Source of the DNA: an uncultured virus (IMG/VR IMGVR_UViG_2061766007_000136)
Taxonomy: Duplodnaviria; Heunggongvirae; Uroviricota; Caudoviricetes
Length of the DNA stretch: 64,000 nt
IMG/VR virus record: IMGVR_UViG_2061766007_000136
Direction: 5' to 3' (one strand)
The notes beneath the pieces are model-generated. The model was not told the origin of the DNA, did no database searches, and saw nothing but the letters and a program-made list of their open reading frames with translations. The translations under genes were made by a program, and so were the position numbers. Shown piece by piece: positions 1-64,000 of this stretch; position 1 is the stretch's first letter; each line of letters opens with the position of its first letter.

Positions 1-66
1 AAAGATAATAAAATAAATAAAATATATGATTGCGGAAAAAAGATGTTTATACGAAATAATCATTAA
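1..66 (+). CDS. C-terminal end of a homing-endonuclease-like protein (partial)
   Basis: Frame 1 reads KDNKINKIYDCGKKMFIRNNH*; the KIYDCG tail matches the end of the endonuclease at 29083-30927 (KIYDCGSSVFIWRK); AT-rich. Confidence 0.6.
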   Translation, partial: KDNKINKIYDCGKKMFIRNNH

Positions 67-239
67 TTATTTTGGAAAATGGGCATTATATAGAAGTCAA
101 GGGAATTATGGACAAGAAGGCAAGGCGCAAGCTGGACTGGTTTCCATATCCAATCGAAGTATGGGGGGCGAAGGAAATGAAACCATATCTCGAATACATG
201 GAACAGAAGTATGGAAAAGACTGGAAAGACAAGTTCTGA
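66..239 (+). pseudogene. 3' fragment of a PD-(D/E)XK nuclease gene with no start and no PD motif
   Basis: Frame 3 reads IILENGHYIEVKGIMDKKARRKLDWF...PYLEYMEQKYGKDWKDKF*, aligning with the C-terminus of 47106-48104 (YVEIKG...YLNYVIKKYGKNF); in-frame stop at 57-59. Confidence 0.6.
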
Positions 240-297
240 ATTGTCTCCGACCGAGCTGTACCATCATTATTTTTTCGCTGAATTGATGCCACAAGGC

Positions 298-325
298 TTG
301 CATTTTCCGAAATACGGTGTATATT
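298..325 (+). promoter_or_regulatory. Recurrent promoter TTGCAT-N16-TATATT
   Basis: The same spacing and consensus recur at about 15 intergenic sites. Confidence 0.7.
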
Positions 326-356
326 AAAAATAAAAACACCAGAAAGGAGAAAAACA

Positions 357-587
357 ATGCTGAGTTACAAGAAAGCGCAGAATGTAGTTGACATGATTGA
401 AAACGAGCTTAATGGCGGGTATGCGTACACGTCGTTCGAGGCTATGTGCAAGGAGTACAATGTCACCCCGCAGGAGTACAACGAATTCCTCGGATTCGGT
501 CTCCGAATGATTGAGCTTCTTGAAGAGGGAAAGACCTCGTTTGAAGATGTGAAGACATTTGTGGAATGCAAGAGCAGGGAAGCATGA
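357..587 (+). CDS. hypothetical protein
   Basis: AAGGAG SD, downstream of promoter. Confidence 0.75.
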   Translation: MLSYKKAQNVVDMIENELNGGYAYTSFEAMCKEYNVTPQEYNEFLGFGLRMIELLEEGKTSFEDVKTFVECKSREA

Positions 588-1420
588 AATCCGAAAGACT
601 GTGCGACCGAATGAGGAGCATTCGGAAAAGCATCGGCGATAAAATCACCGAACAGTGGTCTTCCATCATGACCAATTTCGAGAAAAACGACATTGTGCAT
701 TATGTCATGGTCAGCGAGGAAATAGGGAATGCGTTAGGATTGTATGGCGTGGATGAATTCGTCAATAATACGAAAAGCAACGGTCTTGATGATTTCTATG
801 AACTTTCTAAGAAAAAATGGTCTGTGGTACTTGGTCATAAGACACGGAATGAAGCTATGGACTATTACAGAAGTGGAGGAAAAATTTTCTCCCTTGAAAT
901 TTTCATGAAGCTGTTTTCAAATGACTGGGTTGAACCTTGGCATAATGTGACAAAGTGGACATGTAAAGAACTTTGCAATACCATACATGAAGCGATAATC
1001 AAGAAACATGACCATTGGCTGATGGAATATTTCGAGGAAGCGTATTTCAGCGATTGCATGGATGTCATGATGGGTCGGGCATATAAGAAGATACAGTTAA
1101 ATACTCCTTGCAATCCGAATATGATACAAAAGCCCGTCAATCCAAATCTCTATCTTCCGCAAGCCTTCAATTATCGCAAGAAAAGCAGGCAGGAAAAAGC
1201 AAATTGGCAGAATTGCGGTGAGCTTCACACTATTCATCTGTTTCCTCTCCATAATATCAAATGGATTTCGGAGGAGACCATGAATGTGGTCGAACAATAT
1301 CTGCATTGCACAAAGGAAGACATTGTTGCATTTATCAATCTGAATGATTTCATGGACTATATGAAGGCAAGAGTCAAAGACGCATTGTGGATTACACAGG
1401 GGAAAGTCTTGCTGGAATGA
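584..1420 (+). CDS. hypothetical protein
   Basis: Long ORF, ATGA overlap with upstream gene. Confidence 0.8.
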   Translation: MKSERLCDRMRSIRKSIGDKITEQWSSIMTNFEKNDIVHYVMVSEEIGNALGLYGVDEFVNNTKSNGLDDFYELSKKKWSVVLGHKTRNEAMDYYRSGGKIFSLEIFMKLFSNDWVEPWHNVTKWTCKELCNTIHEAIIKKHDHWLMEYFEEAYFSDCMDVMMGRAYKKIQLNTPCNPNMIQKPVNPNLYLPQAFNYRKKSRQEKANWQNCGELHTIHLFPLHNIKWISEETMNVVEQYLHCTKEDIVAFINLNDFMDYMKARVKDALWITQGKVLLE

Positions 1421-1421
1421 T

Positions 1422-1449
1422 TTGACTTTTTTCAAACATGCTTCATATT
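1422..1449 (+). promoter_or_regulatory. Recurrent promoter TTGACT-N16-CATATT
   Basis: Matches window consensus. Confidence 0.65.
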
Positions 1450-1485
1450 AATGAAAGACAATTCAACAAATCAAAGGAGAAAACC

Positions 1486-1878
1486 ATGAATGAACTTGAA
1501 AGACGCTATTTGAAGGAAAATCATTTTTTGAAGAATTCGGACGGTTCTTATTCGGCGAATCTCATCGTCGGGCATGAGTTCTGTTACAGGGACAGACCTG
1601 AGACGAGCTTCTGCGATGAAAAGCAAATCAAGTTCCTTGAAGCCCAGTTTGGCGACAAACTCAAAGATGTGCGTACCATGATTGTCACGATAAAGCATAT
1701 TCAGATGAGCGAATTCGACGTGAAGCTTGAATGGCAGACGGATGTTAAAAACAAAAACAATGAAGGAGAATGGTACGAGCATGACAGCTCCATCACGGGT
1801 GAAGGATTGTACGAACTTATTTCACAGGCGATTGTCCTCGCCGACGTGAACGAATTCAACACATGGGATGAAATCTAA
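1486..1878 (+). CDS. hypothetical protein
   Basis: AAGGAG SD before ATG 1486. Confidence 0.8.
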   Translation: MNELERRYLKENHFLKNSDGSYSANLIVGHEFCYRDRPETSFCDEKQIKFLEAQFGDKLKDVRTMIVTIKHIQMSEFDVKLEWQTDVKNKNNEGEWYEHDSSITGEGLYELISQAIVLADVNEFNTWDEI

Positions 1879-1895
1879 AAACAAAGGAGTTGAAA

Positions 1896-2495
1896 ATGAA
1901 CGAAGTTAAGAACATCGGCATTCCAGTCGTCGTCACACGCGATTCAGACGGCAATACGTTGCATCAGGACATTTATTCTCGGTTGCTGAAAGACCGAATC
2001 ATCATGATTGACGGTGAAATCGAACCCCATATGGCTTCGGTCGTCGTGGCTGAACTGCTTTATCTGCAAGCCGAAGACCCGACCGCCCCCATTAACATGT
2101 ATATCGCATCACCAGGCGGTTCATGCAATGCTGGTCTGTCGATTATCTCTACCATGAACCTTATTACAAATCCTGTCTATGTGACGGCGCACGGTTGCAT
2201 TGCCTCGATGGGAAGCGTCATCACATCCGCTGGTGAAAAAGGTCATCGCTATATCCTGCCTTACACCCGTGTTATGTTGCATCAGGCGAGTTCAGGCGGT
2301 TCTGGCAATGTGCAGGACTTGCGGATTTCCTTGAAGGAAACCGAAGACATCAATGAAATCCTCTTGAAGATTCTTGCCGACAACTGTGGCAAGACCTATG
2401 AGGAAATGAAAAAGGAAACTGAACGCGACCATTGGCTGTCCGACGAGGAAGCCGTGAAATTCGGTCTCGTGGATGAAATTCTCACGAAGAAATGA
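1896..2495 (+). CDS. clpP: ATP-dependent Clp protease proteolytic subunit
   Basis: DIYSRLLKDRII, YIASPGG, catalytic Ser (IASMGS), His (MLHQ), Asp (ERDHWL). Confidence 0.95.
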   Translation: MNEVKNIGIPVVVTRDSDGNTLHQDIYSRLLKDRIIMIDGEIEPHMASVVVAELLYLQAEDPTAPINMYIASPGGSCNAGLSIISTMNLITNPVYVTAHGCIASMGSVITSAGEKGHRYILPYTRVMLHQASSGGSGNVQDLRISLKETEDINEILLKILADNCGKTYEEMKKETERDHWLSDEEAVKFGLVDEILTKK

Positions 2496-4280
2496 ACATA
2501 AGTCTCGAAGTACAACTCAATAAGAAGCTCTGCGAAGCCTACGGAAAGGACGACTACGCCGACAAGCTGGTGCATCTTGAACTATGCCCAGAGGGTCAGG
2601 AAGGCGATGTCACGGTCAACTGCTACAAGCTCGCGAAGGAGCTTGGCGAGAATCCAATTGAGCTTGCCAAGAAAGTCTGCGAGTGGTGCAAGGACTGCTA
2701 TGTGGAACTAAATGAAGACGAGCCGATTGACCTGACATTAAGTCAAAAAGCTGTCGGCGGGTACGTCAACATTGTCTTGAATCCGAATGAGATTCTGTAC
2801 GACACCATCAGGCACGTCTACACCGACGTTAGACACAGGGATGAGGAATTGCCAGAGCGCAAATCTTTCCTGATTGAGTTCTCTTCACCGAACACGAACA
2901 AGCCGATGCATTTGGGACATGTCCGCAACAACTGCATCGGCGACGCTACGGCGCGTATCCTCGCACTTGCGGGTCAGGGAGTGACCAAGGTGAATCTCGT
3001 CAACGACCGTGGCATCCACATCTGCAAGTCGATGGTCGCCTACAAACGTTGGGGCGAAGGTAAGACCCCCGATGATGTCGGCAAGAAGGGAGACCACTTT
3101 GTTGGCGATTTCTACGTCATGTTTGAGAACGAGTTCAAGAGGCAGTTGCCTCCTGAAGCAAAGGGCTTGCGAGAGGATGAGCAATTCGACATGACGGAAA
3201 TCGGTCGCGAGGCGCGTGAGACGTTGCGCAAGTGGGAGGACGGCGACGAGGATACCGTCAAGCTCTGGTCGGAGATGAACGACTGGGTGATGGACGGGTT
3301 CGCCGAGACGTACAACCGCTACGGCGTATCATTTGACGACACCTACATGGAGAGCGACACCTATGAAATCGGCAAGGAGATTGTCGAGCAGGGCTTGAAG
3401 GACGGGGTGTTCAGGAAACGCGACGACGGAGCCGTGGTCGTGGACTTGGCGAGCGGTCAGGAGAAAGTCCTGTTGCGCAAGGACGGCACGTCCGTCTATA
3501 CGACGCAGGACATCGGGACGACCGTCCTGAAACACGACGACTATCATCCCGACATGCAGATTTGGGTGGTCGGCGACGAGCAGGAGCTTCATTTCAAGTC
3601 GCTGTTCGAGATTATGAAAAAGCTCGGATACGAATGGGCTGACGGCTTGCATCATTTGTCCTACGGGATGGTGAACCTCCCCGACGGGCGCATGAAGTCC
3701 CGTGAGGGAACTGTTGTCGATGCTGACGACATTCTCGACAGGATGGAGTNNNNNNNNNNNNNNNNNNNNNNNNNCCAAGGTGGTCGCCCTCGACTCCCTG
3801 AAATTCATGATGCTCAAGTCGAATCCGAAGACGACTATCACATTCGACCCGAAGGAAGCCATTAAATTCGAAGGCGACACTGGGGCTTATCTTCTTTATT
3901 CTTACGTCCGCGCCGTGTCGATTGTCAGGAAAGTCAACGAGCGTCAGGAAGAGGACAGGAAGAAGGACTCTTGGTATGGCGAACAGCTTCGCAGATGCCA
4001 TTACGTTCTGGAGAACGGGCATGATGTAAGGCTCGCCCTACGAATTGCGATGTTCGGCGAAGCAGTCCAGAAATCGGCGAAGACCCTTGATTGCTCCGTG
4101 CTTTCAAGATACCTGCTCGACCTCGCGAAGGACTTCTCGACGTTCTACCATGCATGCCCGATTTTGACGAAAGAAAGCTCTCTTTTCATGGAAACAAGAA
4201 AAGTGCTGGTAGAAGTATTTGTCGATACGATGAAATGCGGGATGGAGGCACTTGGGATGCAGGTGGTTGAAAAAATGTAA
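2492..4280 (+). CDS. argS: Arginyl-tRNA synthetase (spans N-gap ~3750-3774)
   Basis: EFSSPNTNKPMHLGHVRN (HIGH), NDRGIH, RMKSREG (KMSKS-like), FEGDTGAYLLYSYVR, FYHACPIL; the frame change coincides with the gap. Confidence 0.93.
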
Positions 4281-4298
4281 TTCAAAGGAGTAATCACT

Positions 4299-4595
4299 AT
4301 GAACGAAGAACTTGTATTTACCATGATTGTGACCCACGATAAAATTACTGGAAGATACCAGTGCAATCTGTTTCCTGCGGACATGTTGCCTGTTGGAAGT
4401 GTGGATTATGGGGACGACCTCAAACCGATTGTGGACAAGTCCCTTGAGAGATTCTACAGAGAAAGGGAACAACGCGAACAAGAACTTGTGACATTGCATA
4501 AGAAAGCTGATGAAAGACACAAGGAAATGACCGAGTTTAACAAGCAATTGGAAGAAGTCATTGATGATTTGAAAAAATCCAAGAAGAAAAGCTAG
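4299..4595 (+). CDS. hypothetical protein with C-terminal coiled coil
   Basis: AAGGAG SD, heptad-like C-terminus. Confidence 0.75.
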   Translation: MNEELVFTMIVTHDKITGRYQCNLFPADMLPVGSVDYGDDLKPIVDKSLERFYREREQREQELVTLHKKADERHKEMTEFNKQLEEVIDDLKKSKKKS

Positions 4596-4660
4596 ACAAG
4601 GCTTGATGCTCAATCTGCCGAAGACTTGAAAGATTCAACTAGCAATACCATATTAAAGGT

Positions 4661-5443
4661 ATGGAAATTGAATTGAACAATATCTACAACATCGACTGTC
4701 TCGAAGGAATGAAAGACATTCCCGATGGGACGGTCGATTGTATTATTTGCGACTTGCCTTATGAAGTGCTTAATAAAAACAATAAGCATGCGCAGTGGGA
4801 CAAGATAATTCCGTTTGACAAACTGTGGGAGCAGTATAAACGTGTCACAAAACCGAGCGCAGCGATATGCCTGTTTGGTCAGGGAATGTTTACTGCCAAG
4901 CTCATGATGTCCAATCCAGACATGTGGCGTTACAACCTGATTTGGGATAAGAAAAAGACGACTGGATTCCTGAATGCGAACCGCATGCCGTTGCGTTGCC
5001 ACGAGGACATCGCCGTGTTCTACAAGGAGCTTCCGACTTACAACCCGCAATTTTTCGACGGGGAGCCGACGCATCCGAGAGGCAAAGGAAAGCATGTCAA
5101 TAATGACAAATGCTACGGAGCTTATGACAATACGGATGTCAAGGACAAATACGATAGGAAGAAATTTCCACGTTCTATTATCTCGATAGCTAAAGAACAT
5201 GATTCCAGTCAATTTCATGCGACGCAGAAGCCAGTGGAACTGATACGGTGGCTGGTCAGGACGTACACCAACGAGGGTGACACGGTGCTGGACAACTGCA
5301 TGGGTTCAGGAACGACCGCAATCGCCTGCATCGCCGAGAACAGGAACTACATCGGATTCGAGACGAACGAAGAATATTTTGCCAAGTCGCTTGAAAGAAT
5401 TGAAAAATTCAAAAACGAACCACGCCAATTGGAGTTGTTTTGA
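4661..5443 (+). CDS. DNA N6-adenine/N4-cytosine methyltransferase (beta class)
   Basis: CDLPY motif IV, HATQKPVEL, DNCMGSGT motif I. Confidence 0.92.
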   Translation: MEIELNNIYNIDCLEGMKDIPDGTVDCIICDLPYEVLNKNNKHAQWDKIIPFDKLWEQYKRVTKPSAAICLFGQGMFTAKLMMSNPDMWRYNLIWDKKKTTGFLNANRMPLRCHEDIAVFYKELPTYNPQFFDGEPTHPRGKGKHVNNDKCYGAYDNTDVKDKYDRKKFPRSIISIAKEHDSSQFHATQKPVELIRWLVRTYTNEGDTVLDNCMGSGTTAIACIAENRNYIGFETNEEYFAKSLERIEKFKNEPRQLELF

Positions 5444-6279
5444 TGACACCATATCATAATAAAGACGGATTTACACTGTACAACGGGGATTGCCTTGAAG
5501 TCATGGATTCAATGGATGAGAATTCCATTGACATCGTAATAACTTCCCCTCCTTATGGGACTTGCAGGAACGAGACATTTTCAAAGGAATCCAATCAGAA
5601 GCGTAAATACAACATGCGTTACGATGTCCTTGTCGAGAACAAGTCACCAGAGGAATATCGTGAGTGGACAATCGAGGTGTTCAAGGCGATGGAACGTCTT
5701 CTGAAGGAAAACCGAGTCGTGCTGTATAACTTCGGGCTTGGGAACGACGGGCATACGAAGTACACGAATTACGACTGGTTCAAGACAGTGACGGACATTG
5801 TGGAGAACACGTCGTTCGCCGTGGCTGACTTGTTGCTGTGGAAGAAAAAATCGGCGTTGCCGAACAATACGTCACCGAACAAGGCGACGAGGATTGTGGA
5901 GCCAGTCATTGTATTTTGCCGTAAATCAGAGATGATGACATTTCTTTCCAACAAAAAGGTGACTGGTGAGTTCCAGAAGACTGGTCAAAAGCTGTACGCC
6001 CCGTTCTACAACATTTTCGATGCGAAGAATAATGACGGTTCATGCGCTTTGAACAAGGCGACATATTCGACGGAATTCGTGGACAAACTGATTGGATTGT
6101 ACTGCCCAGAGGATAAGAGAAGCGAATGGACGGTGCTAGACCCGTTCAGCGGGACAGGGACGACTGGGATTTCCGCCATCAAGAGCGGAATGAAGTACGT
6201 CGGCATAGAATTGTCCGAAGGTCAATGCGAGTACACGGTACAACGACTTGGCAACGGTGTTCAATTGGAATTGTTCTAA
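5443..6279 (+). CDS. DNA methyltransferase (beta class, SPPY type, likely N4C)
   Basis: GDCLEVM, TSPPY, DPFSGTGTT, GIELS. Confidence 0.92.
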   Translation: MTPYHNKDGFTLYNGDCLEVMDSMDENSIDIVITSPPYGTCRNETFSKESNQKRKYNMRYDVLVENKSPEEYREWTIEVFKAMERLLKENRVVLYNFGLGNDGHTKYTNYDWFKTVTDIVENTSFAVADLLLWKKKSALPNNTSPNKATRIVEPVIVFCRKSEMMTFLSNKKVTGEFQKTGQKLYAPFYNIFDAKNNDGSCALNKATYSTEFVDKLIGLYCPEDKRSEWTVLDPFSGTGTTGISAIKSGMKYVGIELSEGQCEYTVQRLGNGVQLELF

Positions 6280-6291
6280 TTGGAGTGAGAC

Positions 6292-6822
6292 ATGGAACAA
6301 AAAGATACAATAAAGACTTATCTTGACTTACGCAAGAAGTTCATTGAGGAGATTGAAAAAAGGCATGAGATTGAAATCTCCGAATTGGAAAAATATACGA
6401 ATGGCTCGAAAGAGCTTCCAGAGTTCTATCAAGACATCCAGAGACGATTCAAGGAGATAAGTGAAGATGACATGCATGAGTTGGTATCAACTGTATTGTC
6501 CGCTTTCTATTCCCGTTCATTGTATCCAGTCAAGAATGCGGATGTCCATGAAAAGACAGCAAAGGAGATTATCGAGGAAAACGGATACGATGCTTCTGAA
6601 ATGGTGTTGCTTGAAAACGAGTCCTACGATTCCGCGCTGATAGGCGTTACGACTGAAGGCAAGGCGGTGTATTCATATGATAAGATGGTGCAATGGTACA
6701 TGAACAAGAACAATTGCTCAGAAGAAGAAGCAATGGAATGGATTGATTACAATACGTTGCGAGCCATCCCCTATGCTGGTGCCAATGCGCCAATTGTAAT
6801 TACCGAATTCGATGGAGAATAA
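6292..6822 (+). CDS. hypothetical phage protein
   Basis: ORF with SD; C-terminal YDSALIG...EEAMEWIDYN region. Confidence 0.75.
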   Translation: MEQKDTIKTYLDLRKKFIEEIEKRHEIEISELEKYTNGSKELPEFYQDIQRRFKEISEDDMHELVSTVLSAFYSRSLYPVKNADVHEKTAKEIIEENGYDASEMVLLENESYDSALIGVTTEGKAVYSYDKMVQWYMNKNNCSEEEAMEWIDYNTLRAIPYAGANAPIVITEFDGE

Positions 6823-6825
6823 ATC

Positions 6826-7284
6826 ATGCTGAGTAAAATCTTGGATTTCATTGTCGTGTCTTTTGCTGCTCTCGTTGGGATTGCCTTTATTGGCATAATT
6901 GTGTTTATTATGGTGGCTCATGAAGAACAAGCAAAGGAAATGATTGAAGAAAGGGAGAATCTAAAAGCCCGTATCGAAGAAGGGACGACCACGGCGAAAC
7001 AGGCGAAGGAGATTGTTCTGGAATACACTGGAAATGAATATGTATATGATGTGAAAAATGTAGAGGCGAAAGACGAGTTGCTGAAAATCAACGTCGTCCC
7101 GAAGTGCTACTACAATTACAGCAAAACGAAACGTGATGTCGTGATTGTGCATATTCCGATAGATGCGTCTGATGAAGACATTCTTAAAGCTAAGGAAATC
7201 ATTAGACAGAAAGCAATAGAAGTGCAACAGGAACGACTGAAGAAACTGGAAAATTTAAAATTACAAACAAATCTAACAGAATAA
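6826..7284 (+). CDS. membrane-anchored hypothetical protein
   Basis: N-terminal hydrophobic helix. Confidence 0.75.
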   Translation: MLSKILDFIVVSFAALVGIAFIGIIVFIMVAHEEQAKEMIEERENLKARIEEGTTTAKQAKEIVLEYTGNEYVYDVKNVEAKDELLKINVVPKCYYNYSKTKRDVVIVHIPIDASDEDILKAKEIIRQKAIEVQQERLKKLENLKLQTNLTE

Positions 7285-7309
7285 TTATATTAAAAAAGGA
7301 GAAATCATC

Positions 7310-8353
7310 ATGGCAAAATACACGTGGACAAGTCATCCATCCATTGTGGATGCATCGGAAATTCCAAGCAATGTTATTCGTTTGAAAGTCTTTGAATATC
7401 TGAAGAAAGACCCGACGTTGCCGAAGCATCTCATTGACGGGATGGTGGTGCTAAAAGGTAGAAAACCGATGACGGTGGAACAGTATCTCCGCAGTTCGGA
7501 TGGAATGTCGTCCTACCGCACATCCCAGTATTCTAAAAGAATGTCAAACGGATATAAGGATGCTGAAAAGAAGGAAGGGTTCCTGAAAAAGGCGTTCAAT
7601 TGCATTGCAAATCTTTTCAAGAAAAAAGAAGACGAAAAGAAAGAAGTTCCTCCAGAGACATTCAAGACTGCATGCGATATGATTTCCAAGAATATCATCT
7701 CGCAGGATTTGGAAAAGACAGCAATCAAGTTAAAGACCGTCATTGACAAGACAAAGGCAAATGGGCAGTTTGCACTAGCCGACAGGCTTCTGAACGAACA
7801 TCAGAATCTTATCAACGAGGTTATTCTTGTCAAGAATGGGTTGTTCCATTATCTTACGGAGGAGGATGCCATCAACCTCCTGAAAACGGCTGATTTCGGA
7901 ATCAGGATTGATTTCTGGAATGACTACCCCGATATTGTGCCAGACGAAGTGATGGAAAAGAAGAAGAAAGCCGATGCGCTCCGCGTGTTTGACAATTGGT
8001 GCATTATGCACTACGACCCGAAGGGGACAACATTGAAGCAAATGAAGACTGAGGAATGGAAACGCGACCCGATTCTGTTCGGCATGATTGTCGGTTCAGA
8101 CAGGCTGTACTATGTCGCCGACTGGAAGACGAAGGACGATGACCTCACCATTGAGAAGGTGTGCGAAATCCTGAACATCAAATCCATCAGAGAGGCGCGG
8201 GAATACGGTGCCGATTCACCGTACAGTGGCATCATCCAGCGTGTCGAGGGAAGCAACGACTCCGAATCATTCGACGACCCGATGATGGACACGCCAGTTG
8301 ACCCGTCCATCAACATGAGCGATACCGAAGTCGAAGAACCACAGGGGAATTGA
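7310..8353 (+). CDS. hypothetical phage protein
   Basis: 347 aa ORF with AAGGAG SD. Confidence 0.8.
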   Translation: MAKYTWTSHPSIVDASEIPSNVIRLKVFEYLKKDPTLPKHLIDGMVVLKGRKPMTVEQYLRSSDGMSSYRTSQYSKRMSNGYKDAEKKEGFLKKAFNCIANLFKKKEDEKKEVPPETFKTACDMISKNIISQDLEKTAIKLKTVIDKTKANGQFALADRLLNEHQNLINEVILVKNGLFHYLTEEDAINLLKTADFGIRIDFWNDYPDIVPDEVMEKKKKADALRVFDNWCIMHYDPKGTTLKQMKTEEWKRDPILFGMIVGSDRLYYVADWKTKDDDLTIEKVCEILNIKSIREAREYGADSPYSGIIQRVEGSNDSESFDDPMMDTPVDPSINMSDTEVEEPQGN

Positions 8354-8682
8354 AGATGTTGATGAGCAAAAGAAACAAGGAATGGCTTGAATCGAACGGA
8401 TTTGAATTCGAGGAAAAAGACGCATGGTACGAATGGAGGCGTGAGATGAGCAACAAGGTTGTCATTGATGTCGCCTTGATGAAAAGCAACGATAATTACG
8501 GGACAGTCAGTGTTTATGACATGCAAAGCGGTACGATGTGCAATTTTCCAAATCATTGCGCCCACATGAAACGAGGTCATATTGAAAAGACAATCGAACA
8601 TGCTTTAAATTATGCGAAGGACAGGCTTGTGGAATCGCTCGTCAGATTTTCTTCAGTAAAGAATGACTTGATTGACGAATAA
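8350..8682 (+). CDS. hypothetical protein
   Basis: ORF coupled to upstream gene. Confidence 0.7.
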   Translation: MKMLMSKRNKEWLESNGFEFEEKDAWYEWRREMSNKVVIDVALMKSNDNYGTVSVYDMQSGTMCNFPNHCAHMKRGHIEKTIEHALNYAKDRLVESLVRFSSVKNDLIDE

Positions 8683-8763
8683 GCTGAAAAACAAAATATT
8701 TATATCACGGCTATATTGGTAAAATACAATATAGCCGTTTTTGTTTTTTATGAGGAAACCAAT

Positions 8764-11700
8764 ATGAAATTCATTCTTGCATTTAACGCTGAACCGCTCC
8801 AGTTGAAATTCATGAACTGGGTTTTGAAAAGAGACGACATCACGAAGGAAACCATGATGCAGGCAGTCAAGGACAAAGACAAGTCCATTACAGATGCCAT
8901 TGCTGAATTTAGCAGTTTTCAAGCCGAAGTAAAGAAATACGGAAATAAGATTGGCAATTCTTCGAACATCTTCATGGACTGTATTTATGACCGTTGTGCA
9001 AATGATGATGATTCATTTAAATACATGTTTGGAGAGGATACTGACAAGACAAGATATACCAAGAATTACAGAGTCATATTGGATGGGTTGTATGATGCTT
9101 TTCATTATTGTGAAGAATTCTCCAAAGAAGGCAAGTTTTCAACAAGAGCCAAAGCGATATTCGACGGTTTCAAGAAGAAGAATGAGACACTTGAAAAACT
9201 TGTCAAGGACATGAACCAGATTCTTGTCGAAAACAACAAGAACAAGGGCGAGGAAGATGACGGAAGAACATTTGAGGAACAGGAAGAGGCATCTTGGGAA
9301 ACTTTGGAAGGAAATGAAGTCTTTCATCGGGATGAATGGCATGTCTATGAGGTAAACACTTATGAAGACATGAGGAATGTCGCTGCGGATTGTTCCGAAT
9401 GGTGCGTGGCGAGACGTGATTCTGGAAGAGACCATTTTAACCATTATGGTGAGCCATATTATCTGTTTTCAAAAGGCAGAAGGAATCCTTGGATTCTGAT
9501 GCATATTGGTTCACAGCAGTTCAAAGGTCTTGACGATGACAAATTCCAGCCAGACAGACCGACTTCTTTTGAAGTCATACAAATAGGACGAGATTTTCTG
9601 GAAGAACAAAGCGAGCTTCAGTCTTATTACAGTGAAGATGAAGATTTCTCCGTTTTCAATGAAGACAATGAATTCAATGAAGAACCAGAATTGGACGACT
9701 ACAACAACATCAGCAAGATGACTCAGGATGAGTTGAAGAACTTCTTTGAACAATACGTGAAAAACAATCATGATGGTGTAGTGTCTTATTTGTCTCAGGT
9801 TTCCAAAAACGCGACTGATTACAACCTGATAATTGAAATCATCGCGGAAGCAAAAAAGAATCATGAAGACATTTATGATGACGTATGCGATAGCTTGATG
9901 AATAAAAATCTCTCTGAATTTATCGGAAGTGAAAAGGCATTGCAACTATATACTGAACTTCTAGATAGTCAAGCATCTTCTGATTCGTACATTGAATCTC
10001 ATTCCACGACTTTTGAACCATATTTGCACAATGTCTTCATGACCTGTAACGACAAGAGCATCATTTACAAGTTGATTAACAAATATTGCCATGATGACGA
10101 AAAGAAAATCAAAGCAGTCCTGTTGTCCAAGGATTCAAGTTTTTATCCGCTTTCGCAGGCATTTGAAGAATATCTTTGCGAGCATGACATGAAAGACACA
10201 ATATGTGCATCGTTGCCTCATGTGTTTGACGCATCAAATAGCTTCTTGAAAATGGTAATTGATAAATACCATAATGATTATGCAATGATGAAAGCAGTTC
10301 TTAATGCTCCGCATGGCTTGGATGTAATGAATGAAATTGCAAGTCAGACAGACAATAAGGAAATTATGCGTGAAATAATTTATATGTTTAAAAATAAACG
10401 CTCAAACATTACTGAAACTGTCAGGGTATTGGTTGAAAAGCCTTCCTTTGATGATAACCTTGAAAGACTTTTGTTTAGAGAATGCGATAGTTATGATGAA
10501 AAATTGTCATCAATATTGTTGAAACATGCCAAAAACACAGATGAAGAAATCAAAGCTTTGAAGAGCGGTGCATCGCCTGATACAATAAAAAGATATTATG
10601 AGGGGCATAAGGAGGCAATACTTAAGGAAGACCAATCAACTTTAAAGTATTTTCTCCACAGGCTTATTGATGATGATAAAATTGTCGGGGAAATCCTTGA
10701 AGCATGTGACTATGACCTTGAATTTATGGATAATGTAAGAGATAACTTGTCCACTTCAAATCGACAGAAGATATCATTGGATTATGTGGAAAAAGGACTT
10801 TCCAAGAAAAGCACCATCAATGAACGAGAAGCAGTATTTGTATTAAATAGCATCACTGATACAAAAAATCATATAATTGCCGATAATCCAACAAACAATC
10901 GGATATCATTGGAGGTATTGAAAAAGCATAATAAGATTGAGACAGCCAATACTCTTCTAAGCTGGTCAAAGAGTCTTGCAGTGCTGAAAGAAGTCATTCT
11001 GAATTATCCAGTTGATTTGGATAGAATAATAAGTGAATTGAGATGGAATCAGCAATTATGCAATGATGAAGATGTTTTAAGACATATTGGCAATCGTGCC
11101 ATTGCCGAAAATGCAGATGCCAAGATATGCAAAGAGATAATTGAATATAGCAAATGCCCGTCAGATGTGGTGGACAAAATCATGTCCAGCCATAATGGTC
11201 AGAATTTGAGCAACAATGAAGACGCTCAACTGATAGAATTGTCAAAGGGATTGGTTTTTAATGAAGAAAAATTTATCAAGGAATATTGTAAAAAACATCC
11301 AACTTTCGATGACAACATCAAAGACCTGCTTACAAAACTGGTTTACGATGAGAAATTGTTCACTCTTGCCACGAGAATCATCCTTAATCATGAATCTATA
11401 GACGATGAAGACAAATTCAATGTCGTTCAGATTATCATGAACAGTCAGAATGGATTCAAATTCAAGATTGACTTAGATACGATTGTGAATTTCTGCTTGA
11501 CACACAAGGAAATCTTCGCCACTTTGTGCCCGTTGCAATTTAAGGGGATTTCTGAAAAACAAGTCAACATGATGTTTGACATAATAAAGAGCAACAGTGA
11601 ATATATGAAACAAATGGAAGATGTCATAACAGAACTGGAGCAATCGACATTTGACATTGTGAACACAAGGTTGCATAATGAGGAAGCGACAGAAGAGGAT

Positions 11701-13233
11701 ATGGATTGGAGCTTTTTTGCGAAAAATCCAGAAAGCACGAGCGAAGACCTTGAAAAAGCATTGGAATCGGTTGAAAATGAAGTTGTAACTAAATATGATG
11801 AAGTGATTTACAATATCCTGAATCATAAGAATTGCACGCAGGAAATTGCTGACAGGGCAATTGATTGCATTGACGACATGGATGAATTCATTCAATTCCA
11901 AGATGCTGATGCACTGTTGAAATGGAGAGATGCAGATTCCATTTTAGACAATCTGTCTGAATATACCTACGACCATCTTGAAAAGCTGGCTTCTGGCAGT
12001 AAAAACAGTGATGACATAGAAAATGTGATATTCAGTTTGAATGATGCATCCAACTATGACTATGATGAATCGGACGATGAAGCGAAAATACGTGTCTTGT
12101 ATGAAATCGTGGACAATCAGTATTGTCCATTGAAATCATTTGAAGACCTTGATTCGGATTATCGTAATTTGTTTGACAGTCCTGATTCTCTGCTGTATGA
12201 GTACCTGTCGCATCATGACGCTATGCTTTCCCAAGAGGAAATATCGTATATTTTCGCAAATTGGGAAAAAGACCTTAAAAAATCTTCAAGAAGCATATAT
12301 GTTCTGGAAAAATGCCCGAACATCACGGAGGAGCAGTTGCTGGAATGCGTAACGAAGTACCATTGCGTTGACAATAATGCGATACTGAACAATAATGCGA
12401 CGACTGAAAGGGTGCTTCTTGAGGCAATGGAATATGCCGATAGTAACAATAATTTGACAAAGTACATCATATCGGATAAGGCTGGTGAATCAGTATATGA
12501 AAAGGCATATCTCATGTGTCTTGGTGATTTTTCCCTTAAAGAAGCCATGAATCGAACCAAGAATCAAGAGCTTGCGAATAAGATAAAGGAAAAGCTAGAT
12601 GAAAATAACGATGAAAAGTACAGCTTCATCTATCGGATAAACAACGAGTCTGATGATGAAAAATTAAAAACATTGCTGAAATTCATCATGAAGCGAGACA
12701 AATGGGAAAGTTATTATATTCCGAAGATTGAAAACCAGAAGGCGTTGACGATGATTTCAAAGATAAGGAATCCCAATGTCATTGCTGGGCTTATCGTGAA
12801 TTCGCATGTCCCTGAAAAAATCGTTCTGAGTTTGCTGAAGAAAAATCAGTCGAAAGTCACTTTGAGTGCTGCTGCTGGAAGGACGGAGAAGAGTATTCTT
12901 CTGTATGTCGGATGTATGACGCATAACAGTGACGACATATACAAGATTTTCAACAGCACTGAAATGATGAAGCAATTCACATCGGAAGATATCATAAAAA
13001 TGATAATGTGGAATCCGTCATGCAAATTCGACATTTTGAAGCACGCTTATTTCAAATTGACCAATGAGCAACTTCTTTCATTGAAAAAATTAGAGGACAT
13101 GGACGTGAATTGGTTTATCAATGGCATATTAAAGAATCAGCAAGGAAGTCAGGACGATAATGTGAAGGCAAGCAGAATCATTGACAAGTTGCTGAAAGCA
13201 GACAGGATTGCGAGACGTATCACGTCATTATAG
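8764..13233 (+). CDS. Very large acidic protein with helical repeats (LRV/HEAT-like)
   Basis: ~1490 aa; GAGG SD; recurring ILNHKNCT/IVDNQYCP/ILNNNATT/LIVNSHVP units; N-terminal SEWCVA...FNHY region. Confidence 0.8.
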   Translation: MKFILAFNAEPLQLKFMNWVLKRDDITKETMMQAVKDKDKSITDAIAEFSSFQAEVKKYGNKIGNSSNIFMDCIYDRCANDDDSFKYMFGEDTDKTRYTKNYRVILDGLYDAFHYCEEFSKEGKFSTRAKAIFDGFKKKNETLEKLVKDMNQILVENNKNKGEEDDGRTFEEQEEASWETLEGNEVFHRDEWHVYEVNTYEDMRNVAADCSEWCVARRDSGRDHFNHYGEPYYLFSKGRRNPWILMHIGSQQFKGLDDDKFQPDRPTSFEVIQIGRDFLEEQSELQSYYSEDEDFSVFNEDNEFNEEPELDDYNNISKMTQDELKNFFEQYVKNNHDGVVSYLSQVSKNATDYNLIIEIIAEAKKNHEDIYDDVCDSLMNKNLSEFIGSEKALQLYTELLDSQASSDSYIESHSTTFEPYLHNVFMTCNDKSIIYKLINKYCHDDEKKIKAVLLSKDSSFYPLSQAFEEYLCEHDMKDTICASLPHVFDASNSFLKMVIDKYHNDYAMMKAVLNAPHGLDVMNEIASQTDNKEIMREIIYMFKNKRSNITETVRVLVEKPSFDDNLERLLFRECDSYDEKLSSILLKHAKNTDEEIKALKSGASPDTIKRYYEGHKEAILKEDQSTLKYFLHRLIDDDKIVGEILEACDYDLEFMDNVRDNLSTSNRQKISLDYVEKGLSKKSTINEREAVFVLNSITDTKNHIIADNPTNNRISLEVLKKHNKIETANTLLSWSKSLAVLKEVILNYPVDLDRIISELRWNQQLCNDEDVLRHIGNRAIAENADAKICKEIIEYSKCPSDVVDKIMSSHNGQNLSNNEDAQLIELSKGLVFNEEKFIKEYCKKHPTFDDNIKDLLTKLVYDEKLFTLATRIILNHESIDDEDKFNVVQIIMNSQNGFKFKIDLDTIVNFCLTHKEIFATLCPLQFKGISEKQVNMMFDIIKSNSEYMKQMEDVITELEQSTFDIVNTRLHNEEATEEDMDWSFFAKNPESTSEDLEKALESVENEVVTKYDEVIYNILNHKNCTQEIADRAIDCIDDMDEFIQFQDADALLKWRDADSILDNLSEYTYDHLEKLASGSKNSDDIENVIFSLNDASNYDYDESDDEAKIRVLYEIVDNQYCPLKSFEDLDSDYRNLFDSPDSLLYEYLSHHDAMLSQEEISYIFANWEKDLKKSSRSIYVLEKCPNITEEQLLECVTKYHCVDNNAILNNNATTERVLLEAMEYADSNNNLTKYIISDKAGESVYEKAYLMCLGDFSLKEAMNRTKNQELANKIKEKLDENNDEKYSFIYRINNESDDEKLKTLLKFIMKRDKWESYYIPKIENQKALTMISKIRNPNVIAGLIVNSHVPEKIVLSLLKKNQSKVTLSAAAGRTEKSILLYVGCMTHNSDDIYKIFNSTEMMKQFTSEDIIKMIMWNPSCKFDILKHAYFKLTNEQLLSLKKLEDMDVNWFINGILKNQQGSQDDNVKASRIIDKLLKADRIARRITSL

Positions 13234-13244
13234 GAGAAACGAGT

Positions 13245-14144
13245 ATGAATAATGAGAAAAGTAGAAAAAAACAAACGGACAATGACGGAATCGGTAACTT
13301 CATGTTGCCAGGGCTGGACGATGATTACTTCAACCAGCCAGTCATTTTCCGCGATTGCGACGACCATTACGAGCTGATTTACACAGGTGAATTCGAAGAT
13401 GTCGGACGGGATTCAATCGCCGTGACGAAGCTGATTCAGGACTTGAAGGACGGCAACAAGGATACTGAACTCCATATCCTCATCAACTCCATCGGGGGTT
13501 CTGTTGACAATCTTTCATTCGTGTTGCAACAAGTCTTGCAGTACCGCCACCGCGTGACAGTCTGTTGTGGTTCCGCATTGAGCGCGGGGTTCATTCTGTG
13601 GGCTTGCGGGAATGAGCGTTATGTAAGCCCGTATTCTGAACTGATGTATCATACGATTTATTCTGGATACGAAGGAAAGGGAACGGAGCTTGCCTCATAT
13701 GGTGCCCATGTCGAACGCCTTACAGATGAATTAATGGATGCGGTTGACATGAAGAGCCTGATTTCTGAAGAAGACATGCAGAAAGGAAAATCCACCGAAG
13801 TCTGGTATCTCGGAAAGGATTTCATTGATTCTGGCAAGGCAAAGGATTATTCCGAATACGCCATGCGCCAGATTCCAGTGTCGGCGTTGATAACGATAGC
13901 TGGCGACAGGTTCTTCGCCAAATCTGGCGAGAAGTACATTGAACTTACGGTCGCTTCCGACAGGGAATACGAATATGGCGAGATACTTGAAATCAACAAG
14001 ACACATGTGGATGACGGCATGCCTGTAATCAGCATCGAGACGCAGGAAGAACAATCGTCATCGTCGTCCAGCAAGGATGACGACGACAAGAAAAAAACGA
14101 AGAAACGCGCCAAAAAGCATAAAAAACAAAAGCTGACAGTTTGA
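13245..14144 (+). CDS. ClpP-like serine protease with Ser/Lys-rich tail
   Basis: HILINSIGGSV, GSALSAG (nucleophile), ELMYH. Confidence 0.8.
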   Translation: MNNEKSRKKQTDNDGIGNFMLPGLDDDYFNQPVIFRDCDDHYELIYTGEFEDVGRDSIAVTKLIQDLKDGNKDTELHILINSIGGSVDNLSFVLQQVLQYRHRVTVCCGSALSAGFILWACGNERYVSPYSELMYHTIYSGYEGKGTELASYGAHVERLTDELMDAVDMKSLISEEDMQKGKSTEVWYLGKDFIDSGKAKDYSEYAMRQIPVSALITIAGDRFFAKSGEKYIELTVASDREYEYGEILEINKTHVDDGMPVISIETQEEQSSSSSSKDDDDKKKTKKRAKKHKKQKLTV

Positions 14145-14168
14145 CATTTTCGTTTCTCGCGTCATATT
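14141..14168 (+). promoter_or_regulatory. Recurrent promoter TTGACA-N16-CATATT
   Basis: Matches window consensus. Confidence 0.65.
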
Positions 14169-14229
14169 TAAGAGTGGAATCATGTATGTTGTTTCCACTC
14201 TTTTTTTGTGACTTGAAAAGGAGAATAAA

Positions 14230-14373
14230 ATGAAGCAAATGATTGTCAATCTGTTTGTTGCTTGTTCATCGGCTCTCGCTGTCATCGCTGTTTGCACACT
14301 TGTGTTCAGTTTTGGATTCGTTGAATTTAGCGAGCAGAACCCCCAGACCATAGAAACGACTGAAGGAAAATAA
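14230..14373 (+). CDS. small membrane protein (47 aa)
   Basis: AAGGAG SD; MKQMIVNLFVACSSALAVIAVCTLVFSFGF...; not in ORF track. Confidence 0.65.
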   Translation: MKQMIVNLFVACSSALAVIAVCTLVFSFGFVEFSEQNPQTIETTEGK

Positions 14374-14375
14374 AC

Positions 14376-15323
14376 ATGGACGGCGTATTTCCAAAATTCG
14401 GTTTCATCACCGACACGCATTACGACTACAAGTACGAGTCGAGAAAAGACGACACGTTGAAGACGCTATTGGACAAGACCGTTCAGGCTTATGATTGGTT
14501 CAAAAGCGTCGGATGCGATTTTGTTGTCCACGGTGGAGACATGTTCGACCGCCACAGAATTTACAACTTCGACCTGCTGTCGAAAGTGAGAAATACATTG
14601 AAGGAGTCCAGCCTGACGACGTATTTCATTATGGGACAACACGACCTGTCGGGGTACAATGCGGACACGTTGCCAGCGTCCAGCCTTGGATTCATCGACT
14701 CTATCTCTGACGGTTCTCTGGTGTTCATGAAGAACGAGATGGAAATCGGCGGATACCGTTTTATCCCGTGCCATGTGATGCAAGACCCAGTTGAAATCAT
14801 CCATAAGGTCAGGAAGTCAGACAAGCCGACAGTCTGCGTCTGCCATGCGTTGCTGACCGACCAGCGAGAGGCTTTCGGGACGATTTCCATCACCCATTTC
14901 AAAACGAAGCATGTCCAGCTCGTGCTGTCTGGCGACTTGCACGACGGGATTCCCTTCCAAGTGTGCAACGGGATGCAGTTCTACAATCCAGGCTCATTCT
15001 CCCGCGATGCGAAGACATTACGGCTTCCGAAGGTCGGGGCGTTGCAGTGGGATGGAACTCAGTTCACGCTTGAGGAATTCGAGCCGAAATGCCCTGATGC
15101 GAAGGACATCTTCTTCTGGGACGACGAAGTTAAGACGGCTTCGGTCATCAAGGAAGAGGAGGAGGTAAAGAAAAATGAGGCATCGTATATCGAGGAATTC
15201 CAGAAGTTCCATTCTGAATCAAAGGACATTTACGAGCTTCTAGAAAAGATAGGTGCTTCCAAAGGTATTAGAAAAGAAGTATTGGATTTGATTAAACAGC
15301 ATAAGGATAAAAAACGTGTCTAA
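14376..15323 (+). CDS. Mre11/SbcD-like metallophosphoesterase nuclease
   Basis: DTH, GGDMFD, GQHD, CH, SGDLH, YNPGS motifs. Confidence 0.88.
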   Translation: MDGVFPKFGFITDTHYDYKYESRKDDTLKTLLDKTVQAYDWFKSVGCDFVVHGGDMFDRHRIYNFDLLSKVRNTLKESSLTTYFIMGQHDLSGYNADTLPASSLGFIDSISDGSLVFMKNEMEIGGYRFIPCHVMQDPVEIIHKVRKSDKPTVCVCHALLTDQREAFGTISITHFKTKHVQLVLSGDLHDGIPFQVCNGMQFYNPGSFSRDAKTLRLPKVGALQWDGTQFTLEEFEPKCPDAKDIFFWDDEVKTASVIKEEEEVKKNEASYIEEFQKFHSESKDIYELLEKIGASKGIRKEVLDLIKQHKDKKRV

Positions 15324-15726
15324 CGGCGGATGTCCTAGATTTTGCAAGAATTGCTCTTTGACTTGCGTGATGTGGATTGACGAACCAGCGGAAGGCATGA
15401 AGGGTGGATGCGGGTTGTTCGGTTGCTTCGACAAGAACAACATGGTTCCCCTTTTCACTGAACTCCGCACCATGTTCAGAGACCAGATAAATTCATTGTT
15501 TGTCTATGACGAAAATCAGAAGATGTTTGTGAACATTCGTGTAAGCCAGTATGTCTCGGACGAATGGAAGAAGATATACAAGACGCATATCTCCCACAGG
15601 GAGATGAACCAGATAAAGACATGGAAATTCAGGATGGACAACGACATCTTCGATAAGATGATTGCGGAAAATCCGTCGAATTGCAAATATTACACGGAGC
15701 AGTTGCTACAGCAGTGGAATAAATGA
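15316..15726 (+). CDS. Cys-rich hypothetical protein
   Basis: N-terminal Cys cluster; coupled to upstream gene. Confidence 0.7.
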   Translation: MSNGGCPRFCKNCSLTCVMWIDEPAEGMKGGCGLFGCFDKNNMVPLFTELRTMFRDQINSLFVYDENQKMFVNIRVSQYVSDEWKKIYKTHISHREMNQIKTWKFRMDNDIFDKMIAENPSNCKYYTEQLLQQWNK

Positions 15727-15727
15727 T

Positions 15728-16249
15728 ATGGATAAAGTACCAAACAGATATGAAGTGTGGGTGTTTTACGACCCAGTATGCGGTCGTCCAGATTGGTTCA
15801 AGGAAAGCGACTGCCATTCCTTGAAAGAAGTCGTCGATGTTTTGAAAAAGACGATGATGTACTATCATGATGATTTAAAGCATCTCGACGAGTATGTAAA
15901 AGTAAAGGCATTCCAGAAACGAGTCGAAATCAAGGATTTTAGTAAAAAACCATCCGAGATATTCAGGGAATTCGACGACAAGTTGGCAACCATGATGGAC
16001 GAATTCATGGAAAAATGCGAAAATTGTGTGATGAACGACCAAATTGAAGAGAATGCAACGGATGAGGATGGAAGGTCTGTCTGGATATGCAGGGAAGGTA
16101 AGCCGTGGTTCTGCAAAGGGGAATGCAAATATTACATATACGACCCATTTCAGGAAAACCCGATGATGAACTTCTATTGCGAGGATGTGTCTGAATATAT
16201 CCCTTTGATTAAGGAAGAAATGAAGAAGGAATGTGAAAATGAAAAATAA
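15728..16249 (+). CDS. hypothetical protein
   Basis: ORF fills operon. Confidence 0.7.
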   Translation: MDKVPNRYEVWVFYDPVCGRPDWFKESDCHSLKEVVDVLKKTMMYYHDDLKHLDEYVKVKAFQKRVEIKDFSKKPSEIFREFDDKLATMMDEFMEKCENCVMNDQIEENATDEDGRSVWICREGKPWFCKGECKYYIYDPFQENPMMNFYCEDVSEYIPLIKEEMKKECENEK

Positions 16250-16796
16250 CACCAAACGCAAGATTGCGATTCCTCCTGCGAAGAACATGATGAAGCAAGT
16301 CGCCAATGTCAACTTGTCTCCATGCGTGTCAAGGAAGATGAAGAACAAGGACAATCCTTATTCAAAATACATTGACTTTGAATATGACAAGAAATTCGGA
16401 AGAGTGAGACTCAACATTCGCGCATGCGAGCATAAGTACGACCAAGACGGGCATGAATTGTATTCAATGCTCGTCCAGCATGAAATCCATAAGGACTTGC
16501 ACGATTACAACACTATTGCGAAGTGCTATGACAATGCTATAGGGTATCTGTCGGAGCAGATTGCAGAACATGAACAGACGATAAAAGACATGAAGAAAAT
16601 GATTGATTTTCTTGCTGAATCCATGCTTGGAAATGGCGAATTAGCCGATGAGGTGGAGAAATACTCGAAGTTCGACACCCGTGACTTGTTCGATGATTCA
16701 TTTCCGAAAGACGAAGGGGCGTATGTTGAAAACAATGACGACGATTTGCTTCAAGAGATTCTGGAACAGATTAATCAGGAAGACGGAAAGAATTAA
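16239..16796 (+). CDS. GNGELA-motif family member 1
   Basis: MIDFLAESMLGNGELADEV. Confidence 0.8.
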   Translation: MKNNTKRKIAIPPAKNMMKQVANVNLSPCVSRKMKNKDNPYSKYIDFEYDKKFGRVRLNIRACEHKYDQDGHELYSMLVQHEIHKDLHDYNTIAKCYDNAIGYLSEQIAEHEQTIKDMKKMIDFLAESMLGNGELADEVEKYSKFDTRDLFDDSFPKDEGAYVENNDDDLLQEILEQINQEDGKN

Positions 16797-16798
16797 AC

Positions 16799-17161
16799 AT
16801 GAATGATGTTAAAAGAGTGGAATTCCCTGTAATCAATAGGGATGTTGTCGTGTTCGAGAAGAAAATAGGGAACACGACAATAGAATGCGAAAAGATTCCG
16901 AGCTATGACGGAGAGACAGCTTATTATGTCTCCTGTGATATACTTATCGAAGGCACTCATTTGGCTAGCTTTAACTCTGCTGGGAAAATAAGTGAGATAA
17001 GTGAGGATATATTGAGCCGAATCGACAATGAAATGCGTAAATTGGAATTGCTGAAGTCAGAATTGCAGAACATGACGGATTATTTCGCCAGCACGATGCT
17101 TGGTCAAACAGAATTGGCAGATGCAGTTAATAAATGCGAAAGAAGGATTAACAGGAAATGA
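16799..17161 (+). CDS. GNGELA-motif family member 2
   Basis: MTDYFASTMLGQTELADAV. Confidence 0.8.
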   Translation: MNDVKRVEFPVINRDVVVFEKKIGNTTIECEKIPSYDGETAYYVSCDILIEGTHLASFNSAGKISEISEDILSRIDNEMRKLELLKSELQNMTDYFASTMLGQTELADAVNKCERRINRK

Positions 17162-17862
17162 TAATTGACTTGATTAAAAAAGGGAAAACCAGATTTGTCG
17201 GAAAGCTGAAGAATTTGTTTTCAAAAAAGAAAAAGGAAGAACCAGTGTCAGAACATTCTTCTGTTCCTTCCATGTCATATTCCATTCCTGTCACAACAGC
17301 ATCTGGATTGACCAACTCTGCATCCGTCAATGCTTTATCAAATGCACAAATGCTGGTGACTATAGCAAGCACCAACATGACGACCACTACGGCATGTATT
17401 GAAGACTTTTTATACGGAAACAAAAATGTCATTGATTTCAACAAGTCGATTGGAATGATTTCGATTGGTTGCAAGAAAAACATCAACATCGATAATAATC
17501 TATCGGTGCATCTACAACGAATGCTGTCAATCAACATTCAGCAATTAGACCGCCGTCAGAATCCTTTTTTAACAGGTTCTTCTTGTATTTTTCCTGATGA
17601 TTTGTATGACGAAACGAAGCCGTTGTCGTTTACATTGTCAGCATCATATTATGATGACAATATTTCAAAAAGCAGTGAATACATGATGGTGAAACTCGGA
17701 TATGCTCTTGAACAGGTGAAGCAACTCGAACATGACATAACCGAAGCTATCGACTTCTTCGCGGATACGATGGTCGGCAATGGGGAATTGGCTGAAGCGT
17801 GTGAAAAGGCGGATGAAATGGAAAGGTCACAGAATCAATTAAAAGAGGAAAAAGAACAATGA
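17158..17862 (+). CDS. GNGELA-motif family member 3
   Basis: AIDFFADTMVGNGELAEAC. Confidence 0.8.
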   Translation: MIIDLIKKGKTRFVGKLKNLFSKKKKEEPVSEHSSVPSMSYSIPVTTASGLTNSASVNALSNAQMLVTIASTNMTTTTACIEDFLYGNKNVIDFNKSIGMISIGCKKNINIDNNLSVHLQRMLSINIQQLDRRQNPFLTGSSCIFPDDLYDETKPLSFTLSASYYDDNISKSSEYMMVKLGYALEQVKQLEHDITEAIDFFADTMVGNGELAEACEKADEMERSQNQLKEEKEQ

Positions 17863-18263
17863 GTATTCGTTATGCTTCAAGCGACATAGTTGACGCTATT
17901 TTCATGCATGAATACAATGAGCGGATGAAATACGAGTGGTCTGAAGAAGACGGCGTGTTTCAGACGGATGGAAAACCATTCAAAGTCATCTGCAAGAGAC
18001 GAATGTATGACAAATACATGATTTCAGCAAGGTCTGGAAGAAGGTCATACGGGGATTGGTTCAAGGACAGTGCCGTTGGAAGCCTTGCCGAATGTTGCGA
18101 ACATATGCTGACAAAACTGCATGAGAGGGAGATGGAACTGGAATACGAAATGCAGATGGCGAAGGAGATGATTGACTTCTTCTCGGAGGCTATGACTGGA
18201 AACGGCGAATTGGGGGATGCGGTTTTCAATGACAGAATGGATAAATCAGACGGAAATTCTTGA
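17859..18263 (+). CDS. GNGELA-motif family member 4
   Basis: MIDFFSEAMTGNGELGDAV. Confidence 0.8.
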   Translation: MSIRYASSDIVDAIFMHEYNERMKYEWSEEDGVFQTDGKPFKVICKRRMYDKYMISARSGRRSYGDWFKDSAVGSLAECCEHMLTKLHEREMELEYEMQMAKEMIDFFSEAMTGNGELGDAVFNDRMDKSDGNS

Positions 18264-18322
18264 CTTTTGCGAAACACAGCCCAAATTATAATTGTGTTTT
18301 GTTTTAACAAAAGGAATTGAAA

Positions 18323-18928
18323 ATGGAAAAGAAACCAGAAAGGTCGTGCGGTATCCTAGCATACAAGCTCGACGAGGACAGGAGAAGGATGAAAGTCCTT
18401 CTTGGAAGATGCGGTGGATACAGCGGTAGCAAGGAATCCCCGTGGAACATCCCAAAGGGGCATGTGGAGGGAGATGAAAGGGACATGGACTGTGCGTGCA
18501 GAGAATTCTCCGAGGAGACTGGTCTTGTCATTTGCGGTTCCCCTGAGATGGTTGACCTTGGGACATCGAAGACGAGTTCTGGAAAAATCGTGCATATCTT
18601 TGCGACACGCATGGATTTTTCCAAAGGCAGTGACATCGTGGAAATCCATTCCAACATGTGCAAGATGGAAATGCCACGCAAGTCTGGAAATTTCATCGAA
18701 GTCCCTGAACTGATTGAGGCGAAGTACATGGATGCCGACGATGCGTTGCACCAGATGTTCCCGTATCAGCGCATATTCGTGAAACGTCTCCTGATATATT
18801 ACTACCAGAATCTCATACAGGAGACGGCGCGTTGCCTTGGAGTCGAACCCAGTCTGGCAAAGGAGCTTAACGCGATGCATTATGAATTCGAAGTGAATGA
18901 GAAGTTCGACCCGTACAAGGGATTTTGA
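18323..18928 (+). CDS. Nudix hydrolase
   Basis: WNIPKGHVEGDERDMDCACREFSEETG Nudix box. Confidence 0.9.
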   Translation: MEKKPERSCGILAYKLDEDRRRMKVLLGRCGGYSGSKESPWNIPKGHVEGDERDMDCACREFSEETGLVICGSPEMVDLGTSKTSSGKIVHIFATRMDFSKGSDIVEIHSNMCKMEMPRKSGNFIEVPELIEAKYMDADDALHQMFPYQRIFVKRLLIYYYQNLIQETARCLGVEPSLAKELNAMHYEFEVNEKFDPYKGF

Positions 18929-18943
18929 CAAAGGAGATATGAA

Positions 18944-19405
18944 ATGAAAAAGTCCAATGTTGATTTCATTCGTTTTGATGGAATGCATCTTACAGAAGAT
19001 GATTTGAAGGTAAATTTATCGCATTGCAGAAATGCCGATGACATCCTTGAAGTCATTCACGATGGGATGAAAAGAAATGGAATTGTTGTTATTGAAGGAG
19101 ATGAAGATATTCCGTGGATGAAAGAATTGAACCAGCCTGAATACGAGCAGAAATTTCAGATTGGCGATATTGTGAAAATCAATCCGAGAATGCTGGAATT
19201 TGCCTGCGTTAATGCTACGAATGATGAATTGAATAAAAAATATATGATTACTGGTGTGAAAAAAGTGTCTGATACTGATTTTTCATACGAAATTAAGGAA
19301 ATAGGCGCAAAAAACGGTGAACAACCACTTGAATGGTTTTTGAATGGAAATGAAATAATTTTTGTCATTAGCGGAAAAGATTTGAAACGCAAATGTATGA
19401 TATAA
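18944..19405 (+). CDS. hypothetical protein, possible SH3/KOW-like C-terminal domain
   Basis: KFQIGDIVKI motif. Confidence 0.65.
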   Translation: MKKSNVDFIRFDGMHLTEDDLKVNLSHCRNADDILEVIHDGMKRNGIVVIEGDEDIPWMKELNQPEYEQKFQIGDIVKINPRMLEFACVNATNDELNKKYMITGVKKVSDTDFSYEIKEIGAKNGEQPLEWFLNGNEIIFVISGKDLKRKCMI

Positions 19406-19418
19406 TAGGAGAAATAAA

Positions 19419-19637
19419 ATGGAAGCAAGAATGAATGTAAAAGACTTGCAGGATTTATTGCAGGAACTTGTTGACAAGAAAGGAGGGAGGACGGATTTTG
19501 ATATTGTCATCCAGTCTTGGAGTCAAGAATCGTTTTTCGGAATGGACCATGTTGTGCAAATGATGACAAGTGGTTATGATGCAAGTGAAATCATTCTTAT
19601 GAATAAATTGAATAGAGAAGTCGGTCCCGTTGGATGA
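19419..19637 (+). CDS. hypothetical protein
   Basis: AGGAG SD. Confidence 0.7.
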   Translation: MEARMNVKDLQDLLQELVDKKGGRTDFDIVIQSWSQESFFGMDHVVQMMTSGYDASEIILMNKLNREVGPVG

Positions 19638-19665
19638 AAATAATTGAAAGACAAAGGAGTATAAA

Positions 19666-20203
19666 ATGAAAGTAGTATTGTTGATTGTCAGTATCATTGT
19701 TTGCTGTGTATTGTTCATCGGTGGTTGTGCCGTCTCCACNNNNNNNNNNNNNNNNTGAGGAGAATGTTAAGACCGCCAAATCTGGAATTGACACGCAATT
19801 GACCACGCGGTACAACAAATTGCTGGAACTGGCGCAGGTCATCAAGGCTTATGACAAGCATGAAAGCGAAACCATCATCAAGACAATCGAAGCCCGTGGC
19901 AAGAATGCGACGGAGGGGGAAGTAAAATCCACGATGGCGAGTATCCATGCCGTCGCCGAACGTTATCCCGAATTGAAGGCGCAAGCCAATTATGGAAAGA
20001 TGATGGATGAAGTGTCCCTCATGGAGAATACAATCTCCCATCACCGTCATGCCTACAATGAGACGGTGCGTGAATATTCGCGTTATGTACGTTCATTCCC
20101 TGCATGCTTTGTGCTTGGTCTGATGGGATATGAAATCCAGAAATTCGAGTATTACGAAGCCCCTGTCCATACGCAGGATACGAAGCCTTTGGAATTGTTC
20201 TAA
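19666..20203 (+). CDS. lemA: LemA family membrane protein (spans N-gap)
   Basis: N-terminal TM helix, then AVAERYPELKA, ENTISHHRHAYNETVREY, VRSFP. Confidence 0.88.
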
Positions 20204-20224
20204 AGCTGTTTGTCGGAGGCAATA

Positions 20225-20992
20225 ATGAACCGATATTACACTTACAGGGAAAATGAGATTGAGATAACGCCACGCGAACTTCTGTTCTGTATTGCGCTGT
20301 TCTTTGTTCTGATGTTCTTGGGATATCCGATTGCCTCCGCTATCAAGCGTCATGAAAACGACAAGAATTTGATTTACAATCAAGCCGTCCAGATTACAAA
20401 CCAGAGCCAGTTCGAGCAGGCATTCGAAACGGACATCGGATATGCATTCGTGGACGGTATGTTCACATGCGAAGGCGTATCATACGAGCGTCTCAGCGAA
20501 AAATACCTTAAAATCTTAGTTGAGCACGAGGAATACACACAACATACGAGAATCGAGACCTATACGACGACCGACAGCAAGGGGAGGACAAAGACGCACA
20601 TGAGAACCGTCCATTACTGGACGTGGGACAACGTTGGAGAGTTCAAGGATTGTTGCCACACAGTGTCGTTCAAAGGCATATCTTTCGCATATGATAACTT
20701 CGATTATTCAGAAGTGCCTAGTGAAACGATTTACATCGATACTGGGTATCACAAGAGGGATGTCGTCACCACATATCCGAGGAGCTTCTACTGCACCGTG
20801 TTCTGCAACATGAGGCATAGGTCTTTCTTCGACACGGCGAAAATATATTATGACAACACGATTGAGCAAGCGCACATGCGAGCCACGAGGACTTGCGGAG
20901 TGGCTGTGTTCTGGTCGTTGTGGACATTGCTTGTCATTTTCATATGCGGAGCGATTATCGCGCAGGAAAACAATTGGCTTGAAGACAAATAA
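20225..20992 (+). CDS. two-TM membrane protein downstream of LemA
   Basis: Hydrophobic helices near both ends; GGAGG SD. Confidence 0.8.
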   Translation: MNRYYTYRENEIEITPRELLFCIALFFVLMFLGYPIASAIKRHENDKNLIYNQAVQITNQSQFEQAFETDIGYAFVDGMFTCEGVSYERLSEKYLKILVEHEEYTQHTRIETYTTTDSKGRTKTHMRTVHYWTWDNVGEFKDCCHTVSFKGISFAYDNFDYSEVPSETIYIDTGYHKRDVVTTYPRSFYCTVFCNMRHRSFFDTAKIYYDNTIEQAHMRATRTCGVAVFWSLWTLLVIFICGAIIAQENNWLEDK

Positions 20993-21036
20993 CATGCCAT
21001 ATTATAAAAAAAGGAAACCAAAAGGAGACTTGAAAA

Positions 21037-21339
21037 ATGGCTAATGCTGATGAAGTAATTTTGAAAGACCAGAACAATATCGAAGTAAATGAAATTCACA
21101 AGGATGTGGAATTCGACGCGATTTCCGCCTATGAGGAAGTCATTAAGGATATGGCTGAAATCACAATCAAGGTTGAAAAATGCAAGCAGGAATTGGAATG
21201 CATCAACAGGATGTCCTTGTGCGATGACTATAAGGCATGGCAGTCGATGATTGACTCCATGACGGATTCGGTCGAAGCCATCGGCGTGGCGATGGCTCGT
21301 GTCATCAAAGTCAGTAATTACTGCAAGAATCAAGAATAA
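21037..21339 (+). CDS. hypothetical protein
   Basis: AAGGAG SD. Confidence 0.7.
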   Translation: MANADEVILKDQNNIEVNEIHKDVEFDAISAYEEVIKDMAEITIKVEKCKQELECINRMSLCDDYKAWQSMIDSMTDSVEAIGVAMARVIKVSNYCKNQE

Positions 21340-21434
21340 TGGATACGATTAAACTTGGAAAACTGGTGATAATCGCCACAATCGTAGTGGCGGTATTGTG
21401 TGTGGGAATCGGATTGGCGATATGGTTGTTGTGA
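21339..21434 (+). CDS. small single-TM peptide (31 aa)
   Basis: MDTIKLGKLVIIATIVVAVLCVGIGLAIWLL*; TAATG coupling. Confidence 0.55.
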   Translation: MDTIKLGKLVIIATIVVAVLCVGIGLAIWLL

Positions 21435-21435
21435 T

Positions 21436-21816
21436 ATGATTGAAAACCAACATAGTTTTAAAGACATTTGGAAAGACAGAAAAAAACCAGAAAACCCGTG
21501 CAGAGTGTGCGGTGGGATTCCAGTTCTCGTCACTGGATATGACGAGATGGACAAATGGTGGTACATTAAGTGCAAATGCGGGATTTACATCAATATGGAC
21601 ATATATCCATATGGAACCGACCCATATGACGTGTGGGAAAGATTGAATGGCGATACGTTCACGCCGTCGATGGAACCGAAGTATATGGGTGAATCAGAAC
21701 GTTGTTGCACATGCCTGATGAAGAATCGGTGTACTGTAGCTAAGAACATGGATATTCACAAGCGGACGTTGTATAAATGCAATGAATATCAGGAAGAAAG
21801 TATTGAAAGCCGTTGA
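21436..21816 (+). CDS. Zn-finger protein resembling Lar (restriction alleviation) family, paralog 1
   Basis: PCRVCGG...WYIKCKCG...WE pattern plus C-terminal Cys cluster. Confidence 0.6.
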   Translation: MIENQHSFKDIWKDRKKPENPCRVCGGIPVLVTGYDEMDKWWYIKCKCGIYINMDIYPYGTDPYDVWERLNGDTFTPSMEPKYMGESERCCTCLMKNRCTVAKNMDIHKRTLYKCNEYQEESIESR

Positions 21817-21818
21817 CG

Positions 21819-22196
21819 ATGAGCGAGACAAGAGAGAGCTTTGACGACATCTGGAAGAAATTCAGCCTTCCAAGATGTCTATGCAAAATATGCAATGGAG
21901 TGCCTGAATTTGTCAGTCATCATTCCGATTATGACAGTTGGTTTTATCTGCAATGCTCCTGCGGTGTCAAAATACCGTTTCACGGAAGGACATATCATGA
22001 GGCATGCGAATTGTGGGAGAAAGTCAACAGTACGTCGTTCACACCGAAGAATGAGCTTCATTACATCGGAAAGCCAGATGCCTGCTATACATGCCTGATG
22101 AAAAGGGCATGCACGGTATGCGCTGGCATGACTGATTCGGAAAAGTTGGAACACCGTTGTCTGGATTATATTAAGGAACTTGAACAGGAGAATTGA
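21819..22196 (+). CDS. Zn-finger protein, Lar-like, paralog 2
   Basis: CKICNG...FYLQCSCG...WEK; full-length similarity to the previous gene. Confidence 0.6.
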   Translation: MSETRESFDDIWKKFSLPRCLCKICNGVPEFVSHHSDYDSWFYLQCSCGVKIPFHGRTYHEACELWEKVNSTSFTPKNELHYIGKPDACYTCLMKRACTVCAGMTDSEKLEHRCLDYIKELEQEN

Positions 22197-22198
22197 AA

Positions 22199-22612
22199 AT
22201 GGAAGAAAGATTTTATCCAGTAGAGGACTTTTGTAATGATAAAGTCCCTGTCGAAAAAGACGAGAAGCTCGTCGAGAGAATCAAGAATGTCGTGGACGGG
22301 AAAAGCAGTCAGTACAGCAAAATAAGCGTAATGGGCGTAGGTTATACGAAATCCAAGAAGGGCTTTGAAGCACGGCAAGTGTATCTGTCTGGCGGTCTGA
22401 ACGGCAATGGTCTCTGGTCTGACTATCTGAGGGACTTGGCTGAAATCGTCTGGGCGATTGAAACCGAATTCAAGGACGAAGTGGAGAACGTCGTGCTGGC
22501 GAACATGGAATTCGATTTGCTGGACGATATCTTCTACCCAGTCATCGACATCGTTTGGTCATACGACAAGGACGACGGAGAGGAAGAGAACGAAGAGAAA
22601 GATGAAAAGTGA
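22199..22612 (+). CDS. hypothetical acidic protein
   Basis: ORF with SD. Confidence 0.7.
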   Translation: MEERFYPVEDFCNDKVPVEKDEKLVERIKNVVDGKSSQYSKISVMGVGYTKSKKGFEARQVYLSGGLNGNGLWSDYLRDLAEIVWAIETEFKDEVENVVLANMEFDLLDDIFYPVIDIVWSYDKDDGEEENEEKDEK

Positions 22613-22651
22613 CAAGCATATCGGAAGGCATCGAAAAGGATTTGACAACAA

Positions 22652-23452
22652 ATGAAAACGCCATCTTTTATCAAGAGAATTTTCGGAAAGAAAGAAGAGG
22701 CTGAACCCAAGAAGGAGGATTTCCTCCAGAAGATTCACAGCATGGACGACACTGAGCTGACCACGACGAACACCTCGTTCCTCCTGAAGTACAAGGAGGA
22801 ATGGGGGTGCATAAAAGACCTGCACAATGCGGTGAACTACATCAACTCCGTCAAGTGGTTGCTTGACAGGAACTTCGCGTTCAGGACGTTCAGCAATTCG
22901 GTTGGTTCGAGGTACGAGACGCGCATCCACAGTTGTTGCGGGGGAATCGTGTCCGTCAAAACACCGTGGTCTGAAAAGCCCCTCGAATACTTCGTCGGGC
23001 TGGAGGTCAGCAGGAACGGGGACATCTACGAGAATATGGATGTCCTCTGGAGAGCGCACACCTGCATCTCCAGTATGTTCTTCAACGCGAACGGACGCGA
23101 AGACCTGAAGGACAGCCCGCTGTGCGACAGGAGGATAAGGAACATCTTCGCGAAGGACGGGAGGAACGAGCAGTACGATGACTACGGGTATATCGTGTCG
23201 GAGTTCCACCATACCCCGCAGGAGGCGATGCTGTTTGTCTTCAAGCAAGTCGATGAACTGCTTAAGAGAATCGAGAGCCTTTCGTCGTTCGAGGAGAAGT
23301 ACGAGAACGCGCTGAAAGAAAAGGAGAAGGCGTTGGACGACTTCGGATTCAGGCAGATGAAATATAAATCATACGAAGAAGAATATGGCAATTTTAACAA
23401 TAAATACGGATGGCGTGAAAAGGAAGTTGAAAATGGGCAAGTTCAAAACTGA
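22652..23452 (+). CDS. hypothetical protein
   Basis: 266 aa ORF. Confidence 0.75.
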   Translation: MKTPSFIKRIFGKKEEAEPKKEDFLQKIHSMDDTELTTTNTSFLLKYKEEWGCIKDLHNAVNYINSVKWLLDRNFAFRTFSNSVGSRYETRIHSCCGGIVSVKTPWSEKPLEYFVGLEVSRNGDIYENMDVLWRAHTCISSMFFNANGREDLKDSPLCDRRIRNIFAKDGRNEQYDDYGYIVSEFHHTPQEAMLFVFKQVDELLKRIESLSSFEEKYENALKEKEKALDDFGFRQMKYKSYEEEYGNFNNKYGWREKEVENGQVQN

Positions 23453-23939
23453 AATCCTGACCGAGCATGAGAATTCCGAAAGGTTCAGCCAAGAGGAGAT
23501 AGACAGCTACAAGTCGTTCATGTCGAACATCAAGTACCTGACCGAGCGCGGATGGAAACACAAGTCGAGACAGACGATTGCGTTCAAGCAGAACAACCCT
23601 TGGATGCCAGAGGACATCGACTACAACATCCATGTCGATTTGAACTTGGACATGTTGTTCGACGAGGATAAGAACTGGTGCATGGAGCCAAAGTGGAGGA
23701 CATGGGTTGACTTGGGCGACCTGCTCGTGACCGAAAGCATAAGGGAGTCCGTTGGCTACAAGGAGTCCGAAAAGGGCAGATGGATTGTCGAAAGCAGGGA
23801 TGAAGACTTGCCGATGGTCGTTTACAACATGCATGAGAAGGTGATGTGTTTCATGACCAGCGGGACTCTTGAGAAGCTCGTCAACCTCCAGCGGGAAAGG
23901 AAGCGGATTGACGATGAATTCGATAAGATAATCGGATAA
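23433..23939 (+). CDS. hypothetical protein, tandem duplicate copy 1
   Basis: Near-identical to 24028-24520. Confidence 0.8.
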   Translation: MGKFKTEILTEHENSERFSQEEIDSYKSFMSNIKYLTERGWKHKSRQTIAFKQNNPWMPEDIDYNIHVDLNLDMLFDEDKNWCMEPKWRTWVDLGDLLVTESIRESVGYKESEKGRWIVESRDEDLPMVVYNMHEKVMCFMTSGTLEKLVNLQRERKRIDDEFDKIIG

Positions 23940-23955
23940 AAACACATTCGTCCAC

Positions 23956-23983
23956 TTGCAATTTCCAAAATAAGGCGTATATT
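23956..23983 (+). promoter_or_regulatory. Recurrent promoter TTGCAA-N16-TATATT
   Basis: Matches consensus; duplicated at 24537. Confidence 0.65.
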
Positions 23984-24027
23984 ATTGTAAAGGCAATATG
24001 TACGCCTTTGTTTTTTGNNNNNNNNNN

Positions 24028-24520
24028 CATTGAAATCCTGACTGAGCATGAGAATTTCGGAAGGTTCAGCCAAGAGGAGATGGACAGCTACAAGTCGTTC
24101 ATGTCGAACATCAAGTATCTGATTGAACATGGATGGAAGCATAAGTCAAAGCAGACAATTGCATTCAAGCAACACAATCCTTGGATGCCAGAGGACATTG
24201 ACTACAACATCCATATTGATTTAGAAACCAACATGTCGTTCGATGAGGATAAGAACTGGTTCATGGAGCCGAAGTGGAGGACGTGGGTTGACTTGGGCGA
24301 CTTGCTCGTGACCGAAAGTATGAGGGAGTCTGTCGGTTACAAGGAGTCCGAGAAGGACAGATGGATTGTCGAAAGCATGGATGAAGACTTGCCAATGGTC
24401 GTTTACAACCTTCATGAGAAGGTAATGTGTTTCATGACCAGCGGGACTCTTGAGAAACTTGTCAACCTCCAGCGTGAAAGAAAACAGATTGACGACCAAC
24501 TCAATAAAATAATTGGATAA
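24028..24520 (+). CDS. hypothetical protein, tandem duplicate copy 2 (start lies in N-gap)
   Basis: EILTEHEN...KIIG closely matches copy 1. Confidence 0.75.
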
Positions 24521-24536
24521 AAAAGCATCCGTTCAT

Positions 24537-24564
24537 TTGCATTTTTCTTAACAAGGCGTATATT
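24537..24564 (+). promoter_or_regulatory. Recurrent promoter TTGCAT-N16-TATATT
   Basis: Matches consensus. Confidence 0.65.
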
Positions 24565-24635
24565 ATTGTAAAAGACGATATACGTCTTGTTTGTTTTTCA
24601 ATGGCATATTATAATCATCAAAGGAGTAAAACAAC

Positions 24636-25232
24636 ATGAATGACACAAAACAAACGTTCTCGGAGAAGGCAATTGTAGCTTACGGCTATGCGACGACCAT
24701 ATTTTTCATCTATATGCTAGTGACAAGAATCTGCGTACCATACATGCAGTTGTTGCTTTCGTCGTTCATGGTTTCCATTACTCCAGTGTTCTCATGGAAT
24801 CATGCATTGTGGTTCGCATTAAGCGTCGTTTTGCTTTGGTTCGGAGTGTTTCTTGATGATGAAAAGTACCTCAATGAATACTGCTTCATCTGGATGGACA
24901 ATAACATGAATATTCTCACTCGGAACAAATGGGGGGAGAAAACGCATTCTGGCAAAGCATATGATTTCCTGTGCAGGGCTTGTTTTTTCATGTGGTCTTC
25001 AATCCTTATGGTTTTTGTGTTCGCATTCATCGGATATTGGATATACTGCGCGACAGTTGCATTTATTGCTCCTTTCCTGAACTTGATTGTCGCATCGGCA
25101 TTCAAGGATTGCGAAGGAGTCCGTCCGTTTTCATTTGTGTTCAGACAGTTTGAAATGATAATGTTCCTTGGCTTTTGCCTGATTGCATCGTATTTCAAGA
25201 ACAGTATGAATAACAGCAGTCAAAAAAAATAA
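24636..25232 (+). CDS. multi-pass membrane protein
   Basis: 4-5 hydrophobic segments; AAGGAG SD. Confidence 0.8.
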   Translation: MNDTKQTFSEKAIVAYGYATTIFFIYMLVTRICVPYMQLLLSSFMVSITPVFSWNHALWFALSVVLLWFGVFLDDEKYLNEYCFIWMDNNMNILTRNKWGEKTHSGKAYDFLCRACFFMWSSILMVFVFAFIGYWIYCATVAFIAPFLNLIVASAFKDCEGVRPFSFVFRQFEMIMFLGFCLIASYFKNSMNNSSQKK

Positions 25233-25242
25233 TACCGTTGAT

Positions 25243-25270
25243 TTGCATTCTTGAAAATCGGATGTATATT
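25243..25270 (+). promoter_or_regulatory. Recurrent promoter TTGCAT-N16-TATATT
   Basis: Matches consensus. Confidence 0.7.
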
Positions 25271-25289
25271 AATGGCATAGGAGGTTATC

Positions 25290-25532
25290 ATGGAACATGA
25301 AATGCAATTGCCAAAGACATTCGTGAAAGAAGATTACGCCTTGTTTATAAGCAAGGAGAAGCATCTTCTCATCGAATACTCGTTCGAGAAACACAAGTAC
25401 ATTCTTTTCAAGAACTACGAGACGCGACAAGACGAGCCGTGGAATGACACTCCCATTTGGGAGAAGCTCGTGAAGGTGAAAGAATACGACAATATGGACG
25501 ACATCATCAAGGAACTAGACAACAAGGAGTAG
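25290..25532 (+). CDS. hypothetical protein
   Basis: AGGAGG SD. Confidence 0.75.
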   Translation: MEHEMQLPKTFVKEDYALFISKEKHLLIEYSFEKHKYILFKNYETRQDEPWNDTPIWEKLVKVKEYDNMDDIIKELDNKE

Positions 25533-25536
25533 AATC

Positions 25537-25857
25537 ATGATTTTCAAAGTAGCGACCATGTTCTCCGAAACGCCAGGTCCCCGTCTTCGCAAGGATGGGA
25601 AGAAGTCGGGCGAAGAACTGCGTGACGACTACCTTATCCCGTGGCTTGAGAGGAACCCGAACGAGATGCTGTTCGTTGATTTCGACGGAATCGACGGCAT
25701 CGCGAACTCGACGTTGCATGAGATTTTCAGCGGAATCGTCCGCAAGCTTGGAAAGGATGTCATTGCTCGCATCCGAATCATTTCCGACGAGGAACCCGAA
25801 CTTGTGGACGATGCGCAACAGTATATAGCAGAGGAAGCGGAGAGGATTGGAAAATGA
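25537..25857 (+). CDS. STAS-like domain protein (DUF4325-type)
   Basis: FSETPGPR..DG..SGEELR..L, VDFDG, EIFSG. Confidence 0.8.
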   Translation: MIFKVATMFSETPGPRLRKDGKKSGEELRDDYLIPWLERNPNEMLFVDFDGIDGIANSTLHEIFSGIVRKLGKDVIARIRIISDEEPELVDDAQQYIAEEAERIGK

Positions 25858-26243
25858 GATTCGATGAAGTCAAGACGCAGGAACAACTGGATGAATTCAA
25901 GAAAACCAATGAATTCTGCTCCGTTGTGCTGATGTATAAGACAGACGAAAACAATAATTGCTTGGAAGAGTGGTGGGAGATTGACAGGGTGAAGGCAGAA
26001 TGCGTCCCAGAACTCGGTGAGGAATACGACATCGAGGAATATGACGACGGAGAAGGCAACTATGCCGAATCCCAAGAAGCCTACCTGTTTAACAATGTTC
26101 AGGAAGCGCATGATTTCTACTGCGACAAGGAAATCGAGCAACGTGAGGAGAAAATAGCGGTGCTTAAAGAAGAGCAAAAACTCTTTGAAAACAGAAGGAA
26201 AAAAACGGATATAGTAAATATTCTCCGCTCTCAAAAACTCTGA
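25854..26243 (+). CDS. hypothetical acidic protein
   Basis: ATGA-coupled ORF. Confidence 0.7.
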   Translation: MRFDEVKTQEQLDEFKKTNEFCSVVLMYKTDENNNCLEEWWEIDRVKAECVPELGEEYDIEEYDDGEGNYAESQEAYLFNNVQEAHDFYCDKEIEQREEKIAVLKEEQKLFENRRKKTDIVNILRSQKL

Positions 26244-26266
26244 CGAAGAAAATTTCTCCTTGCCAC

Positions 26267-26294
26267 TTGCTATTCTGGAAATCAGGTGTATATT
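26267..26294 (+). promoter_or_regulatory. Recurrent promoter TTGCTA-N16-TATATT
   Basis: Matches consensus. Confidence 0.6.
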
Positions 26295-26339
26295 AAGGGT
26301 CGTAAAAGAATTTTTACCATGATGACATGAGGGAATGAC

Positions 26340-26945
26340 ATGAAGACGACTGGAGGCAGACTTACGTTCAACGTCGCGAAGGAATTCACCGACGCGCCTG
26401 GTGGTGTGTATCGCAAGGACGGCGACAAGTCGGGCGAGGAACTCCGTGAGGACTATCTTGTTCCGTTGCTCGAAGCTCATCCGAACGAGACGCTCATAAT
26501 CGAGTTTGACGGCATCATCGGCATGGGTCATGCCACTGTCCGAGAAGCGTTTGGAGGTCTGGTCAGGCGTTTCGGCAAGAGCGTCATCGACCGAATCGAA
26601 TTCGCTCCGACGAAGCACGGGCATATCGTGGAACTAGCAAGGGAATACATGGAAGAGGCAAGAGAAGCCTTGGAAAAGGGAACAGACATGAAAAAGAATA
26701 TCAAATGGATTTGTGCAATCGCAATCGCGTTGGCTCTTTTGCTCTGCACAGGGTTTGTACGTCATATGCCGTCAACAGGAGACGATGCAGTGTCGATTGA
26801 AGTCGTCACAGCGGGAGACGGTCATGAATACGTGGTCGCATCCGTTGACAACCGTTCGCTCATCAACCAATCTGGTGGATGCGGTGTGTCTATCACACAT
26901 GCTGTCGGGTGCAAAGCTTGTAAGAATAAAAGGGAGCAGAAATGA
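26340..26945 (+). CDS. STAS-like (DUF4325-type) domain fused to a signal-peptide-bearing small domain
   Basis: Paralog of 25537 (SGEELREDYL, IEFDG, EAFGGL); internal MKKNIKWICAIAIALALLLC from 26688. Confidence 0.75.
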   Translation: MKTTGGRLTFNVAKEFTDAPGGVYRKDGDKSGEELREDYLVPLLEAHPNETLIIEFDGIIGMGHATVREAFGGLVRRFGKSVIDRIEFAPTKHGHIVELAREYMEEAREALEKGTDMKKNIKWICAIAIALALLLCTGFVRHMPSTGDDAVSIEVVTAGDGHEYVVASVDNRSLINQSGGCGVSITHAVGCKACKNKREQK

Positions 26946-27325
26946 AAACTTTCAAGGACTATCAAGACAAGCCGTTGAAGCTCGGAGATAAGGTGGCGTT
27001 CACGCATTGGGAATGGAAGAAGAATGAAATCGGAATTCCAGAGGAGAGAAGTTGGACAAATCTCGGAACCGTCGTGTCCATGAACGACCAGACTGTTACC
27101 ATCAGCGAGGAACGCGAGCGCATCGTAAAGAAGCCTGTCATCCATGTCGTCCACGACAATGCCTACGACAACATAGAAAATGGCGACAGGGTACACGGCA
27201 ACAAATTTTACGAGACGCTCGAATCCTACGTGGAGACTGGTCTGAGCCACATTCCAGTTTCGTGGAAGGATGTCGATACGTACATGTCCGACGGACGGCT
27301 CGTCGTTCTGTCTCGTCTGCAATAA
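26942..27325 (+). CDS. hypothetical protein (KOW/SH3-like start)
   Basis: DKPLKLGDKVAF. Confidence 0.7.
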   Translation: MKTFKDYQDKPLKLGDKVAFTHWEWKKNEIGIPEERSWTNLGTVVSMNDQTVTISEERERIVKKPVIHVVHDNAYDNIENGDRVHGNKFYETLESYVETGLSHIPVSWKDVDTYMSDGRLVVLSRLQ

Positions 27326-27336
27326 GGAGAAGTAGA

Positions 27337-27600
27337 ATGGCTAAATCATCAATCATAGATAAATACAGAAAAAACAGTCTGTTGTTTGTGGGGGATAAAG
27401 TTGTTTTCTATGAAAACGACATCGCGAAAACTATCAGGCTGGCGACGGTCAGTTCCATGCACATCGACTTGGACGGAAGAATATGGTTTTATCTTGAATG
27501 GTTTGGAAACGGAACGATAGGAACAGTTGTTGAACACAAGCATTTGTTATATGATGAAATCAAGAGCATGATGGACAATGGAACCTTGCAGAAACTATGA
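27337..27600 (+). CDS. hypothetical protein (KOW/SH3-like start)
   Basis: AAGGAG SD; LFVGDKVVF resembles the preceding gene. Confidence 0.7.
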   Translation: MAKSSIIDKYRKNSLLFVGDKVVFYENDIAKTIRLATVSSMHIDLDGRIWFYLEWFGNGTIGTVVEHKHLLYDEIKSMMDNGTLQKL

Positions 27601-28240
27601 TTGTACCCAGATGTTCGTACTTATCGCGGATGTAAAGCATTCACGGGAATACGATGTCAAAACGAGGGCGTATGTCCAGTCCGTCCTCATGGACGGAATC
27701 GACTTTATCAACAAATGCTGGAGTTGTGACTATACTTCTCTTCTTCCCGACAAGTTATGGGCGCAGGGCATCAACCTTGGTTTTTCAGGCGGTGATTCCG
27801 TCATGTGCATCGAGTACGACATCGAAAGCATTTGCGAACGAATCAAGCTTTTGAAACTGATAATGAATTCCATTCCTATGCGTTTTGCTGTTGGAGCTGG
27901 TGAATGGACGTTGAGGTATCTTGACAAGGATATCAATTATCAGGACGGAAGCGCATTCTGGATGGCGCGTGAAATGATGAACTACTGCAAAGACCATAAT
28001 CGTGAGCTGTGCTTTTCGCCTTGTAACCACAGTAATTTGGAACAAGATACGGCTCATAAACTAGACTTAATTGACAAGTTGCATTCCACCAAGGAACTCG
28101 TTGACATGGCGGGATTCGTTCTCAGTGAAGAAGCATACAAGAAAGTGTGGGCAAACTGGAATGCATTCATAAAAATACTTACTTATCATGAAGGAATTGA
28201 AAATGTCTCTAGATACAATGAAAACAACTCTTGGCGATAG
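27578..28240 (+). CDS. SatD-like protein
   Basis: LIADVKHSR, GGDSV, RFAVGAG, DGSAFWMAR. Confidence 0.7.
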   Translation: MEPCRNYDCTQMFVLIADVKHSREYDVKTRAYVQSVLMDGIDFINKCWSCDYTSLLPDKLWAQGINLGFSGGDSVMCIEYDIESICERIKLLKLIMNSIPMRFAVGAGEWTLRYLDKDINYQDGSAFWMAREMMNYCKDHNRELCFSPCNHSNLEQDTAHKLDLIDKLHSTKELVDMAGFVLSEEAYKKVWANWNAFIKILTYHEGIENVSRYNENNSWR

Positions 28241-28985
28241 GATGAAACAGTACGAGGCTGAGTCGGAGAAGTACGGTTGCAAGGATATGAAGGCACCCGT
28301 GGTCATCCGTCTAGACGGAAGTTCGTTCCACACGTGGGTGAAGAAGGCTGGATGCGTCAAGCCGTTCGACAATCGGATGATTGACTGCATGAAGCTCACT
28401 GCGCTCGACCTGTGCAATGGCATTTCATCCTGCGTGATGGGGTTCGTCCAGTCGGACGAGATTTCCCTTGTCCTCCGCAACGACAAGTCGAGTGATTCTG
28501 AACCGTGGTTCGGCAACAGGATGCAGAAGCTCTGCTCCACGTCTGCTTCCATGTGGGGATGCCACTTCAACAGCCACACAAGGGAGATTTTCGGTGAGGA
28601 CGTGCCTTTCGCATACTGCGATTCCCGCGTCATCTACCTGCCCAACAGGGACGAAGTTTACAACTGCTTGCTGTGGAGGCAGAGGGACTGCATCAGGAAC
28701 TCGATTTCTGGTCAGGCTCAGGCTTACTTCTCCGCGAAGGAATTGAACAAGAAGAACAGCGACGTGATGCTGGCGATGCTCCGCGAGTCTGGTCAGGATT
28801 GGGAACTCCTTCCGACGTGCAAGAAGTATGGCTCGCTCATCCACAAGAAAACGACTGTCGGTGATTACAACGGGACTCCTTTCACAAGGGGGACGTTCTT
28901 CATCGACGATGAATTCGGGAAATTGACCCGCGAGATATTCGACGGGGCATATGATTTTGTAAAAGAGGAATTGAAGAAAATTTAA
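28203..28985 (+). CDS. thg1: tRNA-His guanylyltransferase (Thg1-like 3'-5' polymerase)
   Basis: RMKQYE, VIRLDGSSFH, QSDEISL, WFGNRMQK, DSR, WRQRDCIRNSI. Confidence 0.93.
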   Translation: MSLDTMKTTLGDRMKQYEAESEKYGCKDMKAPVVIRLDGSSFHTWVKKAGCVKPFDNRMIDCMKLTALDLCNGISSCVMGFVQSDEISLVLRNDKSSDSEPWFGNRMQKLCSTSASMWGCHFNSHTREIFGEDVPFAYCDSRVIYLPNRDEVYNCLLWRQRDCIRNSISGQAQAYFSAKELNKKNSDVMLAMLRESGQDWELLPTCKKYGSLIHKKTTVGDYNGTPFTRGTFFIDDEFGKLTREIFDGAYDFVKEELKKI

Positions 28986-28988
28986 GAC

Positions 28989-29025
28989 GATAATTCCTGT
29001 TGATTTTGAATCAACAGGAATTATC
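28989..29025. repeat. Perfect 17-bp inverted repeat (terminator-like hairpin)
   Basis: GATAATTCCTGTTGATT-TTG-AATCAACAGGAATTATC. Confidence 0.8.
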
Positions 29026-29082
29026 AGATTTTGTTTATATTTCCATATTATTAATTGTTAATATAATTATGGAGGAAACAAA

Positions 29083-30927
29083 ATGGAAGAAAATATTAAA
29101 AAACAAGTAATAGATTTCATGGATGGAAGAAAGCTTTCTGGAGGAATTATAACTCAATTGAAAAAAAGAAAGTATGAATTATTTAAAATAATAGAAAAAG
29201 AATCTAAAGAAAAAGGCTATAAAAGAATTACATATTTTCTTGATGAAGAATTAAATCACCCAGAACATAAAAAATGTAAAATTTGTGGAAAAGAATTATC
29301 ATACGAACAATCTTTTGTTCGTAAAATTGTCTATTGTTCTAATCGTTGTGCCACACAAGATAAAGAATTGATTGCAATACGTTCAAATGTTTTTAAGAAA
29401 AAATATGGAAAAGATAATGCTGAAGGTCATTCATTAATAATGAAGAAAAAAGAAGAAACTTCAATGAAACATTATGGAACAAAGCATCCAAATCAAAATA
29501 AAGAACAATTGGCATTAATACAGCAAACATTAATGAATAAGTATGGAGTAACTAATGCTAGTCAGATTGATGGTGTTCAAGAAAAAGTAGAACAAACAAA
29601 TTTAAAAAGATTTGGAGTTAAGAGACCACAAATTTTACAATCATTAAAAGATAAAACAAAAGAAACAAATATAGAAAGATATGGTGGTATTGCTCCTGCT
29701 TGTAACGAAAATATTAAATTAAAAATGCAACAAACTTGTTTAGATAGATATGGAGTTAAAAATGCATTTCAAAGTGAAGAAAAAAAGAAAAAAATACGTG
29801 AAACAAATAAATTAAAATATGGAGCAGAGCATTTTCAACAATCAGAAATATTTTTGAGACCAATTTTTGAAAAAAGAATTGAAAAGTTATCAAAATATAT
29901 GATTCCTTTATTTACATTTGAAGAATATATGCAATTTGGAAGCGGACATTCTTATAAATGGAAATGCTTAAAATGTGGAAAAGAATTTGAACAATGTTAT
30001 TATGGAAATTCGGAAAAAGTTGGTTCAATTATAATTCCTCGTTGTTGCTATTGTCATCCAATACAAGAATTCCGTTCCGATGGAGAAAAAGAATTATTTT
30101 CTTATGTGACTACAATTTATACTGGAACAATTATTGAAAACGATACAACAATTTTAAATGGATATGAATTAGATATTTATATCCCAGATAAAAAAGTAGC
30201 AATAGAATTTAATGGATTATATTGGCATTCAGAAGAACAAGGAAAAGATAGAAATTATCATTTGTGGAAAACAAAAAAATGTTTTGAAAAAGGAATTCAT
30301 TTAATTCATGTCTTTGAAGATGAGTGGCAATATAATAAAAAATATGTATGTAATAAAATACAGCAATTATTGTGTGAAAATAATTTAAGTATTGAAACAT
30401 ATCAAATAAAGAAACTTTCTACTCAAGAAGGAAATGAATTTTTATCAAAATATACTTTAAGCAAAAATACTTATTCATTAATATACTATGGATTTTTTGT
30501 TAATACACAATTAATTGCAGTTATTTCTTTTAATCATACAAAATATAATAAAAAATTTCAATGGCAATTATCAAAATATGCAATAATTGCAGGATATTCA
30601 TCTGAGCTTGTATTTAAATTACTTTTTAATACTTTTCTTTGTGATGAAAATCCACTTTCAATTATTGCTTACATTAATAATAGATATGATGATGGATGTG
30701 AATTAAAGGTATGTGATTTTAAAAAGGTTAATGATACAAAACCAAATTATTTTTTATTTAAAGGAACAAAAAAGCTTTCTAGATATGATTGTAATCAGAA
30801 AAAATTAATAAAACAATTACTTGGTAATAAATATGATTCTAATTTTAATGGAGAAGATAATCTTTCCTTAAACGGATGGATGAAAATTTATGATTGTGGT
30901 TCATCAGTATTTATATGGAGAAAGTAA
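29083..30927 (+). mobile_element. Free-standing homing-endonuclease-like gene (KYG repeats + PD-(D/E)XK domain)
   Basis: Very AT-rich; repeated T..K/RYGV units, Zn ribbons, ELDIYIPDKKVAIEFNGLYWH, C-terminal IYDCG. Confidence 0.85.
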
Positions 30928-30929
30928 AA

Positions 30930-31568
30930 ATGATATCTCAACCAATTCCAGACTGTTTTAAAAAATGCAGATTAATTGCTATTGATTGTGAAACGACAGG
31001 CCTAAATATTAAGTACAACACGATTATAGAAATCGGTTGTGTCGAATATAACAACGGAGAACTGAAGGAATTTCCAGACAAGAAAAGCGGTGAAGTCAAA
31101 TACGGTTTCACCAAGATGTTCGGTGGCGGTCATTCGTCTATGTACCTCGTGCGCAAGATTCATAAGATAAAGGATAATGAAAGGCATAATCTCAAGACGT
31201 TCAAGCAACTTGCACAGGGTATTTCAGAATATCTGAGCAATTCCATCATTGTCACGCACAACGGGAATTCCTTCGACCTCCCGATGATTCAGCAGAAGCT
31301 GACGGAGGCGGGGTTTCCGTTGCAGAATTACAAGTCCATCGACACGCTCCAACTCGTCCGCAAAATGCGGAAGAAGGAGGGTGTCGAGGACGACGATGAA
31401 AAAAGGGTCGGCGGTCGCAACACGCTCGGCAATCTCTGCAAGGAATTCGGGTTGACCTACGGCGGTGAAAGTGGTGACAAGGCTCACCGTGGATTCGAAG
31501 ATGCCCAAGCCTGTCTTGAACTCCTGTTCTACCTTGTCAATAATGGAAAAGTTGAAGTGTCATTGTAA
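30930..31568 (+). CDS. DnaQ/DEDDh 3'-5' exonuclease
   Basis: IDCETTG, HNGNSFD, DTL, AHRGFED. Confidence 0.92.
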   Translation: MISQPIPDCFKKCRLIAIDCETTGLNIKYNTIIEIGCVEYNNGELKEFPDKKSGEVKYGFTKMFGGGHSSMYLVRKIHKIKDNERHNLKTFKQLAQGISEYLSNSIIVTHNGNSFDLPMIQQKLTEAGFPLQNYKSIDTLQLVRKMRKKEGVEDDDEKRVGGRNTLGNLCKEFGLTYGGESGDKAHRGFEDAQACLELLFYLVNNGKVEVSL

Positions 31569-31598
31569 AATAAACTTAAAAATAGTTTTACTTTCGAC

Positions 31599-31626
31599 TT
31601 GAAAAACCAGGAAAACGTGTCATATT
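31599..31626 (+). promoter_or_regulatory. Recurrent promoter TTGAAA-N16-CATATT
   Basis: Matches consensus. Confidence 0.55.
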
Positions 31627-31671
31627 AATAGCAGTTGATTCAAAAATCACGGAAACAGGAGAACAAAACAT

Positions 31672-31998
31672 ATGAAAAGCCAATGCTACAACGTGGTCGG
31701 CGTGACATTCGAGAACAGGCAGGACATACTTAATAGTTTCTACAAGAACTACAAAATCGGCGGAAACTACAATGTCCGTCTTGAATCAGAACCAAGCAAT
31801 CCCTATGACAAGAATGCGATTGCCGTCCGTCTCGATGTCGGTGGCGCGGACTACAAGCATGTCGGGTATATCTCGAAGCAGGAGAATGTCCAGCTTGGTC
31901 AAAGGCTCGGAAAGATGAAGACCGCATCCCTCTGCTCGATGGGACCTAACAGCAAGGGTGAACTTGGATTGACAATCCAAGTCGAATTCGAGGATTAA
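31672..31998 (+). CDS. HIRAN domain protein
   Basis: VVGVTF, LESEPSNPYDKNAIAV, VGYI. Confidence 0.9.
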   Translation: MKSQCYNVVGVTFENRQDILNSFYKNYKIGGNYNVRLESEPSNPYDKNAIAVRLDVGGADYKHVGYISKQENVQLGQRLGKMKTASLCSMGPNSKGELGLTIQVEFED

Positions 31999-32001
31999 TC
32001 C

Positions 32002-32310
32002 ATGAAGAACAAGAAGAATACACGGCATATCCCGAACAACATCAAACTGTCACCGCAGGAGCCTCCGAAAGCGACTGAAAAGCAGGATGATGCCATTGAA
32101 AAAGGCAAGGCGTTGAACCTCATGTCGCTTGAAGAGCCTAACGATTCGGAAATCAATGAAGAGGGCGACTGCATCGGTCATTATGACGAGAATGCGCCTG
32201 AATGCGAGGATTGTGAAATACAGGTGTCATGCAAGGACATGACGGATAACTTGAAATCGATGATGGAAGAACTTACAAAGGACAATGGAGATGGCAAGAA
32301 AGAACGGTAA
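32002..32310 (+). CDS. small Cys-cluster protein
   Basis: C-x9-CxxC-x4-C. Confidence 0.7.
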   Translation: MKNKKNTRHIPNNIKLSPQEPPKATEKQDDAIEKGKALNLMSLEEPNDSEINEEGDCIGHYDENAPECEDCEIQVSCKDMTDNLKSMMEELTKDNGDGKKER

Positions 32311-32641
32311 TCCAATTATCATCGTGAGCATCAACGGCGGTGAGACCGATACGGCTACGGTCGTCAAGGAGAAGACGACGGTGGAACCGCCTCATAAGTG
32401 GAATGTCGTTATGCACAACGACGATTTCACCCCGATGGGGTTTGTTGTCGAAGTGCTCGTGAAGATATTCAAAAAGGACAGGGTTGAAGCAACCAAGCTG
32501 ATGTTGCACATCCACCACAATGGAAAGGGCATTGCAGGGACTTATTCAAAGAGCATTGCGGAAGAAAAGCTGACAAAGACACGCGACCTTGCCAATGCTG
32601 CGGGTTATAATGAATTCAAAGTGACAATGGAGCGAGCTTAA
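32285..32641 (+). CDS. clpS: ClpS N-degron adaptor
   Basis: WNVVMHNDDFTPMGFVVEVL, MLHIHHNGKG, IAEEK. Confidence 0.95.
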   Translation: MEMARKNGNPIIIVSINGGETDTATVVKEKTTVEPPHKWNVVMHNDDFTPMGFVVEVLVKIFKKDRVEATKLMLHIHHNGKGIAGTYSKSIAEEKLTKTRDLANAAGYNEFKVTMERA

Positions 32642-32644
32642 AAG

Positions 32645-32944
32645 ATGGAAAAAGTGAAAATCGAACTGCCAAAAAAGTACAAGGTCGGAATCTCAGTGCT
32701 GATTCCGATGACGGATGACGAAACCAAGAAAGGATGCATGAACATCGTCAGCACTCTTGTGGAAAGCATGGGCAAGGGTTCCATTGGTACGCGACAATGG
32801 ATGCGGTCGTTCAAGAGTCATGGAAAGGCGATTATCACTCCGCCTCTTATCCGCTCCATCGCCGAAACCAAGGTCGAGGGTCTGAACGAGCATTTCAATG
32901 GTTTTCATCTTCCTTTCGAGGCGTTCCTTGAAGAGGAGAAATGA
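32645..32944 (+). CDS. divergent ClpS-like protein
   Basis: PKKYKV...HGKAII...SIAETKV...LPFEAFLEEE follows the ClpS pattern. Confidence 0.55.
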   Translation: MEKVKIELPKKYKVGISVLIPMTDDETKKGCMNIVSTLVESMGKGSIGTRQWMRSFKSHGKAIITPPLIRSIAETKVEGLNEHFNGFHLPFEAFLEEEK

Positions 32945-32945
32945 C

Positions 32946-33161
32946 ATGACAGGCAAGACACGCAAGAAACGCGAGAAGATAGACTGGAAGAAGAATGTGG
33001 ACGATGCGACTGCGTGGATTGAGGAATGCAGGAAGCTCGGAATTACGCCCACCACCACGCAATTGCAGAACCACTTCGGGTGGACTCAAACCGTGGCGAG
33101 CAAAGTGAAGTCTTTTATAGGAATCATGAATTCAAAGGAGCAACGAAACGATGGCGAATAA
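32946..33161 (+). CDS. small basic protein, possible winged HTH
   Basis: [17 protein letters not shown] pattern. Confidence 0.55.
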
Positions 33162-35397
33162 TCACGAAATGGAAGAAATCAGACGGATTGTGAACAAGGT
33201 GCAGGACTTTGCGGAAAAGCACAAGTACGCTTATCTTGTCCCTGAGCAGATGCTTTACGTCCTGTTGAGCGACGACAAGTGCGTAAATCTCATCAAGAGC
33301 CTGACGACAGACCGTAGCAAGAACAAGGCGGTCGCTGATTTGAAAAAGGAAGTCTCCGAGTACATCGAGGAGAATGTGGAGAAAGCCGAGGACATTGGCG
33401 GTATTTCAATGACGAAATCCTATCAGAAGCTACTGAACGATGCGGTTACGCAGGCAAGCCTCCGTTCCATCGAACCCGACAGTTTCTGCATATTCGTCAT
33501 GCTCTTCAATGACAAGGAACAGGCTTCGGCGTATTTCCTGTCACAGCACGGCATCTTCGAAGAAGATGTGTTGGAATACATCCGCAACTATCGTGACGGC
33601 GGTGGCAATGCCGATGGCAACGGTAGCACTGAGAACCTTGCCAAATACTCCGTTAATCTGACGCAGATGGCTCGTGACGGCAAAATCGACCCGCTTATTG
33701 GACGTGAGAAGGAAATAGAACGCATCGCCGATATTCTGGCGAAGAAACGCGGTAGCTGTCCCGTTCTATGTGGTGAAGCTGGAACTGGCAAAAGTGCTGT
33801 GGTTGAAGGACTTGCGTTGAAAATCGCCAATGATGAAGTGCCGAAGTCGCTTCTTGGAAAGAGCGTTTACGCCCTTGATTTGGCGAGCATGGTGGCTGGC
33901 ACGAAGTTCCGTGGCGAATTCGAAGACCGTCTTGAAAAGACCATCAAGGAAGTCGCTGGCAACGATAATGTCATCCTGTTCATTGATGAACTCCATACGA
34001 TTGTCGGGGCAGGCGGTTCAGAGGGCGCGATGGATGCGTCCAATATCCTGAAACCATACTTGTCCCGTGGTCAGGTCAGAATCATCGGAGCTACGACTTA
34101 CGATGAATACAAGAATAAGATTGAGAAAGACAAGGCGTTGTGCCGTCGTTTCAAAAAGATTGACATTATGGAACCGTCCAAGGCGGAGACACTGGAAATC
34201 CTGCGTGGACTGCGCGAAAAGTACGAGGAATTCCACGGTGTCAAGTTCAGCGATGAAATCCTGCAATCCGCAGTTGATTTGAGCGCACGTTACGTCATCG
34301 GCAAGTTCTTCCCCGACAAAGCGATTGATGTCATCGACGAAGTTGGTGCGAAGTACCATTCTGGTAATAAAAAGGGAACTGAAGCGACTCTGAAAGATGT
34401 CGAGGAAGTCATCTGCTCTATGGCGAATCTTCCGAAACTCTCCGTTGAGACTGATGAAAAACAACAGCTCAAGACCCTCGGCGACCGCATCAAGACCAAT
34501 CTGTACGGTCAGGATGAAATCGTTGACCAGATTGTGAAACAAGTCAAGATGGCAAAAGCTGGACTGTCCAATCAGGGAAAACCGCTTGCTGTGTACATGC
34601 TTGCTGGTCCCACGGGCGTTGGCAAGACGGAACTTGCGAGAACTCTTGCAAAAGAACTCAATATCGGGTTCACGAAACTTGACATGTCAGAATACCAAGA
34701 GGAATACTCCGTGTCCAAACTCATCGGTTCTGCGGCAGGTTATGTCGGCTACGAGCAGTCTGGCGCGTTGACTGAACCGCTTATCAAACAACCTCATCAA
34801 GTGCTGTTGCTCGATGAAATCGAAAAAGCGAACAAGTCCGTGTACGATTTGCTCCTGCAAGTCTTCGATGACGGTCGCCTGACCGACAATCACGGTCGTG
34901 AAGCAAGCTTCAAGAATGCAATCATCCTCATGACGACGAACGTAGGTTATGCTGGTGCCACCAACATGTCCAATGCGCTCGGATTCACCAAGACTGAAGC
35001 GGATGATGCACAGCGGACTCAAAAGGCGATTGAGGATGCGTACAAGAAGAAGTTCAGCCCCGAATTCCGTAACCGTCTGTCTGGTGTCTGCTACTTCCAT
35101 AATCTTGATGACAAGGTAATGGGGATGATTGTGGACAAGAACATCCGTTTCTTGAACGATTCTCTTGCTGACAAGAATGTGACCGTCTCCCTGACAGACA
35201 ATGCAAAAGCGTGGATTGTCAAGAAAGCCGTGGCTGAAAAGGCTGGTGGTCGTCCTGTCGAGCGTCTTGTCGATTCCGAAATCAAGATGAAGATTGTCGA
35301 TGAACTCCTTGAAGGCGACATTGCCGAAAAGGGCGGTTCTATCTCCGTGGACGAAAACAACGACGAACTCTCCATCTCCTATAATGTGAACGAATAA
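33151..35397 (+). CDS. clpA: ClpA-like AAA+ chaperone
   Basis: [50 protein letters not shown] loop, FSPEFRNRL; no ClpB middle domain; next to clpS. Confidence 0.93.
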
Positions 35398-35420
35398 TCA
35401 TTGCTTACTCCTTGAGCAAA

Positions 35421-35456
35421 GAAAACCTGCGCCGTGAAAAAGCGCAGGTTTTTTGT
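35421..35456 (+). terminator. Rho-independent terminator
   Basis: AAAACCTGCGC...GCGCAGGTTTTTT. Confidence 0.75.
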
Positions 35457-35597
35457 GTTTTTGAACATGATTTTTTCGTTTTTCATTCATATATAAATTA
35501 TATGTTTTATCATTTTCTCTTTATATCATGGTAAAATAGAAGTACGATGAATTTAATTTGACATACAATAAAATCAGGAATATAGGAGAATGATACC

Positions 35598-36299
35598 ATG
35601 CTGAATTTTGAGAAAATCGAAAAAATCGCCGCCGAACTCGAAGAAAAGCTCGGTTTGGATTCTGAACAATCAGGGGATGCCCTCATCGACAAGGCTGAGG
35701 AAATGCTCAAAGAGGAAGAAGCAAAGACGGACGACGCGAAAGGCGAAAATCTCGGTGCTGAAATTGAAAAGCAGGTGGAAGAGGAAAAGAAGAACACTGA
35801 AGTCCCTGAAGAATCCTTTGCTGCCAGTGAAGAAGCTCCTGCGGAAACGCCTGTTGAGGCTGAAGAAGAGGAATTCGACGTTGAAGGCGCGAAGGCTTGT
35901 CAGGCTAGCTTGAAGAAGCTCATCAAAATTGCCCAGACCGTCAAAATGTCCAAAGACATGCCAGCTTGCAAGAAGCAGGAAGTCCTGAGCAAAATCCAGA
36001 AGGCTTCCGAAAAACTGATTAGTGCTGCGAAAGGCGATGAGGATGAAGATGGAAGCGACACCTACACCACGCAGAACATGAAGAAGAAGAACACGAAGGT
36101 TACGTCCATGTCCTTGAAAAGAGGCATAACGCCGAAAGCGATTGGCAAGTTGATGCGCAATCCGTCCGCCACGATGTCCCGTATTTTCAAGAAAGTAGGT
36201 GACAAGATGGATGTCAATATCCCTGTCAGCAGAATGACCGCCACGATGTTTGTCAATCTGCTTGCTGCCCTTGAAGAAGCTCTTGTTGAAATGGATTAA
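35598..36299 (+). CDS. acidic/coiled hypothetical protein
   Basis: AGGAG SD; Glu-rich N-half, basic C-half. Confidence 0.75.
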   Translation: MLNFEKIEKIAAELEEKLGLDSEQSGDALIDKAEEMLKEEEAKTDDAKGENLGAEIEKQVEEEKKNTEVPEESFAASEEAPAETPVEAEEEEFDVEGAKACQASLKKLIKIAQTVKMSKDMPACKKQEVLSKIQKASEKLISAAKGDEDEDGSDTYTTQNMKKKNTKVTSMSLKRGITPKAIGKLMRNPSATMSRIFKKVGDKMDVNIPVSRMTATMFVNLLAALEEALVEMD

Positions 36300-36421
36300 T
36301 ACAGAAAACTGATTTGAATGGTTTTACCGCTGTGTATTTTCATGCATGGCGGTATTTTTTTTCCTGAATCACGCCATATTAAAACAAAAAAGTTTTTCAT
36401 TTTTCAATCAAAGGAGATGCT

Positions 36422-36718
36422 ATGATAAAGAGTGTTAATGCGATTGTTTCAAAAGCCGATGTCCATTTCTACCCAGACCTGTCATTGAGCCAGATTGAGA
36501 TTACATTGCAGTTCGACAAGGGTAATGCGTTGCTGAGGGCACCAATGGACAGCGACAGCATGTTCGATATATTGAATGTGTTCAGCAAGGATAACATCCA
36601 TGATTTGACAGGCGAATGTTGTCGTGTCTTCATGGACGAGGAAACTGGCAGGATTGATTCCATCAGGCATATTGTCTTCGACGGATTCGGCGAATTGAAG
36701 GACAATCCATTGGTTTAA
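36422..36718 (+). CDS. hypothetical protein
   Basis: AAGGAG SD. Confidence 0.75.
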   Translation: MIKSVNAIVSKADVHFYPDLSLSQIEITLQFDKGNALLRAPMDSDSMFDILNVFSKDNIHDLTGECCRVFMDEETGRIDSIRHIVFDGFGELKDNPLV

Positions 36719-36731
36719 GGAGACGGATGGT

Positions 36732-37079
36732 ATGATAAAGTCAAATGATGGAATATACGTGGTCGTCAATGGACAAGAGTACAAGCTGGAATATGTCACT
36801 CCATTTGACGACCTGACCAAATGCGGTCAATGCGATTTCATGAAACAAGGAAGATGCACAGCCACGAAAAACTGTCTGAAAATAGAAGTGGAATTCCCAG
36901 ACTCTTTCTGGAAGAGAGTCATGTCTCTTACAGTCAAAAAGGATTCTACTTATTCAAAGCCAGCTTACTGCTACAATGATTCATTTAAAAAGGAAGTGGT
37001 GATTACGCAGGACAGCACTCTGCTGGAAAACGAAACTGTTACGACAGACAGGTTTGTAGGGGAATTCAACTGTGAATAA
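36732..37079 (+). CDS. hypothetical Cys-containing protein
   Basis: AAGGAG SD; CGQC. Confidence 0.7.
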   Translation: MIKSNDGIYVVVNGQEYKLEYVTPFDDLTKCGQCDFMKQGRCTATKNCLKIEVEFPDSFWKRVMSLTVKKDSTYSKPAYCYNDSFKKEVVITQDSTLLENETVTTDRFVGEFNCE

Positions 37080-37128
37080 ACTTGACAACACAACAATATG
37101 AGACATATTATCTAATAAGGAAAAAACT

Positions 37129-37962
37129 ATGGGTACAACTAAAAAGACAACAGCATCGGTGTATGGAAAGAGGATTTTCAAAATCGAAGTCACTGCCATC
37201 TACAATGAGGACATGGAAGCGGAGCAAATTGCCGACGAGCTTTCCGAAGGATTGTTCAACAGCCTGAAGAAGAGCGGGAAGAGACTGGTCGTGCTAAATG
37301 TTGATTCCGTGAAAGTCCCTTCTAAGCCAGACGACGTGGCAATGGGGATAATCAGGGAATTGTCCCGCCAGAAGCAGGAGTCGATGAGTATGCAGGAAAC
37401 TGAAGAAGGCTCGAAGTATGTCGTCGTGGAAAAGAAGGAGGAAGAACCCCAGAAGACTGAAGTAAAGCAGGAAGTTCCAGAAAAAGAAATGCCTAGACAA
37501 GAAGAGCCTAAGCAAGAGGAACCGAAAAAGGAAGAGCTTCCGAAAGAAATAGAAAAAGAGATTCCTGAAAAGGAAAAACCGAAGAAGGAAAAGCCAAAGA
37601 AGGAACCGAAAAAAGAAATTCCAAAGAAAGAGGAACCTCCGAAAAAGGAAGAACCGAAGAAAAAGCCTGCGAAAAAGACAGCTCCGAAGAAAAAACTTCC
37701 TGAACCAGAACAAGATGTCAAGAAGACTGAACCTGTGAAGGAAACTGCATCAGAAGAAGCAAAGCAGGAAACAATTTCATCGTTTCCTAAAACGAAAATA
37801 CATCCAATTGGAATACCAAAAAAACCCAATGCCTCGGCTGATACAAGACCGACTTTGAATGATATTTTCGGATTCAGGAAAACACAAGAAACAAAGGAAA
37901 CTCCAAAGCTAAATGCTGTTGCCAAGAAAGGCAAGGCGGTGAAAAATGAGAAAAGAGCTTGA
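37129..37962 (+). CDS. protein with long E/K/P-rich low-complexity region
   Basis: Repeated EEPK/KEKPK units ~37430-37700. Confidence 0.75.
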   Translation: MGTTKKTTASVYGKRIFKIEVTAIYNEDMEAEQIADELSEGLFNSLKKSGKRLVVLNVDSVKVPSKPDDVAMGIIRELSRQKQESMSMQETEEGSKYVVVEKKEEEPQKTEVKQEVPEKEMPRQEEPKQEEPKKEELPKEIEKEIPEKEKPKKEKPKKEPKKEIPKKEEPPKKEEPKKKPAKKTAPKKKLPEPEQDVKKTEPVKETASEEAKQETISSFPKTKIHPIGIPKKPNASADTRPTLNDIFGFRKTQETKETPKLNAVAKKGKAVKNEKRA

Positions 37963-38872
37963 GGAACAATTATACGCGATTGACCCCGTGTTCTTCAGAC
38001 AGAAGGACTTAGACATGACGCAGACGTGCATGTGCTGGGGCATCGAATGCGGTGACGGGTGGTACGAGCCAATCAAGAAGCTGGTTGAGAAAACAGCCGT
38101 CTTGAACAGGGTGCTCGCGCCGTTGAACCTGTGCATCAACGCAAGCCAGATAAAGTCAAAATTCGCGGAATTCCGTTGCTACTGGGTGCCGAATGTCTTG
38201 AATGATAAGGTTGATTTTCCGTTATCCGACGAGCAGATGGCGATTATGGACACGGTTCATCATCTTATGGATGATGCGGTGAGCGGTTGCGAGGATGAAT
38301 GCAACAGGACATGCGAATTGTGCGGGAAGAACGACACATTCAAAGACGAAATATCCGTCTGCGGGTCGTGGCTAACCGTCAAATGCCTTGAATGTGCGCA
38401 GAAACCGCAACGTGAGGCTGGAAAGATTACGAACTTCAGGGAAGGATTCATGTTCCTGTCGCCTTTCGCTAGGGAAACTGTCGTGGTCAACGATGTCAGA
38501 TTTCCGACTGTCATCGGGGCGCATTATGGTACGATGTATCCGAACTATGAACAGATGTTCTCGGATTTGGCGAATCCTTCCGATGTGCAGGCGGTCGCCA
38601 TGAACCTCGGACTCTGTAAGAATGACGACAGGGCGGTTGCCAACATGAAAAAGGTGCTTCTGGCTCGTTACTCCGAGTCGAAGAACGGCGAAAACAGGGC
38701 TAAGGCTGGTCTTTTGAGTACGAAGGGGCTTGAAATCATCCAGTTGAACCGTACCCATGAGAATGTCTGGGGCGCATGCTGTTGCAAGGAATGCGAAGGG
38801 AAGGGGCAGAATATTTACGGAAAGATGCTCATGGACATAAGGGATGCTTTTTTGAGAGGGGAGATACCATAG
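37946..38872 (+). CDS. fusion: Zn-finger phage domain + degenerate NADAR domain
   Basis: GIECGDGWY, CELC...CLEC, then FLSPF, FPTV, LLSTKG, VWG, GQNIYGKMLMDIR. Confidence 0.7.
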   Translation: MRKELEEQLYAIDPVFFRQKDLDMTQTCMCWGIECGDGWYEPIKKLVEKTAVLNRVLAPLNLCINASQIKSKFAEFRCYWVPNVLNDKVDFPLSDEQMAIMDTVHHLMDDAVSGCEDECNRTCELCGKNDTFKDEISVCGSWLTVKCLECAQKPQREAGKITNFREGFMFLSPFARETVVVNDVRFPTVIGAHYGTMYPNYEQMFSDLANPSDVQAVAMNLGLCKNDDRAVANMKKVLLARYSESKNGENRAKAGLLSTKGLEIIQLNRTHENVWGACCCKECEGKGQNIYGKMLMDIRDAFLRGEIP

Positions 38873-38874
38873 AA

Positions 38875-39387
38875 ATGATTAGGACTGATGACAAGCATGT
38901 TTTCTTCTACAAGGAATGGCCGTCCAATTTCAGGAAGACCAGTTTTTCCTACGATTACAACGACGAGGGGAATCCGCATCGCTTCTTTTGCACTGAACAG
39001 GCGTTCATGTACTGTAAAGCAAGATTCTTCAATGATTTGAAGACTGCTGAGAAAATCCTGAAGGCGACTGCTCCTTTGGAGGCGAAGATACTTGGCAGGC
39101 AAGTCAGTAACTACGTTGACGAGGAATGGGACAAGGTGCGCTACGACTACATGAAACAGGTGAATCTTGAACGGTTTTCTCAGGACGAATGGCTGAAAAA
39201 CAAAATCCTAGACCCATTGTATGACGGAAAGGCGTTTGTCGAGGCATCCCCGATTGACAAGATATGGGGAATCGGAATCCCGCTGGACAACGATGCGATT
39301 TTCGATGAACGAAACTGGAATGGCAAGAATCTTTTAGGAAAGGCGTTGACAGAAGTAAGAAACGAAATAAAGGAACGGATGAAATGA
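38875..39387 (+). CDS. NADAR (YbiA-like) domain protein
   Basis: SNF, TEQAFMYCKA, AKILGR, VEASPIDKIWGIG, GKNLLGKAL. Confidence 0.92.
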   Translation: MIRTDDKHVFFYKEWPSNFRKTSFSYDYNDEGNPHRFFCTEQAFMYCKARFFNDLKTAEKILKATAPLEAKILGRQVSNYVDEEWDKVRYDYMKQVNLERFSQDEWLKNKILDPLYDGKAFVEASPIDKIWGIGIPLDNDAIFDERNWNGKNLLGKALTEVRNEIKERMK

Positions 39388-39725
39388 TAATCAGGACTGG
39401 ATATGTCAGCAATTCAAGCACGTCGTCTTTCACGTTGGTTGGAATCGTGATTCACAGGGATGACATTGAAGAAGAATTTGGCAAGGAAATGGATTATGAC
39501 GACTTGTACCAGTTGTTTAACCATTCTTCTCTCGAAGTTGAAACTGGAATACAGGAATATGACGAAGACGACATTATCATCGGGCGTGACTTCCGCACAA
39601 TGAAGGACGACCAGACCTTGAAGGACTTCAAGCTGGAAGTGCTGAAAATCCTTGTGGACAAAGGATGGAAACCGAATGACTACAAGCGTCTAGAAATCGC
39701 CTGCGACGAAGGATACAGGTCATAG
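39384..39725 (+). CDS. SNSSSS-leader family protein 1
   Basis: MIIRTGYVSNSSTSSF. Confidence 0.85.
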   Translation: MIIRTGYVSNSSTSSFTLVGIVIHRDDIEEEFGKEMDYDDLYQLFNHSSLEVETGIQEYDEDDIIIGRDFRTMKDDQTLKDFKLEVLKILVDKGWKPNDYKRLEIACDEGYRS

Positions 39726-39729
39726 CAAG

Positions 39730-40242
39730 ATGAAGATACGTGCAGGATATGTTAGCAACAGCAGTTCAAGCTCTTTCTGTGTTGTCTTGAAGGATGACAT
39801 GACAAACATGGTGAAAATCACAAAAGAGCAGGAGGAACTGCTTTATTCGTATGGCTTCCGCTACATCAACGAATCTTGGAGAGGCGCGTTGACACAAGGT
39901 TCTCCACTTCATGACAGTACGGACGGATTCGACGAAAAGGAGCCGACATGCATGTATTTCGACGTGGTTTGCAACGAGCAGGATGTCGAGGATTTCCTGT
40001 TCGAGAACAAAATCCCGTTTGTCGAATCGGAGGAATACGATACGCGCACGGTGCATTACGACGGCATCCACGACTGGTATGACACGTATGAGAACGCGGG
40101 TGTGCGATTCTCGATATACGGGCTTCACAATCCGTTTGAAGATGAGTTGTACATGAAGTTGGCGATGAAATCCAGACCGTTCTACAGAACTAGGATTTCT
40201 GACGGGAAAGACATTACGGACGAGATGTTCAAAAAGGATTAA
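39730..40242 (+). CDS. SNSSSS-leader family protein 2
   Basis: MKIRAGYVSNSSSSSF. Confidence 0.85.
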   Translation: MKIRAGYVSNSSSSSFCVVLKDDMTNMVKITKEQEELLYSYGFRYINESWRGALTQGSPLHDSTDGFDEKEPTCMYFDVVCNEQDVEDFLFENKIPFVESEEYDTRTVHYDGIHDWYDTYENAGVRFSIYGLHNPFEDELYMKLAMKSRPFYRTRISDGKDITDEMFKKD

Positions 40243-40254
40243 ATGGAGTAAATC

Positions 40255-40635
40255 ATGAAAATCAGGACTGATTACGTGAGCAATTCAAGTTCTTCATCCT
40301 ATATTGTCATCGGGAAGGTCATCGGGAACATGTTCAATGACAATCTTGAGCTTGACGACGACAAGACCTACATCACGGAAGGTGCGGAACTTTGCGACGG
40401 TCAGGATATCATCACCGTGAACAAGTCCATCTACAAGTGGTTCAAGGAAAATCAGTTCAATGCCGATGTCCATTGCATTGATGGCGATGTCATCGAAGTC
40501 ATCTGGGACATTTCCGATGCTTCTGGCGATGAATTTCCAGAGCATTTCGAGAAGGGATGCAGGATTTGGACGTTCAGAAAAGACTACCATTCCACACATA
40601 CAGTCAAGGAAGCGAAAGACCGCTACAACTATTGA
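40255..40635 (+). CDS. SNSSSS-leader family protein 3
   Basis: MKIRTDYVSNSSSSSY. Confidence 0.85.
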   Translation: MKIRTDYVSNSSSSSYIVIGKVIGNMFNDNLELDDDKTYITEGAELCDGQDIITVNKSIYKWFKENQFNADVHCIDGDVIEVIWDISDASGDEFPEHFEKGCRIWTFRKDYHSTHTVKEAKDRYNY

Positions 40636-40675
40636 TAATGCCATGATTTCATTCAACCCGATAGGAGGCTCGAAG

Positions 40676-41089
40676 ATGAAATTGAAGAAGGCGAAGGAAT
40701 TGTATCCAGACTACGATTTCAACGCATGGTTTGGACCATACGACTATTCCCCGATATACAAGTCCTTCGGGACAGTTGTTCGCAAGGACGACATTGGCGA
40801 GTATCAGGGCGACACGCAGGTATTGCTGTATGACTCGGAGACGGACAAGTATGGATACTTGATGTTCGGTTGGGGAAGCTGTTCCATGTGCGACAGATTG
40901 CAGGGATGCCAGAGCTACAAGGACGTAGATGACCTCATCCAGTATCTCTATTCGACAATCCGCTGGTTTGATGATGATGCCGAAGGATACAGGTTCTTCA
41001 CGACGCACAAATGGCATTTCGACTACGCCCACAGCCCTGAATTCGTGTCGTTCTGCACGGAATTTTTCAAGAAGAGATGCGGGAAATGA
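40676..41089 (+). CDS. hypothetical phage protein with GSCSxCD motif
   Basis: AGGAGG SD; EYQGD, FGWGSCSMCD. Confidence 0.75.
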   Translation: MKLKKAKELYPDYDFNAWFGPYDYSPIYKSFGTVVRKDDIGEYQGDTQVLLYDSETDKYGYLMFGWGSCSMCDRLQGCQSYKDVDDLIQYLYSTIRWFDDDAEGYRFFTTHKWHFDYAHSPEFVSFCTEFFKKRCGK

Positions 41090-41373
41090 AAAAGACCGTT
41101 GACTTGACGGAAAACCACGACTACATAAACGAGTCGTATGAGCAGTTGATGAGGGAGCGCAGGTGGACGGTCTTCAGGACGAAGAAGCATTATGTCCAAC
41201 TGACTTTCCAGATACACTGGCGGTTGGGCAAGTTCAAATGGTTCAGATTCAAGGAAACCGTATTCAGGTACTATGCGATTAGCAGATTTTACGAACTTGT
41301 ACTTTTGAACTACATGTACACGCTTGGCGTGCATTTCGGGACATACGACCCTTCATGCCAGAGCGGTGGATGA
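41086..41373 (+). CDS. hypothetical protein
   Basis: ATGA-coupled ORF. Confidence 0.6.
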   Translation: MKKTVDLTENHDYINESYEQLMRERRWTVFRTKKHYVQLTFQIHWRLGKFKWFRFKETVFRYYAISRFYELVLLNYMYTLGVHFGTYDPSCQSGG

Positions 41374-41392
41374 TTTTATAAAGGAGTTGAAA

Positions 41393-41896
41393 ATGAAAAG
41401 AAGAGAAGGATATGTGAGCAATTCAAGCTCATCTTCATACGTGGTTGTTCCGAGGGAAGTCGTGGACGACTGTTCTCATGACAAGTGGACTGACGATTCG
41501 GTGATACTGACCATGTTCATCGGCGACCGTTGCGGGGAGCAATGGAATGGTGAGAAATGGGACGGATTTTTTGATGGCGGTGAAAAGGAATTCGGCTGGC
41601 AGACAGAGGAATACCATGACTTCGAGTCCAAATGGAATTGGCTGGTATTGCAGGCGTTTTATGACGGCGACGAATACATCACGCAGATAAACGACTTCCT
41701 GCACAGAATCGACCCGTCCTTTGAAATCGACTGGGGAAAAGTCGAGAAACTGACAGAAGGCGAAGGCGGATATGCGTTCATCGACCATCAGAGCGTCGAT
41801 GCGAAAAGCACGTTCGAGGAGATTTCTCCAATCGGAATAGCGGAATGGTTGCTAAATGGAAAATGCTACATCAACAACGGAAACGACAATGGCTGA
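41393..41896 (+). CDS. SNSSSS-leader family protein 4
   Basis: MKRREGYVSNSSSSSY; AAGGAG SD. Confidence 0.85.
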   Translation: MKRREGYVSNSSSSSYVVVPREVVDDCSHDKWTDDSVILTMFIGDRCGEQWNGEKWDGFFDGGEKEFGWQTEEYHDFESKWNWLVLQAFYDGDEYITQINDFLHRIDPSFEIDWGKVEKLTEGEGGYAFIDHQSVDAKSTFEEISPIGIAEWLLNGKCYINNGNDNG

Positions 41897-42569
41897 GGAA
41901 AAACAGGAATACAGCGGAGATTTTGTCAACACTCTGAAAGCCACGGAGCAGTATGAACGCGAGGAGCAGGAATACTACGATTATCTTAGAAACCATCCCC
42001 ATATGAAGGAATGCGCAAAGGCGATACTGTATCTCCGAGACAATCTTCCGAAATTCGAAAAATGGGACGTGATGAACATCCTTTACAACTACGAGATGGA
42101 AGGAGACACATTTTTGTCCGATTTTTCGACCATCATGGATTCCAATGAATTCATGCGTTTGCCAAAAGCATTGACATCCATGCTGTCCAGCATCGAGTAC
42201 AACATCGTCGATGACGGATATCTGCATCTCTACGAGATACAGGTGGTGAATGATATTAAGAGCCTGTGCAAGGAAAAAACCTTAAAGAACAAAGCGTCGT
42301 TCCACTATGTCCTTTCAGCCATCGAACCGACTTCGGCTAAAAACAATTACGGGAAGAGATGGCTTTCCTGCCATGAATTCATGTTCGTCAATCCAAAGTA
42401 CAAATGCTCAAAGGACACATGGTTCAAGACGGTCGATAATTTCGTCGAATTCCTCAAAATCCTCGGCGACACAAAGAACTACACCAACAATGGTTATGTC
42501 AAGGAAAGCGTGCTCAAGAAGTATTTCAAGAATCTTGTGAAATCCAACAAAATTGGCATAGGTGGTTAA
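41889..42569 (+). CDS. hypothetical protein
   Basis: Coupled ORF. Confidence 0.75.
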   Translation: MAEEKQEYSGDFVNTLKATEQYEREEQEYYDYLRNHPHMKECAKAILYLRDNLPKFEKWDVMNILYNYEMEGDTFLSDFSTIMDSNEFMRLPKALTSMLSSIEYNIVDDGYLHLYEIQVVNDIKSLCKEKTLKNKASFHYVLSAIEPTSAKNNYGKRWLSCHEFMFVNPKYKCSKDTWFKTVDNFVEFLKILGDTKNYTNNGYVKESVLKKYFKNLVKSNKIGIGG

Positions 42570-43012
42570 TGGACTATAAAATCTGTTTAAATTGCCCTCA
42601 TGCCCATGAAAACGAACTGGTTTTCTATGGCAAGAACATCGTATCATGCGATTGCGCGGTCAGATTCTACAAACTCGGAGATGAAGCCGACCAAGCAGGG
42701 AATGTGCTGGCAATATCGCAACACACGGTGCGTTGCAATAACCTTGTACGCAACGAGTTGTTCAATACGGTAGAGCTGACCGACAGAAAATGCGATTTCT
42801 ATACCGAGCACATGATGCACGACTTGAACCAGAACTGGTTTGACAAGATTCTTGGCAAGCTGATGACATGCTATGTTGGAACGAAAATCGTATTGAGGAA
42901 GAAGTACAATGCCCAGATGATTATGCCGATATTCATTCTAGGTCTGTTCATTGGAATGATTGTCCTGAATACCATCGTTGGAATAATGCATCTATTGTCG
43001 ATATTTAAGTAA
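42569..43012 (+). CDS. hypothetical protein with C-terminal TM helix
   Basis: N-terminal CLNC; hydrophobic C-terminus. Confidence 0.7.
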   Translation: MDYKICLNCPHAHENELVFYGKNIVSCDCAVRFYKLGDEADQAGNVLAISQHTVRCNNLVRNELFNTVELTDRKCDFYTEHMMHDLNQNWFDKILGKLMTCYVGTKIVLRKKYNAQMIMPIFILGLFIGMIVLNTIVGIMHLLSIFK

Positions 43013-43028
43013 AAGGAGGATATGAAAC

Positions 43029-43535
43029 ATGATTGTGATAGGATATCAGGGAATCGGAAAATCCACGATGGCAAAAGGCGACATGTCGGTTATCGACTTG
43101 GAATCGTCATGCTACACGTGGGGAAGCAGAAAGTTGGAAGACTGGTACAAGGCTTACGCCGACACCGCCCTTCACCTGTCAAGTCAGGGATACACGGTGT
43201 TCACGGCGACGCACGCGCCTGTCAGGGAATGGATTGGCTTGCACAACACGACATTCAATATCGGAGTCCACATCGACGGTATGTACGAACAGCAGATTAT
43301 GGCTGTCGTGCCAGATGTCAGGCTGAAGGACGAATGGATTGCAAAACTTTGGAAACGGTATGAAGACACCAAGTTGATGAAAGATTACTGCGCTTGGATG
43401 AATGCCGACGACCGATACATCGACAACATCAATGAAATCTTGGCTGATGCGAAAAAATATTCTTGGAAGACGGTCATCATCCCGTCGATGGAATACAATC
43501 TGAAAGAACTGGTTGAAAAGGCGAGGAATGAATAA
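43029..43535 (+). CDS. P-loop kinase-like protein
   Basis: IVIGYQGIGKST, IDLESS. Confidence 0.8.
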   Translation: MIVIGYQGIGKSTMAKGDMSVIDLESSCYTWGSRKLEDWYKAYADTALHLSSQGYTVFTATHAPVREWIGLHNTTFNIGVHIDGMYEQQIMAVVPDVRLKDEWIAKLWKRYEDTKLMKDYCAWMNADDRYIDNINEILADAKKYSWKTVIIPSMEYNLKELVEKARNE

Positions 43536-44038
43536 TGAAATCCAGAATCGGGTTTGTCAGCAATTCATCGTCAAGCTCGTTCATAGTGCCTGTTGACATC
43601 GAGAAACAGGGAATACGCGGTATATCCTGCATTAAGTTGCCGAGGGAGATATGGAGGGCGATTGAAAGGAACCATGTCGAATGGAACGGGAAGAAATTCG
43701 ATTTGTCCTCATCGCACGAATGGTGGTTGACCGAGATGGTGTCGGACTGCACTGAAGCATGGTCTGAAATCTCCGACATACCGAATGCCATTGCGTATCT
43801 GGAAGGAAACGACATGCCATACGGATGCTACGACGAAGAAGGAGAAAAGGCGTACATCAAATTCAAAAAGGACGACCAGAATTACTGGATACTGCTGTCG
43901 GATTTCATAGACGAAGAAGGGGACAGCGACATACCTGAATCCGTTGAATTGAGAGAAAAGGCGCGTCGTATCTTCAACACAAAGGCGTTGAACAAGACGC
44001 AGAAGCTCAATGCACTGATGCACATATTTGATTTTTAA
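43535..44038 (+). CDS. SNSSSS-leader family protein 5
   Basis: MKSRIGFVSNSSSSSF. Confidence 0.85.
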   Translation: MKSRIGFVSNSSSSSFIVPVDIEKQGIRGISCIKLPREIWRAIERNHVEWNGKKFDLSSSHEWWLTEMVSDCTEAWSEISDIPNAIAYLEGNDMPYGCYDEEGEKAYIKFKKDDQNYWILLSDFIDEEGDSDIPESVELREKARRIFNTKALNKTQKLNALMHIFDF

Positions 44039-44131
44039 GGAATTTGCAATTTGATTCATAATTTTCAGAAAAAGTATCCATTAACGCATTACCATCCGAA
44101 TTTGAGGAATGAAAATATTTTTCAGATTGAT

Positions 44132-44159
44132 TTGCATTCTGGAAAATCCAATGTATATT
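44132..44159 (+). promoter_or_regulatory. Recurrent promoter TTGCAT-N16-TATATT
   Basis: Matches consensus; shares ATGTATATTAATTGGT.TTGACA with the 44745 promoter region. Confidence 0.7.
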
Positions 44160-44247
44160 AATTGGTATTGACAGAAAAATTATGGAATGAAAAAGGCAAC
44201 CCGTTTCTCTGCTACTGGTGGACTCTATCGACCAAAACAAGGAAAAA

Positions 44248-44703
44248 ATGAGCGATTGCAACAAAATCAATTATTACAAGGAGAAGATGCAGGGTTTCAT
44301 CAAAATGTTCGACGACGAGGCGAACAGACTCCTTGACCAGAAACGAAAACAGTTTGAACTTGAAGAAGACACGCTTGGATATGTGAGACTTGACAAGATA
44401 AGGGAGGACATGCTAGCTTCCTGTGTGCGGATTAGCCCAAGGTTGAACCGCAAGAACCCCGATTTCAAGGAAGCCGACGAGGAGTTTATGCTGTACGTCA
44501 GTTCAGCCATATGCTTCGTCAAGGAAGTGTCCAGTATCGAATGGTTCGAAATAAAATACTCCTTGGCTTACGAAAGTTTCCTCCGTGAATGTATTGGGCA
44601 TGTTTTTCCGTATGAGATAAATGTGCTTTACTACGGGATAAGAGGCTTTCTTAATTGCGTCAGGACTCTCCTCATAAAGGAAGGTCTGACAAAAATAGGA
44701 TGA
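44248..44703 (+). CDS. hypothetical protein
   Basis: AAGGA SD. Confidence 0.7.
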   Translation: MSDCNKINYYKEKMQGFIKMFDDEANRLLDQKRKQFELEEDTLGYVRLDKIREDMLASCVRISPRLNRKNPDFKEADEEFMLYVSSAICFVKEVSSIEWFEIKYSLAYESFLRECIGHVFPYEINVLYYGIRGFLNCVRTLLIKEGLTKIG

Positions 44704-44744
44704 GCCGTCAGATTCCCTTTCGAAAAAATAATTTTCGGTCTGAC

Positions 44745-44772
44745 TTGCAATCCAGCGTCCATGATGTATATT
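44745..44772 (+). promoter_or_regulatory. Recurrent promoter TTGCAA-N16-TATATT
   Basis: Matches consensus. Confidence 0.7.
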
Positions 44773-44816
44773 AATTGGTGTTGACAAAAAAATCAAAAGC
44801 ACAAAGGAGTTCAAAA

Positions 44817-45650
44817 ATGAAAAGCCTGTCCGACAACAAGACCTATCTTGAAAAGATGCGCAACGCCTTCGCTGACAAGGCGTGGTTTATGAAGACCATT
44901 CCGACCGACGTGAAGACGGTCATAGACTTCGGCTCTGCCGACAATTCTTTCATACGGTACATGAAGGAATCCCGTCCCGACCTGCGCTACATCGGCATCG
45001 ACAACAACCCATACTTCCTAAAACTGTCCAAGGAGCAGGGGCAGGAATGCTACGAATCCTTGACGCAGATGAAAGAAAACATGGACTACGACAAGGGCAC
45101 GACGTTGCTTGTCCTGAACAGCGTTCTCCATGAAGTCTATTCCTACGGCTATGCTGAGAATTTCTGGGACGAAATCCTCGCGCTGTCCCCAAGATACGTC
45201 GTCGTCCGCGACATGTACGCTAGCAACTGCGACAGCTTCGGTTCCATAGAATTCAGGGCGATGGAGTCCATCATCGAGAAGTCCTTCTCCATGAACGAGC
45301 ACTACAAGGACTTCATCGAGAAGTGGGGGCGGGTGCGCGACGGCTACACTGCAATCCACTTCCTTCTCAAATACTTCTACGATGAAAACTGGACACGGGA
45401 AGTGGCGGAAAACTACATCCCGTTCACGTACCGAGAACTGTACAGGAAAATCCGAGAAGTCGGCTACAATGTCACCCACAGCGAATTCTACCTGCTTCCG
45501 TTTCTGAAGAACAAATGGCTCAAGGATTTCAAATGCGAAGGCACGTCGTTCAGCGAAAGCGAGAAGGCGAATGCGGTCATGCGCGGATTCATCACAAGAA
45601 TCCTGACACACATGAAAATTTCTCTTGTAAAAGAAGAAAATTTTGATTGA
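44817..45650 (+). CDS. class I SAM-dependent methyltransferase
   Basis: VIDFGSAD, YIGID, NSVLHEVYSY, VVVRD. Confidence 0.8.
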   Translation: MKSLSDNKTYLEKMRNAFADKAWFMKTIPTDVKTVIDFGSADNSFIRYMKESRPDLRYIGIDNNPYFLKLSKEQGQECYESLTQMKENMDYDKGTTLLVLNSVLHEVYSYGYAENFWDEILALSPRYVVVRDMYASNCDSFGSIEFRAMESIIEKSFSMNEHYKDFIEKWGRVRDGYTAIHFLLKYFYDENWTREVAENYIPFTYRELYRKIREVGYNVTHSEFYLLPFLKNKWLKDFKCEGTSFSESEKANAVMRGFITRILTHMKISLVKEENFD

Positions 45651-45654
45651 CAGC

Positions 45655-45682
45655 TTGACAAAAAAGAAAAACAAGTCATATT
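45655..45682 (+). promoter_or_regulatory. Recurrent promoter TTGACA-N16-CATATT upstream of the ncRNA block
   Basis: Matches consensus; no SD-led ORF follows for ~700 nt. Confidence 0.7.
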
Positions 45683-45735
45683 AATAGTGTAAAACAAAAA
45701 CAACGGCTCTTTAAAAACAGTAACAGTACGATTTC

Positions 45736-45801
45736 AAAGACGATTACAGCAACCCACCAGCAAAAGAATTGTAATCTTTAGAAGCTAGAAACATCGTCTT
45801 G
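45736..45801 (+). ncRNA. ACAGCAA-motif hairpin RNA, copy 1
   Basis: AAGACGAT/ATCGTCTT stem, ACAGCAACC, internal AAAGA-ATTGTAA-TCTTT hairpin. Confidence 0.55.
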
Positions 45802-45808
45802 TTCAAGT

Positions 45809-45879
45809 AAAGACCCAAACAGCAACCTCACTTGATAATCCGCACCAAATCGCAGATACCTATCGAAAATTGGGTCTTG
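45809..45879 (+). ncRNA. ACAGCAA-motif hairpin RNA, copy 2
   Basis: AAGACCCAA/TTGGGTCTT stem, ACAGCAACC; compensatory changes versus copy 1. Confidence 0.55.
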
Positions 45880-45894
45880 ACATTTAAAAAAGAT

Positions 45895-46163
45895 TTCCCT
45901 CCATATCCGAAAACAAGGGGAGGGAATATGAGACCGCCCACACTTGCCCTTCATTACAAGAGCCATCTACGGATGACTTGGAAGGCAGTGAGAAACATGG
46001 GTGCGTGGCGAATCCTAGGAAAGTAACCACGGGGTGTTGGTCGTTCACTTCGGCAACAACGACCAGCTAGCCAGTGCTAGAAGCTGGCTCGGAGACATTA
46101 TCGCAGAAATGGCTTTTTAAATCATTCAGACATGCAAAAACGCATGAGCCGAAGGATGTCTCT
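45895..46163 (+). ncRNA. candidate multi-helix structured RNA
   Basis: About six helices, including C(UACG)G and C(UUCG)G loops. Confidence 0.5.
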
Positions 46164-46199
46164 TAAAATCACGCGACACATGGTTGCCACTCTGCGTCC

Positions 46200-46282
46200 C
46201 TCCCAGTGGTGGAATTGGCATACACGACGCACAGGCTTGCGTCCCTAGAAATAGGTTGAAGGTTCGAATCCTTCCTGGAGCT
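46200..46282 (+). pseudogene. degenerate type II (Leu/Ser-like) tRNA
   Basis: TGGTGGAATTGGCATACAC D-arm, GAAGG-TTCGAAT-CCTTC T-arm, long variable arm; aberrant anticodon loop, imperfect acceptor stem, no CCA. Confidence 0.65.
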
Positions 46283-46290
46283 TCTTCTTT

Positions 46291-46390
46291 CCCGATACTG
46301 AACTCATCATGCAAATCATTGTTTTAGATTACCTCCCTCTCCTCCCCTAAAAATAAAACAGCATGGTGATTCAGCATCGGGCATTTTTTT
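46291..46390 (+). other. long hairpin with C-rich loop followed by T-tract
   Basis: CCCGATACTGAACTCATCATGC pairs with GCATGGTGATTCAGCATCGGG. Confidence 0.55.
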
Positions 46391-46399
46391 AAAACGACG

Positions 46400-46993
46400 A
46401 TGGACGGAAAAGCATACGCAAACAGGAAGAAGATTGAAGACAGACCAGAAGGAGACTTCTACGCCACGCCACGAAGTCTGATGTGGGTGGCTGAAAGCCT
46501 CTTCAAGGATGTCTTCTGGATTTCCATGCCAATCCTAGACCCCTGCTGTGGAAACGGGGTGATGGGGCAGGAGTTGTCGAAGATGGGTTTTCGCGTTGAT
46601 GAAAACGACCTCTATAAAAGGGACGGGGTTGATTATCTCCAAAATGACTGGAACCAGCGTCAAGTCGTCATGAACCCTCCGTTTTCGCAATGGGATGCCT
46701 TCGTGGAAAAGGCGAAATCCCATGCGAGCAAGGTCATGGCGATTGGAAGGCTGAACTACCTTTCCACCCAGTCCAGATACCAGTCGGATATTTGGAAGCA
46801 TCTGAAGTCCGTCAACGTCTTCACGCGGTATGTGGACTACCAGACACCTGAAAGGTACGACGGATGCTTCTGCGTCGGGGCGATGGCGACTGGGTGGTTC
46901 GTATGGGACATGTTTTACGACGGATGCCCGATGCTTTCGTTTCTGGACGTGCAGAAATACGCCACGTTAGGCAACTTTAAAAAGAAGAAATAA
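46400..46993 (+). CDS. DNA adenine methyltransferase (short NPPF type)
   Basis: DFYATP, ILDPCCGNG, MNPPF. Confidence 0.88.
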   Translation: MDGKAYANRKKIEDRPEGDFYATPRSLMWVAESLFKDVFWISMPILDPCCGNGVMGQELSKMGFRVDENDLYKRDGVDYLQNDWNQRQVVMNPPFSQWDAFVEKAKSHASKVMAIGRLNYLSTQSRYQSDIWKHLKSVNVFTRYVDYQTPERYDGCFCVGAMATGWFVWDMFYDGCPMLSFLDVQKYATLGNFKKKK

Positions 46994-47038
46994 TAAAATA
47001 CTTATAATAGGCTTTATTATCTGATAAAAAACTTAAAT

Positions 47039-47073
47039 GGAGGGCGATATTGCTCGGCAGCAATCACGGTCTT
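47039..47073 (+). repeat. orphan 5' half of tRNA-Ser (direct repeat of 48125-48159)
   Basis: GGAGGGCGATATTGCTCGGCAGCAATCACGGTCTT, 33/35 identical to the downstream copy. Confidence 0.9.
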
Positions 47074-47105
47074 AATTTTATCTTCCTTCATAAAGGAGAT
47101 ATTTT

Positions 47106-48104
47106 ATGAATAACAAAATATTTACTTGTAAATATTGTGGTAAAAATTATAATGATAAAGGAAATTTAGCATTACATGAAGATGTTTGTATAAAAAATGT
47201 TAATGCTAATCATTATGAATCATCTTGTAAATATTGTGGAAAAATTTTTACAAAGGGAACAAAGGCTAATATTTTTGCTGCCACAAAAGCACATGAAATA
47301 AGTTGTAGTAAAAATCCTAATCATATTAATTACACTTGTAAAAAGTGTGGATTAACGTGTAAAACGAAAAACGGATTATTACAACATTCTTTAAAATGTA
47401 TTGGACCTAAGAAAAAAAATGAACATACTACTTGTATATTTTGTGGAAAAGAAATATTAAATGTTGGTTCATTAATATTTCATGAAAATTATTGTAAACT
47501 AAATCCTAATAAAAAAACATATTTACCTCATATTAAAAAATCCATTAAAGGTCATCCTGCATGGAATAAAGGATTGACAAAGAAAACAGATAAAAGAATA
47601 CAACTATTTTCAGAAAAAGCGAAAGAGAAAAATAAAAGGCTAAAAGAAAAAGGGAAAGCTATAGGAATAGCTTCAACACCTGAAAAAGAGCAAGAAAGAA
47701 GAAAGAAAATTTCAGAAACAATGAAAAAAAATCAGAATTCTGGTGGAAAAAGACAAGGTTCTGGAAAAGGTAAAAAAGGATGGTATAAAGGTTATTTTTG
47801 TGATTCTTCTTGGGAATTAGCTTTTGTAATTTATAATATAGACCATAATATTTCTTTCAACAGAAATTATCAAGGATTTGAATATGAGTACAAAGGAGAA
47901 AAACATAAATTTTATCCTGATTTTATTATGAGTGATAAAACATATGTTGAAATAAAAGGAGCAATGACAGAACAAAATAAAATAAAAATTGAAACATTTA
48001 AAGATAAACTTTATGTGATTGGAAAAAAAGAAATTTCCATATATCTTAATTATGTAATTAAGAAATATGGAAAAAATTTTATTGATTTATACGAAAAAAA
48101 ATAA
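47106..48104 (+). mobile_element. Homing-endonuclease-like gene (Zn-finger repeats + PD-(D/E)XK)
   Basis: AT-rich; four CxxCG...H...C units, AWNKGLTK, CDSSWEL, FYPDF, VEIKG. Confidence 0.85.
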
Positions 48105-48124
48105 TTTATTTACACCATATTATT

Positions 48125-48211
48125 GTAGGGCGATATTGCTCGGTAGCAATCACGGTCTTGAAAATCGTTGGCTCCTCACGGAGTGGGGTTCGACACCTCC
48201 GCCCTCCGCCA
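48125..48211 (+). tRNA. tRNA-Ser(UGA) with non-canonical 8/4 fold
   Basis: 8-nt acceptor strands, 6-bp D stem ATTGCT/AGCAAT, ACGGT-CTTGAAA-ATCGT, variable arm GCTCC/GGAGT, 4-bp T stem with TTCGACA, G73, encoded CCA. Confidence 0.88.
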
Positions 48212-48225
48212 TAAGGATTACAATC

Positions 48226-48738
48226 ATGCATTACAATTTCAATCAGGACATCGTTGATGGAGAAGAAGGCGAGAAACGGGTCGCCAGCCTTCTCTGCGAC
48301 AAATGCGACGCAATCATCTCGGTCAAGCACAACAACGACAACAAGTACGACTGGAAAATCGACTTGGACAACGGAGATTCAATAACGGTCGAAGTGAAGA
48401 GCGACATGATGATTGGACGCACTGGGAACTTCGCCTTCGAGACTCGGTGCAGAGGCAAGGATTCTGGCATCAATGTCACGCAGTCCGACTTGTTCGTGGT
48501 ATATTGCCATGAGAACAACAAGGAACACGCCTATGCATTCAGGACGGAATACGTCAGGAATCTGGTGAAGTACGGGAATTACTCGCTTGTAAGCGGTGGG
48601 GACAAGGACAAGGACGGGAATCCAGTCACGGAGATGGTGCTTGTCCCGAAGGACGACGTTTACAGGGACATGAGCGACATAACTGTGAAAGCCAACATCG
48701 ACTTGAGGAAGTTCGCAAAGGAATGCAGGAAGGTATAA
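48226..48738 (+). CDS. PD-(D/E)XK nuclease-family protein
   Basis: GEEGEKRV, YDW, VEVKSD, TGNFAFE, SGINVTQSD. Confidence 0.8.
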   Translation: MHYNFNQDIVDGEEGEKRVASLLCDKCDAIISVKHNNDNKYDWKIDLDNGDSITVEVKSDMMIGRTGNFAFETRCRGKDSGINVTQSDLFVVYCHENNKEHAYAFRTEYVRNLVKYGNYSLVSGGDKDKDGNPVTEMVLVPKDDVYRDMSDITVKANIDLRKFAKECRKV

Positions 48739-48825
48739 TAAATAAGTTCTTTTATAGAACTAATTCACAATGTATGAATGTTAAAAGTACGAAAGTAAAG
48801 ACAAAAAACAAAAAGAGGTAAAAAA

Positions 48826-49797
48826 ATGAAGAAAATGATTCTGTTCGTTGTGTGTGCAATGATTTGCACTGTGGCTGTGGCTCAGGAAGTCGCGCAGTCC
48901 TACGCCGTGTTCGACTTCAAGGTGACGTTCAAGAGAATCGAACCTGTCCTATCCACGTTCAAGGCAACAGGTGTCAACTCGAAGCACATCTCCTACAATC
49001 TCGTTACCGACAGCATCAAGGGCTACCTCGTGGTTCCTGAATGCTGTGACGCTATCGTTGCTGGCGCATGCACGTCCTGCGGTGATATCACGCCGTTCGG
49101 TTGCGACGGCATCGGTGAATCGCTTTCCTACCTGTACATCGCCCGTGGTGGCGAGAGGCAGGAGAAGACGACGCTGGTGAAGGTCAAAGCCGACAATATC
49201 GTGGCTACGGTCTTCGGCGTTGGCGCGAATTCCGCCTATATCGGAACCGACAAGGAAGACGAAGTGTTCAAGAAGCTGAGAAAATCGTCCCTGTCGATGA
49301 CATGCATCTTCCCTGAAGGCATGTTCGAATCCCGTCCGTTCCCTGTAAGTGGTGCCGACACCACTGGCATGCGTGAACTCGACTACGGCTATCTCGGTCT
49401 GACCTGCTTGAACGGCGTTGTGATGTTCTCTGGCTACGGCACCGCCACGCCAGTCGTGAAGTCCTCAGCCACCTACGGCTACTGCTCGTCCTCGGTCACG
49501 TCCATCAAGTGCCTCCGCATCAGCTCCATCAGCGGTACGCTGACAGGCATGTTCAACTACGGCAACACGGCGTTGTGCCTTACGTGCGACGAATTCTCCA
49601 TCACGAATCCGTGCGCGTATTTCACTCCCGAATACCAGTCACCTGTGACGGGTACATGGACGCTCCGCTACAACACGTCCTTGTCTGGAAAGAAGATTAC
49701 GGACGAAACCGAGCTTGAGGCGTTGCTCATGAAGAACTTGAACAAGAAACAGGTTTTCGATGTCGAATTCATGATGGATTCCAAAGAAGAAGAATAA
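48826..49797 (+). CDS. secreted Cys-rich beta protein
   Basis: Signal peptide MKKMILFVVCAMICTVAVA; many Cys; GC-rich codons. Confidence 0.8.
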   Translation: MKKMILFVVCAMICTVAVAQEVAQSYAVFDFKVTFKRIEPVLSTFKATGVNSKHISYNLVTDSIKGYLVVPECCDAIVAGACTSCGDITPFGCDGIGESLSYLYIARGGERQEKTTLVKVKADNIVATVFGVGANSAYIGTDKEDEVFKKLRKSSLSMTCIFPEGMFESRPFPVSGADTTGMRELDYGYLGLTCLNGVVMFSGYGTATPVVKSSATYGYCSSSVTSIKCLRISSISGTLTGMFNYGNTALCLTCDEFSITNPCAYFTPEYQSPVTGTWTLRYNTSLSGKKITDETELEALLMKNLNKKQVFDVEFMMDSKEEE

Positions 49798-49818
49798 TTA
49801 GCTGATTCTCCTCCCTCC

Positions 49819-49903
49819 AAGCACCGCGCCGTGTGTAAAAAACATGGTGCGGTGCTTTTTTATTGTCATCATCATTTGCATTTTGCAAAAAAGGATGTAT
49901 ATT
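49819..49903 (+). terminator. terminator followed by recurrent promoter (49876-49903)
   Basis: AAGCACCGCGCC...GGTGCGGTGCTTTTTT then TTGCAT-N16-TATATT. Confidence 0.7.
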
Positions 49904-49952
49904 AAGATTGTAAGCGAAAATACAATCATTTTTATACAAAGGAGTCATAACT

Positions 49953-51008
49953 ATGAGTTTCAACGAGATTCTAATCAAGAACACGGTTTTCAAGGAGCGC
50001 ATCACCAATGTCGCTGGTGTCGCTGTCGTACCAGACTACACCGCACCGCAGGGCACGTTGCTTGAGCGGTTGCACGGCAATCCGAACATCCATGAGAAGG
50101 CGTTCGGCGAAGACGGACGGTACTCGTCCTTCAATTTCACCCGCGACGCTTTCAACAACGGTACGTGGAATGACGAGACCATCAAGGCTCGCGGGCTGTT
50201 CATCGACAACAAGAGCAACCGAGTCGTGGCTCGCGGGTTCGAGAAGTTCTTTGGCTACAAGGAGCGTCAGTTCAACACCGATGAATTCCTGAAGCAGAAT
50301 TTGGTCTATCCCGTCACGGCGTACACCAAGTACAATGGATTCCTCGGCATTCTCGGCTACGGCGACGAGGGGCTTCTGTTCTGCTCCAAGTCCACCATCG
50401 ACGGCGAGTTCGCGGAATACTTCAAGACCATCTTCAAGGATGGTGGCTACGACGAGGAGAAGTTGCTCAAGTACATGCGTGAGAACAACGTCGGATTAGT
50501 GTTCGAGGTCATCGACCCCGTGAACGACCCGCACATCGTCGAGTACGACAAGAGCGAAATCATCCTGCTCGACGTAATCTCCTTGCAGGAGAAGTGGAAG
50601 GACTTGCCCTACGACGAGCTGGTTGCTTTCGGCAAGGACTTCGGCTTCAAGGTCAAGGAGAAGTTCCGCGAATTCAATGACTGGGAGACCCTGCACGAGT
50701 TCCTGAACCAAGTCGCTGGCGACACCAAAACCCGAATCGAAGGCTACGTCATGGTGGACGCACAGGGCTACCAATTCAAGCTCAAGGGAGCGTGGTACCG
50801 CAAGTGGAAGGACTTGCGCACGTTCAAGCAACAGATTGGCAACGGTCATGGAATCAAGAAGTTCTCGTCCGTCCAGTCCCCCTTGAAGATTGCGTTCATA
50901 GGCTGGGCGGTCAAGAAGGGGAAGGACTACTGCGCGGAGCGGAGCATCATCCAGTTGCGCAACGAGTTTGAGAAGGAGCATGTCTTCACGGAGACAAAGG
51001 AGGACTGA
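49953..51008 (+). CDS. RNA ligase (T4 Rnl1-like)
   Basis: ARGLF, ARGFEKFF, KYNG motif I, FEVIDP, EGYV motif IV, FKLK motif V. Confidence 0.88.
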   Translation: MSFNEILIKNTVFKERITNVAGVAVVPDYTAPQGTLLERLHGNPNIHEKAFGEDGRYSSFNFTRDAFNNGTWNDETIKARGLFIDNKSNRVVARGFEKFFGYKERQFNTDEFLKQNLVYPVTAYTKYNGFLGILGYGDEGLLFCSKSTIDGEFAEYFKTIFKDGGYDEEKLLKYMRENNVGLVFEVIDPVNDPHIVEYDKSEIILLDVISLQEKWKDLPYDELVAFGKDFGFKVKEKFREFNDWETLHEFLNQVAGDTKTRIEGYVMVDAQGYQFKLKGAWYRKWKDLRTFKQQIGNGHGIKKFSSVQSPLKIAFIGWAVKKGKDYCAERSIIQLRNEFEKEHVFTETKED

Positions 51009-51012
51009 CACC

Positions 51013-51309
51013 ATGCAGAACTTCAAGTTGTTCGTCTGTTTTCTCGCTCTCGCGGTTCTCATCTTCTTCGTGTTCTGCATTTCCCATGCTGGCAATTCGG
51101 TGATTGACAGTGAGCGGAATGTTAAATACGAGACGACGGCGATGATTAAGTTGCCTGACGGCAATGTAGTGACAGTGGAAGTGTCTAAAATCGTCTGCTC
51201 TCGCAGGGATTCGACGATTGAAATCGTCTCCAGCGACGGCACGGTGCATTGCACTTCTCCTGAAAACTGCTACATTGTCCAGAAGACAACAAAAGTCGAA
51301 AAGAAATAA
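51013..51309 (+). CDS. small membrane-anchored protein
   Basis: AAGGAGG SD; N-terminal TM. Confidence 0.75.
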   Translation: MQNFKLFVCFLALAVLIFFVFCISHAGNSVIDSERNVKYETTAMIKLPDGNVVTVEVSKIVCSRRDSTIEIVSSDGTVHCTSPENCYIVQKTTKVEKK

Positions 51310-51328
51310 ACTTCTCCTGCTCATGCAC

Positions 51329-51367
51329 AAAAGCCACGGCGGTAATATGACATACCGCCGTGGCTTT
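51329..51367. terminator. strong hairpin/terminator
   Basis: AAAGCCACGGCGGTA...TACCGCCGTGGCTTT. Confidence 0.75.
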
Positions 51368-51421
51368 ATTGTATAATAAGCATGTTGGATTAAACTTGTT
51401 TTTTTAAAGAAAATTATAAAT

Positions 51422-51517
51422 ATGTCGAACATCAGCAGGAAACCATATTGGATTAAAGGCAACAATAGGATACCTTCTGGATGGACGGTCGTAAGAGAGC
51501 AAAACGAGGGAAAATAA
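51422..51517 (+). pseudogene. 31-aa remnant of a BspA-type LRR gene C-terminus
   Basis: KGNNRIPSGWTVVRE vs KGINRIPTNWTAVRK at the end of 52475-58170. Confidence 0.6.
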
Positions 51518-51648
51518 CAAACTATTGATATTTTCCATGTAATAGAAAGAATATGGCACCACAGTGACAAACCGTATTATCACTGTGGTTTGCCGTATAA
51601 TAGGTTCATGGATTAAAACAAATTTCATCATATCATAGGGAAAGAATC

Positions 51649-52449
51649 ATGTCAAGGCAGAACGGACTACATTTTTTTGACCCGTCAAAGGAAGCACTGC
51701 TTGCGAAGGACGGTGTAATCGAAAATCCTTACGACGGTTCGAGACTTTATAATCTGAAGCCAGCGTCGATTATCGTCAAATTTTCAAAGAACAACTCGAC
51801 TGGCGTATTGTGGTCGTATGCGAACAACACGTCGGTGGCGACCATCACGCACTCGATGAACTGCTATCCGATTGTTCAGGTGTACGACGAAAGCGGTCTT
51901 CAGGTGTATCCGAACATCATCATTGTGTCTGGAACGGAATTCAAGCTGGATTTCTGCGAGCCTACCAACCCGATTCCAGACAATGCGACATGGACTTGCA
52001 CTGTGACGTTCGGGGCAGAATACAGTGGCTCAGATGCCACATTCACGACGGACATGGAGACGATGGCTGATATGATGCAGGGCTTCGTGGAGCAGGCAGC
52101 AGAAGCCGCGCAGGCGGCGCAGACGGCGTTTCAAGACCAAGTCAAGACGACTATCAGAAACACAAATGCCGTTTCGCTTATCGTGTCCCCAGGCGAGTAC
52201 GTGAAGTGGACGCTCGCCAGCGACGGGGTCATCATCGCAGACATGAACGGGATGACTGGAAAGGCTGGCTCGGCAAAGGTTATCATAGACATCGGCGAGT
52301 ATTCCGTCACGTGTGGCAACGGTCTCCAGTTCAGAGTGGACGGCTTCGGAAGAACCGATTCCTTGTATGCCAACAAGGTGAACGAATGCATGGTCGAATG
52401 GGATGGGACTGGCATCGCAAGACTTGTCGTTCTCGGTACGCTTGAGTAA
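51649..52449 (+). CDS. putative virion structural/tail-associated protein
   Basis: ITHSMNCYPIVQVYD beta-rich motif; precedes the LRR gene. Confidence 0.6.
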   Translation: MSRQNGLHFFDPSKEALLAKDGVIENPYDGSRLYNLKPASIIVKFSKNNSTGVLWSYANNTSVATITHSMNCYPIVQVYDESGLQVYPNIIIVSGTEFKLDFCEPTNPIPDNATWTCTVTFGAEYSGSDATFTTDMETMADMMQGFVEQAAEAAQAAQTAFQDQVKTTIRNTNAVSLIVSPGEYVKWTLASDGVIIADMNGMTGKAGSAKVIIDIGEYSVTCGNGLQFRVDGFGRTDSLYANKVNECMVEWDGTGIARLVVLGTLE

Positions 52450-52474
52450 AACACATTTATTTTAAGGGTGACAT

Positions 52475-55400
52475 ATGAAGCAAATCAACAATAAGCATGT
52501 CGGGTTCTGGCTTGGCGACAATAAGGACTCCTATGACAAGAAGAACAGGGAAAGCAGAAAGAACAACAAGTACCTCACTTTTGAAGCATTGGAAAACAAC
52601 TCTTCTATTTCGCTCAGGAAAATCGGAACTCCTAGCGCAATCAATATGAAGTATAGTCTCGACGGTGGCGTGACTTGGATTCAATACGCGCTTGGGACAA
52701 AACTTTACATTGACAAAGGTCAGACAATCATGTTTCTTGGAACAGGAACATCCATGTCTGCCAATACGTCAAGTTATTACCAGTTTATCATTCCGAACAG
52801 GATGGATGTATACGGGAACGTGGCTTCACTGGTGAATTTCAACACATACGCTGGAAGTTATATGTTCTATCGCCTGTTCTACAATGCAAGCATAACAAGG
52901 GCGCATGACTTGAAAGTGCAATCCAATGTTTCATCCTATTCCTATATGAGAATGTTTGAAAACTGTACGCAACTTGTCTCTGCACCAGAACTTCCAGCCA
53001 CAACTGTCCAATCATACAGTTATTATGAGATGTTTTTAAACTGCACCTCCTTGATGACTGCTCCGATTTTGCCAGCCCCGAAGATGATAACGACGTATTC
53101 TTATTACAGGATGTTCTACGGATGCGTTTCTCTTCGAAGCGTGACCGTTTACTGCATGAACACGTTTGGCTACAACACGTGCTTTGCCAACTGGCTGGAC
53201 GGAACGGCAAGTCATGGAACAATCTACAAGCCGTCTGTATTGGATTTTCCAAGCGCATACATACCTTCTGGATGGACTGTCGAGAATATACCAGCGGAAA
53301 CGGTTACGTTCCAGAGTGAAAATGAAGTCCACCGTCTTTCGAACTTCACTGGAACCGCCAAGTTTTCATCCTACAACAAGCCTTCGTTCCTGAAGATAGC
53401 TAGCAACGGAGATGTTTCAATCATAGGCAAGTTCACAAAGTTCAATGACATATTCTATCTTGTCATCAAAAGGGAAAATGAACTCAATGAATATCGGCTT
53501 GTTGAATTCCTATATCTCCAGAACTGCCTCAAGTTCACGGCGACGCAACCCAATTCAAGCGTTGGGTTCGGTTCTGCTGGCACGTCGAAATGGACGGTCA
53601 ACAACACGTTCTACTACAGTCTGGACGACGGGAGGAATTGGATTGAATACGAAAATCCAAGCAACACGGACTATGCTACATGCCAGATGATTAGTCTTCC
53701 AAATGTGGGCGACAGTGTGACGTTCAGAGGAACAAATAAAAACTTCAATGAAAACGGTACGACAAGATACATGCGATTTAAGATGACAGGCAAGATTTCT
53801 GCATTTGGAAGCATATTTTCATTGATTGGGTTCTACAACGGAAATGCTCCATCCTACTCGTTTTACCATCTTTTTGAAAACTGTACTTCCCTTGTCAAAG
53901 CACCAGAAATGAACTCGCTTGCAGTAAATTCCTACTGCTATCGTGGAATGTTCATCAACTGCACTTCCTTGACAGAGCCTCCTCTTCTTATTGCAACCGA
54001 CATATACGCATATTGCTACGCCAACATGTTCCAGGGTTGCACGGCGTTGACGAAAACCCCGATTCTTCCAGCAACAATAATTCGTGAAGGCTCATATTAT
54101 CAGATGTTCGAGGGATGCACGGCATTGACAATAGCACCAGTCCTTCCAGGAACAACGGTTTATGGATATGGTTATTACAGGATGTTCGCTGGATGCACGG
54201 CATTGACTGATGCGCGTACCGTCATTCACGGAACAAGTCTTTCTGGTAGCTATCATTACAAGGAAATGTTCTATGGTTGCACATCGCTTGTGACTGCTCC
54301 AAGACTGAATGCTGGAACGCTTGCACCTGGATGCTACGAGCGCATGTTCTACGGATGCGCGAATCTGAATTACGTTGCGACATCTGCTACGGCATGGAGA
54401 GAAGGCTCTACGACTGAATGGCTTGAGGGCGTTTCGCCGACGGGGGCGTTCCGTTGCTCGAATGCGTTCCTTCCAGTTATAACAGGCGATAATTACATTC
54501 CGACTGGATGGAAAATCCAGATGCAGAACAACGCCGAGAAAATCGAAGCCGACTATCTCGACTACCTCGACTTGACAAAGTACCTATATATTTCAGCAAC
54601 TACAGTCAATTATATTACGATGGACAAGGTGACCATAACGTCCAACACGCTCCCAAGTGGTCTCTCTTTGAACAACGGGATACTCACTGGGGCAATATCC
54701 GAGGACAAGCAATTCACCGTGACCGCGTCCACGGACGTGAACACATGGGAAGTCCCCGTGAGACTGCGCAAGGTCTCATATGCAGACTCGCTGAAATTCA
54801 CCGCGACGGAGGCTAATTCGAAGATAAAACTCATCAGGTCTGGCTCTCCAGCAGCAATCACATGCTTTTACAGCCTTGACGACGGAACCACATGGAACAG
54901 CTACGCCGTCACGACGTCGTCGGCGGTAATCACGCTGGTGAACATCGGGGACACGGTGATGTTCCGTTGCACGACAAGGACTTTGAGCACCAACAGCAGC
55001 CACTACTACCGTTTCGTCATGGACGCTGGTGGCTTCAATGCGTCTGGGCATCTTTCCAGTCTCTGTAATTTCCATGATGCATGCACGGTTAATTATCAGT
55101 TTATCCAATTGTTTAACGGTTGCACAAGATTGCATGAAGCAAGAATTCGTCTTCATTCTGCAATGACAAGCTATTGTTATCAAAGTCTGTTCATTTATTG
55201 TTCTAATCTTACTGTCACTCCAGAATTGTATTGCATGCAATTAAAATCGTACTGCTATTATCAAATGTTCTATGGTTGCACGTCGCTAGTTAATGCTCCT
55301 GAACTTCCTGCGACAACCATGATTGATTATTGTTACTCATCGTTGTTCTACGGTTGCACGTCACTGGTTAATGCTCCTGAACTTCCTGCGAAAATACTTG

Positions 55401-58170
55401 CTACTGGTTGCTATCAGCAAATGTTTTACAATTGCAGTTCTCTTACTACGGCTCCAGAATTACCAGTAACATATCTTTTGAGCAATTGCTATCTAAGAAT
55501 GTTCGCTGGATGCACATCATTAGTCACGGCTCCCGAACTTCCANNNNNNNNNNNNNNNNNNNNNNNNNNNNNNNNNNNNNNNNNNGCACATCGCTTGTAA
55601 ATACCCCAGATTTGCCAGCAGTCACATATTCGTCCTCTCATCGTGGGATATTCTATAATTGCAAAAGTCTGAAAAGCGTCAGAGTAATGGCATATAATAC
55701 TTTTAATATCAGCAATACAAGGATATTTCTTTTTGGGTGCGCAAATAATGGCAAACTTGTGTTGCTCCATCCTTATGCCACTCCAGTATTCAGTGAATCA
55801 TATGGCATTCCATCCAATTGGTACTGTGAAGACGCAAACGGAAAGATTCTTGGAATAGGAGCAAGCCCAATTTCAGAAATTGGATTGCTTGAAGGCGAGA
55901 CAATTAACTATCAACTTACATGTGGCAAACCAGATGGACATACGGTGACATTTGAAGCTGTCAGCCCTCCTACTGGCGTATCTGTGTCTTCTTCTGGATT
56001 GATTACTGGTAGTTGCCCAAATGACGAGTCATTTGTTGTAAATGTTCTTTTTGACGGGGTTTTCCAAAAAGTATCCAGAATATTCATAAATCACGCCACA
56101 ATAGAAGATTGTCTTAAATTGACAAATGTTCACACAAGTTCATCAACAGTCAGGCTCAGCAAGAATTACTTTCCGAGGGAAGTCAGATTGCAATATAGTC
56201 TTGACGAAGGAGAAACATGGGATTCATTTGTATATGGCACAAGTGTCACAGTTCCAAAAGACAAAAGCATTCTTATACGAAACCTTGACGATTTTTTCAA
56301 TACGGAATATGATGTATCGTCTTATTTTTCCATGTCTGGCAATTTCAAAGCCAGTGGGAGTATCTCGTCCCTTGTCAATTTCAGTAAAAATATAAATTAT
56401 GATTTCGAGTTTACAAGAATATTTATAAGTTGCACGGCATTGTCTTCTGTTGAAGATTTGATTCTTCCATACGAGACAATGGGATATTACACATATTACT
56501 ACATGTTCTATGGATGCACGAATATCACAACTCCTCCTGCCTTGCCAGCGACCAAAATGGGGGAAGGTTGCTATTATGGCATGTTCATTAATTGCTCAAA
56601 ATTAACAAGAACTCCAGAATTTCCTGCATTGATACTTGCTACTTCATGTTATTTAAACATGTTCCAAGGTTGCACTTCACTTACTGAAGTAAGTCCATTA
56701 CCAGCAAAGGAGTTGAAATCATCATGCTATTATTCGATGTTTTCTGGTTGCAAGGCATTAACAAATGCGCCTGTATTACCTGCAACAACAATGGCAAGTT
56801 CGTCTTATCAGTCCATGTTCTACAATTGCACATCCCTTGTTGAACCACCAGAACTTCCTGCCACTGAATTAAACACATATTGTTATTATCAAATGTTTGA
56901 TGGTTGCTCAAAACTTGCAAGAATGCCAGAACTGAAAGCGACAGTCACGAAGAATTATTGTTATTGGTATATGTTCAGAAATTGCACTTCCCTTACTGAA
57001 ACGACATGGATGCCAGAGGATACAACCAATTACGCCCATAGATACATGTTCTCTGGATGCAAAAACCTGTCTCTCATCAGAAGCAATTTAAAAACAGTTA
57101 GTCAATACAACAACCTTGAATGGGTGAAAGGGGTTGCTCAAAATGGAGTGTTTGTGAAAAATCCACAACTTGTGAATACATTTACAGACTATGCCATTCC
57201 ACCAGGATGGACTGTGAAGAACGAAGTTGTTGTGGGAAACAACAATTTCACACAGGTTTTTGGAACATCATCCATAACGCTTAATTGCACATGTGATTCG
57301 TCTTCACTTGTGTTCACATCGGACGACATCCCGAATGCGCTATCGCTCAATCCAAACGGCACGATAACCAACGTGTCTGCTGTCGAAAATATGAAGTACA
57401 CATTCCATGTAACGGCAACTCCGACGGATACCGACATTGCGCCTGCCACATTCATTGTATATGTGTCATACAGGGCTGACATATTGAGGTTCAAGGCGAC
57501 ACAAGACGGCTCATCCATAGGGTTTGGCACACATTCCTCGACATTTACAACTGACAACCATTTCTATTATTCGCTTGATGAAGGTTTGACATGGACGGAA
57601 TATATGAACCCATCCAGTAAAAAATACACCGCATGCGAAATGATAGGCGTGCCGAACGGGAGCACAATATACATTCGTGGAATAACCAATAATTTAGGCT
57701 ATGCAGATGGAAATTGCTTTACGTTCAGGATGACTGGTCTTTTCGAAGCATCTGGAAGCATCATGTCGCTTATCAATTTTGAGGAAGAGATACCAAGCGA
57801 ATATTGCTTTGCTCGTCTGTTTTATGACTGCACTTCGCTTGTCACTGGGCCAGAGACACCAGCGACGAGTCTTATGGTCAGGTGTTATCAGAGCATGTAC
57901 TACAATTGCTCCAATCTCACAACCGTGTCGGAACTCCCAGCAAAGAAACTCATGTATTATTGCTACTATTACATGTTCTATCAATGCAACAAACTTACAG
58001 GCATAACAGCAAGTTTCGACAGTTGGACTTCTGTAAATGGAACATATAATTGGGTTAATGGAATAACAAACAATTTTGGTGTATTTACAACAAAATCATC
58101 AACACTTCCCATTACTGAAAAGGGAATAAACAGGATTCCGACCAACTGGACGGCTGTGAGAAAGTCTTAA
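52475..58170 (+). CDS. Giant BspA-type leucine-rich-repeat protein, five modules (spans N-gap ~55544-55585); putative receptor-binding protein
   Basis: Many CYxxMFxGCTSLxxAPELPAT repeats on both sides of the gap; five YSLDxGxxW domains. Confidence 0.85.
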
Positions 58171-58195
58171 AGCCAACATACAAGGAGAAAATATC

Positions 58196-58627
58196 ATGAA
58201 GGAAATCAAGAACTATTACGACCCAGACGGCAACAGGCACGATTCATTGCCTGGGACATGGAACAACATCTCTCCGTTCACTGAACGGGTCGCCATCGCC
58301 CACGGATGGAGCATCGAGACATACCAGTTCGACGACGACGAACCAGTGGAAAAGGATGACACGGACTTCAGAAGCGCATGCGCAGCATTCCGCGCCGTAT
58401 GCGCCGAAATCGGTGAATTCATCGGTGTGGACAATTTCAAGGGTGGTTTCGACGACTATCCGACTTTCATCAATTCGGTCGCTGCCGAACGCTCGAAGGC
58501 GACTGCTTCATTGCTTGCTGCCAAGTGGAACGGATTGAATGAGCTGTGCCGTTATGAGGCTGGCAAGCTCGGTCTCGGCACTCCAGAATGGTGGTATAAA
58601 TGCTGGCAGATGGTCGAAGAAGTGTAA
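58196..58627 (+). CDS. hypothetical protein downstream of LRR gene
   Basis: AAGGAG SD. Confidence 0.75.
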   Translation: MKEIKNYYDPDGNRHDSLPGTWNNISPFTERVAIAHGWSIETYQFDDDEPVEKDDTDFRSACAAFRAVCAEIGEFIGVDNFKGGFDDYPTFINSVAAERSKATASLLAAKWNGLNELCRYEAGKLGLGTPEWWYKCWQMVEEV

Positions 58628-58649
58628 CCAAATATACATAAGTGCTTAC

Positions 58650-58716
58650 AGCCACGCGGGAATTTTCATCTTCGCGTGGCTTTTTTATTTGACTTTTCCA
58701 AAACATGCAGGATATT
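58650..58716 (+). terminator. terminator + promoter cassette
   Basis: AGCCACGCG...CGCGTGGCTTTTTT then TTGACT-N16-GATATT. Confidence 0.7.
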
Positions 58717-58757
58717 AATAGGCAAAGTCCACATTAGCAAAAGGAAAAGCCGAAATC

Positions 58758-61700
58758 ATGGAAACAGCAGGAATAGAAAACACCGAGAAAATCTTGAAGA
58801 TGGTCGGATTCAGCAAATTTTTCGAATACGACAAAAACAAAGAAGCATTCTACAGCAAGGAATTCACGGCGAGAAACGGTTTGAAAGCCCGTTTCAAGCT
58901 GACACAGCACAAGGCTGGAAAGCACAACGACCTAGTGCGTGATGCGAAAATCTGGAAGCTTTTTGAATTTTTCAAGGGCGAAGACATGCTGTTGTGGAAC
59001 GAACACAATCGTAAGATAGAGGAAAGCAGTCCTGAAAAAGGAAAAAAGACGCTCTACAGGTCTGGCACGTTCATCAAGCTCCAACTGAACAATCTCCCAT
59101 TCCTGATTCATTTTCATTTTGGCGATGATGAATTTGAAGTACAGAGAGTCCCAGACGGGCAGAAAGCCAAATGCCCTACCCTTGCAGAGGCAATCAATTT
59201 CATCCTTCTTGAATCCAAAGACAAAAAATACAAGAAATTCTCCAAGGCATTCGACAACGAGCTTGATTTTCTTCACAATAATTCCACTGTGCAGTGGAAA
59301 TGCGAAGTCAAGTTCAGCGACGGAAAACCGTATCATGACTACTTGTGGATGACGGAGCACACGGAATGGGCGTATTCCTTCATGCAGGCATTTCAGACGG
59401 CATGTGCCAGCGAGATAGGTTGCGAGCAGGTTGAAAAGGACAACGGGGAAATCGAAAAATTCCCGCTGATGGAAATCCACTACAGCCACCGCCACGGCGA
59501 CAGCTTCCCAGTAAGGTACGTCGCCACGGGAGCATACAAGGACTTGATACTCAGCAAATGCTGGCTCCGCAACGTATTCGACGACAACACCTATGTCACG
59601 ACCATACCTTATGATAAAGGGGATGTCATCGGTCGCGGATACTGCAAGATGGAAGTGCTCAAGCCTTTCAACGGGTACATCGTGTACGAGGATTTCAAGG
59701 AGAAGTTGCATCAAACATGGGGAACGCATGTCATCATACCCGCATTTGACGGATGCGTGGAGATAAGCAATTACAGTTGGCATCTGTACGACTTGCTCAA
59801 GAATGACGAGAACAATTTCGACGAGAAGAAAGTCTTTGAAGCCACCTTGTTGAATTATGTGAACAATGTCAACGGGAGGGATAACGACTATGATAAGCAG
59901 ATGAACGAGGAAAAAATAAAAGAGCATCTGTCATATAAGCGGGTCAATTGCCATCTTGTCAATTATGACGCGGGAGACTCCGTTCTGGATTACGGTTATG
60001 AAGAAGACGAAATTGAACAAAGTTTCTTCGGGTCGAATTTGAAAAAGGTCTACAAGCGACCTGACGGGCTTTTGGAATTCATCAGGAGCAATTTGAAGCT
60101 CGGAGATTTCGTCGAGTACAAGTCGGTGACTCAGAAGGAGATTGATGAACAGGAGGAATTCAGACATGTCGGGCAGTACAATTCAGACAAACCGCATGAA
60201 GAATACAGGACGAAATGGCTGTTTGAATTCGGGTCTGAAAAGAACGAAAAACAGTTCCCTCTGGTGTACAAGGCATTCAGGGACGCTGGCTTCAATCCTC
60301 CGACTCATAAAGAAGCCCTCAAGATGATTGAGAAAAATGAAAAACTTCTGAAAAAGCAGGATGAGAATGAAGAAAATGCATACAAACGCAAAGTCTTGAA
60401 AAACATTGCCAAGCTGACTACGGACGAGAAGAATGCAATCCTGACTCAATGGATGAATAGGCTTGACCAGTTGTACGCCAACGAAAAAAAGACAAATCCG
60501 TTCCGTTCAAGCAAAGTATACAACTCTTCAACAGACGATGAGAAGATATTCCTTTTCAGCAAAGGAATGAATATATTTGATGATTCAAAGAAGCTGACAG
60601 TAGATGGAACCATTATCTTCTTCGACGAGGACATGAAAAAGAGAAAACCGAGCATCCTTGAAAAGCATTTCATGACATTCGTGCAATGCCTCAAGGACAA
60701 TGGATTCACTGGGTCTTATTCTGATGAGGAAAAAAACCTGTCCATGAAAGCGGACTTCCTTGACGAAGTGACTGGTGAAAATACAAGAATGAATCTGAAA
60801 CGCATCAAAAAATTCTATGAGGAGCCTAATTATTATGATAGAGGGAATCCTGGTTGCATCATGTTCCATGTCAAGATGAAAAACTACATGATTAAACTCC
60901 AGTCCCCGAATCTCGACATGGATGGTCATGTGAATTGCGAGGAAACGCATTTCTTCGACCAGCGGGACGATTCGTTCCTCAACGTAATCAAACGCTTTGT
61001 GGAAGAAAACGGCAACAACAGGAACATTGATTCCGATGCCAAGTACCAACATGATTTCGACGAATGGGACGAAGGGCTACACGCCACGTACTACGGTGCA
61101 ATGGACGAGCACGACGGCGAAGTGCAGACGCGCATCATGAAAGTCGCGTGTAACAACAAGTTCGTCAAGGTCTGCAAGGACTTCCTGAAAGCCATCAGGA
61201 AAGACGAAAGCAAGAAAAACTCGGAGAATAGTTACAAGAACACGTCCGACACATTCCTGCAATGCCTCCGCGACCACGGATTCGGGTTCGAGAAGACTGA
61301 CGGTGAATTCGATGCGGTCAAGAGCGTCCTGAATCTGATTCCGCCAAAGTGGAAAGGTTCTTTCAACGAGAAGAACACGACTTATCATGTCATCGTATCC
61401 AAGAAGGACAAGTACGGAGACAGAAGCATCGGCATCCGCCCGATGCACTGGGAGAGAGACAGGATGTTGCTCGGCACGACGATGACCTTCAACACCAATG
61501 ATGGTTCTTTTGTTGAAACGGTGAAGAATTTGCTTGAAATGATGGACATGTCTCACAGCAAAGACCTTTATGACTATATGAAGAAACTAGAAGGCGACAC
61601 GAGACGGTGCTTCGATGTCAGCATAGCTGAAGAACAGGTCGGAGAAGCGAACAAGCGGTTCAACTTCAACCATCTGGCTGAACAGGCATCGTACAAGGAC

Positions 61701-61775
61701 TTCTACGACGTGCTCATCGACTTCATTGGAAGAATCGGGGAGACATGGAAGCCGAAGAAAGAGTCGGAAGACTGA
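58758..61775 (+). CDS. large hypothetical protein with internal duplication
   Basis: 1005 aa; TFVQCLKDNGF/TFLQCLRDHGF repeats. Confidence 0.8.
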   Translation: METAGIENTEKILKMVGFSKFFEYDKNKEAFYSKEFTARNGLKARFKLTQHKAGKHNDLVRDAKIWKLFEFFKGEDMLLWNEHNRKIEESSPEKGKKTLYRSGTFIKLQLNNLPFLIHFHFGDDEFEVQRVPDGQKAKCPTLAEAINFILLESKDKKYKKFSKAFDNELDFLHNNSTVQWKCEVKFSDGKPYHDYLWMTEHTEWAYSFMQAFQTACASEIGCEQVEKDNGEIEKFPLMEIHYSHRHGDSFPVRYVATGAYKDLILSKCWLRNVFDDNTYVTTIPYDKGDVIGRGYCKMEVLKPFNGYIVYEDFKEKLHQTWGTHVIIPAFDGCVEISNYSWHLYDLLKNDENNFDEKKVFEATLLNYVNNVNGRDNDYDKQMNEEKIKEHLSYKRVNCHLVNYDAGDSVLDYGYEEDEIEQSFFGSNLKKVYKRPDGLLEFIRSNLKLGDFVEYKSVTQKEIDEQEEFRHVGQYNSDKPHEEYRTKWLFEFGSEKNEKQFPLVYKAFRDAGFNPPTHKEALKMIEKNEKLLKKQDENEENAYKRKVLKNIAKLTTDEKNAILTQWMNRLDQLYANEKKTNPFRSSKVYNSSTDDEKIFLFSKGMNIFDDSKKLTVDGTIIFFDEDMKKRKPSILEKHFMTFVQCLKDNGFTGSYSDEEKNLSMKADFLDEVTGENTRMNLKRIKKFYEEPNYYDRGNPGCIMFHVKMKNYMIKLQSPNLDMDGHVNCEETHFFDQRDDSFLNVIKRFVEENGNNRNIDSDAKYQHDFDEWDEGLHATYYGAMDEHDGEVQTRIMKVACNNKFVKVCKDFLKAIRKDESKKNSENSYKNTSDTFLQCLRDHGFGFEKTDGEFDAVKSVLNLIPPKWKGSFNEKNTTYHVIVSKKDKYGDRSIGIRPMHWERDRMLLGTTMTFNTNDGSFVETVKNLLEMMDMSHSKDLYDYMKKLEGDTRRCFDVSIAEEQVGEANKRFNFNHLAEQASYKDFYDVLIDFIGRIGETWKPKKESED

Positions 61776-61793
61776 CACGGACAAGGCGACCAG

Positions 61794-61864
61794 AAGCCAT
61801 GCGGAACAAAAAACAGTATCAGCGTGGCTTTTTTATTTGCATTTCCTGAAATCGGGTGTATATT
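61794..61864 (+). terminator. terminator + promoter cassette
   Basis: AAGCCATGC...GCGTGGCTTTTTT then TTGCAT-N16-TATATT. Confidence 0.7.
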
Positions 61865-61924
61865 ATAGGCGTAGGGCAATTCAAGCACAACATCAACAAG
61901 AACACTAACCAAAGGAGAAGCACA

Positions 61925-62299
61925 ATGTTTTTTATCAGCAAAATGGTCTGCGAGCAGAAGAAGGTTCCGTCGCTGTATGGCGGTATTGCGATTGAGAGTT
62001 TGAAAGAGGCAAAGGACTACGTCAAGTTCGACATAAACAAAAATCTACAGCAGTATGACGTGAAAAAATCGACGACGAAGAAAGACGGCGATGGTTGCAT
62101 GATTATTGTCGAGTTCGCCGACAAGGGGTTCGCCGTCTATAAGGTCGGCAAGCTTCGCGTGGCGCAAAAGAAGGGGAGCAAACCGAAGACCGTCTCAAGA
62201 CGCCAAAGACGAAGCGGTGGTTTGGACTCCGTCGAGGAGGCGATTGAGGACGCAAGGTATATCGCCGAAGTGAACGATTATATCAACAAGCACTGTTGA
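61925..62299 (+). CDS. basic hypothetical protein
   Basis: AAGGAG SD. Confidence 0.75.
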   Translation: MFFISKMVCEQKKVPSLYGGIAIESLKEAKDYVKFDINKNLQQYDVKKSTTKKDGDGCMIIVEFADKGFAVYKVGKLRVAQKKGSKPKTVSRRQRRSGGLDSVEEAIEDARYIAEVNDYINKHC

Positions 62300-62323
62300 A
62301 AACAACAGTTAAAGGATGGAAAC

Positions 62324-63694
62324 ATGGAAAAGACCGAATACAATCAAATTCTGCATGTCGCGCAATTGCTGAAGGACAACGGGGGTCGCGCACTGTTGGT
62401 CGGCGGTTGCGTCCGTGACTCCATTCTTGGACTTGACTGCAAGGACTATGACATGGAAGTCTACGGGCTGTCTATGGACAGAATCCGAGAGGTTCTGTCC
62501 AAGGAGTACGCTCTTGATTTCGTCGGTGCGTCGTTCGGTGTGTTGAAAGTCCACGGTCTCGACGTGGACATCGCGTTGCCCCGCGTGGAGAACAAGACCA
62601 GTTCTGGTCACAAGGGCTTCGATGTCCAATTCATCCCCGACCTGAGCTACGAGGACGCAGCGAGCCGTCGTGATTTTACAATCAACGCCATCATGCGCGA
62701 CCCCCTGACCGATGAGGTCATCGACCCTTGGAACGGTATGAAGGACTTGAAGAAGGGCGTGATTCGCCATGTCTCCGAACACTTCGCCGAAGACCCGTTG
62801 CGGGTGCTCCGAGCCATGCAGTTCGCGTCCCGATTTGATGCGGATGTCGCCGACGAAACCGTGAAGCTTTGCTCCACGCTGTCGCAGGGCGAACTGGCTC
62901 AGGAACGCATCGCTACCGAATGGGAGAAGCTCCTGCTGAAAGGCAGACGACCCTCCAAGGGCTTGCGCTTCCTCAAGGCTTGCGGATGGATTGACAACTA
63001 CCCAGAGCTTAAAGCTCTGGTCGGGTGCAAGCAGGAACCACGCTGGCATCCCGAAGGAGACGTGTGGGAGCACACGTTGCATTGCCTCGACGCTGGCGTT
63101 GCGTTGCGCAAGGGCGACTTCGTTGAAGACCTGATTCTCATGCTTGCAGTCCTGTGCCATGACTTCGGCAAACCCGCCACGACGGAAGTGGACGAGGCTC
63201 GCGGTCGCATCATCAGCCACGGTCACGACGAGGCGGGTGTCGAACCAGCGAGGGCGTTCATCAGGCGCATGTGGAGCATGACGGAGCTTGACGACGTGTT
63301 GCCTCTTGTCAGACGGCACATGTTACCCATGACGTTCATTAGCACCAAGGTCTCCGACAAGGCGTACCGTCGTCTGTCGATGGAGGTCAGGAGCATGGGC
63401 TTGCTCGCGGATGTCGCCGAATGCGACTTGAAGGGCGTGGATGTCCCGAAGGAGAGCCTCGAACGCGGTCTATCAGACCTCGCAGAGTTCAGACGGCGTT
63501 CGGAGTCCCTGCACATTTCGACCGAGAAGCCGAAGCCCATCGTGTTGGGACGGCATCTCATCGCCCGTGGGATGAAGCCTGGTCCCAAGATGAAGCCCAT
63601 CCTTGACAAGTGCTTCGATGCGCAACTCGACGGCGAATTCATCGACCTCGAAGGCGGTCTGAAATACCTCGACGGTTTCCTTGAGAGTGTTTGA
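62324..63694 (+). CDS. cca: CCA-adding tRNA nucleotidyltransferase with HD domain
   Basis: LVGGCVRD, DYD, RRDFTINA, EDPLRVLRAMQF, HPEGDVWEH, LCHDFGK. Confidence 0.92.
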   Translation: MEKTEYNQILHVAQLLKDNGGRALLVGGCVRDSILGLDCKDYDMEVYGLSMDRIREVLSKEYALDFVGASFGVLKVHGLDVDIALPRVENKTSSGHKGFDVQFIPDLSYEDAASRRDFTINAIMRDPLTDEVIDPWNGMKDLKKGVIRHVSEHFAEDPLRVLRAMQFASRFDADVADETVKLCSTLSQGELAQERIATEWEKLLLKGRRPSKGLRFLKACGWIDNYPELKALVGCKQEPRWHPEGDVWEHTLHCLDAGVALRKGDFVEDLILMLAVLCHDFGKPATTEVDEARGRIISHGHDEAGVEPARAFIRRMWSMTELDDVLPLVRRHMLPMTFISTKVSDKAYRRLSMEVRSMGLLADVAECDLKGVDVPKESLERGLSDLAEFRRRSESLHISTEKPKPIVLGRHLIARGMKPGPKMKPILDKCFDAQLDGEFIDLEGGLKYLDGFLESV

Positions 63695-63708
63695 CGGCTG
63701 TCGAAAAC

Positions 63709-63777
63709 AAAAGCCATGCGGAAAAATCAGCACCGCATGGCTTTTTTATTTGCATTTCCGAAAATTGGATGTATATT
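63709..63777 (+). terminator. terminator + promoter cassette
   Basis: AAAAGCCATGCGG...CCGCATGGCTTTTTT then TTGCAT-N16-TATATT. Confidence 0.7.
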
Positions 63778-63823
63778 AATAGTGTTGACGTAGAAAACAT
63801 TTAAAATCAAAGGAGAACATATA

Positions 63824-64000
63824 ATGAAGAATCTGATTGTTTTACGTGGAGCACCTGGTTGTGGCAAGTCCACTTTTATCGAGAAATGGAATTTGAAGCA
63901 GTACACCCTGTGCGGTGATTCCATCCGTGAGTTGTTCGAGTCCCCTGTTATGGACAACGAGCATGGTAAGCATACCCTTTCACAGAATCATGATACGGAA
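63824..64000 (+). CDS. polynucleotide kinase (Pnkp-type P-loop) N-terminus, partial
   Basis: MKNLIVLRGAPGCGKSTF...GDSIR; AAGGAG SD; runs off the window. Confidence 0.75.
   Translation, partial: MKNLIVLRGAPGCGKSTFIEKWNLKQYTLCGDSIRELFESPVMDNEHGKHTLSQNHDTE

Follow-up and report, generated by a model that had tools for sequence, protein, structure and literature searches.

Five plus-strand genes in a 64-kb stretch of DNA from an uncultured virus, a gut phage (the whole of the stretch analysed, termed the window) begin with the same N-terminal sequence of 16 residues, M-x-x-R-x-[GD]-[YF]-V-S-N-S-S-[ST]-S-S-[FY], referred to here as the tag. The N-termini, in gene order, are MIIRTGYVSNSSTSSF, MKIRAGYVSNSSSSSF, MKIRTDYVSNSSSSSY, MKRREGYVSNSSSSSY and MKSRIGFVSNSSSSSF. 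All five ORFs lie at the starts given in a preliminary description of this DNA, and they are packed on the same strand into 4.7 kb (Table 1). A leader HMM run on the window scored them at 35.8–44.1 bits and the next best frame at 9.3 bits, and no sixth tag copy was found in the window by a six-frame regex scan. The degenerate DNA pattern GTNWSNAAYWSNWSNWSNWSNWSNTWY has 5 matches, versus a mean of 0.03 and a maximum of 1 in 100 shuffles. An in-frame TTG is present upstream of tagged gene 4, at 41324.

Table 1. Position of the tagged genes and of other features of the window
Feature	Position	Strand	Remarks
Tagged protein 1, 113 aa	39384–39725	+	tag residues 1–16 at 39384–39431
Tagged protein 2, 170 aa	39730–40242	+	starts 4 nt past protein 1 stop
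Tagged protein 3, 126 aa	40255–40635	+	Asp6, unlike the other window copies
Tagged protein 4, 167 aa	41393–41896	+	ATG 41393 preceded by Shine-Dalgarno AAGGAG
Tagged protein 5, 167 aa	43535–44038	+	ATG overlaps stop of P-loop gene 43029–43535
NADAR, partial	37946–38872	+	29.2 bits, under 35.1 cut-off; upstream of array
NADAR, full	38776–39387	+	136 bits; directly upstream of array
GWGSCSMCD protein	40673–41089	+	interleaved, untagged
Untagged gene	41077–41373	+	interleaved
Untagged gene	41856–42569	+	interleaved
Untagged gene	42569–43012	+	interleaved
Walker-A-like protein (GYQGIGKST)	43029–43535	+	interleaved, untagged
Methyltransferase-like gene	44775–45650		weak Methyltransf_12 match, E 0.005, under cut-off
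ClpP	1890–2495		202 bits
ClpS	32285–32641		94.6 bits
ClpA-like two-AAA unfoldase	33151–35397

The tag and its neighbours in the window

Arg4, Asn10-Ser11-Ser12, Ser15 and an aromatic residue 16 are present in all five tags of the window, and Val8 lies seven codons past the start codon in every one of the genes. Since the copies have only 27–36 of the 48 leader nucleotides in common and mix AGY and TCN codons for Ser (all six are used), the tag is conserved at the level of the protein, as had been claimed, and it is on the protein that selection acts. The leader is basic (pI 8.3–11.0). The remainder of each protein from residue 17 onward, termed the cargo, had been described as acidic and not alignable, which agrees with a pI of 4.17–4.73 and a best pairwise BLASTP E-value of 0.15.

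The preliminary description also listed two NADAR domains, a GSCSxCD protein, a P-loop kinase and a methyltransferase among the neighbours. The genes are there, although one NADAR domain is partial and the methyltransferase match is weak (Table 1). Relatives of the interleaved genes between 40673 and 43535 were found at E<1e-5 in none of 60 loci seeded with the tag, and the comparison of these genes with Pfam and PHROGs gave no match or weak ones. A test for enrichment of NADAR and kinase genes near the tag had been suggested; a NADAR relative is present in 6 of the 60 tag-seeded loci and relatives of the GSCSxCD, P-loop and methyltransferase-like genes in none. NADAR, kinase-like and methyltransferase-like genes and Clp are not general partners of the tag.

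The tag family and its cargo

A search with a profile of the tag yielded at least 27,637 protein clusters (50% identity) at E≤0.001, so that it ranks as one of the larger patterns in phage proteins that still await an explanation. It is covered by no Pfam, NCBIfam or PDB entry, and a paper describing it was not found in full-text literature searches. Its placement was assessed in ORFs of at least 45 aa with the motif 3–13 codons from the start codon, taken from 60 viral loci and the window. The start codon is exactly 7 codons ahead of Val8 in 270 of these 271 ORFs, and 270 of 271 are on the array strand, with 1–12 tag copies per 16-kb locus. Conservation is concentrated in Arg4 (252/254) and in Asn10, Ser11 and Ser12 (each 395/396). 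Gly at position 6 gives way to Asp in 31 of 254 tags and to other residues in 6, one window copy being non-Gly, and positions 7–9 are [F/Y, rarely H]-V-[S, rarely A/C]. Next to the tag Asn, neither a His nor another helper residue is conserved. Although the cargo differs, tags of the same genome are uniform in variant; identity between copies at one locus exceeded that in all 300 shuffles at positions 5, 6 and 7 (for position 6, 0.964 versus a shuffle maximum of 0.858).

The tagged proteins of this wider set comprise 50–279 aa with a median cargo pI of 4.5. Clustering of 452 unique tagged proteins gave 147 cargo clusters (110 singletons), and a Pfam match was obtained for just 1 of 145 cluster representatives. 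When pairs of clusters were compared by hhalign, the probability was above 90% for 1 of 120 and below 50% for 118 of 120. Some classes have Cys-x-x-Cys metal-site-like motifs and others do not. The window proteins are spread across this diversity. Protein 1 belongs to the largest class ('F-C/L-I-Y-G ... DDETG..FK', 66 members in the analysed set), with relatives at 49 of the 60 tag-seeded loci, while protein 2 is in cluster 7 (11 members) with 25 full-length homologues of 51–94% identity, and protein 4 is in cluster 6, whose 16 members include proteins from three contigs that carry other window genes (L017, L031 and L043). Proteins 3 and 5 are singletons; the former has two near-identical database proteins (95–98% identity) and the latter has hypothetical proteins of viruses as its Atlas neighbours (score 0.88, no more than a lead). 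One cargo class corresponds to phrog_7397 ('unknown function'), with a full-length match at L004:6996-7595 (E 3e-14). In the window, this family matches only the tag, in protein 2 over residues 1–30 and in one other protein over residues 1–21.

AF2 models of proteins 1 and 2 (pLDDT 82.7 and 83.1, respectively) both place the tag outside the fold, as an unstructured tail ahead of the first strand. Residues 1–15 of protein 1 are low-confidence coil followed by a strand at 16–24, and residues 1–11 of protein 2 score below 50 with the first strand at 14–21. Fold searches with the window protein models gave no significant match, only weak generic ferredoxin-like ones with Z of about 5. Together with the cargo comparisons, the models support a tag that is a flexible N-terminal tail on mutually unrelated acidic domains. 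The result that would have spoken against the original reading, namely paralogs of one characterised fold with the motif in a core strand or an active-site loop, was not seen in the predicted structures.

A radical SAM enzyme linked to the tag

The gene that recurs beside the tag encodes a radical SAM/SPASM-like enzyme of roughly 350 aa, belonging to phrog_7293 (E 2e-92, also annotated 'unknown function'). PHROGs catalogues this family and phrog_7397 without a link between them, and the tag is not split off as a module. Among 29 sequences of the enzyme, C54, C62 and C65 are invariant, together with C249, C274, C292 and C345, and the four C-terminal cysteines suggest one auxiliary cluster of a twitch-like type. 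Similarity to characterised families is low. The L004 enzyme barely passes the Pfam cut-offs (Radical_SAM 30.9 versus 29.5, SPASM 23.5 versus 21.5) and at L043, whose matches to window genes exceed those of every other locus, the copy of the enzyme gives no Pfam match at E≤0.01. Named NCBIfam radical SAM families are matched at E 1e-4 or weaker by metagenome copies and at best at 2.8e-6 by the copy from phage KP27, and the best match of the enzyme profile to a solved structure by sequence is a weak one to the peptide maturase SkfB (E 0.001). The enzyme is mostly viral, and the combination of tag and enzyme almost entirely so.

Radical SAM genes were among those for which a test of enrichment near the tag had been suggested, and linkage was found from both sides. 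Of the 60 tag-seeded loci, 33 have an enzyme ORF no farther than 8 kb away, and the next untagged neighbour family is present in 9. Conversely, 73 of 80 enzyme-seeded loci have at least one strict tagged ORF, and all 309 such ORFs are on the enzyme strand; two more loci have a truncated tag copy or an Ala9 variant, and in 5 of the 80 a tag was not found within 8 kb. Of the 73 loci with a strict tagged ORF, 28 have a tagged gene no more than 50 bp from the enzyme gene and 54 have one no more than 1 kb away; the tagged gene closest to the enzyme lies downstream in 59. The next neighbour family at enzyme-seeded loci reaches 8 of 80. JGI metagenome loci carry the enzyme in 10 of 14 cases at ≥8 kb and in 8 of 10 at 4–8 kb (18 of 24 at ≥4 kb). 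No third partner of tag and enzyme recurs across the loci; no leader peptidase, exporter or RRE/PqqD protein recurs beside the pair in the 80 enzyme-seeded loci, and no structural, portal or other family recurs at the arrays (best 9/60 and 8/80 loci). Judged from sequence alone, the neighbours that do recur look like genes of replication and nucleotide metabolism (clamp-loader-like, dUTPase-like and ThyX-like).

A radical SAM gene was not found in the 64-kb window. The three complete genomes that share window genes (L017, L031 and L045; 414–434 kb) each have one enzyme gene and 8–10 tag copies, and the first two have cargo cluster 6 in common with the window. Two cultured phages of Klebsiella, PMBT1 and KP27, have the enzyme together with 2 tagged genes apiece, and the laboratory E. 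coli phages RB43, RB16 and Lw1 also carry both enzyme and tag. The two can be well separated, by ~19 kb in PMBT1 and by ~56 kb, on opposite strands, in one complete genome. In two contigs that are 88% and 79% complete a tagged gene is present and the enzyme was not found. The enzyme gene of the phage represented by the window presumably lies in the unsequenced remainder of its genome.

Proposed function and comparison with known systems

The preliminary description envisaged a constant leader, a variable cargo and one shared partner. The flexible tail, the unrelated cargo and a single linked enzyme fit that proposal, but the neighbours it named are not the conserved partners. We consider it fairly probable, from conservation and gene linkage, that the tag and the radical SAM enzyme form a maturation system in which one enzyme serves many protein substrates. 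The 16 residues would be a portable N-terminal tag, probably the site that the enzyme modifies, and the five window genes would belong to a very large phage-borne set of tagged acidic domains. The enzyme would bind the exposed tail in an extended form and modify it chemically within or beside the invariant Asn10-Ser11-Ser12, so that one enzyme could serve in the maturation of a wide variety of small proteins, probably effectors made early and directed at the host. Candidate chemistries include oxidation of Ser to an aldehyde, as by anSME, a cross-link from the aromatic residue to C-beta over [FY]7-V8-[S/A]9 of the triceptide kind, and formation of an ether link. More tentatively, and with our doubts outweighing our confidence, we propose that in many phage lineages, from 175-kb T4-like coliphages to phages of >400 kb, a single viral radical SAM enzyme acts on the N-terminal Asn-Ser-Ser tag to create a handle, cross-linked or reactive, on fast-turning-over acidic effectors of host takeover or anti-defence.

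Modification is favoured over docking or packaging through the gene linkage only, and the linkage could alternatively reflect shared early-gene regulation. A docking or sorting peptide that adds a strand to one shared non-enzymatic partner, be it for capsid loading and co-injection or for a host machine, with the enzyme linked for another reason, would suit a tail that is exposed, strand-prone and basic on acidic cargo. The uniformity of the tag within a genome fits any shared partner, and T4 capsid-targeting peptides provide a precedent. We nevertheless regard docking as unlikely, since no structural or portal family recurs at the arrays, the sole conserved partner is an enzyme, and near-invariance of N10-S11-S12 across very different phages exceeds the usual need of a docking strand. 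The same invariance would also suit a tag in which the Asn10-Ser11 or a Ser-Ser bond cleaved or rearranged without an enzyme, by way of a succinimide or an N-to-O shift, to give a new reactive N-terminus. Asn-Ser bonds are chemically labile, pyruvoyl enzymes and inteins cleave themselves at Ser-Ser or Gly-Ser bonds, and the window holds tags without the enzyme. However, such self-processing normally needs a surrounding fold, whereas here the tail lacks structure and is followed by differing folds; it also leaves the enzyme linkage unexplained and lacks a conserved His or helper beside the Asn, and we find it quite improbable.

Under another reading the five are simply paralogs that have diverged from one fold, with the motif as a core strand or ligand-binding loop; this is in keeping with both models being small alpha/beta sandwiches with a first strand from Phe16 or just before, and with the weak ferredoxin-like matches. 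It appears highly improbable given that residues 1–11 or 1–15 are outside the fold, no fold match is significant, nearly all cargo profile pairs are unrelated and only some cargo classes have metal-site-like cysteines. Finally, the window encodes ClpS and a ClpA-like unfoldase, 4–7 kb upstream of the array, as well as ClpP, and the tag might be an N-terminal degradation signal for them. This is very improbable and is disfavoured as a general mechanism, as ClpS reads an N-terminal F, Y, W or L, the window tags start Met-Lys or Met-Ile, and ClpS was not found in five further complete genomes with tags, those of PMBT1, KP27 and three huge phages.

The linkage of the tag to a single, mostly viral radical SAM enzyme provides a testable enzyme–substrate hypothesis. 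If the enzyme does modify the tag, this would be a new protein modification, a common handle for finding and studying hundreds of otherwise unrecognisable phage effector families and perhaps a transferable pair of enzyme and tag for use in protein engineering. Were the Asn-Ser-Ser handle to hold across lineages, the tagged proteins would be the largest family of protein-sized radical-SAM-modified products, with a new post-translational modification.

Several known systems share parts of this arrangement. Classical RiPP precursors comprise tens of residues and lose the leader after the C-terminal core is modified. The window products were rejected as such, being confidently folded proteins of 113–170 aa without a conserved peptidase neighbour and without an adjoining maturase gene in the window, though adjacency is met in other phages. 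In the prochlorosins, one enzyme, ProcM, serves many precursors with a conserved leader and a hypervariable core, which resembles the several genes per genome with a near-identical leader and hypervariable remainder seen here, but ProcM is a lanthionine synthetase that acts in the variable core, whereas here the enzyme is of the radical SAM type and only the tag is conserved. The glycyl-radical motif is R-V-x-G-[YF], with the radical Gly three residues past the Arg and an activase that lacks SPASM. Tagged proteins were rejected as members of that class, as position 6 is not always Gly, the Arg is two residues before it and the enzyme has a SPASM-type domain. T4 internal proteins carry an N-terminal capsid-targeting sequence, likewise a short peptide on otherwise unrelated small proteins of T4-like phages, but the tag has no L/I-x-E protease site and the arrays lie among apparent replication and nucleotide-metabolism genes rather than head genes.

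The radical SAM systems are closer. Triceptide, or three-residue cyclophane, systems act on aromatic-X-X3 motifs. PMC11499958 deals with such systems. Tag positions 7–9 have what may be the same form with a C-beta donor, but this leaves the invariant N10-S11-S12 unaccounted for, and the enzyme has no significant similarity to triceptide maturases. The tagged proteins were rejected as sulfatase-type substrates of anSME, the C/S-x-P/A-x-R motif being absent from the tag, and the partner enzyme differs in its weak similarity to named radical SAM families. Even so, anSME, a radical SAM/SPASM enzyme whose target is a Ser within a short motif close to the N-terminus of whole proteins, sets a precedent for modification of Ser in full-size proteins by the SPASM family. 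Maturases of the SkfB/SkfA SPASM/twitch type are alike in that one Fe-S radical SAM enzyme, ending in a Cys-rich domain for an auxiliary cluster, is encoded beside, and usually just upstream of, genes with a common N-terminal recognition sequence. Unlike theirs, the tag system is almost entirely viral and lacks a peptidase, exporter or RRE/PqqD, its substrates would be proteins of 50–279 aa with folded, unrelated domains rather than short peptides, and the conserved part would be the likely site of the chemistry instead of a disposable leader.

Sequence and cargo of the tagged proteins

The five window proteins reported in the preliminary description to share a leader (see table) begin with the consensus M-x-x-R-x-[G/D]-[Y/F]-V-S-N-S-S-[S/T]-S-S-[F/Y], here termed the tag (residues 1–16), while residue 17 onward is termed the cargo. 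The common leader was confirmed by ORF calls, motif and profile scans and a shuffle test. A six-frame regular-expression scan of the 64 kb revealed no sixth copy, a leader HMM scored the five copies at 35.8–44.1 bits compared with 9.3 bits for the next best window frame, and a degenerate DNA pattern for V-S-N-S-S-S-S-S-[F/Y] was observed five times versus 0.03 expected from shuffles. The claim of conservation at the protein level also holds, with only 27–36 of 48 nucleotides in common between pairs of leaders and both AGY and TCN serine codons in use, and all six serine codons occur at every tag serine position among 452 related genes. Since the leader nucleotides diverge and the serine codons vary, selection acts on the peptide rather than on DNA or RNA.

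Tagged genes and Clp genes of the window
Feature	Position	Strand	Evidence
Tagged ORF 1, 113 aa	39384–39725	+	16-residue N-terminal tag
Tagged ORF 2, 170 aa	39730–40242	+	16-residue N-terminal tag
Tagged ORF 3, 126 aa	40255–40635	+	16-residue N-terminal tag
Tagged ORF 4, 167 aa	41393–41896	+	16-residue N-terminal tag
Tagged ORF 5, 167 aa	43535–44038	+	16-residue N-terminal tag
ClpS	32285–32641		94.6 bits
Two-AAA ClpA/ClpB-like unfoldase, 748 aa	33151–35397		phrog_4871, E 1e-225
ClpP, canonical	1890–2495		202 bits
Second, longer ClpP-like protein	13245–14144		55.9 bits

The window cargo is acidic (pI 4.17–4.73) and mutually non-aligning (best pairwise BLASTP E 0.15), as had been judged by eye. 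None of the five proteins has a Pfam or NCBIfam match, their joint profile reached a best E of 1.1 against PDB sequences, and in PHROGs phrog_7397 matches two of them in the tag region only (residues 1–30 and 1–21). AlphaFold2 predicts small alpha/beta domains for the 39730 protein (26 aligned sequences, pLDDT 83.1) and the 39384 protein (65 aligned sequences, pLDDT 82.7). In one model residues 1–11 have pLDDT values below 50 and the first strand starts from residue 14; in the other residues 1–15 are low-confidence coil and the first strand starts from residue 16. Hence the arrangement named earlier as the opposing case, in which the motif would be a core strand or active-site loop within a single characterised fold, was not seen in these two models. 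Neither predicted structure gave a significant match in the PDB (Foldseek best E 0.13 and 0.32), VIA-wide (best Z 5.3) or in BFVD (best E 0.028), which does not establish novel folds.

Complete ORFs of at least 60 aa from the two locus sets described below yielded 452 unique tagged proteins, whose cargo falls into 147 clusters, 110 with a single member. In pairwise comparison of the 16 largest, the hhalign probability exceeds 90% in 1 of 120 pairs, with one further pair at 56%. Cargo pI is below 5.5 in 89% of cargo parts, and 1 of 145 cluster representatives has a Pfam match, to DUF4325. The tagged set is a constant tag on truly different cargo, so that the constant-leader, variable-cargo organisation proposed from the sequence extends well beyond the window. 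The tagged protein with DUF4325 cargo lies at 1593–2366 of locus L102; a STAS-like DUF4325 domain is also present in two untagged window proteins (25537–25857 and 26340–26945).

Distribution and variants of the tag

Scanning IMG/VR for [GD][YF]VSNSS[ST]S gave 512 stretches, and the 60 loci in which a relative of the 113-aa protein is encoded as well make up the first locus set, which is seeded on a single cargo class. An ORF was counted as tagged if it was 45 aa or longer and had [VIL]SNSS[STAGCQ][STAGCQP] 3–13 codons past the start codon. The 60 loci and the window contain 271 such ORFs (255 unique) of 50–279 aa (median 127), with 1–12 copies per locus. The start codon stands exactly seven codons before Val8 in 270 of the 271, and 270 are on the array strand. 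The filter itself fixes S9, N10, S11 and S12; residues outside it are near-invariant (K2 in 251, R4 in 252, S15 in 252 and F16 in 245 of 254), and position 7 departs from F or Y only three times in the 254, once each to H, L and M. In a looser scan that left positions 9–15 free, N10, S11 and S12 were each kept in 395 of 396 copies, the lone exception resembling a chance match, while position 9 held Ser 387 times, Ala 8 times and Cys once. Thr occupies this position in one database protein (P0038, FVTNSSS), and locus L124 has four Ala9 copies (FVANSSSSSF, about 10022–12000) beside one radical SAM gene. Since these Ala9 and Thr9 variants exist, Ser is not required at position 9, unlike N10, S11 and S12.

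The tag variant is uniform within a genome despite unrelated cargo. All copies are Asp6-Tyr7 in L017, L031, L043 and L045, four contigs that have other genes in common with the window, whereas the variant is Asp6-Phe7 in locus L042 and Gln5-Ser6...Ala9 in L124; none of 300 label shuffles matched the within-locus identity at positions 5, 6 and 7. This uniformity is in agreement with co-evolution with one genome-specific partner, and common ancestry of a genome's copies could also be its source. A reading of the tag as a glycyl-radical motif was dropped, as position 6 is not always Gly.

When 1.84 billion representative proteins were searched with a profile built from the first 40 residues of 101 tagged proteins, 27,637 clusters matched at E≤0.001, of which 540 also passed E≤1e-10, with the match beginning at residue 1 in almost all of the best 150 clusters. 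A word-indexed homology search with residues 1–40 gave only 4 matches out of 6 candidates, probably because the tag is of low complexity, and is unfit for family counting; a first metagenome scan with a single protein query found no relative. Ten representative proteins (P0030–P0039) have two tags each. Seven of the sequences were inspected, and in each the internal second tag retains its preceding Met, so that the protein resembles a pair of adjacent tagged genes read through as a single one, which could be explained by lost stops, assembly errors or, in some phages, stop-codon recoding.

No entry in Pfam, NCBIfam or the PDB covers the tag, and a full-text literature search, with subscription journals and preprint supplements outside its scope, found no description of it or of its pairing with the enzyme discussed below. 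Window 39384–44038, or parts of it, also occurs in Logan contigs from the DNA runs of 12 studies labelled as bovine or other animal gut metagenomes, with no RNA run listed; two DNA runs contain every sampled word from this region and may be its source. An exact 60-mer from the window had no match in IMG/VR. GenBank phages gave none for window 37000–47000 (megablast) or for two window proteins (tblastn), in searches whose low-complexity filter masks the tag.

Linkage to a radical SAM gene

When untagged ORFs of the 60 tag-seeded loci were clustered, one family was present in 33 of the 60 and the next untagged family in 9; a 12-locus cluster in the neighbour list is made up of tagged ORFs whose start had been called too far upstream. 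The leading family, of ∼350 aa, is phrog_7293, catalogued as 'unknown function'. A member, L004:3755–4789, scores 30.9 bits for Radical_SAM (cut-off 29.5) and 23.5 bits for SPASM (cut-off 21.5) in Pfam, and all 29 sequences compared retain C54, C62, C65, C249, C274, C292 and C345. The solved structure closest by sequence is SkfB, a weak match (E 0.001), and the Atlas neighbours are 83–100% viral except for one bacterial cluster at rank 17. The borderline Pfam scores and conserved cysteines identify the partner as a predicted divergent radical SAM enzyme with a SPASM-type C-terminal domain. None of the 145 enzyme-bearing frames in the fetched loci is fused to a tag.

The reverse analysis used 80 loci seeded on the enzyme alone, 65 of them, judged by contig name, on contigs outside the first set and a few near-duplicates (for example L106–L109). 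One or more strict tagged ORFs lie within 8 kb in 73 of the 80, and all 309 such ORFs are on the strand of the enzyme. One of the remaining seven is L086, where the contig end truncates a tag directly after the enzyme gene; with it and the Ala9 variant of L124, 75 of 80 loci are tag-bearing. The nearest tagged gene overlaps the enzyme gene or is within 50 bp in 28 of the 73 loci, within 300 bp in 42 and within 1 kb in 54, and is downstream in 59. No third family recurs (best 8 of 80). In a third sample, JGI metagenome contigs picked via the 170-aa protein family and the tag, 10 of the 14 loci that span 8 kb or more encode the enzyme, as do 8 of the 10 of 4–8 kb. Twenty first-set contigs without the enzyme inside 8 kb were searched over their whole length. 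Six encode it, among them every one of the 3 complete, terminally repeated genomes; of the 14 that do not, two are rated 88% and 79% complete and the other 12 are rated 4–54% complete. The linkage evidence is wholly genomic, from contigs of which many are fragmentary and loci of which some are near-duplicates.

Of the neighbours proposed for testing around the leader, radical SAM genes recur with the tag in both the forward and the reverse analysis. No peptidase recurs in the 80 enzyme-seeded loci. The genes beside the leaders in the window fared poorly: relatives of the NADAR gene occur in just 6 of the 60 tag-seeded loci, and those of the GSCSxCD, P-loop and methyltransferase-like genes in none, counts that rule all four out as general partners.

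Among cultured phages the enzyme is found in 172–173 GenBank records, including Klebsiella KP15, KP27, PMBT1 and Miro, Escherichia RB43, RB16 and Lw1, Cronobacter GAP161 and Citrobacter Margaery, with annotations from 'hypothetical' up to 'radical SAM superfamily maturase'. PMBT1 has two tagged proteins, gp238 and gp243, each beginning MKIRSGFVSNSSSSSF, whose genes are ∼19 kb away from the enzyme gene, and KP27 also has two, none within 7 kb of its enzyme. Given these distances, linkage in both phages is genome-level rather than operonic. Between the two PMBT1 genes is that of a 738-aa protein (68764–70980) whose start has a D-x-S-x-S motif (VFVCDVSGSMY) that looks like a von Willebrand A metal site. 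In loci L066/L067 (G004:C1:10024–10542 and 11482–12078) and L157 the radical SAM gene is in two pieces ∼0.9 kb apart, and in Klebsiella phage Kpn35c1 the same gene is reported to be split beside a GIY-YIG homing endonuclease (PMC9960720). Mobile endonucleases or introns may thus have invaded the gene repeatedly.

Even at E≤10 the enzyme HMM matched no window ORF of 50 aa or longer, nor did Pfam or PHROGs reveal a radical SAM gene in the larger ORFs. The enzyme is present on all four gene-sharing contigs, of which L017, L031 and L045 are complete genomes with 8–10 tag copies each, and we therefore expect its gene elsewhere in the genome of this phage. Cargo cluster 6 is common to the window 41393 protein, L017, L031 and L043. 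Of the loci, L043 most strongly matches the window NADAR gene and 19685–20992, and its enzyme gene is directly upstream of the homologues of the latter. This window block encodes a LemA-family protein (100 bits; a virion structural protein in PHROGs) and a 260-aa neighbour, and is syntenic with L043:4220–5638. There it has the radical SAM gene on one side and the NADAR gene with the tag array on the other, while in the window it is ∼18 kb upstream of the array and preceded by no radical SAM gene. Elsewhere in the window (2492–3865, 28188–28985, 49953–51008 and 62324–63694) are genes for an arginyl-tRNA synthetase, a Thg1-type tRNA-His guanylyltransferase, a T4-type RNA ligase 1 and a CCA-adding or poly(A)-polymerase-like enzyme with an HD domain, consistent with a very large phage having its own tRNA repair. 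For the 1505-aa ORF at 8716–13233, neither Pfam nor PHROGs gave a match that passed the thresholds.

Possible roles of the tag

The tag gives many unrelated acidic domains a flexible basic N-terminal tail whose sequence is fixed, and its sole conserved gene partner is a radical SAM enzyme of the peptide- or protein-modifying branch, typically encoded just upstream on the same strand. We propose that the enzyme binds the tail and then modifies it. Docking or packaging by an unmodified peptide, also envisaged earlier, would likewise accommodate a constant tail on varied cargo, yet with a modifying-type enzyme as the one recurrent neighbour we consider it unlikely. Self-processing of the tag at Asn-Ser would place its reaction at residues that hardly vary, and is a quite improbable account of a tag that travels with an enzyme gene. 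That the tagged proteins are one divergent fold is highly improbable, although both models are alpha/beta domains: the largest cargo clusters are nearly all unrelated by profile comparison.

The Clp system of the window is phage-encoded, and its ClpS, ClpA-like and ClpP genes prompted a reading of the tag as an N-degron. This can hardly be credited and was dropped, since ClpS is missing from all five other tag-bearing complete genomes and the tag begins Met-Lys.

Under the proposed modification by the radical SAM enzyme, the tag probably stays attached to the mature protein, as no peptidase recurs. The cargo being acidic, diverse and placed among early or replication-type genes, it is tempting to speculate that it comprises host-directed effectors. 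The modified site would be in or next to Asn10-Ser11-Ser12, because nothing else is conserved. Known enzymes of this kind provide precedents: anSME oxidises serine, and triceptides contain an aromatic-to-C-beta cross-link. By analogy, the candidate chemistries are serine oxidation as in anSME, an ether link, or, following the triceptides, cross-linking of the aromatic residue to a C-beta across [F/Y]7-V8-[S/A]9.

What the first reader, a model, noticed from the sequence alone, without database searches (positions are those of the whole stretch)
47039..48211. Endonuclease gene inserted in a tRNA anticodon loop, carrying a replacement 5' half of the tRNA
Seen: a tRNA 5' half (47039-47073) stops inside the anticodon (..ACGGT-CTT|). 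An AT-rich Zn-finger PD-(D/E)XK gene follows, then a second 5' half (33/35 identical) joined to the 3' half. Only the upstream half pairs perfectly with the 3' acceptor strand (GGAGGGCG/CGCCCTCC); the contiguous copy has a U2.C mismatch, so the upstream half looks like the original. Only ~32 nt precede and ~20 nt follow the ORF, leaving no room for a group I ribozyme. Inference: a non-intronic mobile endonuclease that targets tRNA genes and rescues them with a diverged 5' half, possibly excisable via the repeat. A more speculative alternative is that the two original halves are joined by the phage RNA ligase/Pnkp.
Basis: partly seen in the sequence, partly recalled or inferred. Interest (0 to 1): 0.85.

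Follow-up and report, generated by a model that had tools for sequence, protein, structure and literature searches.

The report
Nuclease cassette splitting a phage tRNA gene
A selfish DNA-cutting-enzyme gene sits inside the anticodon loop of a rumen phage's serine tRNA gene and is followed by a spare front half of that tRNA, so an unbroken gene survives without any intron; many relatives of the enzyme show a similar layout.

Summary

**What is there:**
- A 1.05-kb AT-rich cassette (GC 0.24, flanks 0.47-0.50) lies in the anticodon loop of an (8/4)-type tRNA-Ser(UGA) gene.
- It encodes a 332-aa protein with four C2HC zinc fingers and a C-terminal PD-(D/E)XK nuclease domain.
- The native 5' half (47039-47073/75) is left upstream as a relic. 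A second 5' half (33/35 identical) follows the gene in register with the 3' half.
- No ribozyme is detectable.

**It is not an assembly error.** Contigs of another run of the same sample cover both junctions, and a roughly 4%-diverged contig from an independent sample covers the upstream one.

**The layout recurs in the family.**
- 72 of 83 viral loci encoding relatives hold tRNAs.
- 30 of 61 dereplicated loci carry an anticodon-loop relic motif before the gene.
- 21 of 61 have a tRNA-Ser(UGA), or a sequence like one, right after it.
- In L069 a whole tRNA-Ile is split around nuclease plus replacement tRNA.

**What is special here:** a chimeric tRNA with a U2.C71 mismatch.

Cleavage and mobility are inferred, not shown. 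This scan noted the layout before on other DNA. My paper searches found no description. The closest analogues are T4 SegB and fungal mitochondrial mobile endonuclease genes.

The parts
47039..47075 (+). Relic: orphan 5' half of the native (8/4) tRNA-Ser(UGA) gene. It comprises the acceptor 5' strand, the D arm, the anticodon-stem 5' strand and the loop up to position 34 (47073). It may run to position 36 (47075) with G35 changed to A.
   Evidence: 33/35 identical to 48125-48159. Pairs 8/8 with the 3' acceptor strand. Joined in silico to 48160 onward, it gives a tRNA-Ser(UGA) by ARAGORN. Family junctions lie after position 36.
47076..47105 (+). AT-rich leader of the cassette with a ribosome-binding site (AAGGAG, 8 nt before the ATG). 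It starts at 47074 if the relic ends at position 34.
   Evidence: Sequence read directly. Too short for a ribozyme, and no Rfam intron match at E up to 10.
47106..48104 (+). Gene of the 332-aa modular endonuclease, intact.
   Evidence: ORF. PHROG 15137 and 945 'endonuclease'. 854 relatives with E up to 0.001. AlphaFold2 model with mean pLDDT 84.
47127..47495 (+). Four C-x2-C...H-x3-C zinc fingers (residues 8-28, 41-67, 78-98, 110-130), the presumed sequence-reading DNA-binding array.
   Evidence: Pfam zf-C2H2 E 3.7e-8. Direct repeats D1-D3 of the finger codons. The best Foldseek matches are tandem C2H2 arrays bound to DNA, such as CTCF at E 3.6e-6.
47553..47735 (+). Basic helical linker (residues about 150-210) with two NUMOD3-like repeats. 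The name is recalled; one relative carries Pfam PF07460.
   Evidence: Helices 163-181 and 192-208 in the model. Direct repeat D6. PF07460 is listed for P0102. Weak DUF6466 match.
47769..48101 (+). C-terminal PD-(D/E)XK nuclease domain (residues 222-332). Motif residues are E237 (47814), D272 (47919), E282 (47949) and K284 (47955).
   Evidence: E237, P271, D272 and K284 are invariant and E282 nearly so in 27 sequences. The family profile matches T7 endonuclease I, 1m0d, at E 1.5e-4 over the PD...ExK stretch. Fold matches over residues 222-320: Bax1 Z 6.2, TnsA 5.9, I-Bth0305I 5.5, VRR-NUC 5.2, Vsr 5.0.
48105..48124 (+). 20-nt AT-rich spacer between the stop codon and the tRNA.
   Evidence: Sequence.
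48125..48160 (+). Second 5' half (tRNA positions 1-36), which lies on the cassette side of the insertion. It differs from the relic at position 2 (U for G) and position 20 (U for C).
   Evidence: In relatives this place holds the front of a clearly foreign tRNA.
48161..48211 (+). 3' part of the tRNA gene: anticodon-stem 3' strand, long variable arm, T arm, acceptor 3' strand, G73 and an encoded CCA. Presumed native.
   Evidence: Its acceptor strand matches the relic perfectly but not the adjoining 5' half.
48125..48211 (+). The uninterrupted, chimeric (8/4) tRNA-Ser(UGA) gene: 8-bp acceptor stem with a U2.C71 mismatch, 6-bp D stem with a tetraloop, long variable arm, short T stem.
   Evidence: ARAGORN. 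Rfam tRNA-Sec model 50.2 bits, gathering score 47. Minimum-energy fold.

Best explanation
A free-standing homing-endonuclease cassette was inserted at the DNA level into the anticodon loop of the phage's tRNA-Ser(UGA) gene, after position 34-36.

**Make-up of the insertion.** It consists of a 30-32-nt leader with a ribosome-binding site, the gene of a zinc-finger plus PD-(D/E)XK nuclease, a 20-nt spacer and a second copy of tRNA positions 1-34/36. This second 5' half abuts the resident 3' half in register. The phage therefore keeps one uninterrupted tRNA gene, and nothing has to be spliced or ligated. The displaced native 5' half remains upstream as a dead relic.

**Expression (inferred).** Transcription from the tRNA's own upstream region would read relic, nuclease mRNA and tRNA together. 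RNase P would free the tRNA at 48124/48125.

**Mobility (inferred from the family layout and from what is established for free-standing homing endonucleases such as T4 SegB and SegF).**
- The enzyme cuts nuclease-free alleles of the tRNA gene in or near the anticodon loop.
- The break is repaired from a cassette-bearing genome.
- The relic serves as the left homology arm and the tRNA 3' part as the right arm.
- The cassette and its 5' half are copied in.

**Origin of the mismatch.** The carried 5' half (U2, U20) then meets the recipient's own 3' half (C71). That would explain the U2.C71 mismatch in the working copy, and the perfect fit of the relic.

**Shown:** the anatomy, the foreign composition, the nuclease fold and motif, the recurrence of the layout, and the stability of the junction in an independent sample.

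**Inferred:** cleavage, its site, homing, and whether the second 5' half arrived with the cassette (my odds about 0.6) or arose by duplication on the spot (about 0.4).
For: **Anatomy and composition:**

**No ribozyme:** an Rfam scan of 46400-48800 at E up to 10 gives only the tRNA and three chance-level hits.

**Nuclease:**
- E...PD...ExK residues are invariant or nearly so in 27 sequences.
- The family profile matches T7 endonuclease I at E 1.5e-4.
- PD-(D/E)XK fold matches with Z 5-7 over residues 222-320.
- Tandem DNA-binding zinc fingers.

**Family habitat:**
- 320 viral loci encode relatives.
- Of the 83 loci fetched hold tRNAs. In all but three loci the tRNAs listed nearest the gene are on its strand.

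**Layout in the 61 dereplicated loci, the window included:**
- 30 have a '...CTTGA/T-run' relic motif in the 260 nt around the ORF start.
- 37 have a tRNA or tRNA-like sequence starting -40 to +75 nt from the end of the protein match.
- 26 of these are Ser and 21 are Ser(UGA).
- 16 have both the relic motif and Ser(UGA).
- Enrichment: the 8-mer relic motifs occur in 25 of 61 loci, against 0.038 expected per 260 nt from the rest of the loci.

**Clear individual cases:**
- L069: native tRNA-Ile 5' half 1982-2018, nuclease ORF, complete AT-rich tRNA-Ile 2694-2767, native 3' half 2768-2806. The joined halves give a 75-nt tRNA-Ile(GAU).
- L032: orphan tRNA-Ser(UGA) 5' half ending at A36, nuclease, then a different complete tRNA-Ser(UGA) overlapping the stop codon.
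- L029, L044, L056: orphan 5' halves of tRNA type, two Ser-like (anticodon loop UGA) and one with a Phe-type (GA-) loop.
- L002, L039, L064, L065: the ORF's end or the bases right after it run into a tRNA 3' remnant.

**Real and inherited:** contigs of runs X1 and X2 cover both junctions, and a 96%-identical contig of an independent sample (X3) carries the upstream junction.

**Native site:** a relative with an 83%-identical methyltransferase (L084) has intact tRNA-Ser genes right after that gene and no nuclease.
Against: - No nuclease-free allele of this particular tRNA was found. Exact-pattern scans of viral, metagenome and genome collections gave 0 hits. The flanking proteins gave one relative. 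So presence/absence polymorphism at this site is not shown.
- The two 5' halves are 94% alike and both GC-rich, while the nuclease gene is AT-rich. In the other clear cases (L029, L032, L044, L056, L069) the carried tRNA is plainly foreign to the relic. A cassette from far away would not be expected to carry so native-looking a half. Either it has cycled among close relatives, or the half was duplicated in place.
- The restored tRNA keeps an intact anticodon stem-loop. Why the enzyme would spare it is unexplained: only two substitutions and the 5' flank differ.
- 31 of 61 dereplicated loci lack the Ser-type relic motif, and 24 of 61 have no tRNA detected right after the gene. The layout is therefore common but not universal.
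- The motif search was designed after I had seen the motif by eye.
- Nuclease activity, cut site and mobility are untested.
Confidence: 0.82

Rival explanations
1. Duplication on the spot, and a dead end. The nuclease gene alone was captured at a break in the anticodon loop. Repair, for instance by template switching to a sister genome copy, duplicated the resident 5' half. Both halves are native and have since picked up two or three point changes. The cassette does not carry a tRNA half from genome to genome and may no longer be mobile.
For: - The halves are 33/35 identical and of the phage's own GC-rich (8/4) type, while the gene between them has GC 0.24.
- In relatives the tRNA behind the nuclease is clearly foreign to the relic, so the window differs from them.
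- Some such founding event is needed anyway to explain how an AT-rich gene came to be followed by a GC-rich half.
Against: - The repeat begins exactly at tRNA position 1 (plus one shared T) and ends in the anticodon loop. That is expected if homology between two tRNA alleles sets its limits, and a coincidence for a repair duplication.
- The change that breaks pairing (U2.C71) lies in the working copy, while the unused relic keeps the perfect fit.
- The same junction occurs in a 4%-diverged relative, and the ORF is intact with all motif residues.
Confidence: 0.13
2. RNA-level solution. The upstream half is a working 5' exon or split-tRNA half. It is joined to the 3' half by an unrecognised ribozyme, or by the phage's RNA ligase after cleavage, giving a perfectly paired tRNA.
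For: - The relic plus the 3' half folds 7 kcal/mol better than the contiguous copy.
- The window encodes a T4 Rnl1-type RNA ligase, a Thg1-like enzyme and a CCA-adding enzyme.
- The break lies in the anticodon loop, where (recalled) bacterial group I tRNA introns and anticodon nucleases act.
Against: - No intron family matches at E up to 10, and only 32 + 20 non-coding nt are available.
- A complete contiguous tRNA gene is present, so no joining is needed.
- In relatives the upstream stumps are often decayed to about 10-25 nt, or belong to a tRNA different from the one downstream, so they cannot be working exons.
- If the relic runs to position 36, its anticodon reads UAA, not UGA.
Confidence: 0.03
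3. Assembly artefact: two strains, or a repeat collapse, produced a false join.
For: The feature is bounded by a short repeat, and the window comes from a metagenome.
Against: - The repeat (36 nt) is shorter than typical reads. The junction letters at 47073/47074 exist in no intact allele, so they must be in the reads.
- Separately assembled contigs of a second run of the same sample cover both junctions.
- An independent, diverged sample carries the upstream one.
Confidence: 0.01

Closest known systems
T4/T6 SegB, a free-standing GIY-YIG homing endonuclease in the phage tRNA gene cluster (PMC2330249, abstract read; PMC13096335, passages read)
   Same: - A free-standing nuclease gene among phage tRNA genes.
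- It cuts inside tRNA genes of relatives.
- It spreads itself and neighbouring tRNA genes by break repair.
- No intron is involved.
   Different: - SegB is GIY-YIG and recognises the T-psi-C motif. Here the nuclease is PD-(D/E)XK with zinc fingers, and the insertion point is the anticodon loop.
- In the parts I read, SegB is described as lying between tRNA genes. It is not described as lying inside one with an orphan half and a replacement half.
Mobile endonuclease ORFs of fungal mitochondria that carry a replacement C-terminus of the invaded gene, such as Allomyces macrogynus atp6 and Glomus atp6, atp9, cox2 and nad3 (PMC3630166, passages read)
   Same: - Intron-free invasion of an essential gene.
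- The element brings a copy of the part it displaces.
- The native part stays behind as an unused relic.
- The result is a hybrid gene.
   Different: - Those are protein genes in organelles, with LAGLIDADG or GIY-YIG enzymes, and the 3' end is replaced.
- Here it is an RNA gene in a phage, the 5' half is replaced, and the relic lies upstream.
I-Ssp6803I, a PD-(D/E)XK homing endonuclease encoded in the group I intron of a cyanobacterial tRNA-fMet gene (recalled, not read here)
   Same: A PD-(D/E)XK-type nuclease tied to a tRNA anticodon loop.
   Different: - It sits in a self-splicing intron, and no ribozyme is present here.
- It is a small single-domain protein. Here the protein is modular, with zinc fingers.
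- No sequence match to it was seen in my searches (one search lists T7 endonuclease I only).
Integrase-driven islands and prophages that insert into tRNA genes and carry a replacement 3' end (textbook knowledge, recalled)
   Same: The inserted element restores the tRNA gene with its own copy of the displaced part.
   Different: - Those use a tyrosine recombinase acting on att sites and replace the 3' end.
- No integrase is present here. The enzyme is a nuclease and the 5' half is replaced.
(8/4) tRNA-Ser / allo-tRNA group (PMC5389517, abstract and passages read)
   Same: - The invaded tRNA has the 8-bp acceptor stem, short T stem, 6-bp D stem with tetraloop and long variable arm.
- The paper reports (8/4) tRNA-Ser in phages and in bovine rumen bacteria. 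The runs that hold this window are labelled bovine gut metagenome.
   Different: The parts of the paper I read say nothing about nuclease insertions. Here the acceptor stem has a mismatch at 2:71.

Membership tests
PD-(D/E)XK nuclease superfamily (T7 endonuclease I-like branch) | Catalytic motif E ... PD ... (D/E)xK | tested here: met
   E237, P271, D272 and K284 are invariant and E282 is at least 90% conserved in 27 aligned family members. The motif aligns with the PDF...VExKG stretch of T7 endonuclease I.
PD-(D/E)XK nuclease superfamily (T7 endonuclease I-like branch) | Restriction-endonuclease-like alpha/beta core fold | tested here: met
   AlphaFold2 model with pLDDT 93-98 over residues 230-330. 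VIA-align matches over residues 222-320 are almost all PD-(D/E)XK nucleases: Bax1 Z 6.2 (rmsd 3.6, 81 aligned), TnsA 5.9, I-Bth0305I 5.5, VRR-NUC 5.2, Vsr 5.0. The Z values are middling, so this rests on the motif as well.
PD-(D/E)XK nuclease superfamily (T7 endonuclease I-like branch) | Significant sequence match to a characterised member | tested here: met
   The family profile matches PDB 1m0d (T7 endonuclease I) at E 1.5e-4 over 49 residues. Pfam PF05367 is precomputed for several relatives. The window's own protein does not reach any Pfam nuclease family.
Free-standing homing endonuclease gene | Site-specific double-strand cleavage of the allele that lacks the gene | not testable with these tools
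   Needs purified protein and a synthetic uninterrupted allele.
Free-standing homing endonuclease gene | Presence/absence polymorphism at one site among related genomes | tested here: inconclusive
   No uninterrupted allele of this tRNA was found. One relative (L084) has intact tRNA-Ser genes and no nuclease after the same methyltransferase gene, but they are other isoacceptors.
Free-standing homing endonuclease gene | Foreign composition, no ribozyme or intein around it, recurrent association with one kind of conserved target | tested here: met
   GC 0.24 against 0.47-0.50. No intron model matches. 72 of 83 loci hold tRNAs, and 21 of 61 dereplicated loci have a tRNA-Ser(UGA), or a sequence like one, right after the gene.
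Group I intron in a tRNA anticodon loop | Ribozyme core (P3-P9) detectable, and room for it | tested here: not met
   cmscan of 46400-48800 at E up to 10 finds no intron family. Only 32 and 20 non-coding nt flank the ORF.
Group I intron in a tRNA anticodon loop | The interrupted gene lacks a contiguous copy, so splicing is needed | tested here: not met
   A contiguous tRNA gene is present at 48125-48211.
Gene-part-replacing mobile endonuclease ORF (fungal mitochondrial type) | Order: native gene part, endonuclease ORF and carried duplicate of the displaced part, giving a hybrid gene plus an unused relic | tested here: met
   Relic 47039-47075, ORF 47106-48104, second 5' half 48125-48160 fused to the 3' half. 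This is the mirror image of the mitochondrial cases, and here in an RNA gene.
Gene-part-replacing mobile endonuclease ORF (fungal mitochondrial type) | The carried part is of foreign origin (more diverged from relatives than the relic is) | tested here: inconclusive
   Only 2 of 35 positions differ, and no outgroup allele is available. In relatives the carried tRNA is clearly foreign.
(8/4) tRNA-Ser (allo-tRNA group) | 8-bp acceptor stem with a 4-bp T stem, 6-bp D stem with tetraloop, long variable arm | tested here: met
   The minimum-energy fold shows an 8-pair acceptor stem (one pair open at 2:71), a 6-bp D stem with a 4-nt loop and a 5-bp variable arm. The T stem is 4 bp with a 7-nt loop by hand, or 5 bp with a 5-nt loop in the fold. 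The best Rfam model is tRNA-Sec, above its gathering score.

The most novel reading that the evidence does not exclude
The two substitutions in the carried 5' half (G2U and C20U) may be immunising changes. They would keep the cassette's own zinc-finger nuclease from re-cutting the restored tRNA gene, and the phage would pay for them with a U2.C71 acceptor-stem defect at what (recalled) is a serine identity position. The phage's own tRNA-repair set, above all its Thg1-like 3'-5' polymerase at 28188-28985, might then rebuild the 5' end against the 3' strand, as (recalled) in mitochondrial tRNA 5' editing. A selfish element would thus be tolerated because the host phage can edit the damaged tRNA. 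More broadly, such cassettes would be vehicles that shuffle tRNA halves between phages and create chimeric tRNAs.
Probability: 0.08. Interest if true: 0.88.

Novelty: new variant of a known kind. Interest (0 to 1): 0.7.

Why it matters
Homing endonucleases are thought to enter essential genes by hiding in self-splicing introns or inteins, or else to sit harmlessly between genes. This locus, with its many relatives, shows a third route for an RNA gene. The element lands in the anticodon loop and brings its own copy of the displaced part, so no splicing is needed.

If the inferred mobility holds, three things follow:
- It would explain orphan tRNA halves and pseudo-tRNAs in phage tRNA arrays.
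- It would make these cassettes a force in the turnover and chimerisation of phage tRNAs, which are now linked to escape from tRNA-cutting host defences (PMC13096335, passages read).
- It would add a family of modular zinc-finger plus PD-(D/E)XK enzymes with long, tRNA-gene-sized targets.

The window is an unusually clean case. Relic and replacement differ at only two positions, so an enzyme test on the two near-identical substrates could map what the nuclease reads.

Tried and rejected
- **Group I or other intron.** An Rfam scan at E up to 10 over 46400-48800 found none.
- **Assembly error.** Rejected from contigs of three samples or runs.
- **Excised or empty form.** The contigs of X1-X4 show no joint from 47073-47075 to 48160-48162. 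Contigs drop rare variants, so this says nothing about absence.
- **RNA evidence.** An RNA-library contig (X4; 47775-48128; no differences) stops 4 nt into the tRNA, near the expected RNase P site. It is one contig of one study and may be DNA carry-over, so I do not use it as evidence of transcription or processing.
- **Search for an uninterrupted allele or close relatives.**
  - A 21-nt anticodon-arm pattern gave 0 hits in viral, metagenome and genome contigs.
  - A 33-nt 5'-half pattern with one N gave 0 hits in genome and viral contigs.
  - The downstream ORF gave no relatives in viral contigs.
  - The methyltransferase gave none in viral contigs and one in metagenome contigs (L084).
  - No whole genome is held for the window.
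- **First scan for flanking duplications in relatives.** I aligned the sequence upstream of each gene against the sequence downstream. It found none except the window, and I nearly concluded that the window was unique. It failed because in relatives the relic and the carried tRNA differ in sequence. Matching flanks to a tRNA library and reading the upstream regions revealed the relics.
- **Sigma-70 promoter and terminator scan of 46300-48900.** 12 promoter-like sites against 7.0 +/- 3.1 in shuffles, none placed informatively.
- **NCBIfam.** No family above cut-off for four members.
- **Rfam on 45600-46420.** Nothing for the tRNA-Leu-like stretch.
- **Phage record collection.** The DNA matches only about 113 nt of the nuclease domain in Prevotella Lak-B megaphages at 79%. 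The protein matches Lak phages, uncultured huge phages and PhaxI-like Escherichia and Salmonella phages at 27-50%. No relative of the host phage itself was found there.
- **Literature.** Seven full-text searches found no description of a nuclease gene inside a tRNA anticodon loop with a replacement half. Subscription-only papers are not covered.
Full report
**1. The observation**

- ARAGORN finds one tRNA in the 64-kb window, tRNA-Ser(UGA) at 48125-48211.
- Its first 35 bases recur at 47039-47073 with two differences. With a shared T at -1 the repeat is 34/36. The differences are position 2 (G upstream, U downstream) and position 20 in the D loop (C upstream, U downstream).
- Between the copies lie 32 nt of leader with an AAGGAG ribosome-binding site, a 999-nt ORF (47106-48104, 332 aa) and 20 nt of spacer.
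- The 1.05-kb insert has GC 0.24, against 0.47 and 0.50 in the flanks and 0.44 for the window.
- The upstream copy pairs 8/8 with the 3' acceptor strand. In the contiguous tRNA, U2 faces C71 and stays open in the minimum-energy fold (-28.2 kcal/mol, against -35.2 for upstream half plus 3' half).

**2. It is not an artefact**

- One 11,104-nt contig of run X1 covers 46300-48900 without a difference. X1 may be the source of this DNA.
- Run X2 is from the same sample. Its contigs 46300-47307 and 47307-48900 cover both junctions.
- Run X3, from another sample and study, has a 698-nt contig (46626-47323) with 27 differences. It carries the same order: methyltransferase gene end, half tRNA, start of the nuclease gene.
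- The arrangement is therefore inherited in a lineage about 4% diverged. In that relative the relic has T for C at 47045.
- The listed differences in the nuclease ORF are 9 non-synonymous to 5 synonymous. In the methyltransferase gene they are 3 to 9. The numbers are small, and 3 further differences were not listed.

**3. The tRNA**

- It has an 8-bp acceptor stem, a 6-bp D stem with a tetraloop, a long variable arm and a short T stem. Its best Rfam model is tRNA-Sec (50.2 bits, gathering score 47), although the anticodon is UGA.
- This is the (8/4) tRNA-Ser type. Mukai et al. (PMC5389517, abstract and passages read) report that type from phages and bovine rumen bacteria.
- The runs that hold the window are labelled bovine gut metagenome.

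**4. The protein**

- Residues 8-130 form four Cys-x2-Cys...His-x3-Cys fingers (Pfam zf-C2H2, E 3.7e-8).
- In an AlphaFold2 model (mean pLDDT 84) this part matches tandem DNA-bound C2H2 arrays best (CTCF and others, E down to 3.6e-6).
- Residues about 150-210 are basic helices with an internal repeat.
- Residues 222-332 carry E237, P271-D272, E282 and K284. These are invariant or nearly so in 27 relatives.
- A profile of the family matches T7 endonuclease I over the PD...ExK stretch (1m0d, E 1.5e-4).
- The modelled domain aligns with PD-(D/E)XK nucleases: Bax1 Z 6.2, TnsA 5.9, the I-Bth0305I catalytic domain 5.5, VRR-NUC 5.2, Vsr 5.0. The Z values are middling and are read together with the motif.
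- PHROGs calls it 'endonuclease' (15137, 945). NCBIfam has no family for it.
- The family is large: 854 proteins with E up to 0.001. Most of those listed are 210-245 aa and align only to the C-terminal half to two-thirds of the window's protein, so they lack most of the finger array.

**5. No intron**

An Rfam scan of 46400-48800 at E up to 10 gives only the tRNA and three chance-level hits. The non-coding flanks of 32 and 20 nt leave no room for a ribozyme.

**6. What the relatives show**

*Habitat.*
- A profile search of viral contigs found 320 loci that encode relatives. I studied the best 80 plus 3 from a first search.
- 72 of the 83 loci hold tRNAs. In all but three loci the tRNAs listed nearest the gene are on its strand.

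*A false negative.* My first test for flanking duplications aligned upstream against downstream sequence. It found nothing but the window. That was a false negative. Matching the non-tRNA parts of the loci to a library of their own tRNAs, and then reading the regions before each ORF, showed what it had missed. In many loci the gene is preceded by the stump of a tRNA that ends just after the anticodon ('...GTCTTGA' followed by a T-run).

*Counts after dereplication to 61 loci, the window included.*
- 30 have such a Ser-type relic motif.
- 37 have a tRNA or tRNA-like sequence starting -40 to +75 nt from the end of the protein match.
- 26 of these are Ser and 21 are Ser(UGA).
- 16 have both the motif and Ser(UGA).
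- 8-mer versions of the motif, which exclude true anticodon loops, occur in 25 of 61 loci, against 0.038 expected per 260 nt from the rest of the loci.
- I chose the motif after seeing it, so the enrichment is descriptive.

*Individual cases.*
- **L069**:
  - Bases 1982-2018 are positions 1-37 of a tRNA-Ile(GAU), and 15 nt of leader and the nuclease ORF follow.
  - A complete, AT-rich, different tRNA-Ile(GAU) lies at 2694-2767, overlapping the stop codon.
  - Bases 2768-2806 are positions 37-75 of the first tRNA.
  - Joined in silico, the two outer pieces give a 75-nt tRNA-Ile(GAU).
- **L032:** an orphan tRNA-Ser(UGA) 5' half ending at A36, the ORF, then a different complete tRNA-Ser(UGA).
- **L029, L044, L056:** orphan 5' halves of tRNA type, two Ser-like (anticodon loop UGA) and one with a Phe-type (GA-) loop. 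L029 also has the last 17 nt of a tRNA-Ser behind the replacement tRNA.
- **L002, L039, L064, L065:** the ORF's end or the bases right after it run into a tRNA 3' remnant, namely T arm plus acceptor strand.
- **L001, L002:** the order inside the cassette is reversed, with the junction, then the complete tRNA-Ser(UGA), then the nuclease.
- Many relics are decayed to about 10-25 nt.

**7. Reading of the window**

- The window fits this layout: relic, leader, nuclease, then a tRNA of the same isoacceptor.
- Many family junctions lie after position 36, and the window reads '...CTTAA|TTTT'. L070 reads alike. So the relic probably runs to 47075 with G35 changed to A.
- The window differs from the other clear cases (L029, L032, L044, L056, L069) in one respect. 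Relic and replacement are 94% alike, and the tRNA behind the nuclease is a chimera whose 3' acceptor strand fits the relic and not its own 5' strand.
- **Favoured explanation (about 0.6 within the main reading): homing between close relatives.**
  - The relic of the donor and the 3' part of its tRNA serve as homology arms.
  - The cassette with its own 5' half (U2, U20) is copied into the recipient.
  - The recipient's own 5' half is kept as the relic, and its 3' half (C71) is kept in the gene.
- **Alternative (about 0.4): a duplication on the spot followed by point changes.** An event of that kind is needed at some time anyway, to explain how an AT-rich gene came to be followed by a GC-rich (8/4)-type half.
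- The native place of a tRNA-Ser gene right after the methyltransferase gene is supported by one relative. L084 has an 83%-identical methyltransferase followed by intact tRNA-Ser(GGA) and tRNA-Ser(CGA) and no nuclease.

**8. What is not shown**

- I found no uninterrupted allele of this tRNA, and only one relative of the host phage itself.
- Cleavage, its position and mobility are inferred.
- It is unexplained how the restored gene, with the same anticodon stem-loop, would escape the enzyme. The only differences are the two substitutions and the 5' flank.

**9. Comparison with what is known**

- *Working logic.* The closest match is the mobile endonuclease ORFs of fungal mitochondria. They carry a replacement C-terminus of atp6, atp9, cox2 or nad3 and leave the native end as a relic (PMC3630166, passages read). 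The window is the mirror image, in an RNA gene of a phage.
- *Habitat.* The closest match is T4/T6 SegB, a GIY-YIG enzyme in the tRNA cluster that cuts inside tRNA genes at the T-psi-C motif (PMC2330249, abstract; PMC13096335, passages).
- *Literature.* Seven full-text searches turned up no description of a nuclease gene inside a tRNA anticodon loop with a replacement half.
- *Earlier notes of this scan.* They are unchecked by me beyond what is reported here. They describe the same layout on other DNA, for this nuclease family (e1-5746594, e1-5467289, e1-5708605, e1-5320412) and for GIY-YIG and HNH cassettes. I read them after reaching my own reading.

**10. Verdict**

The RNA-ligase idea is not.
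- I class it as a new variant of a known kind: a free-standing homing endonuclease with gene-part replacement.
- Interest 0.7.

Noticed in passing
window 29083-30927: A second AT-rich island (GC 0.244) holds a 614-aa ORF. It matches PHROG 3339 'homing endonuclease' (E 4e-79), PHROG 559 'HNH endonuclease' and Pfam DUF7487. It lies between the Thg1-like gene and an RNase T / DNA polymerase exonuclease-type gene (30894-31568). A second foreign nuclease gene in the same phage.
   Followed up: partly
window 69-239: A C-terminal fragment (56 aa) of another member of the same nuclease family. It is 37% identical to residues 274-327 (BLASTP E 6e-11), of normal GC, and preceded by in-frame stop codons. 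It looks like a decayed copy. No tRNA was seen next to it.
   Followed up: partly
window about 46196-46283: A tRNA-Leu-like stretch, with D-arm and T-arm matches to phage tRNAs, lies just before the methyltransferase gene. By eye it has a 6-nt anticodon loop. Neither ARAGORN nor Rfam calls it. It may be a dead tRNA.
   Followed up: partly
window 28188-28985, 49953-51008, 62324-63694: A tRNA-mending set: a Thg1-like tRNA-His guanylyltransferase (Pfam Thg1, 96 bits), a T4 Rnl1-type RNA ligase (135 bits) and a CCA-adding enzyme with an HD domain. I did not identify a polynucleotide kinase-phosphatase among the ORFs scanned.
   Followed up: partly
L069 4272-4304: An orphan 5' half (positions 1-33) of tRNA-Ser(GCU) with no nuclease gene. 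It sits 15 nt before a complete tRNA-Ser(GCU). It could be the scar of a lost cassette.
   Followed up: no
L020 and L021, several places: Four to five scattered copies of the last 24-29 nt of a tRNA-Pro(AGG)-like gene in each locus. A repeated tRNA 3' fragment of unknown meaning.
   Followed up: no
60 viral loci plus the window, region before the nuclease ORF: The 8-mer TATAAATA stands between the relic junction and the start codon in 11 of 61 dereplicated loci, against 0.041 expected per 180 nt. From memory it equals the T4 late-promoter consensus. The window's leader lacks it.
   Followed up: partly
window 47106-47820 as seen in run X3: In the 4%-diverged relative the nuclease ORF shows 9 non-synonymous and 5 synonymous listed differences, mostly in the zinc-finger part. 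The neighbouring methyltransferase gene shows 3 and 9. This means relaxed or diversifying selection on the DNA-reading part. The sample is small.
   Followed up: partly
L004, L018, L032, L053, L059, L065, L081: ARAGORN missed tRNA-Ser(UGA)-like genes right after, or in L065 before, the nuclease gene. BLAST to the loci's own tRNAs found four of them, and I saw L032, L053 and L065 by eye. tRNA counts from ARAGORN alone understate the association.
   Followed up: partly
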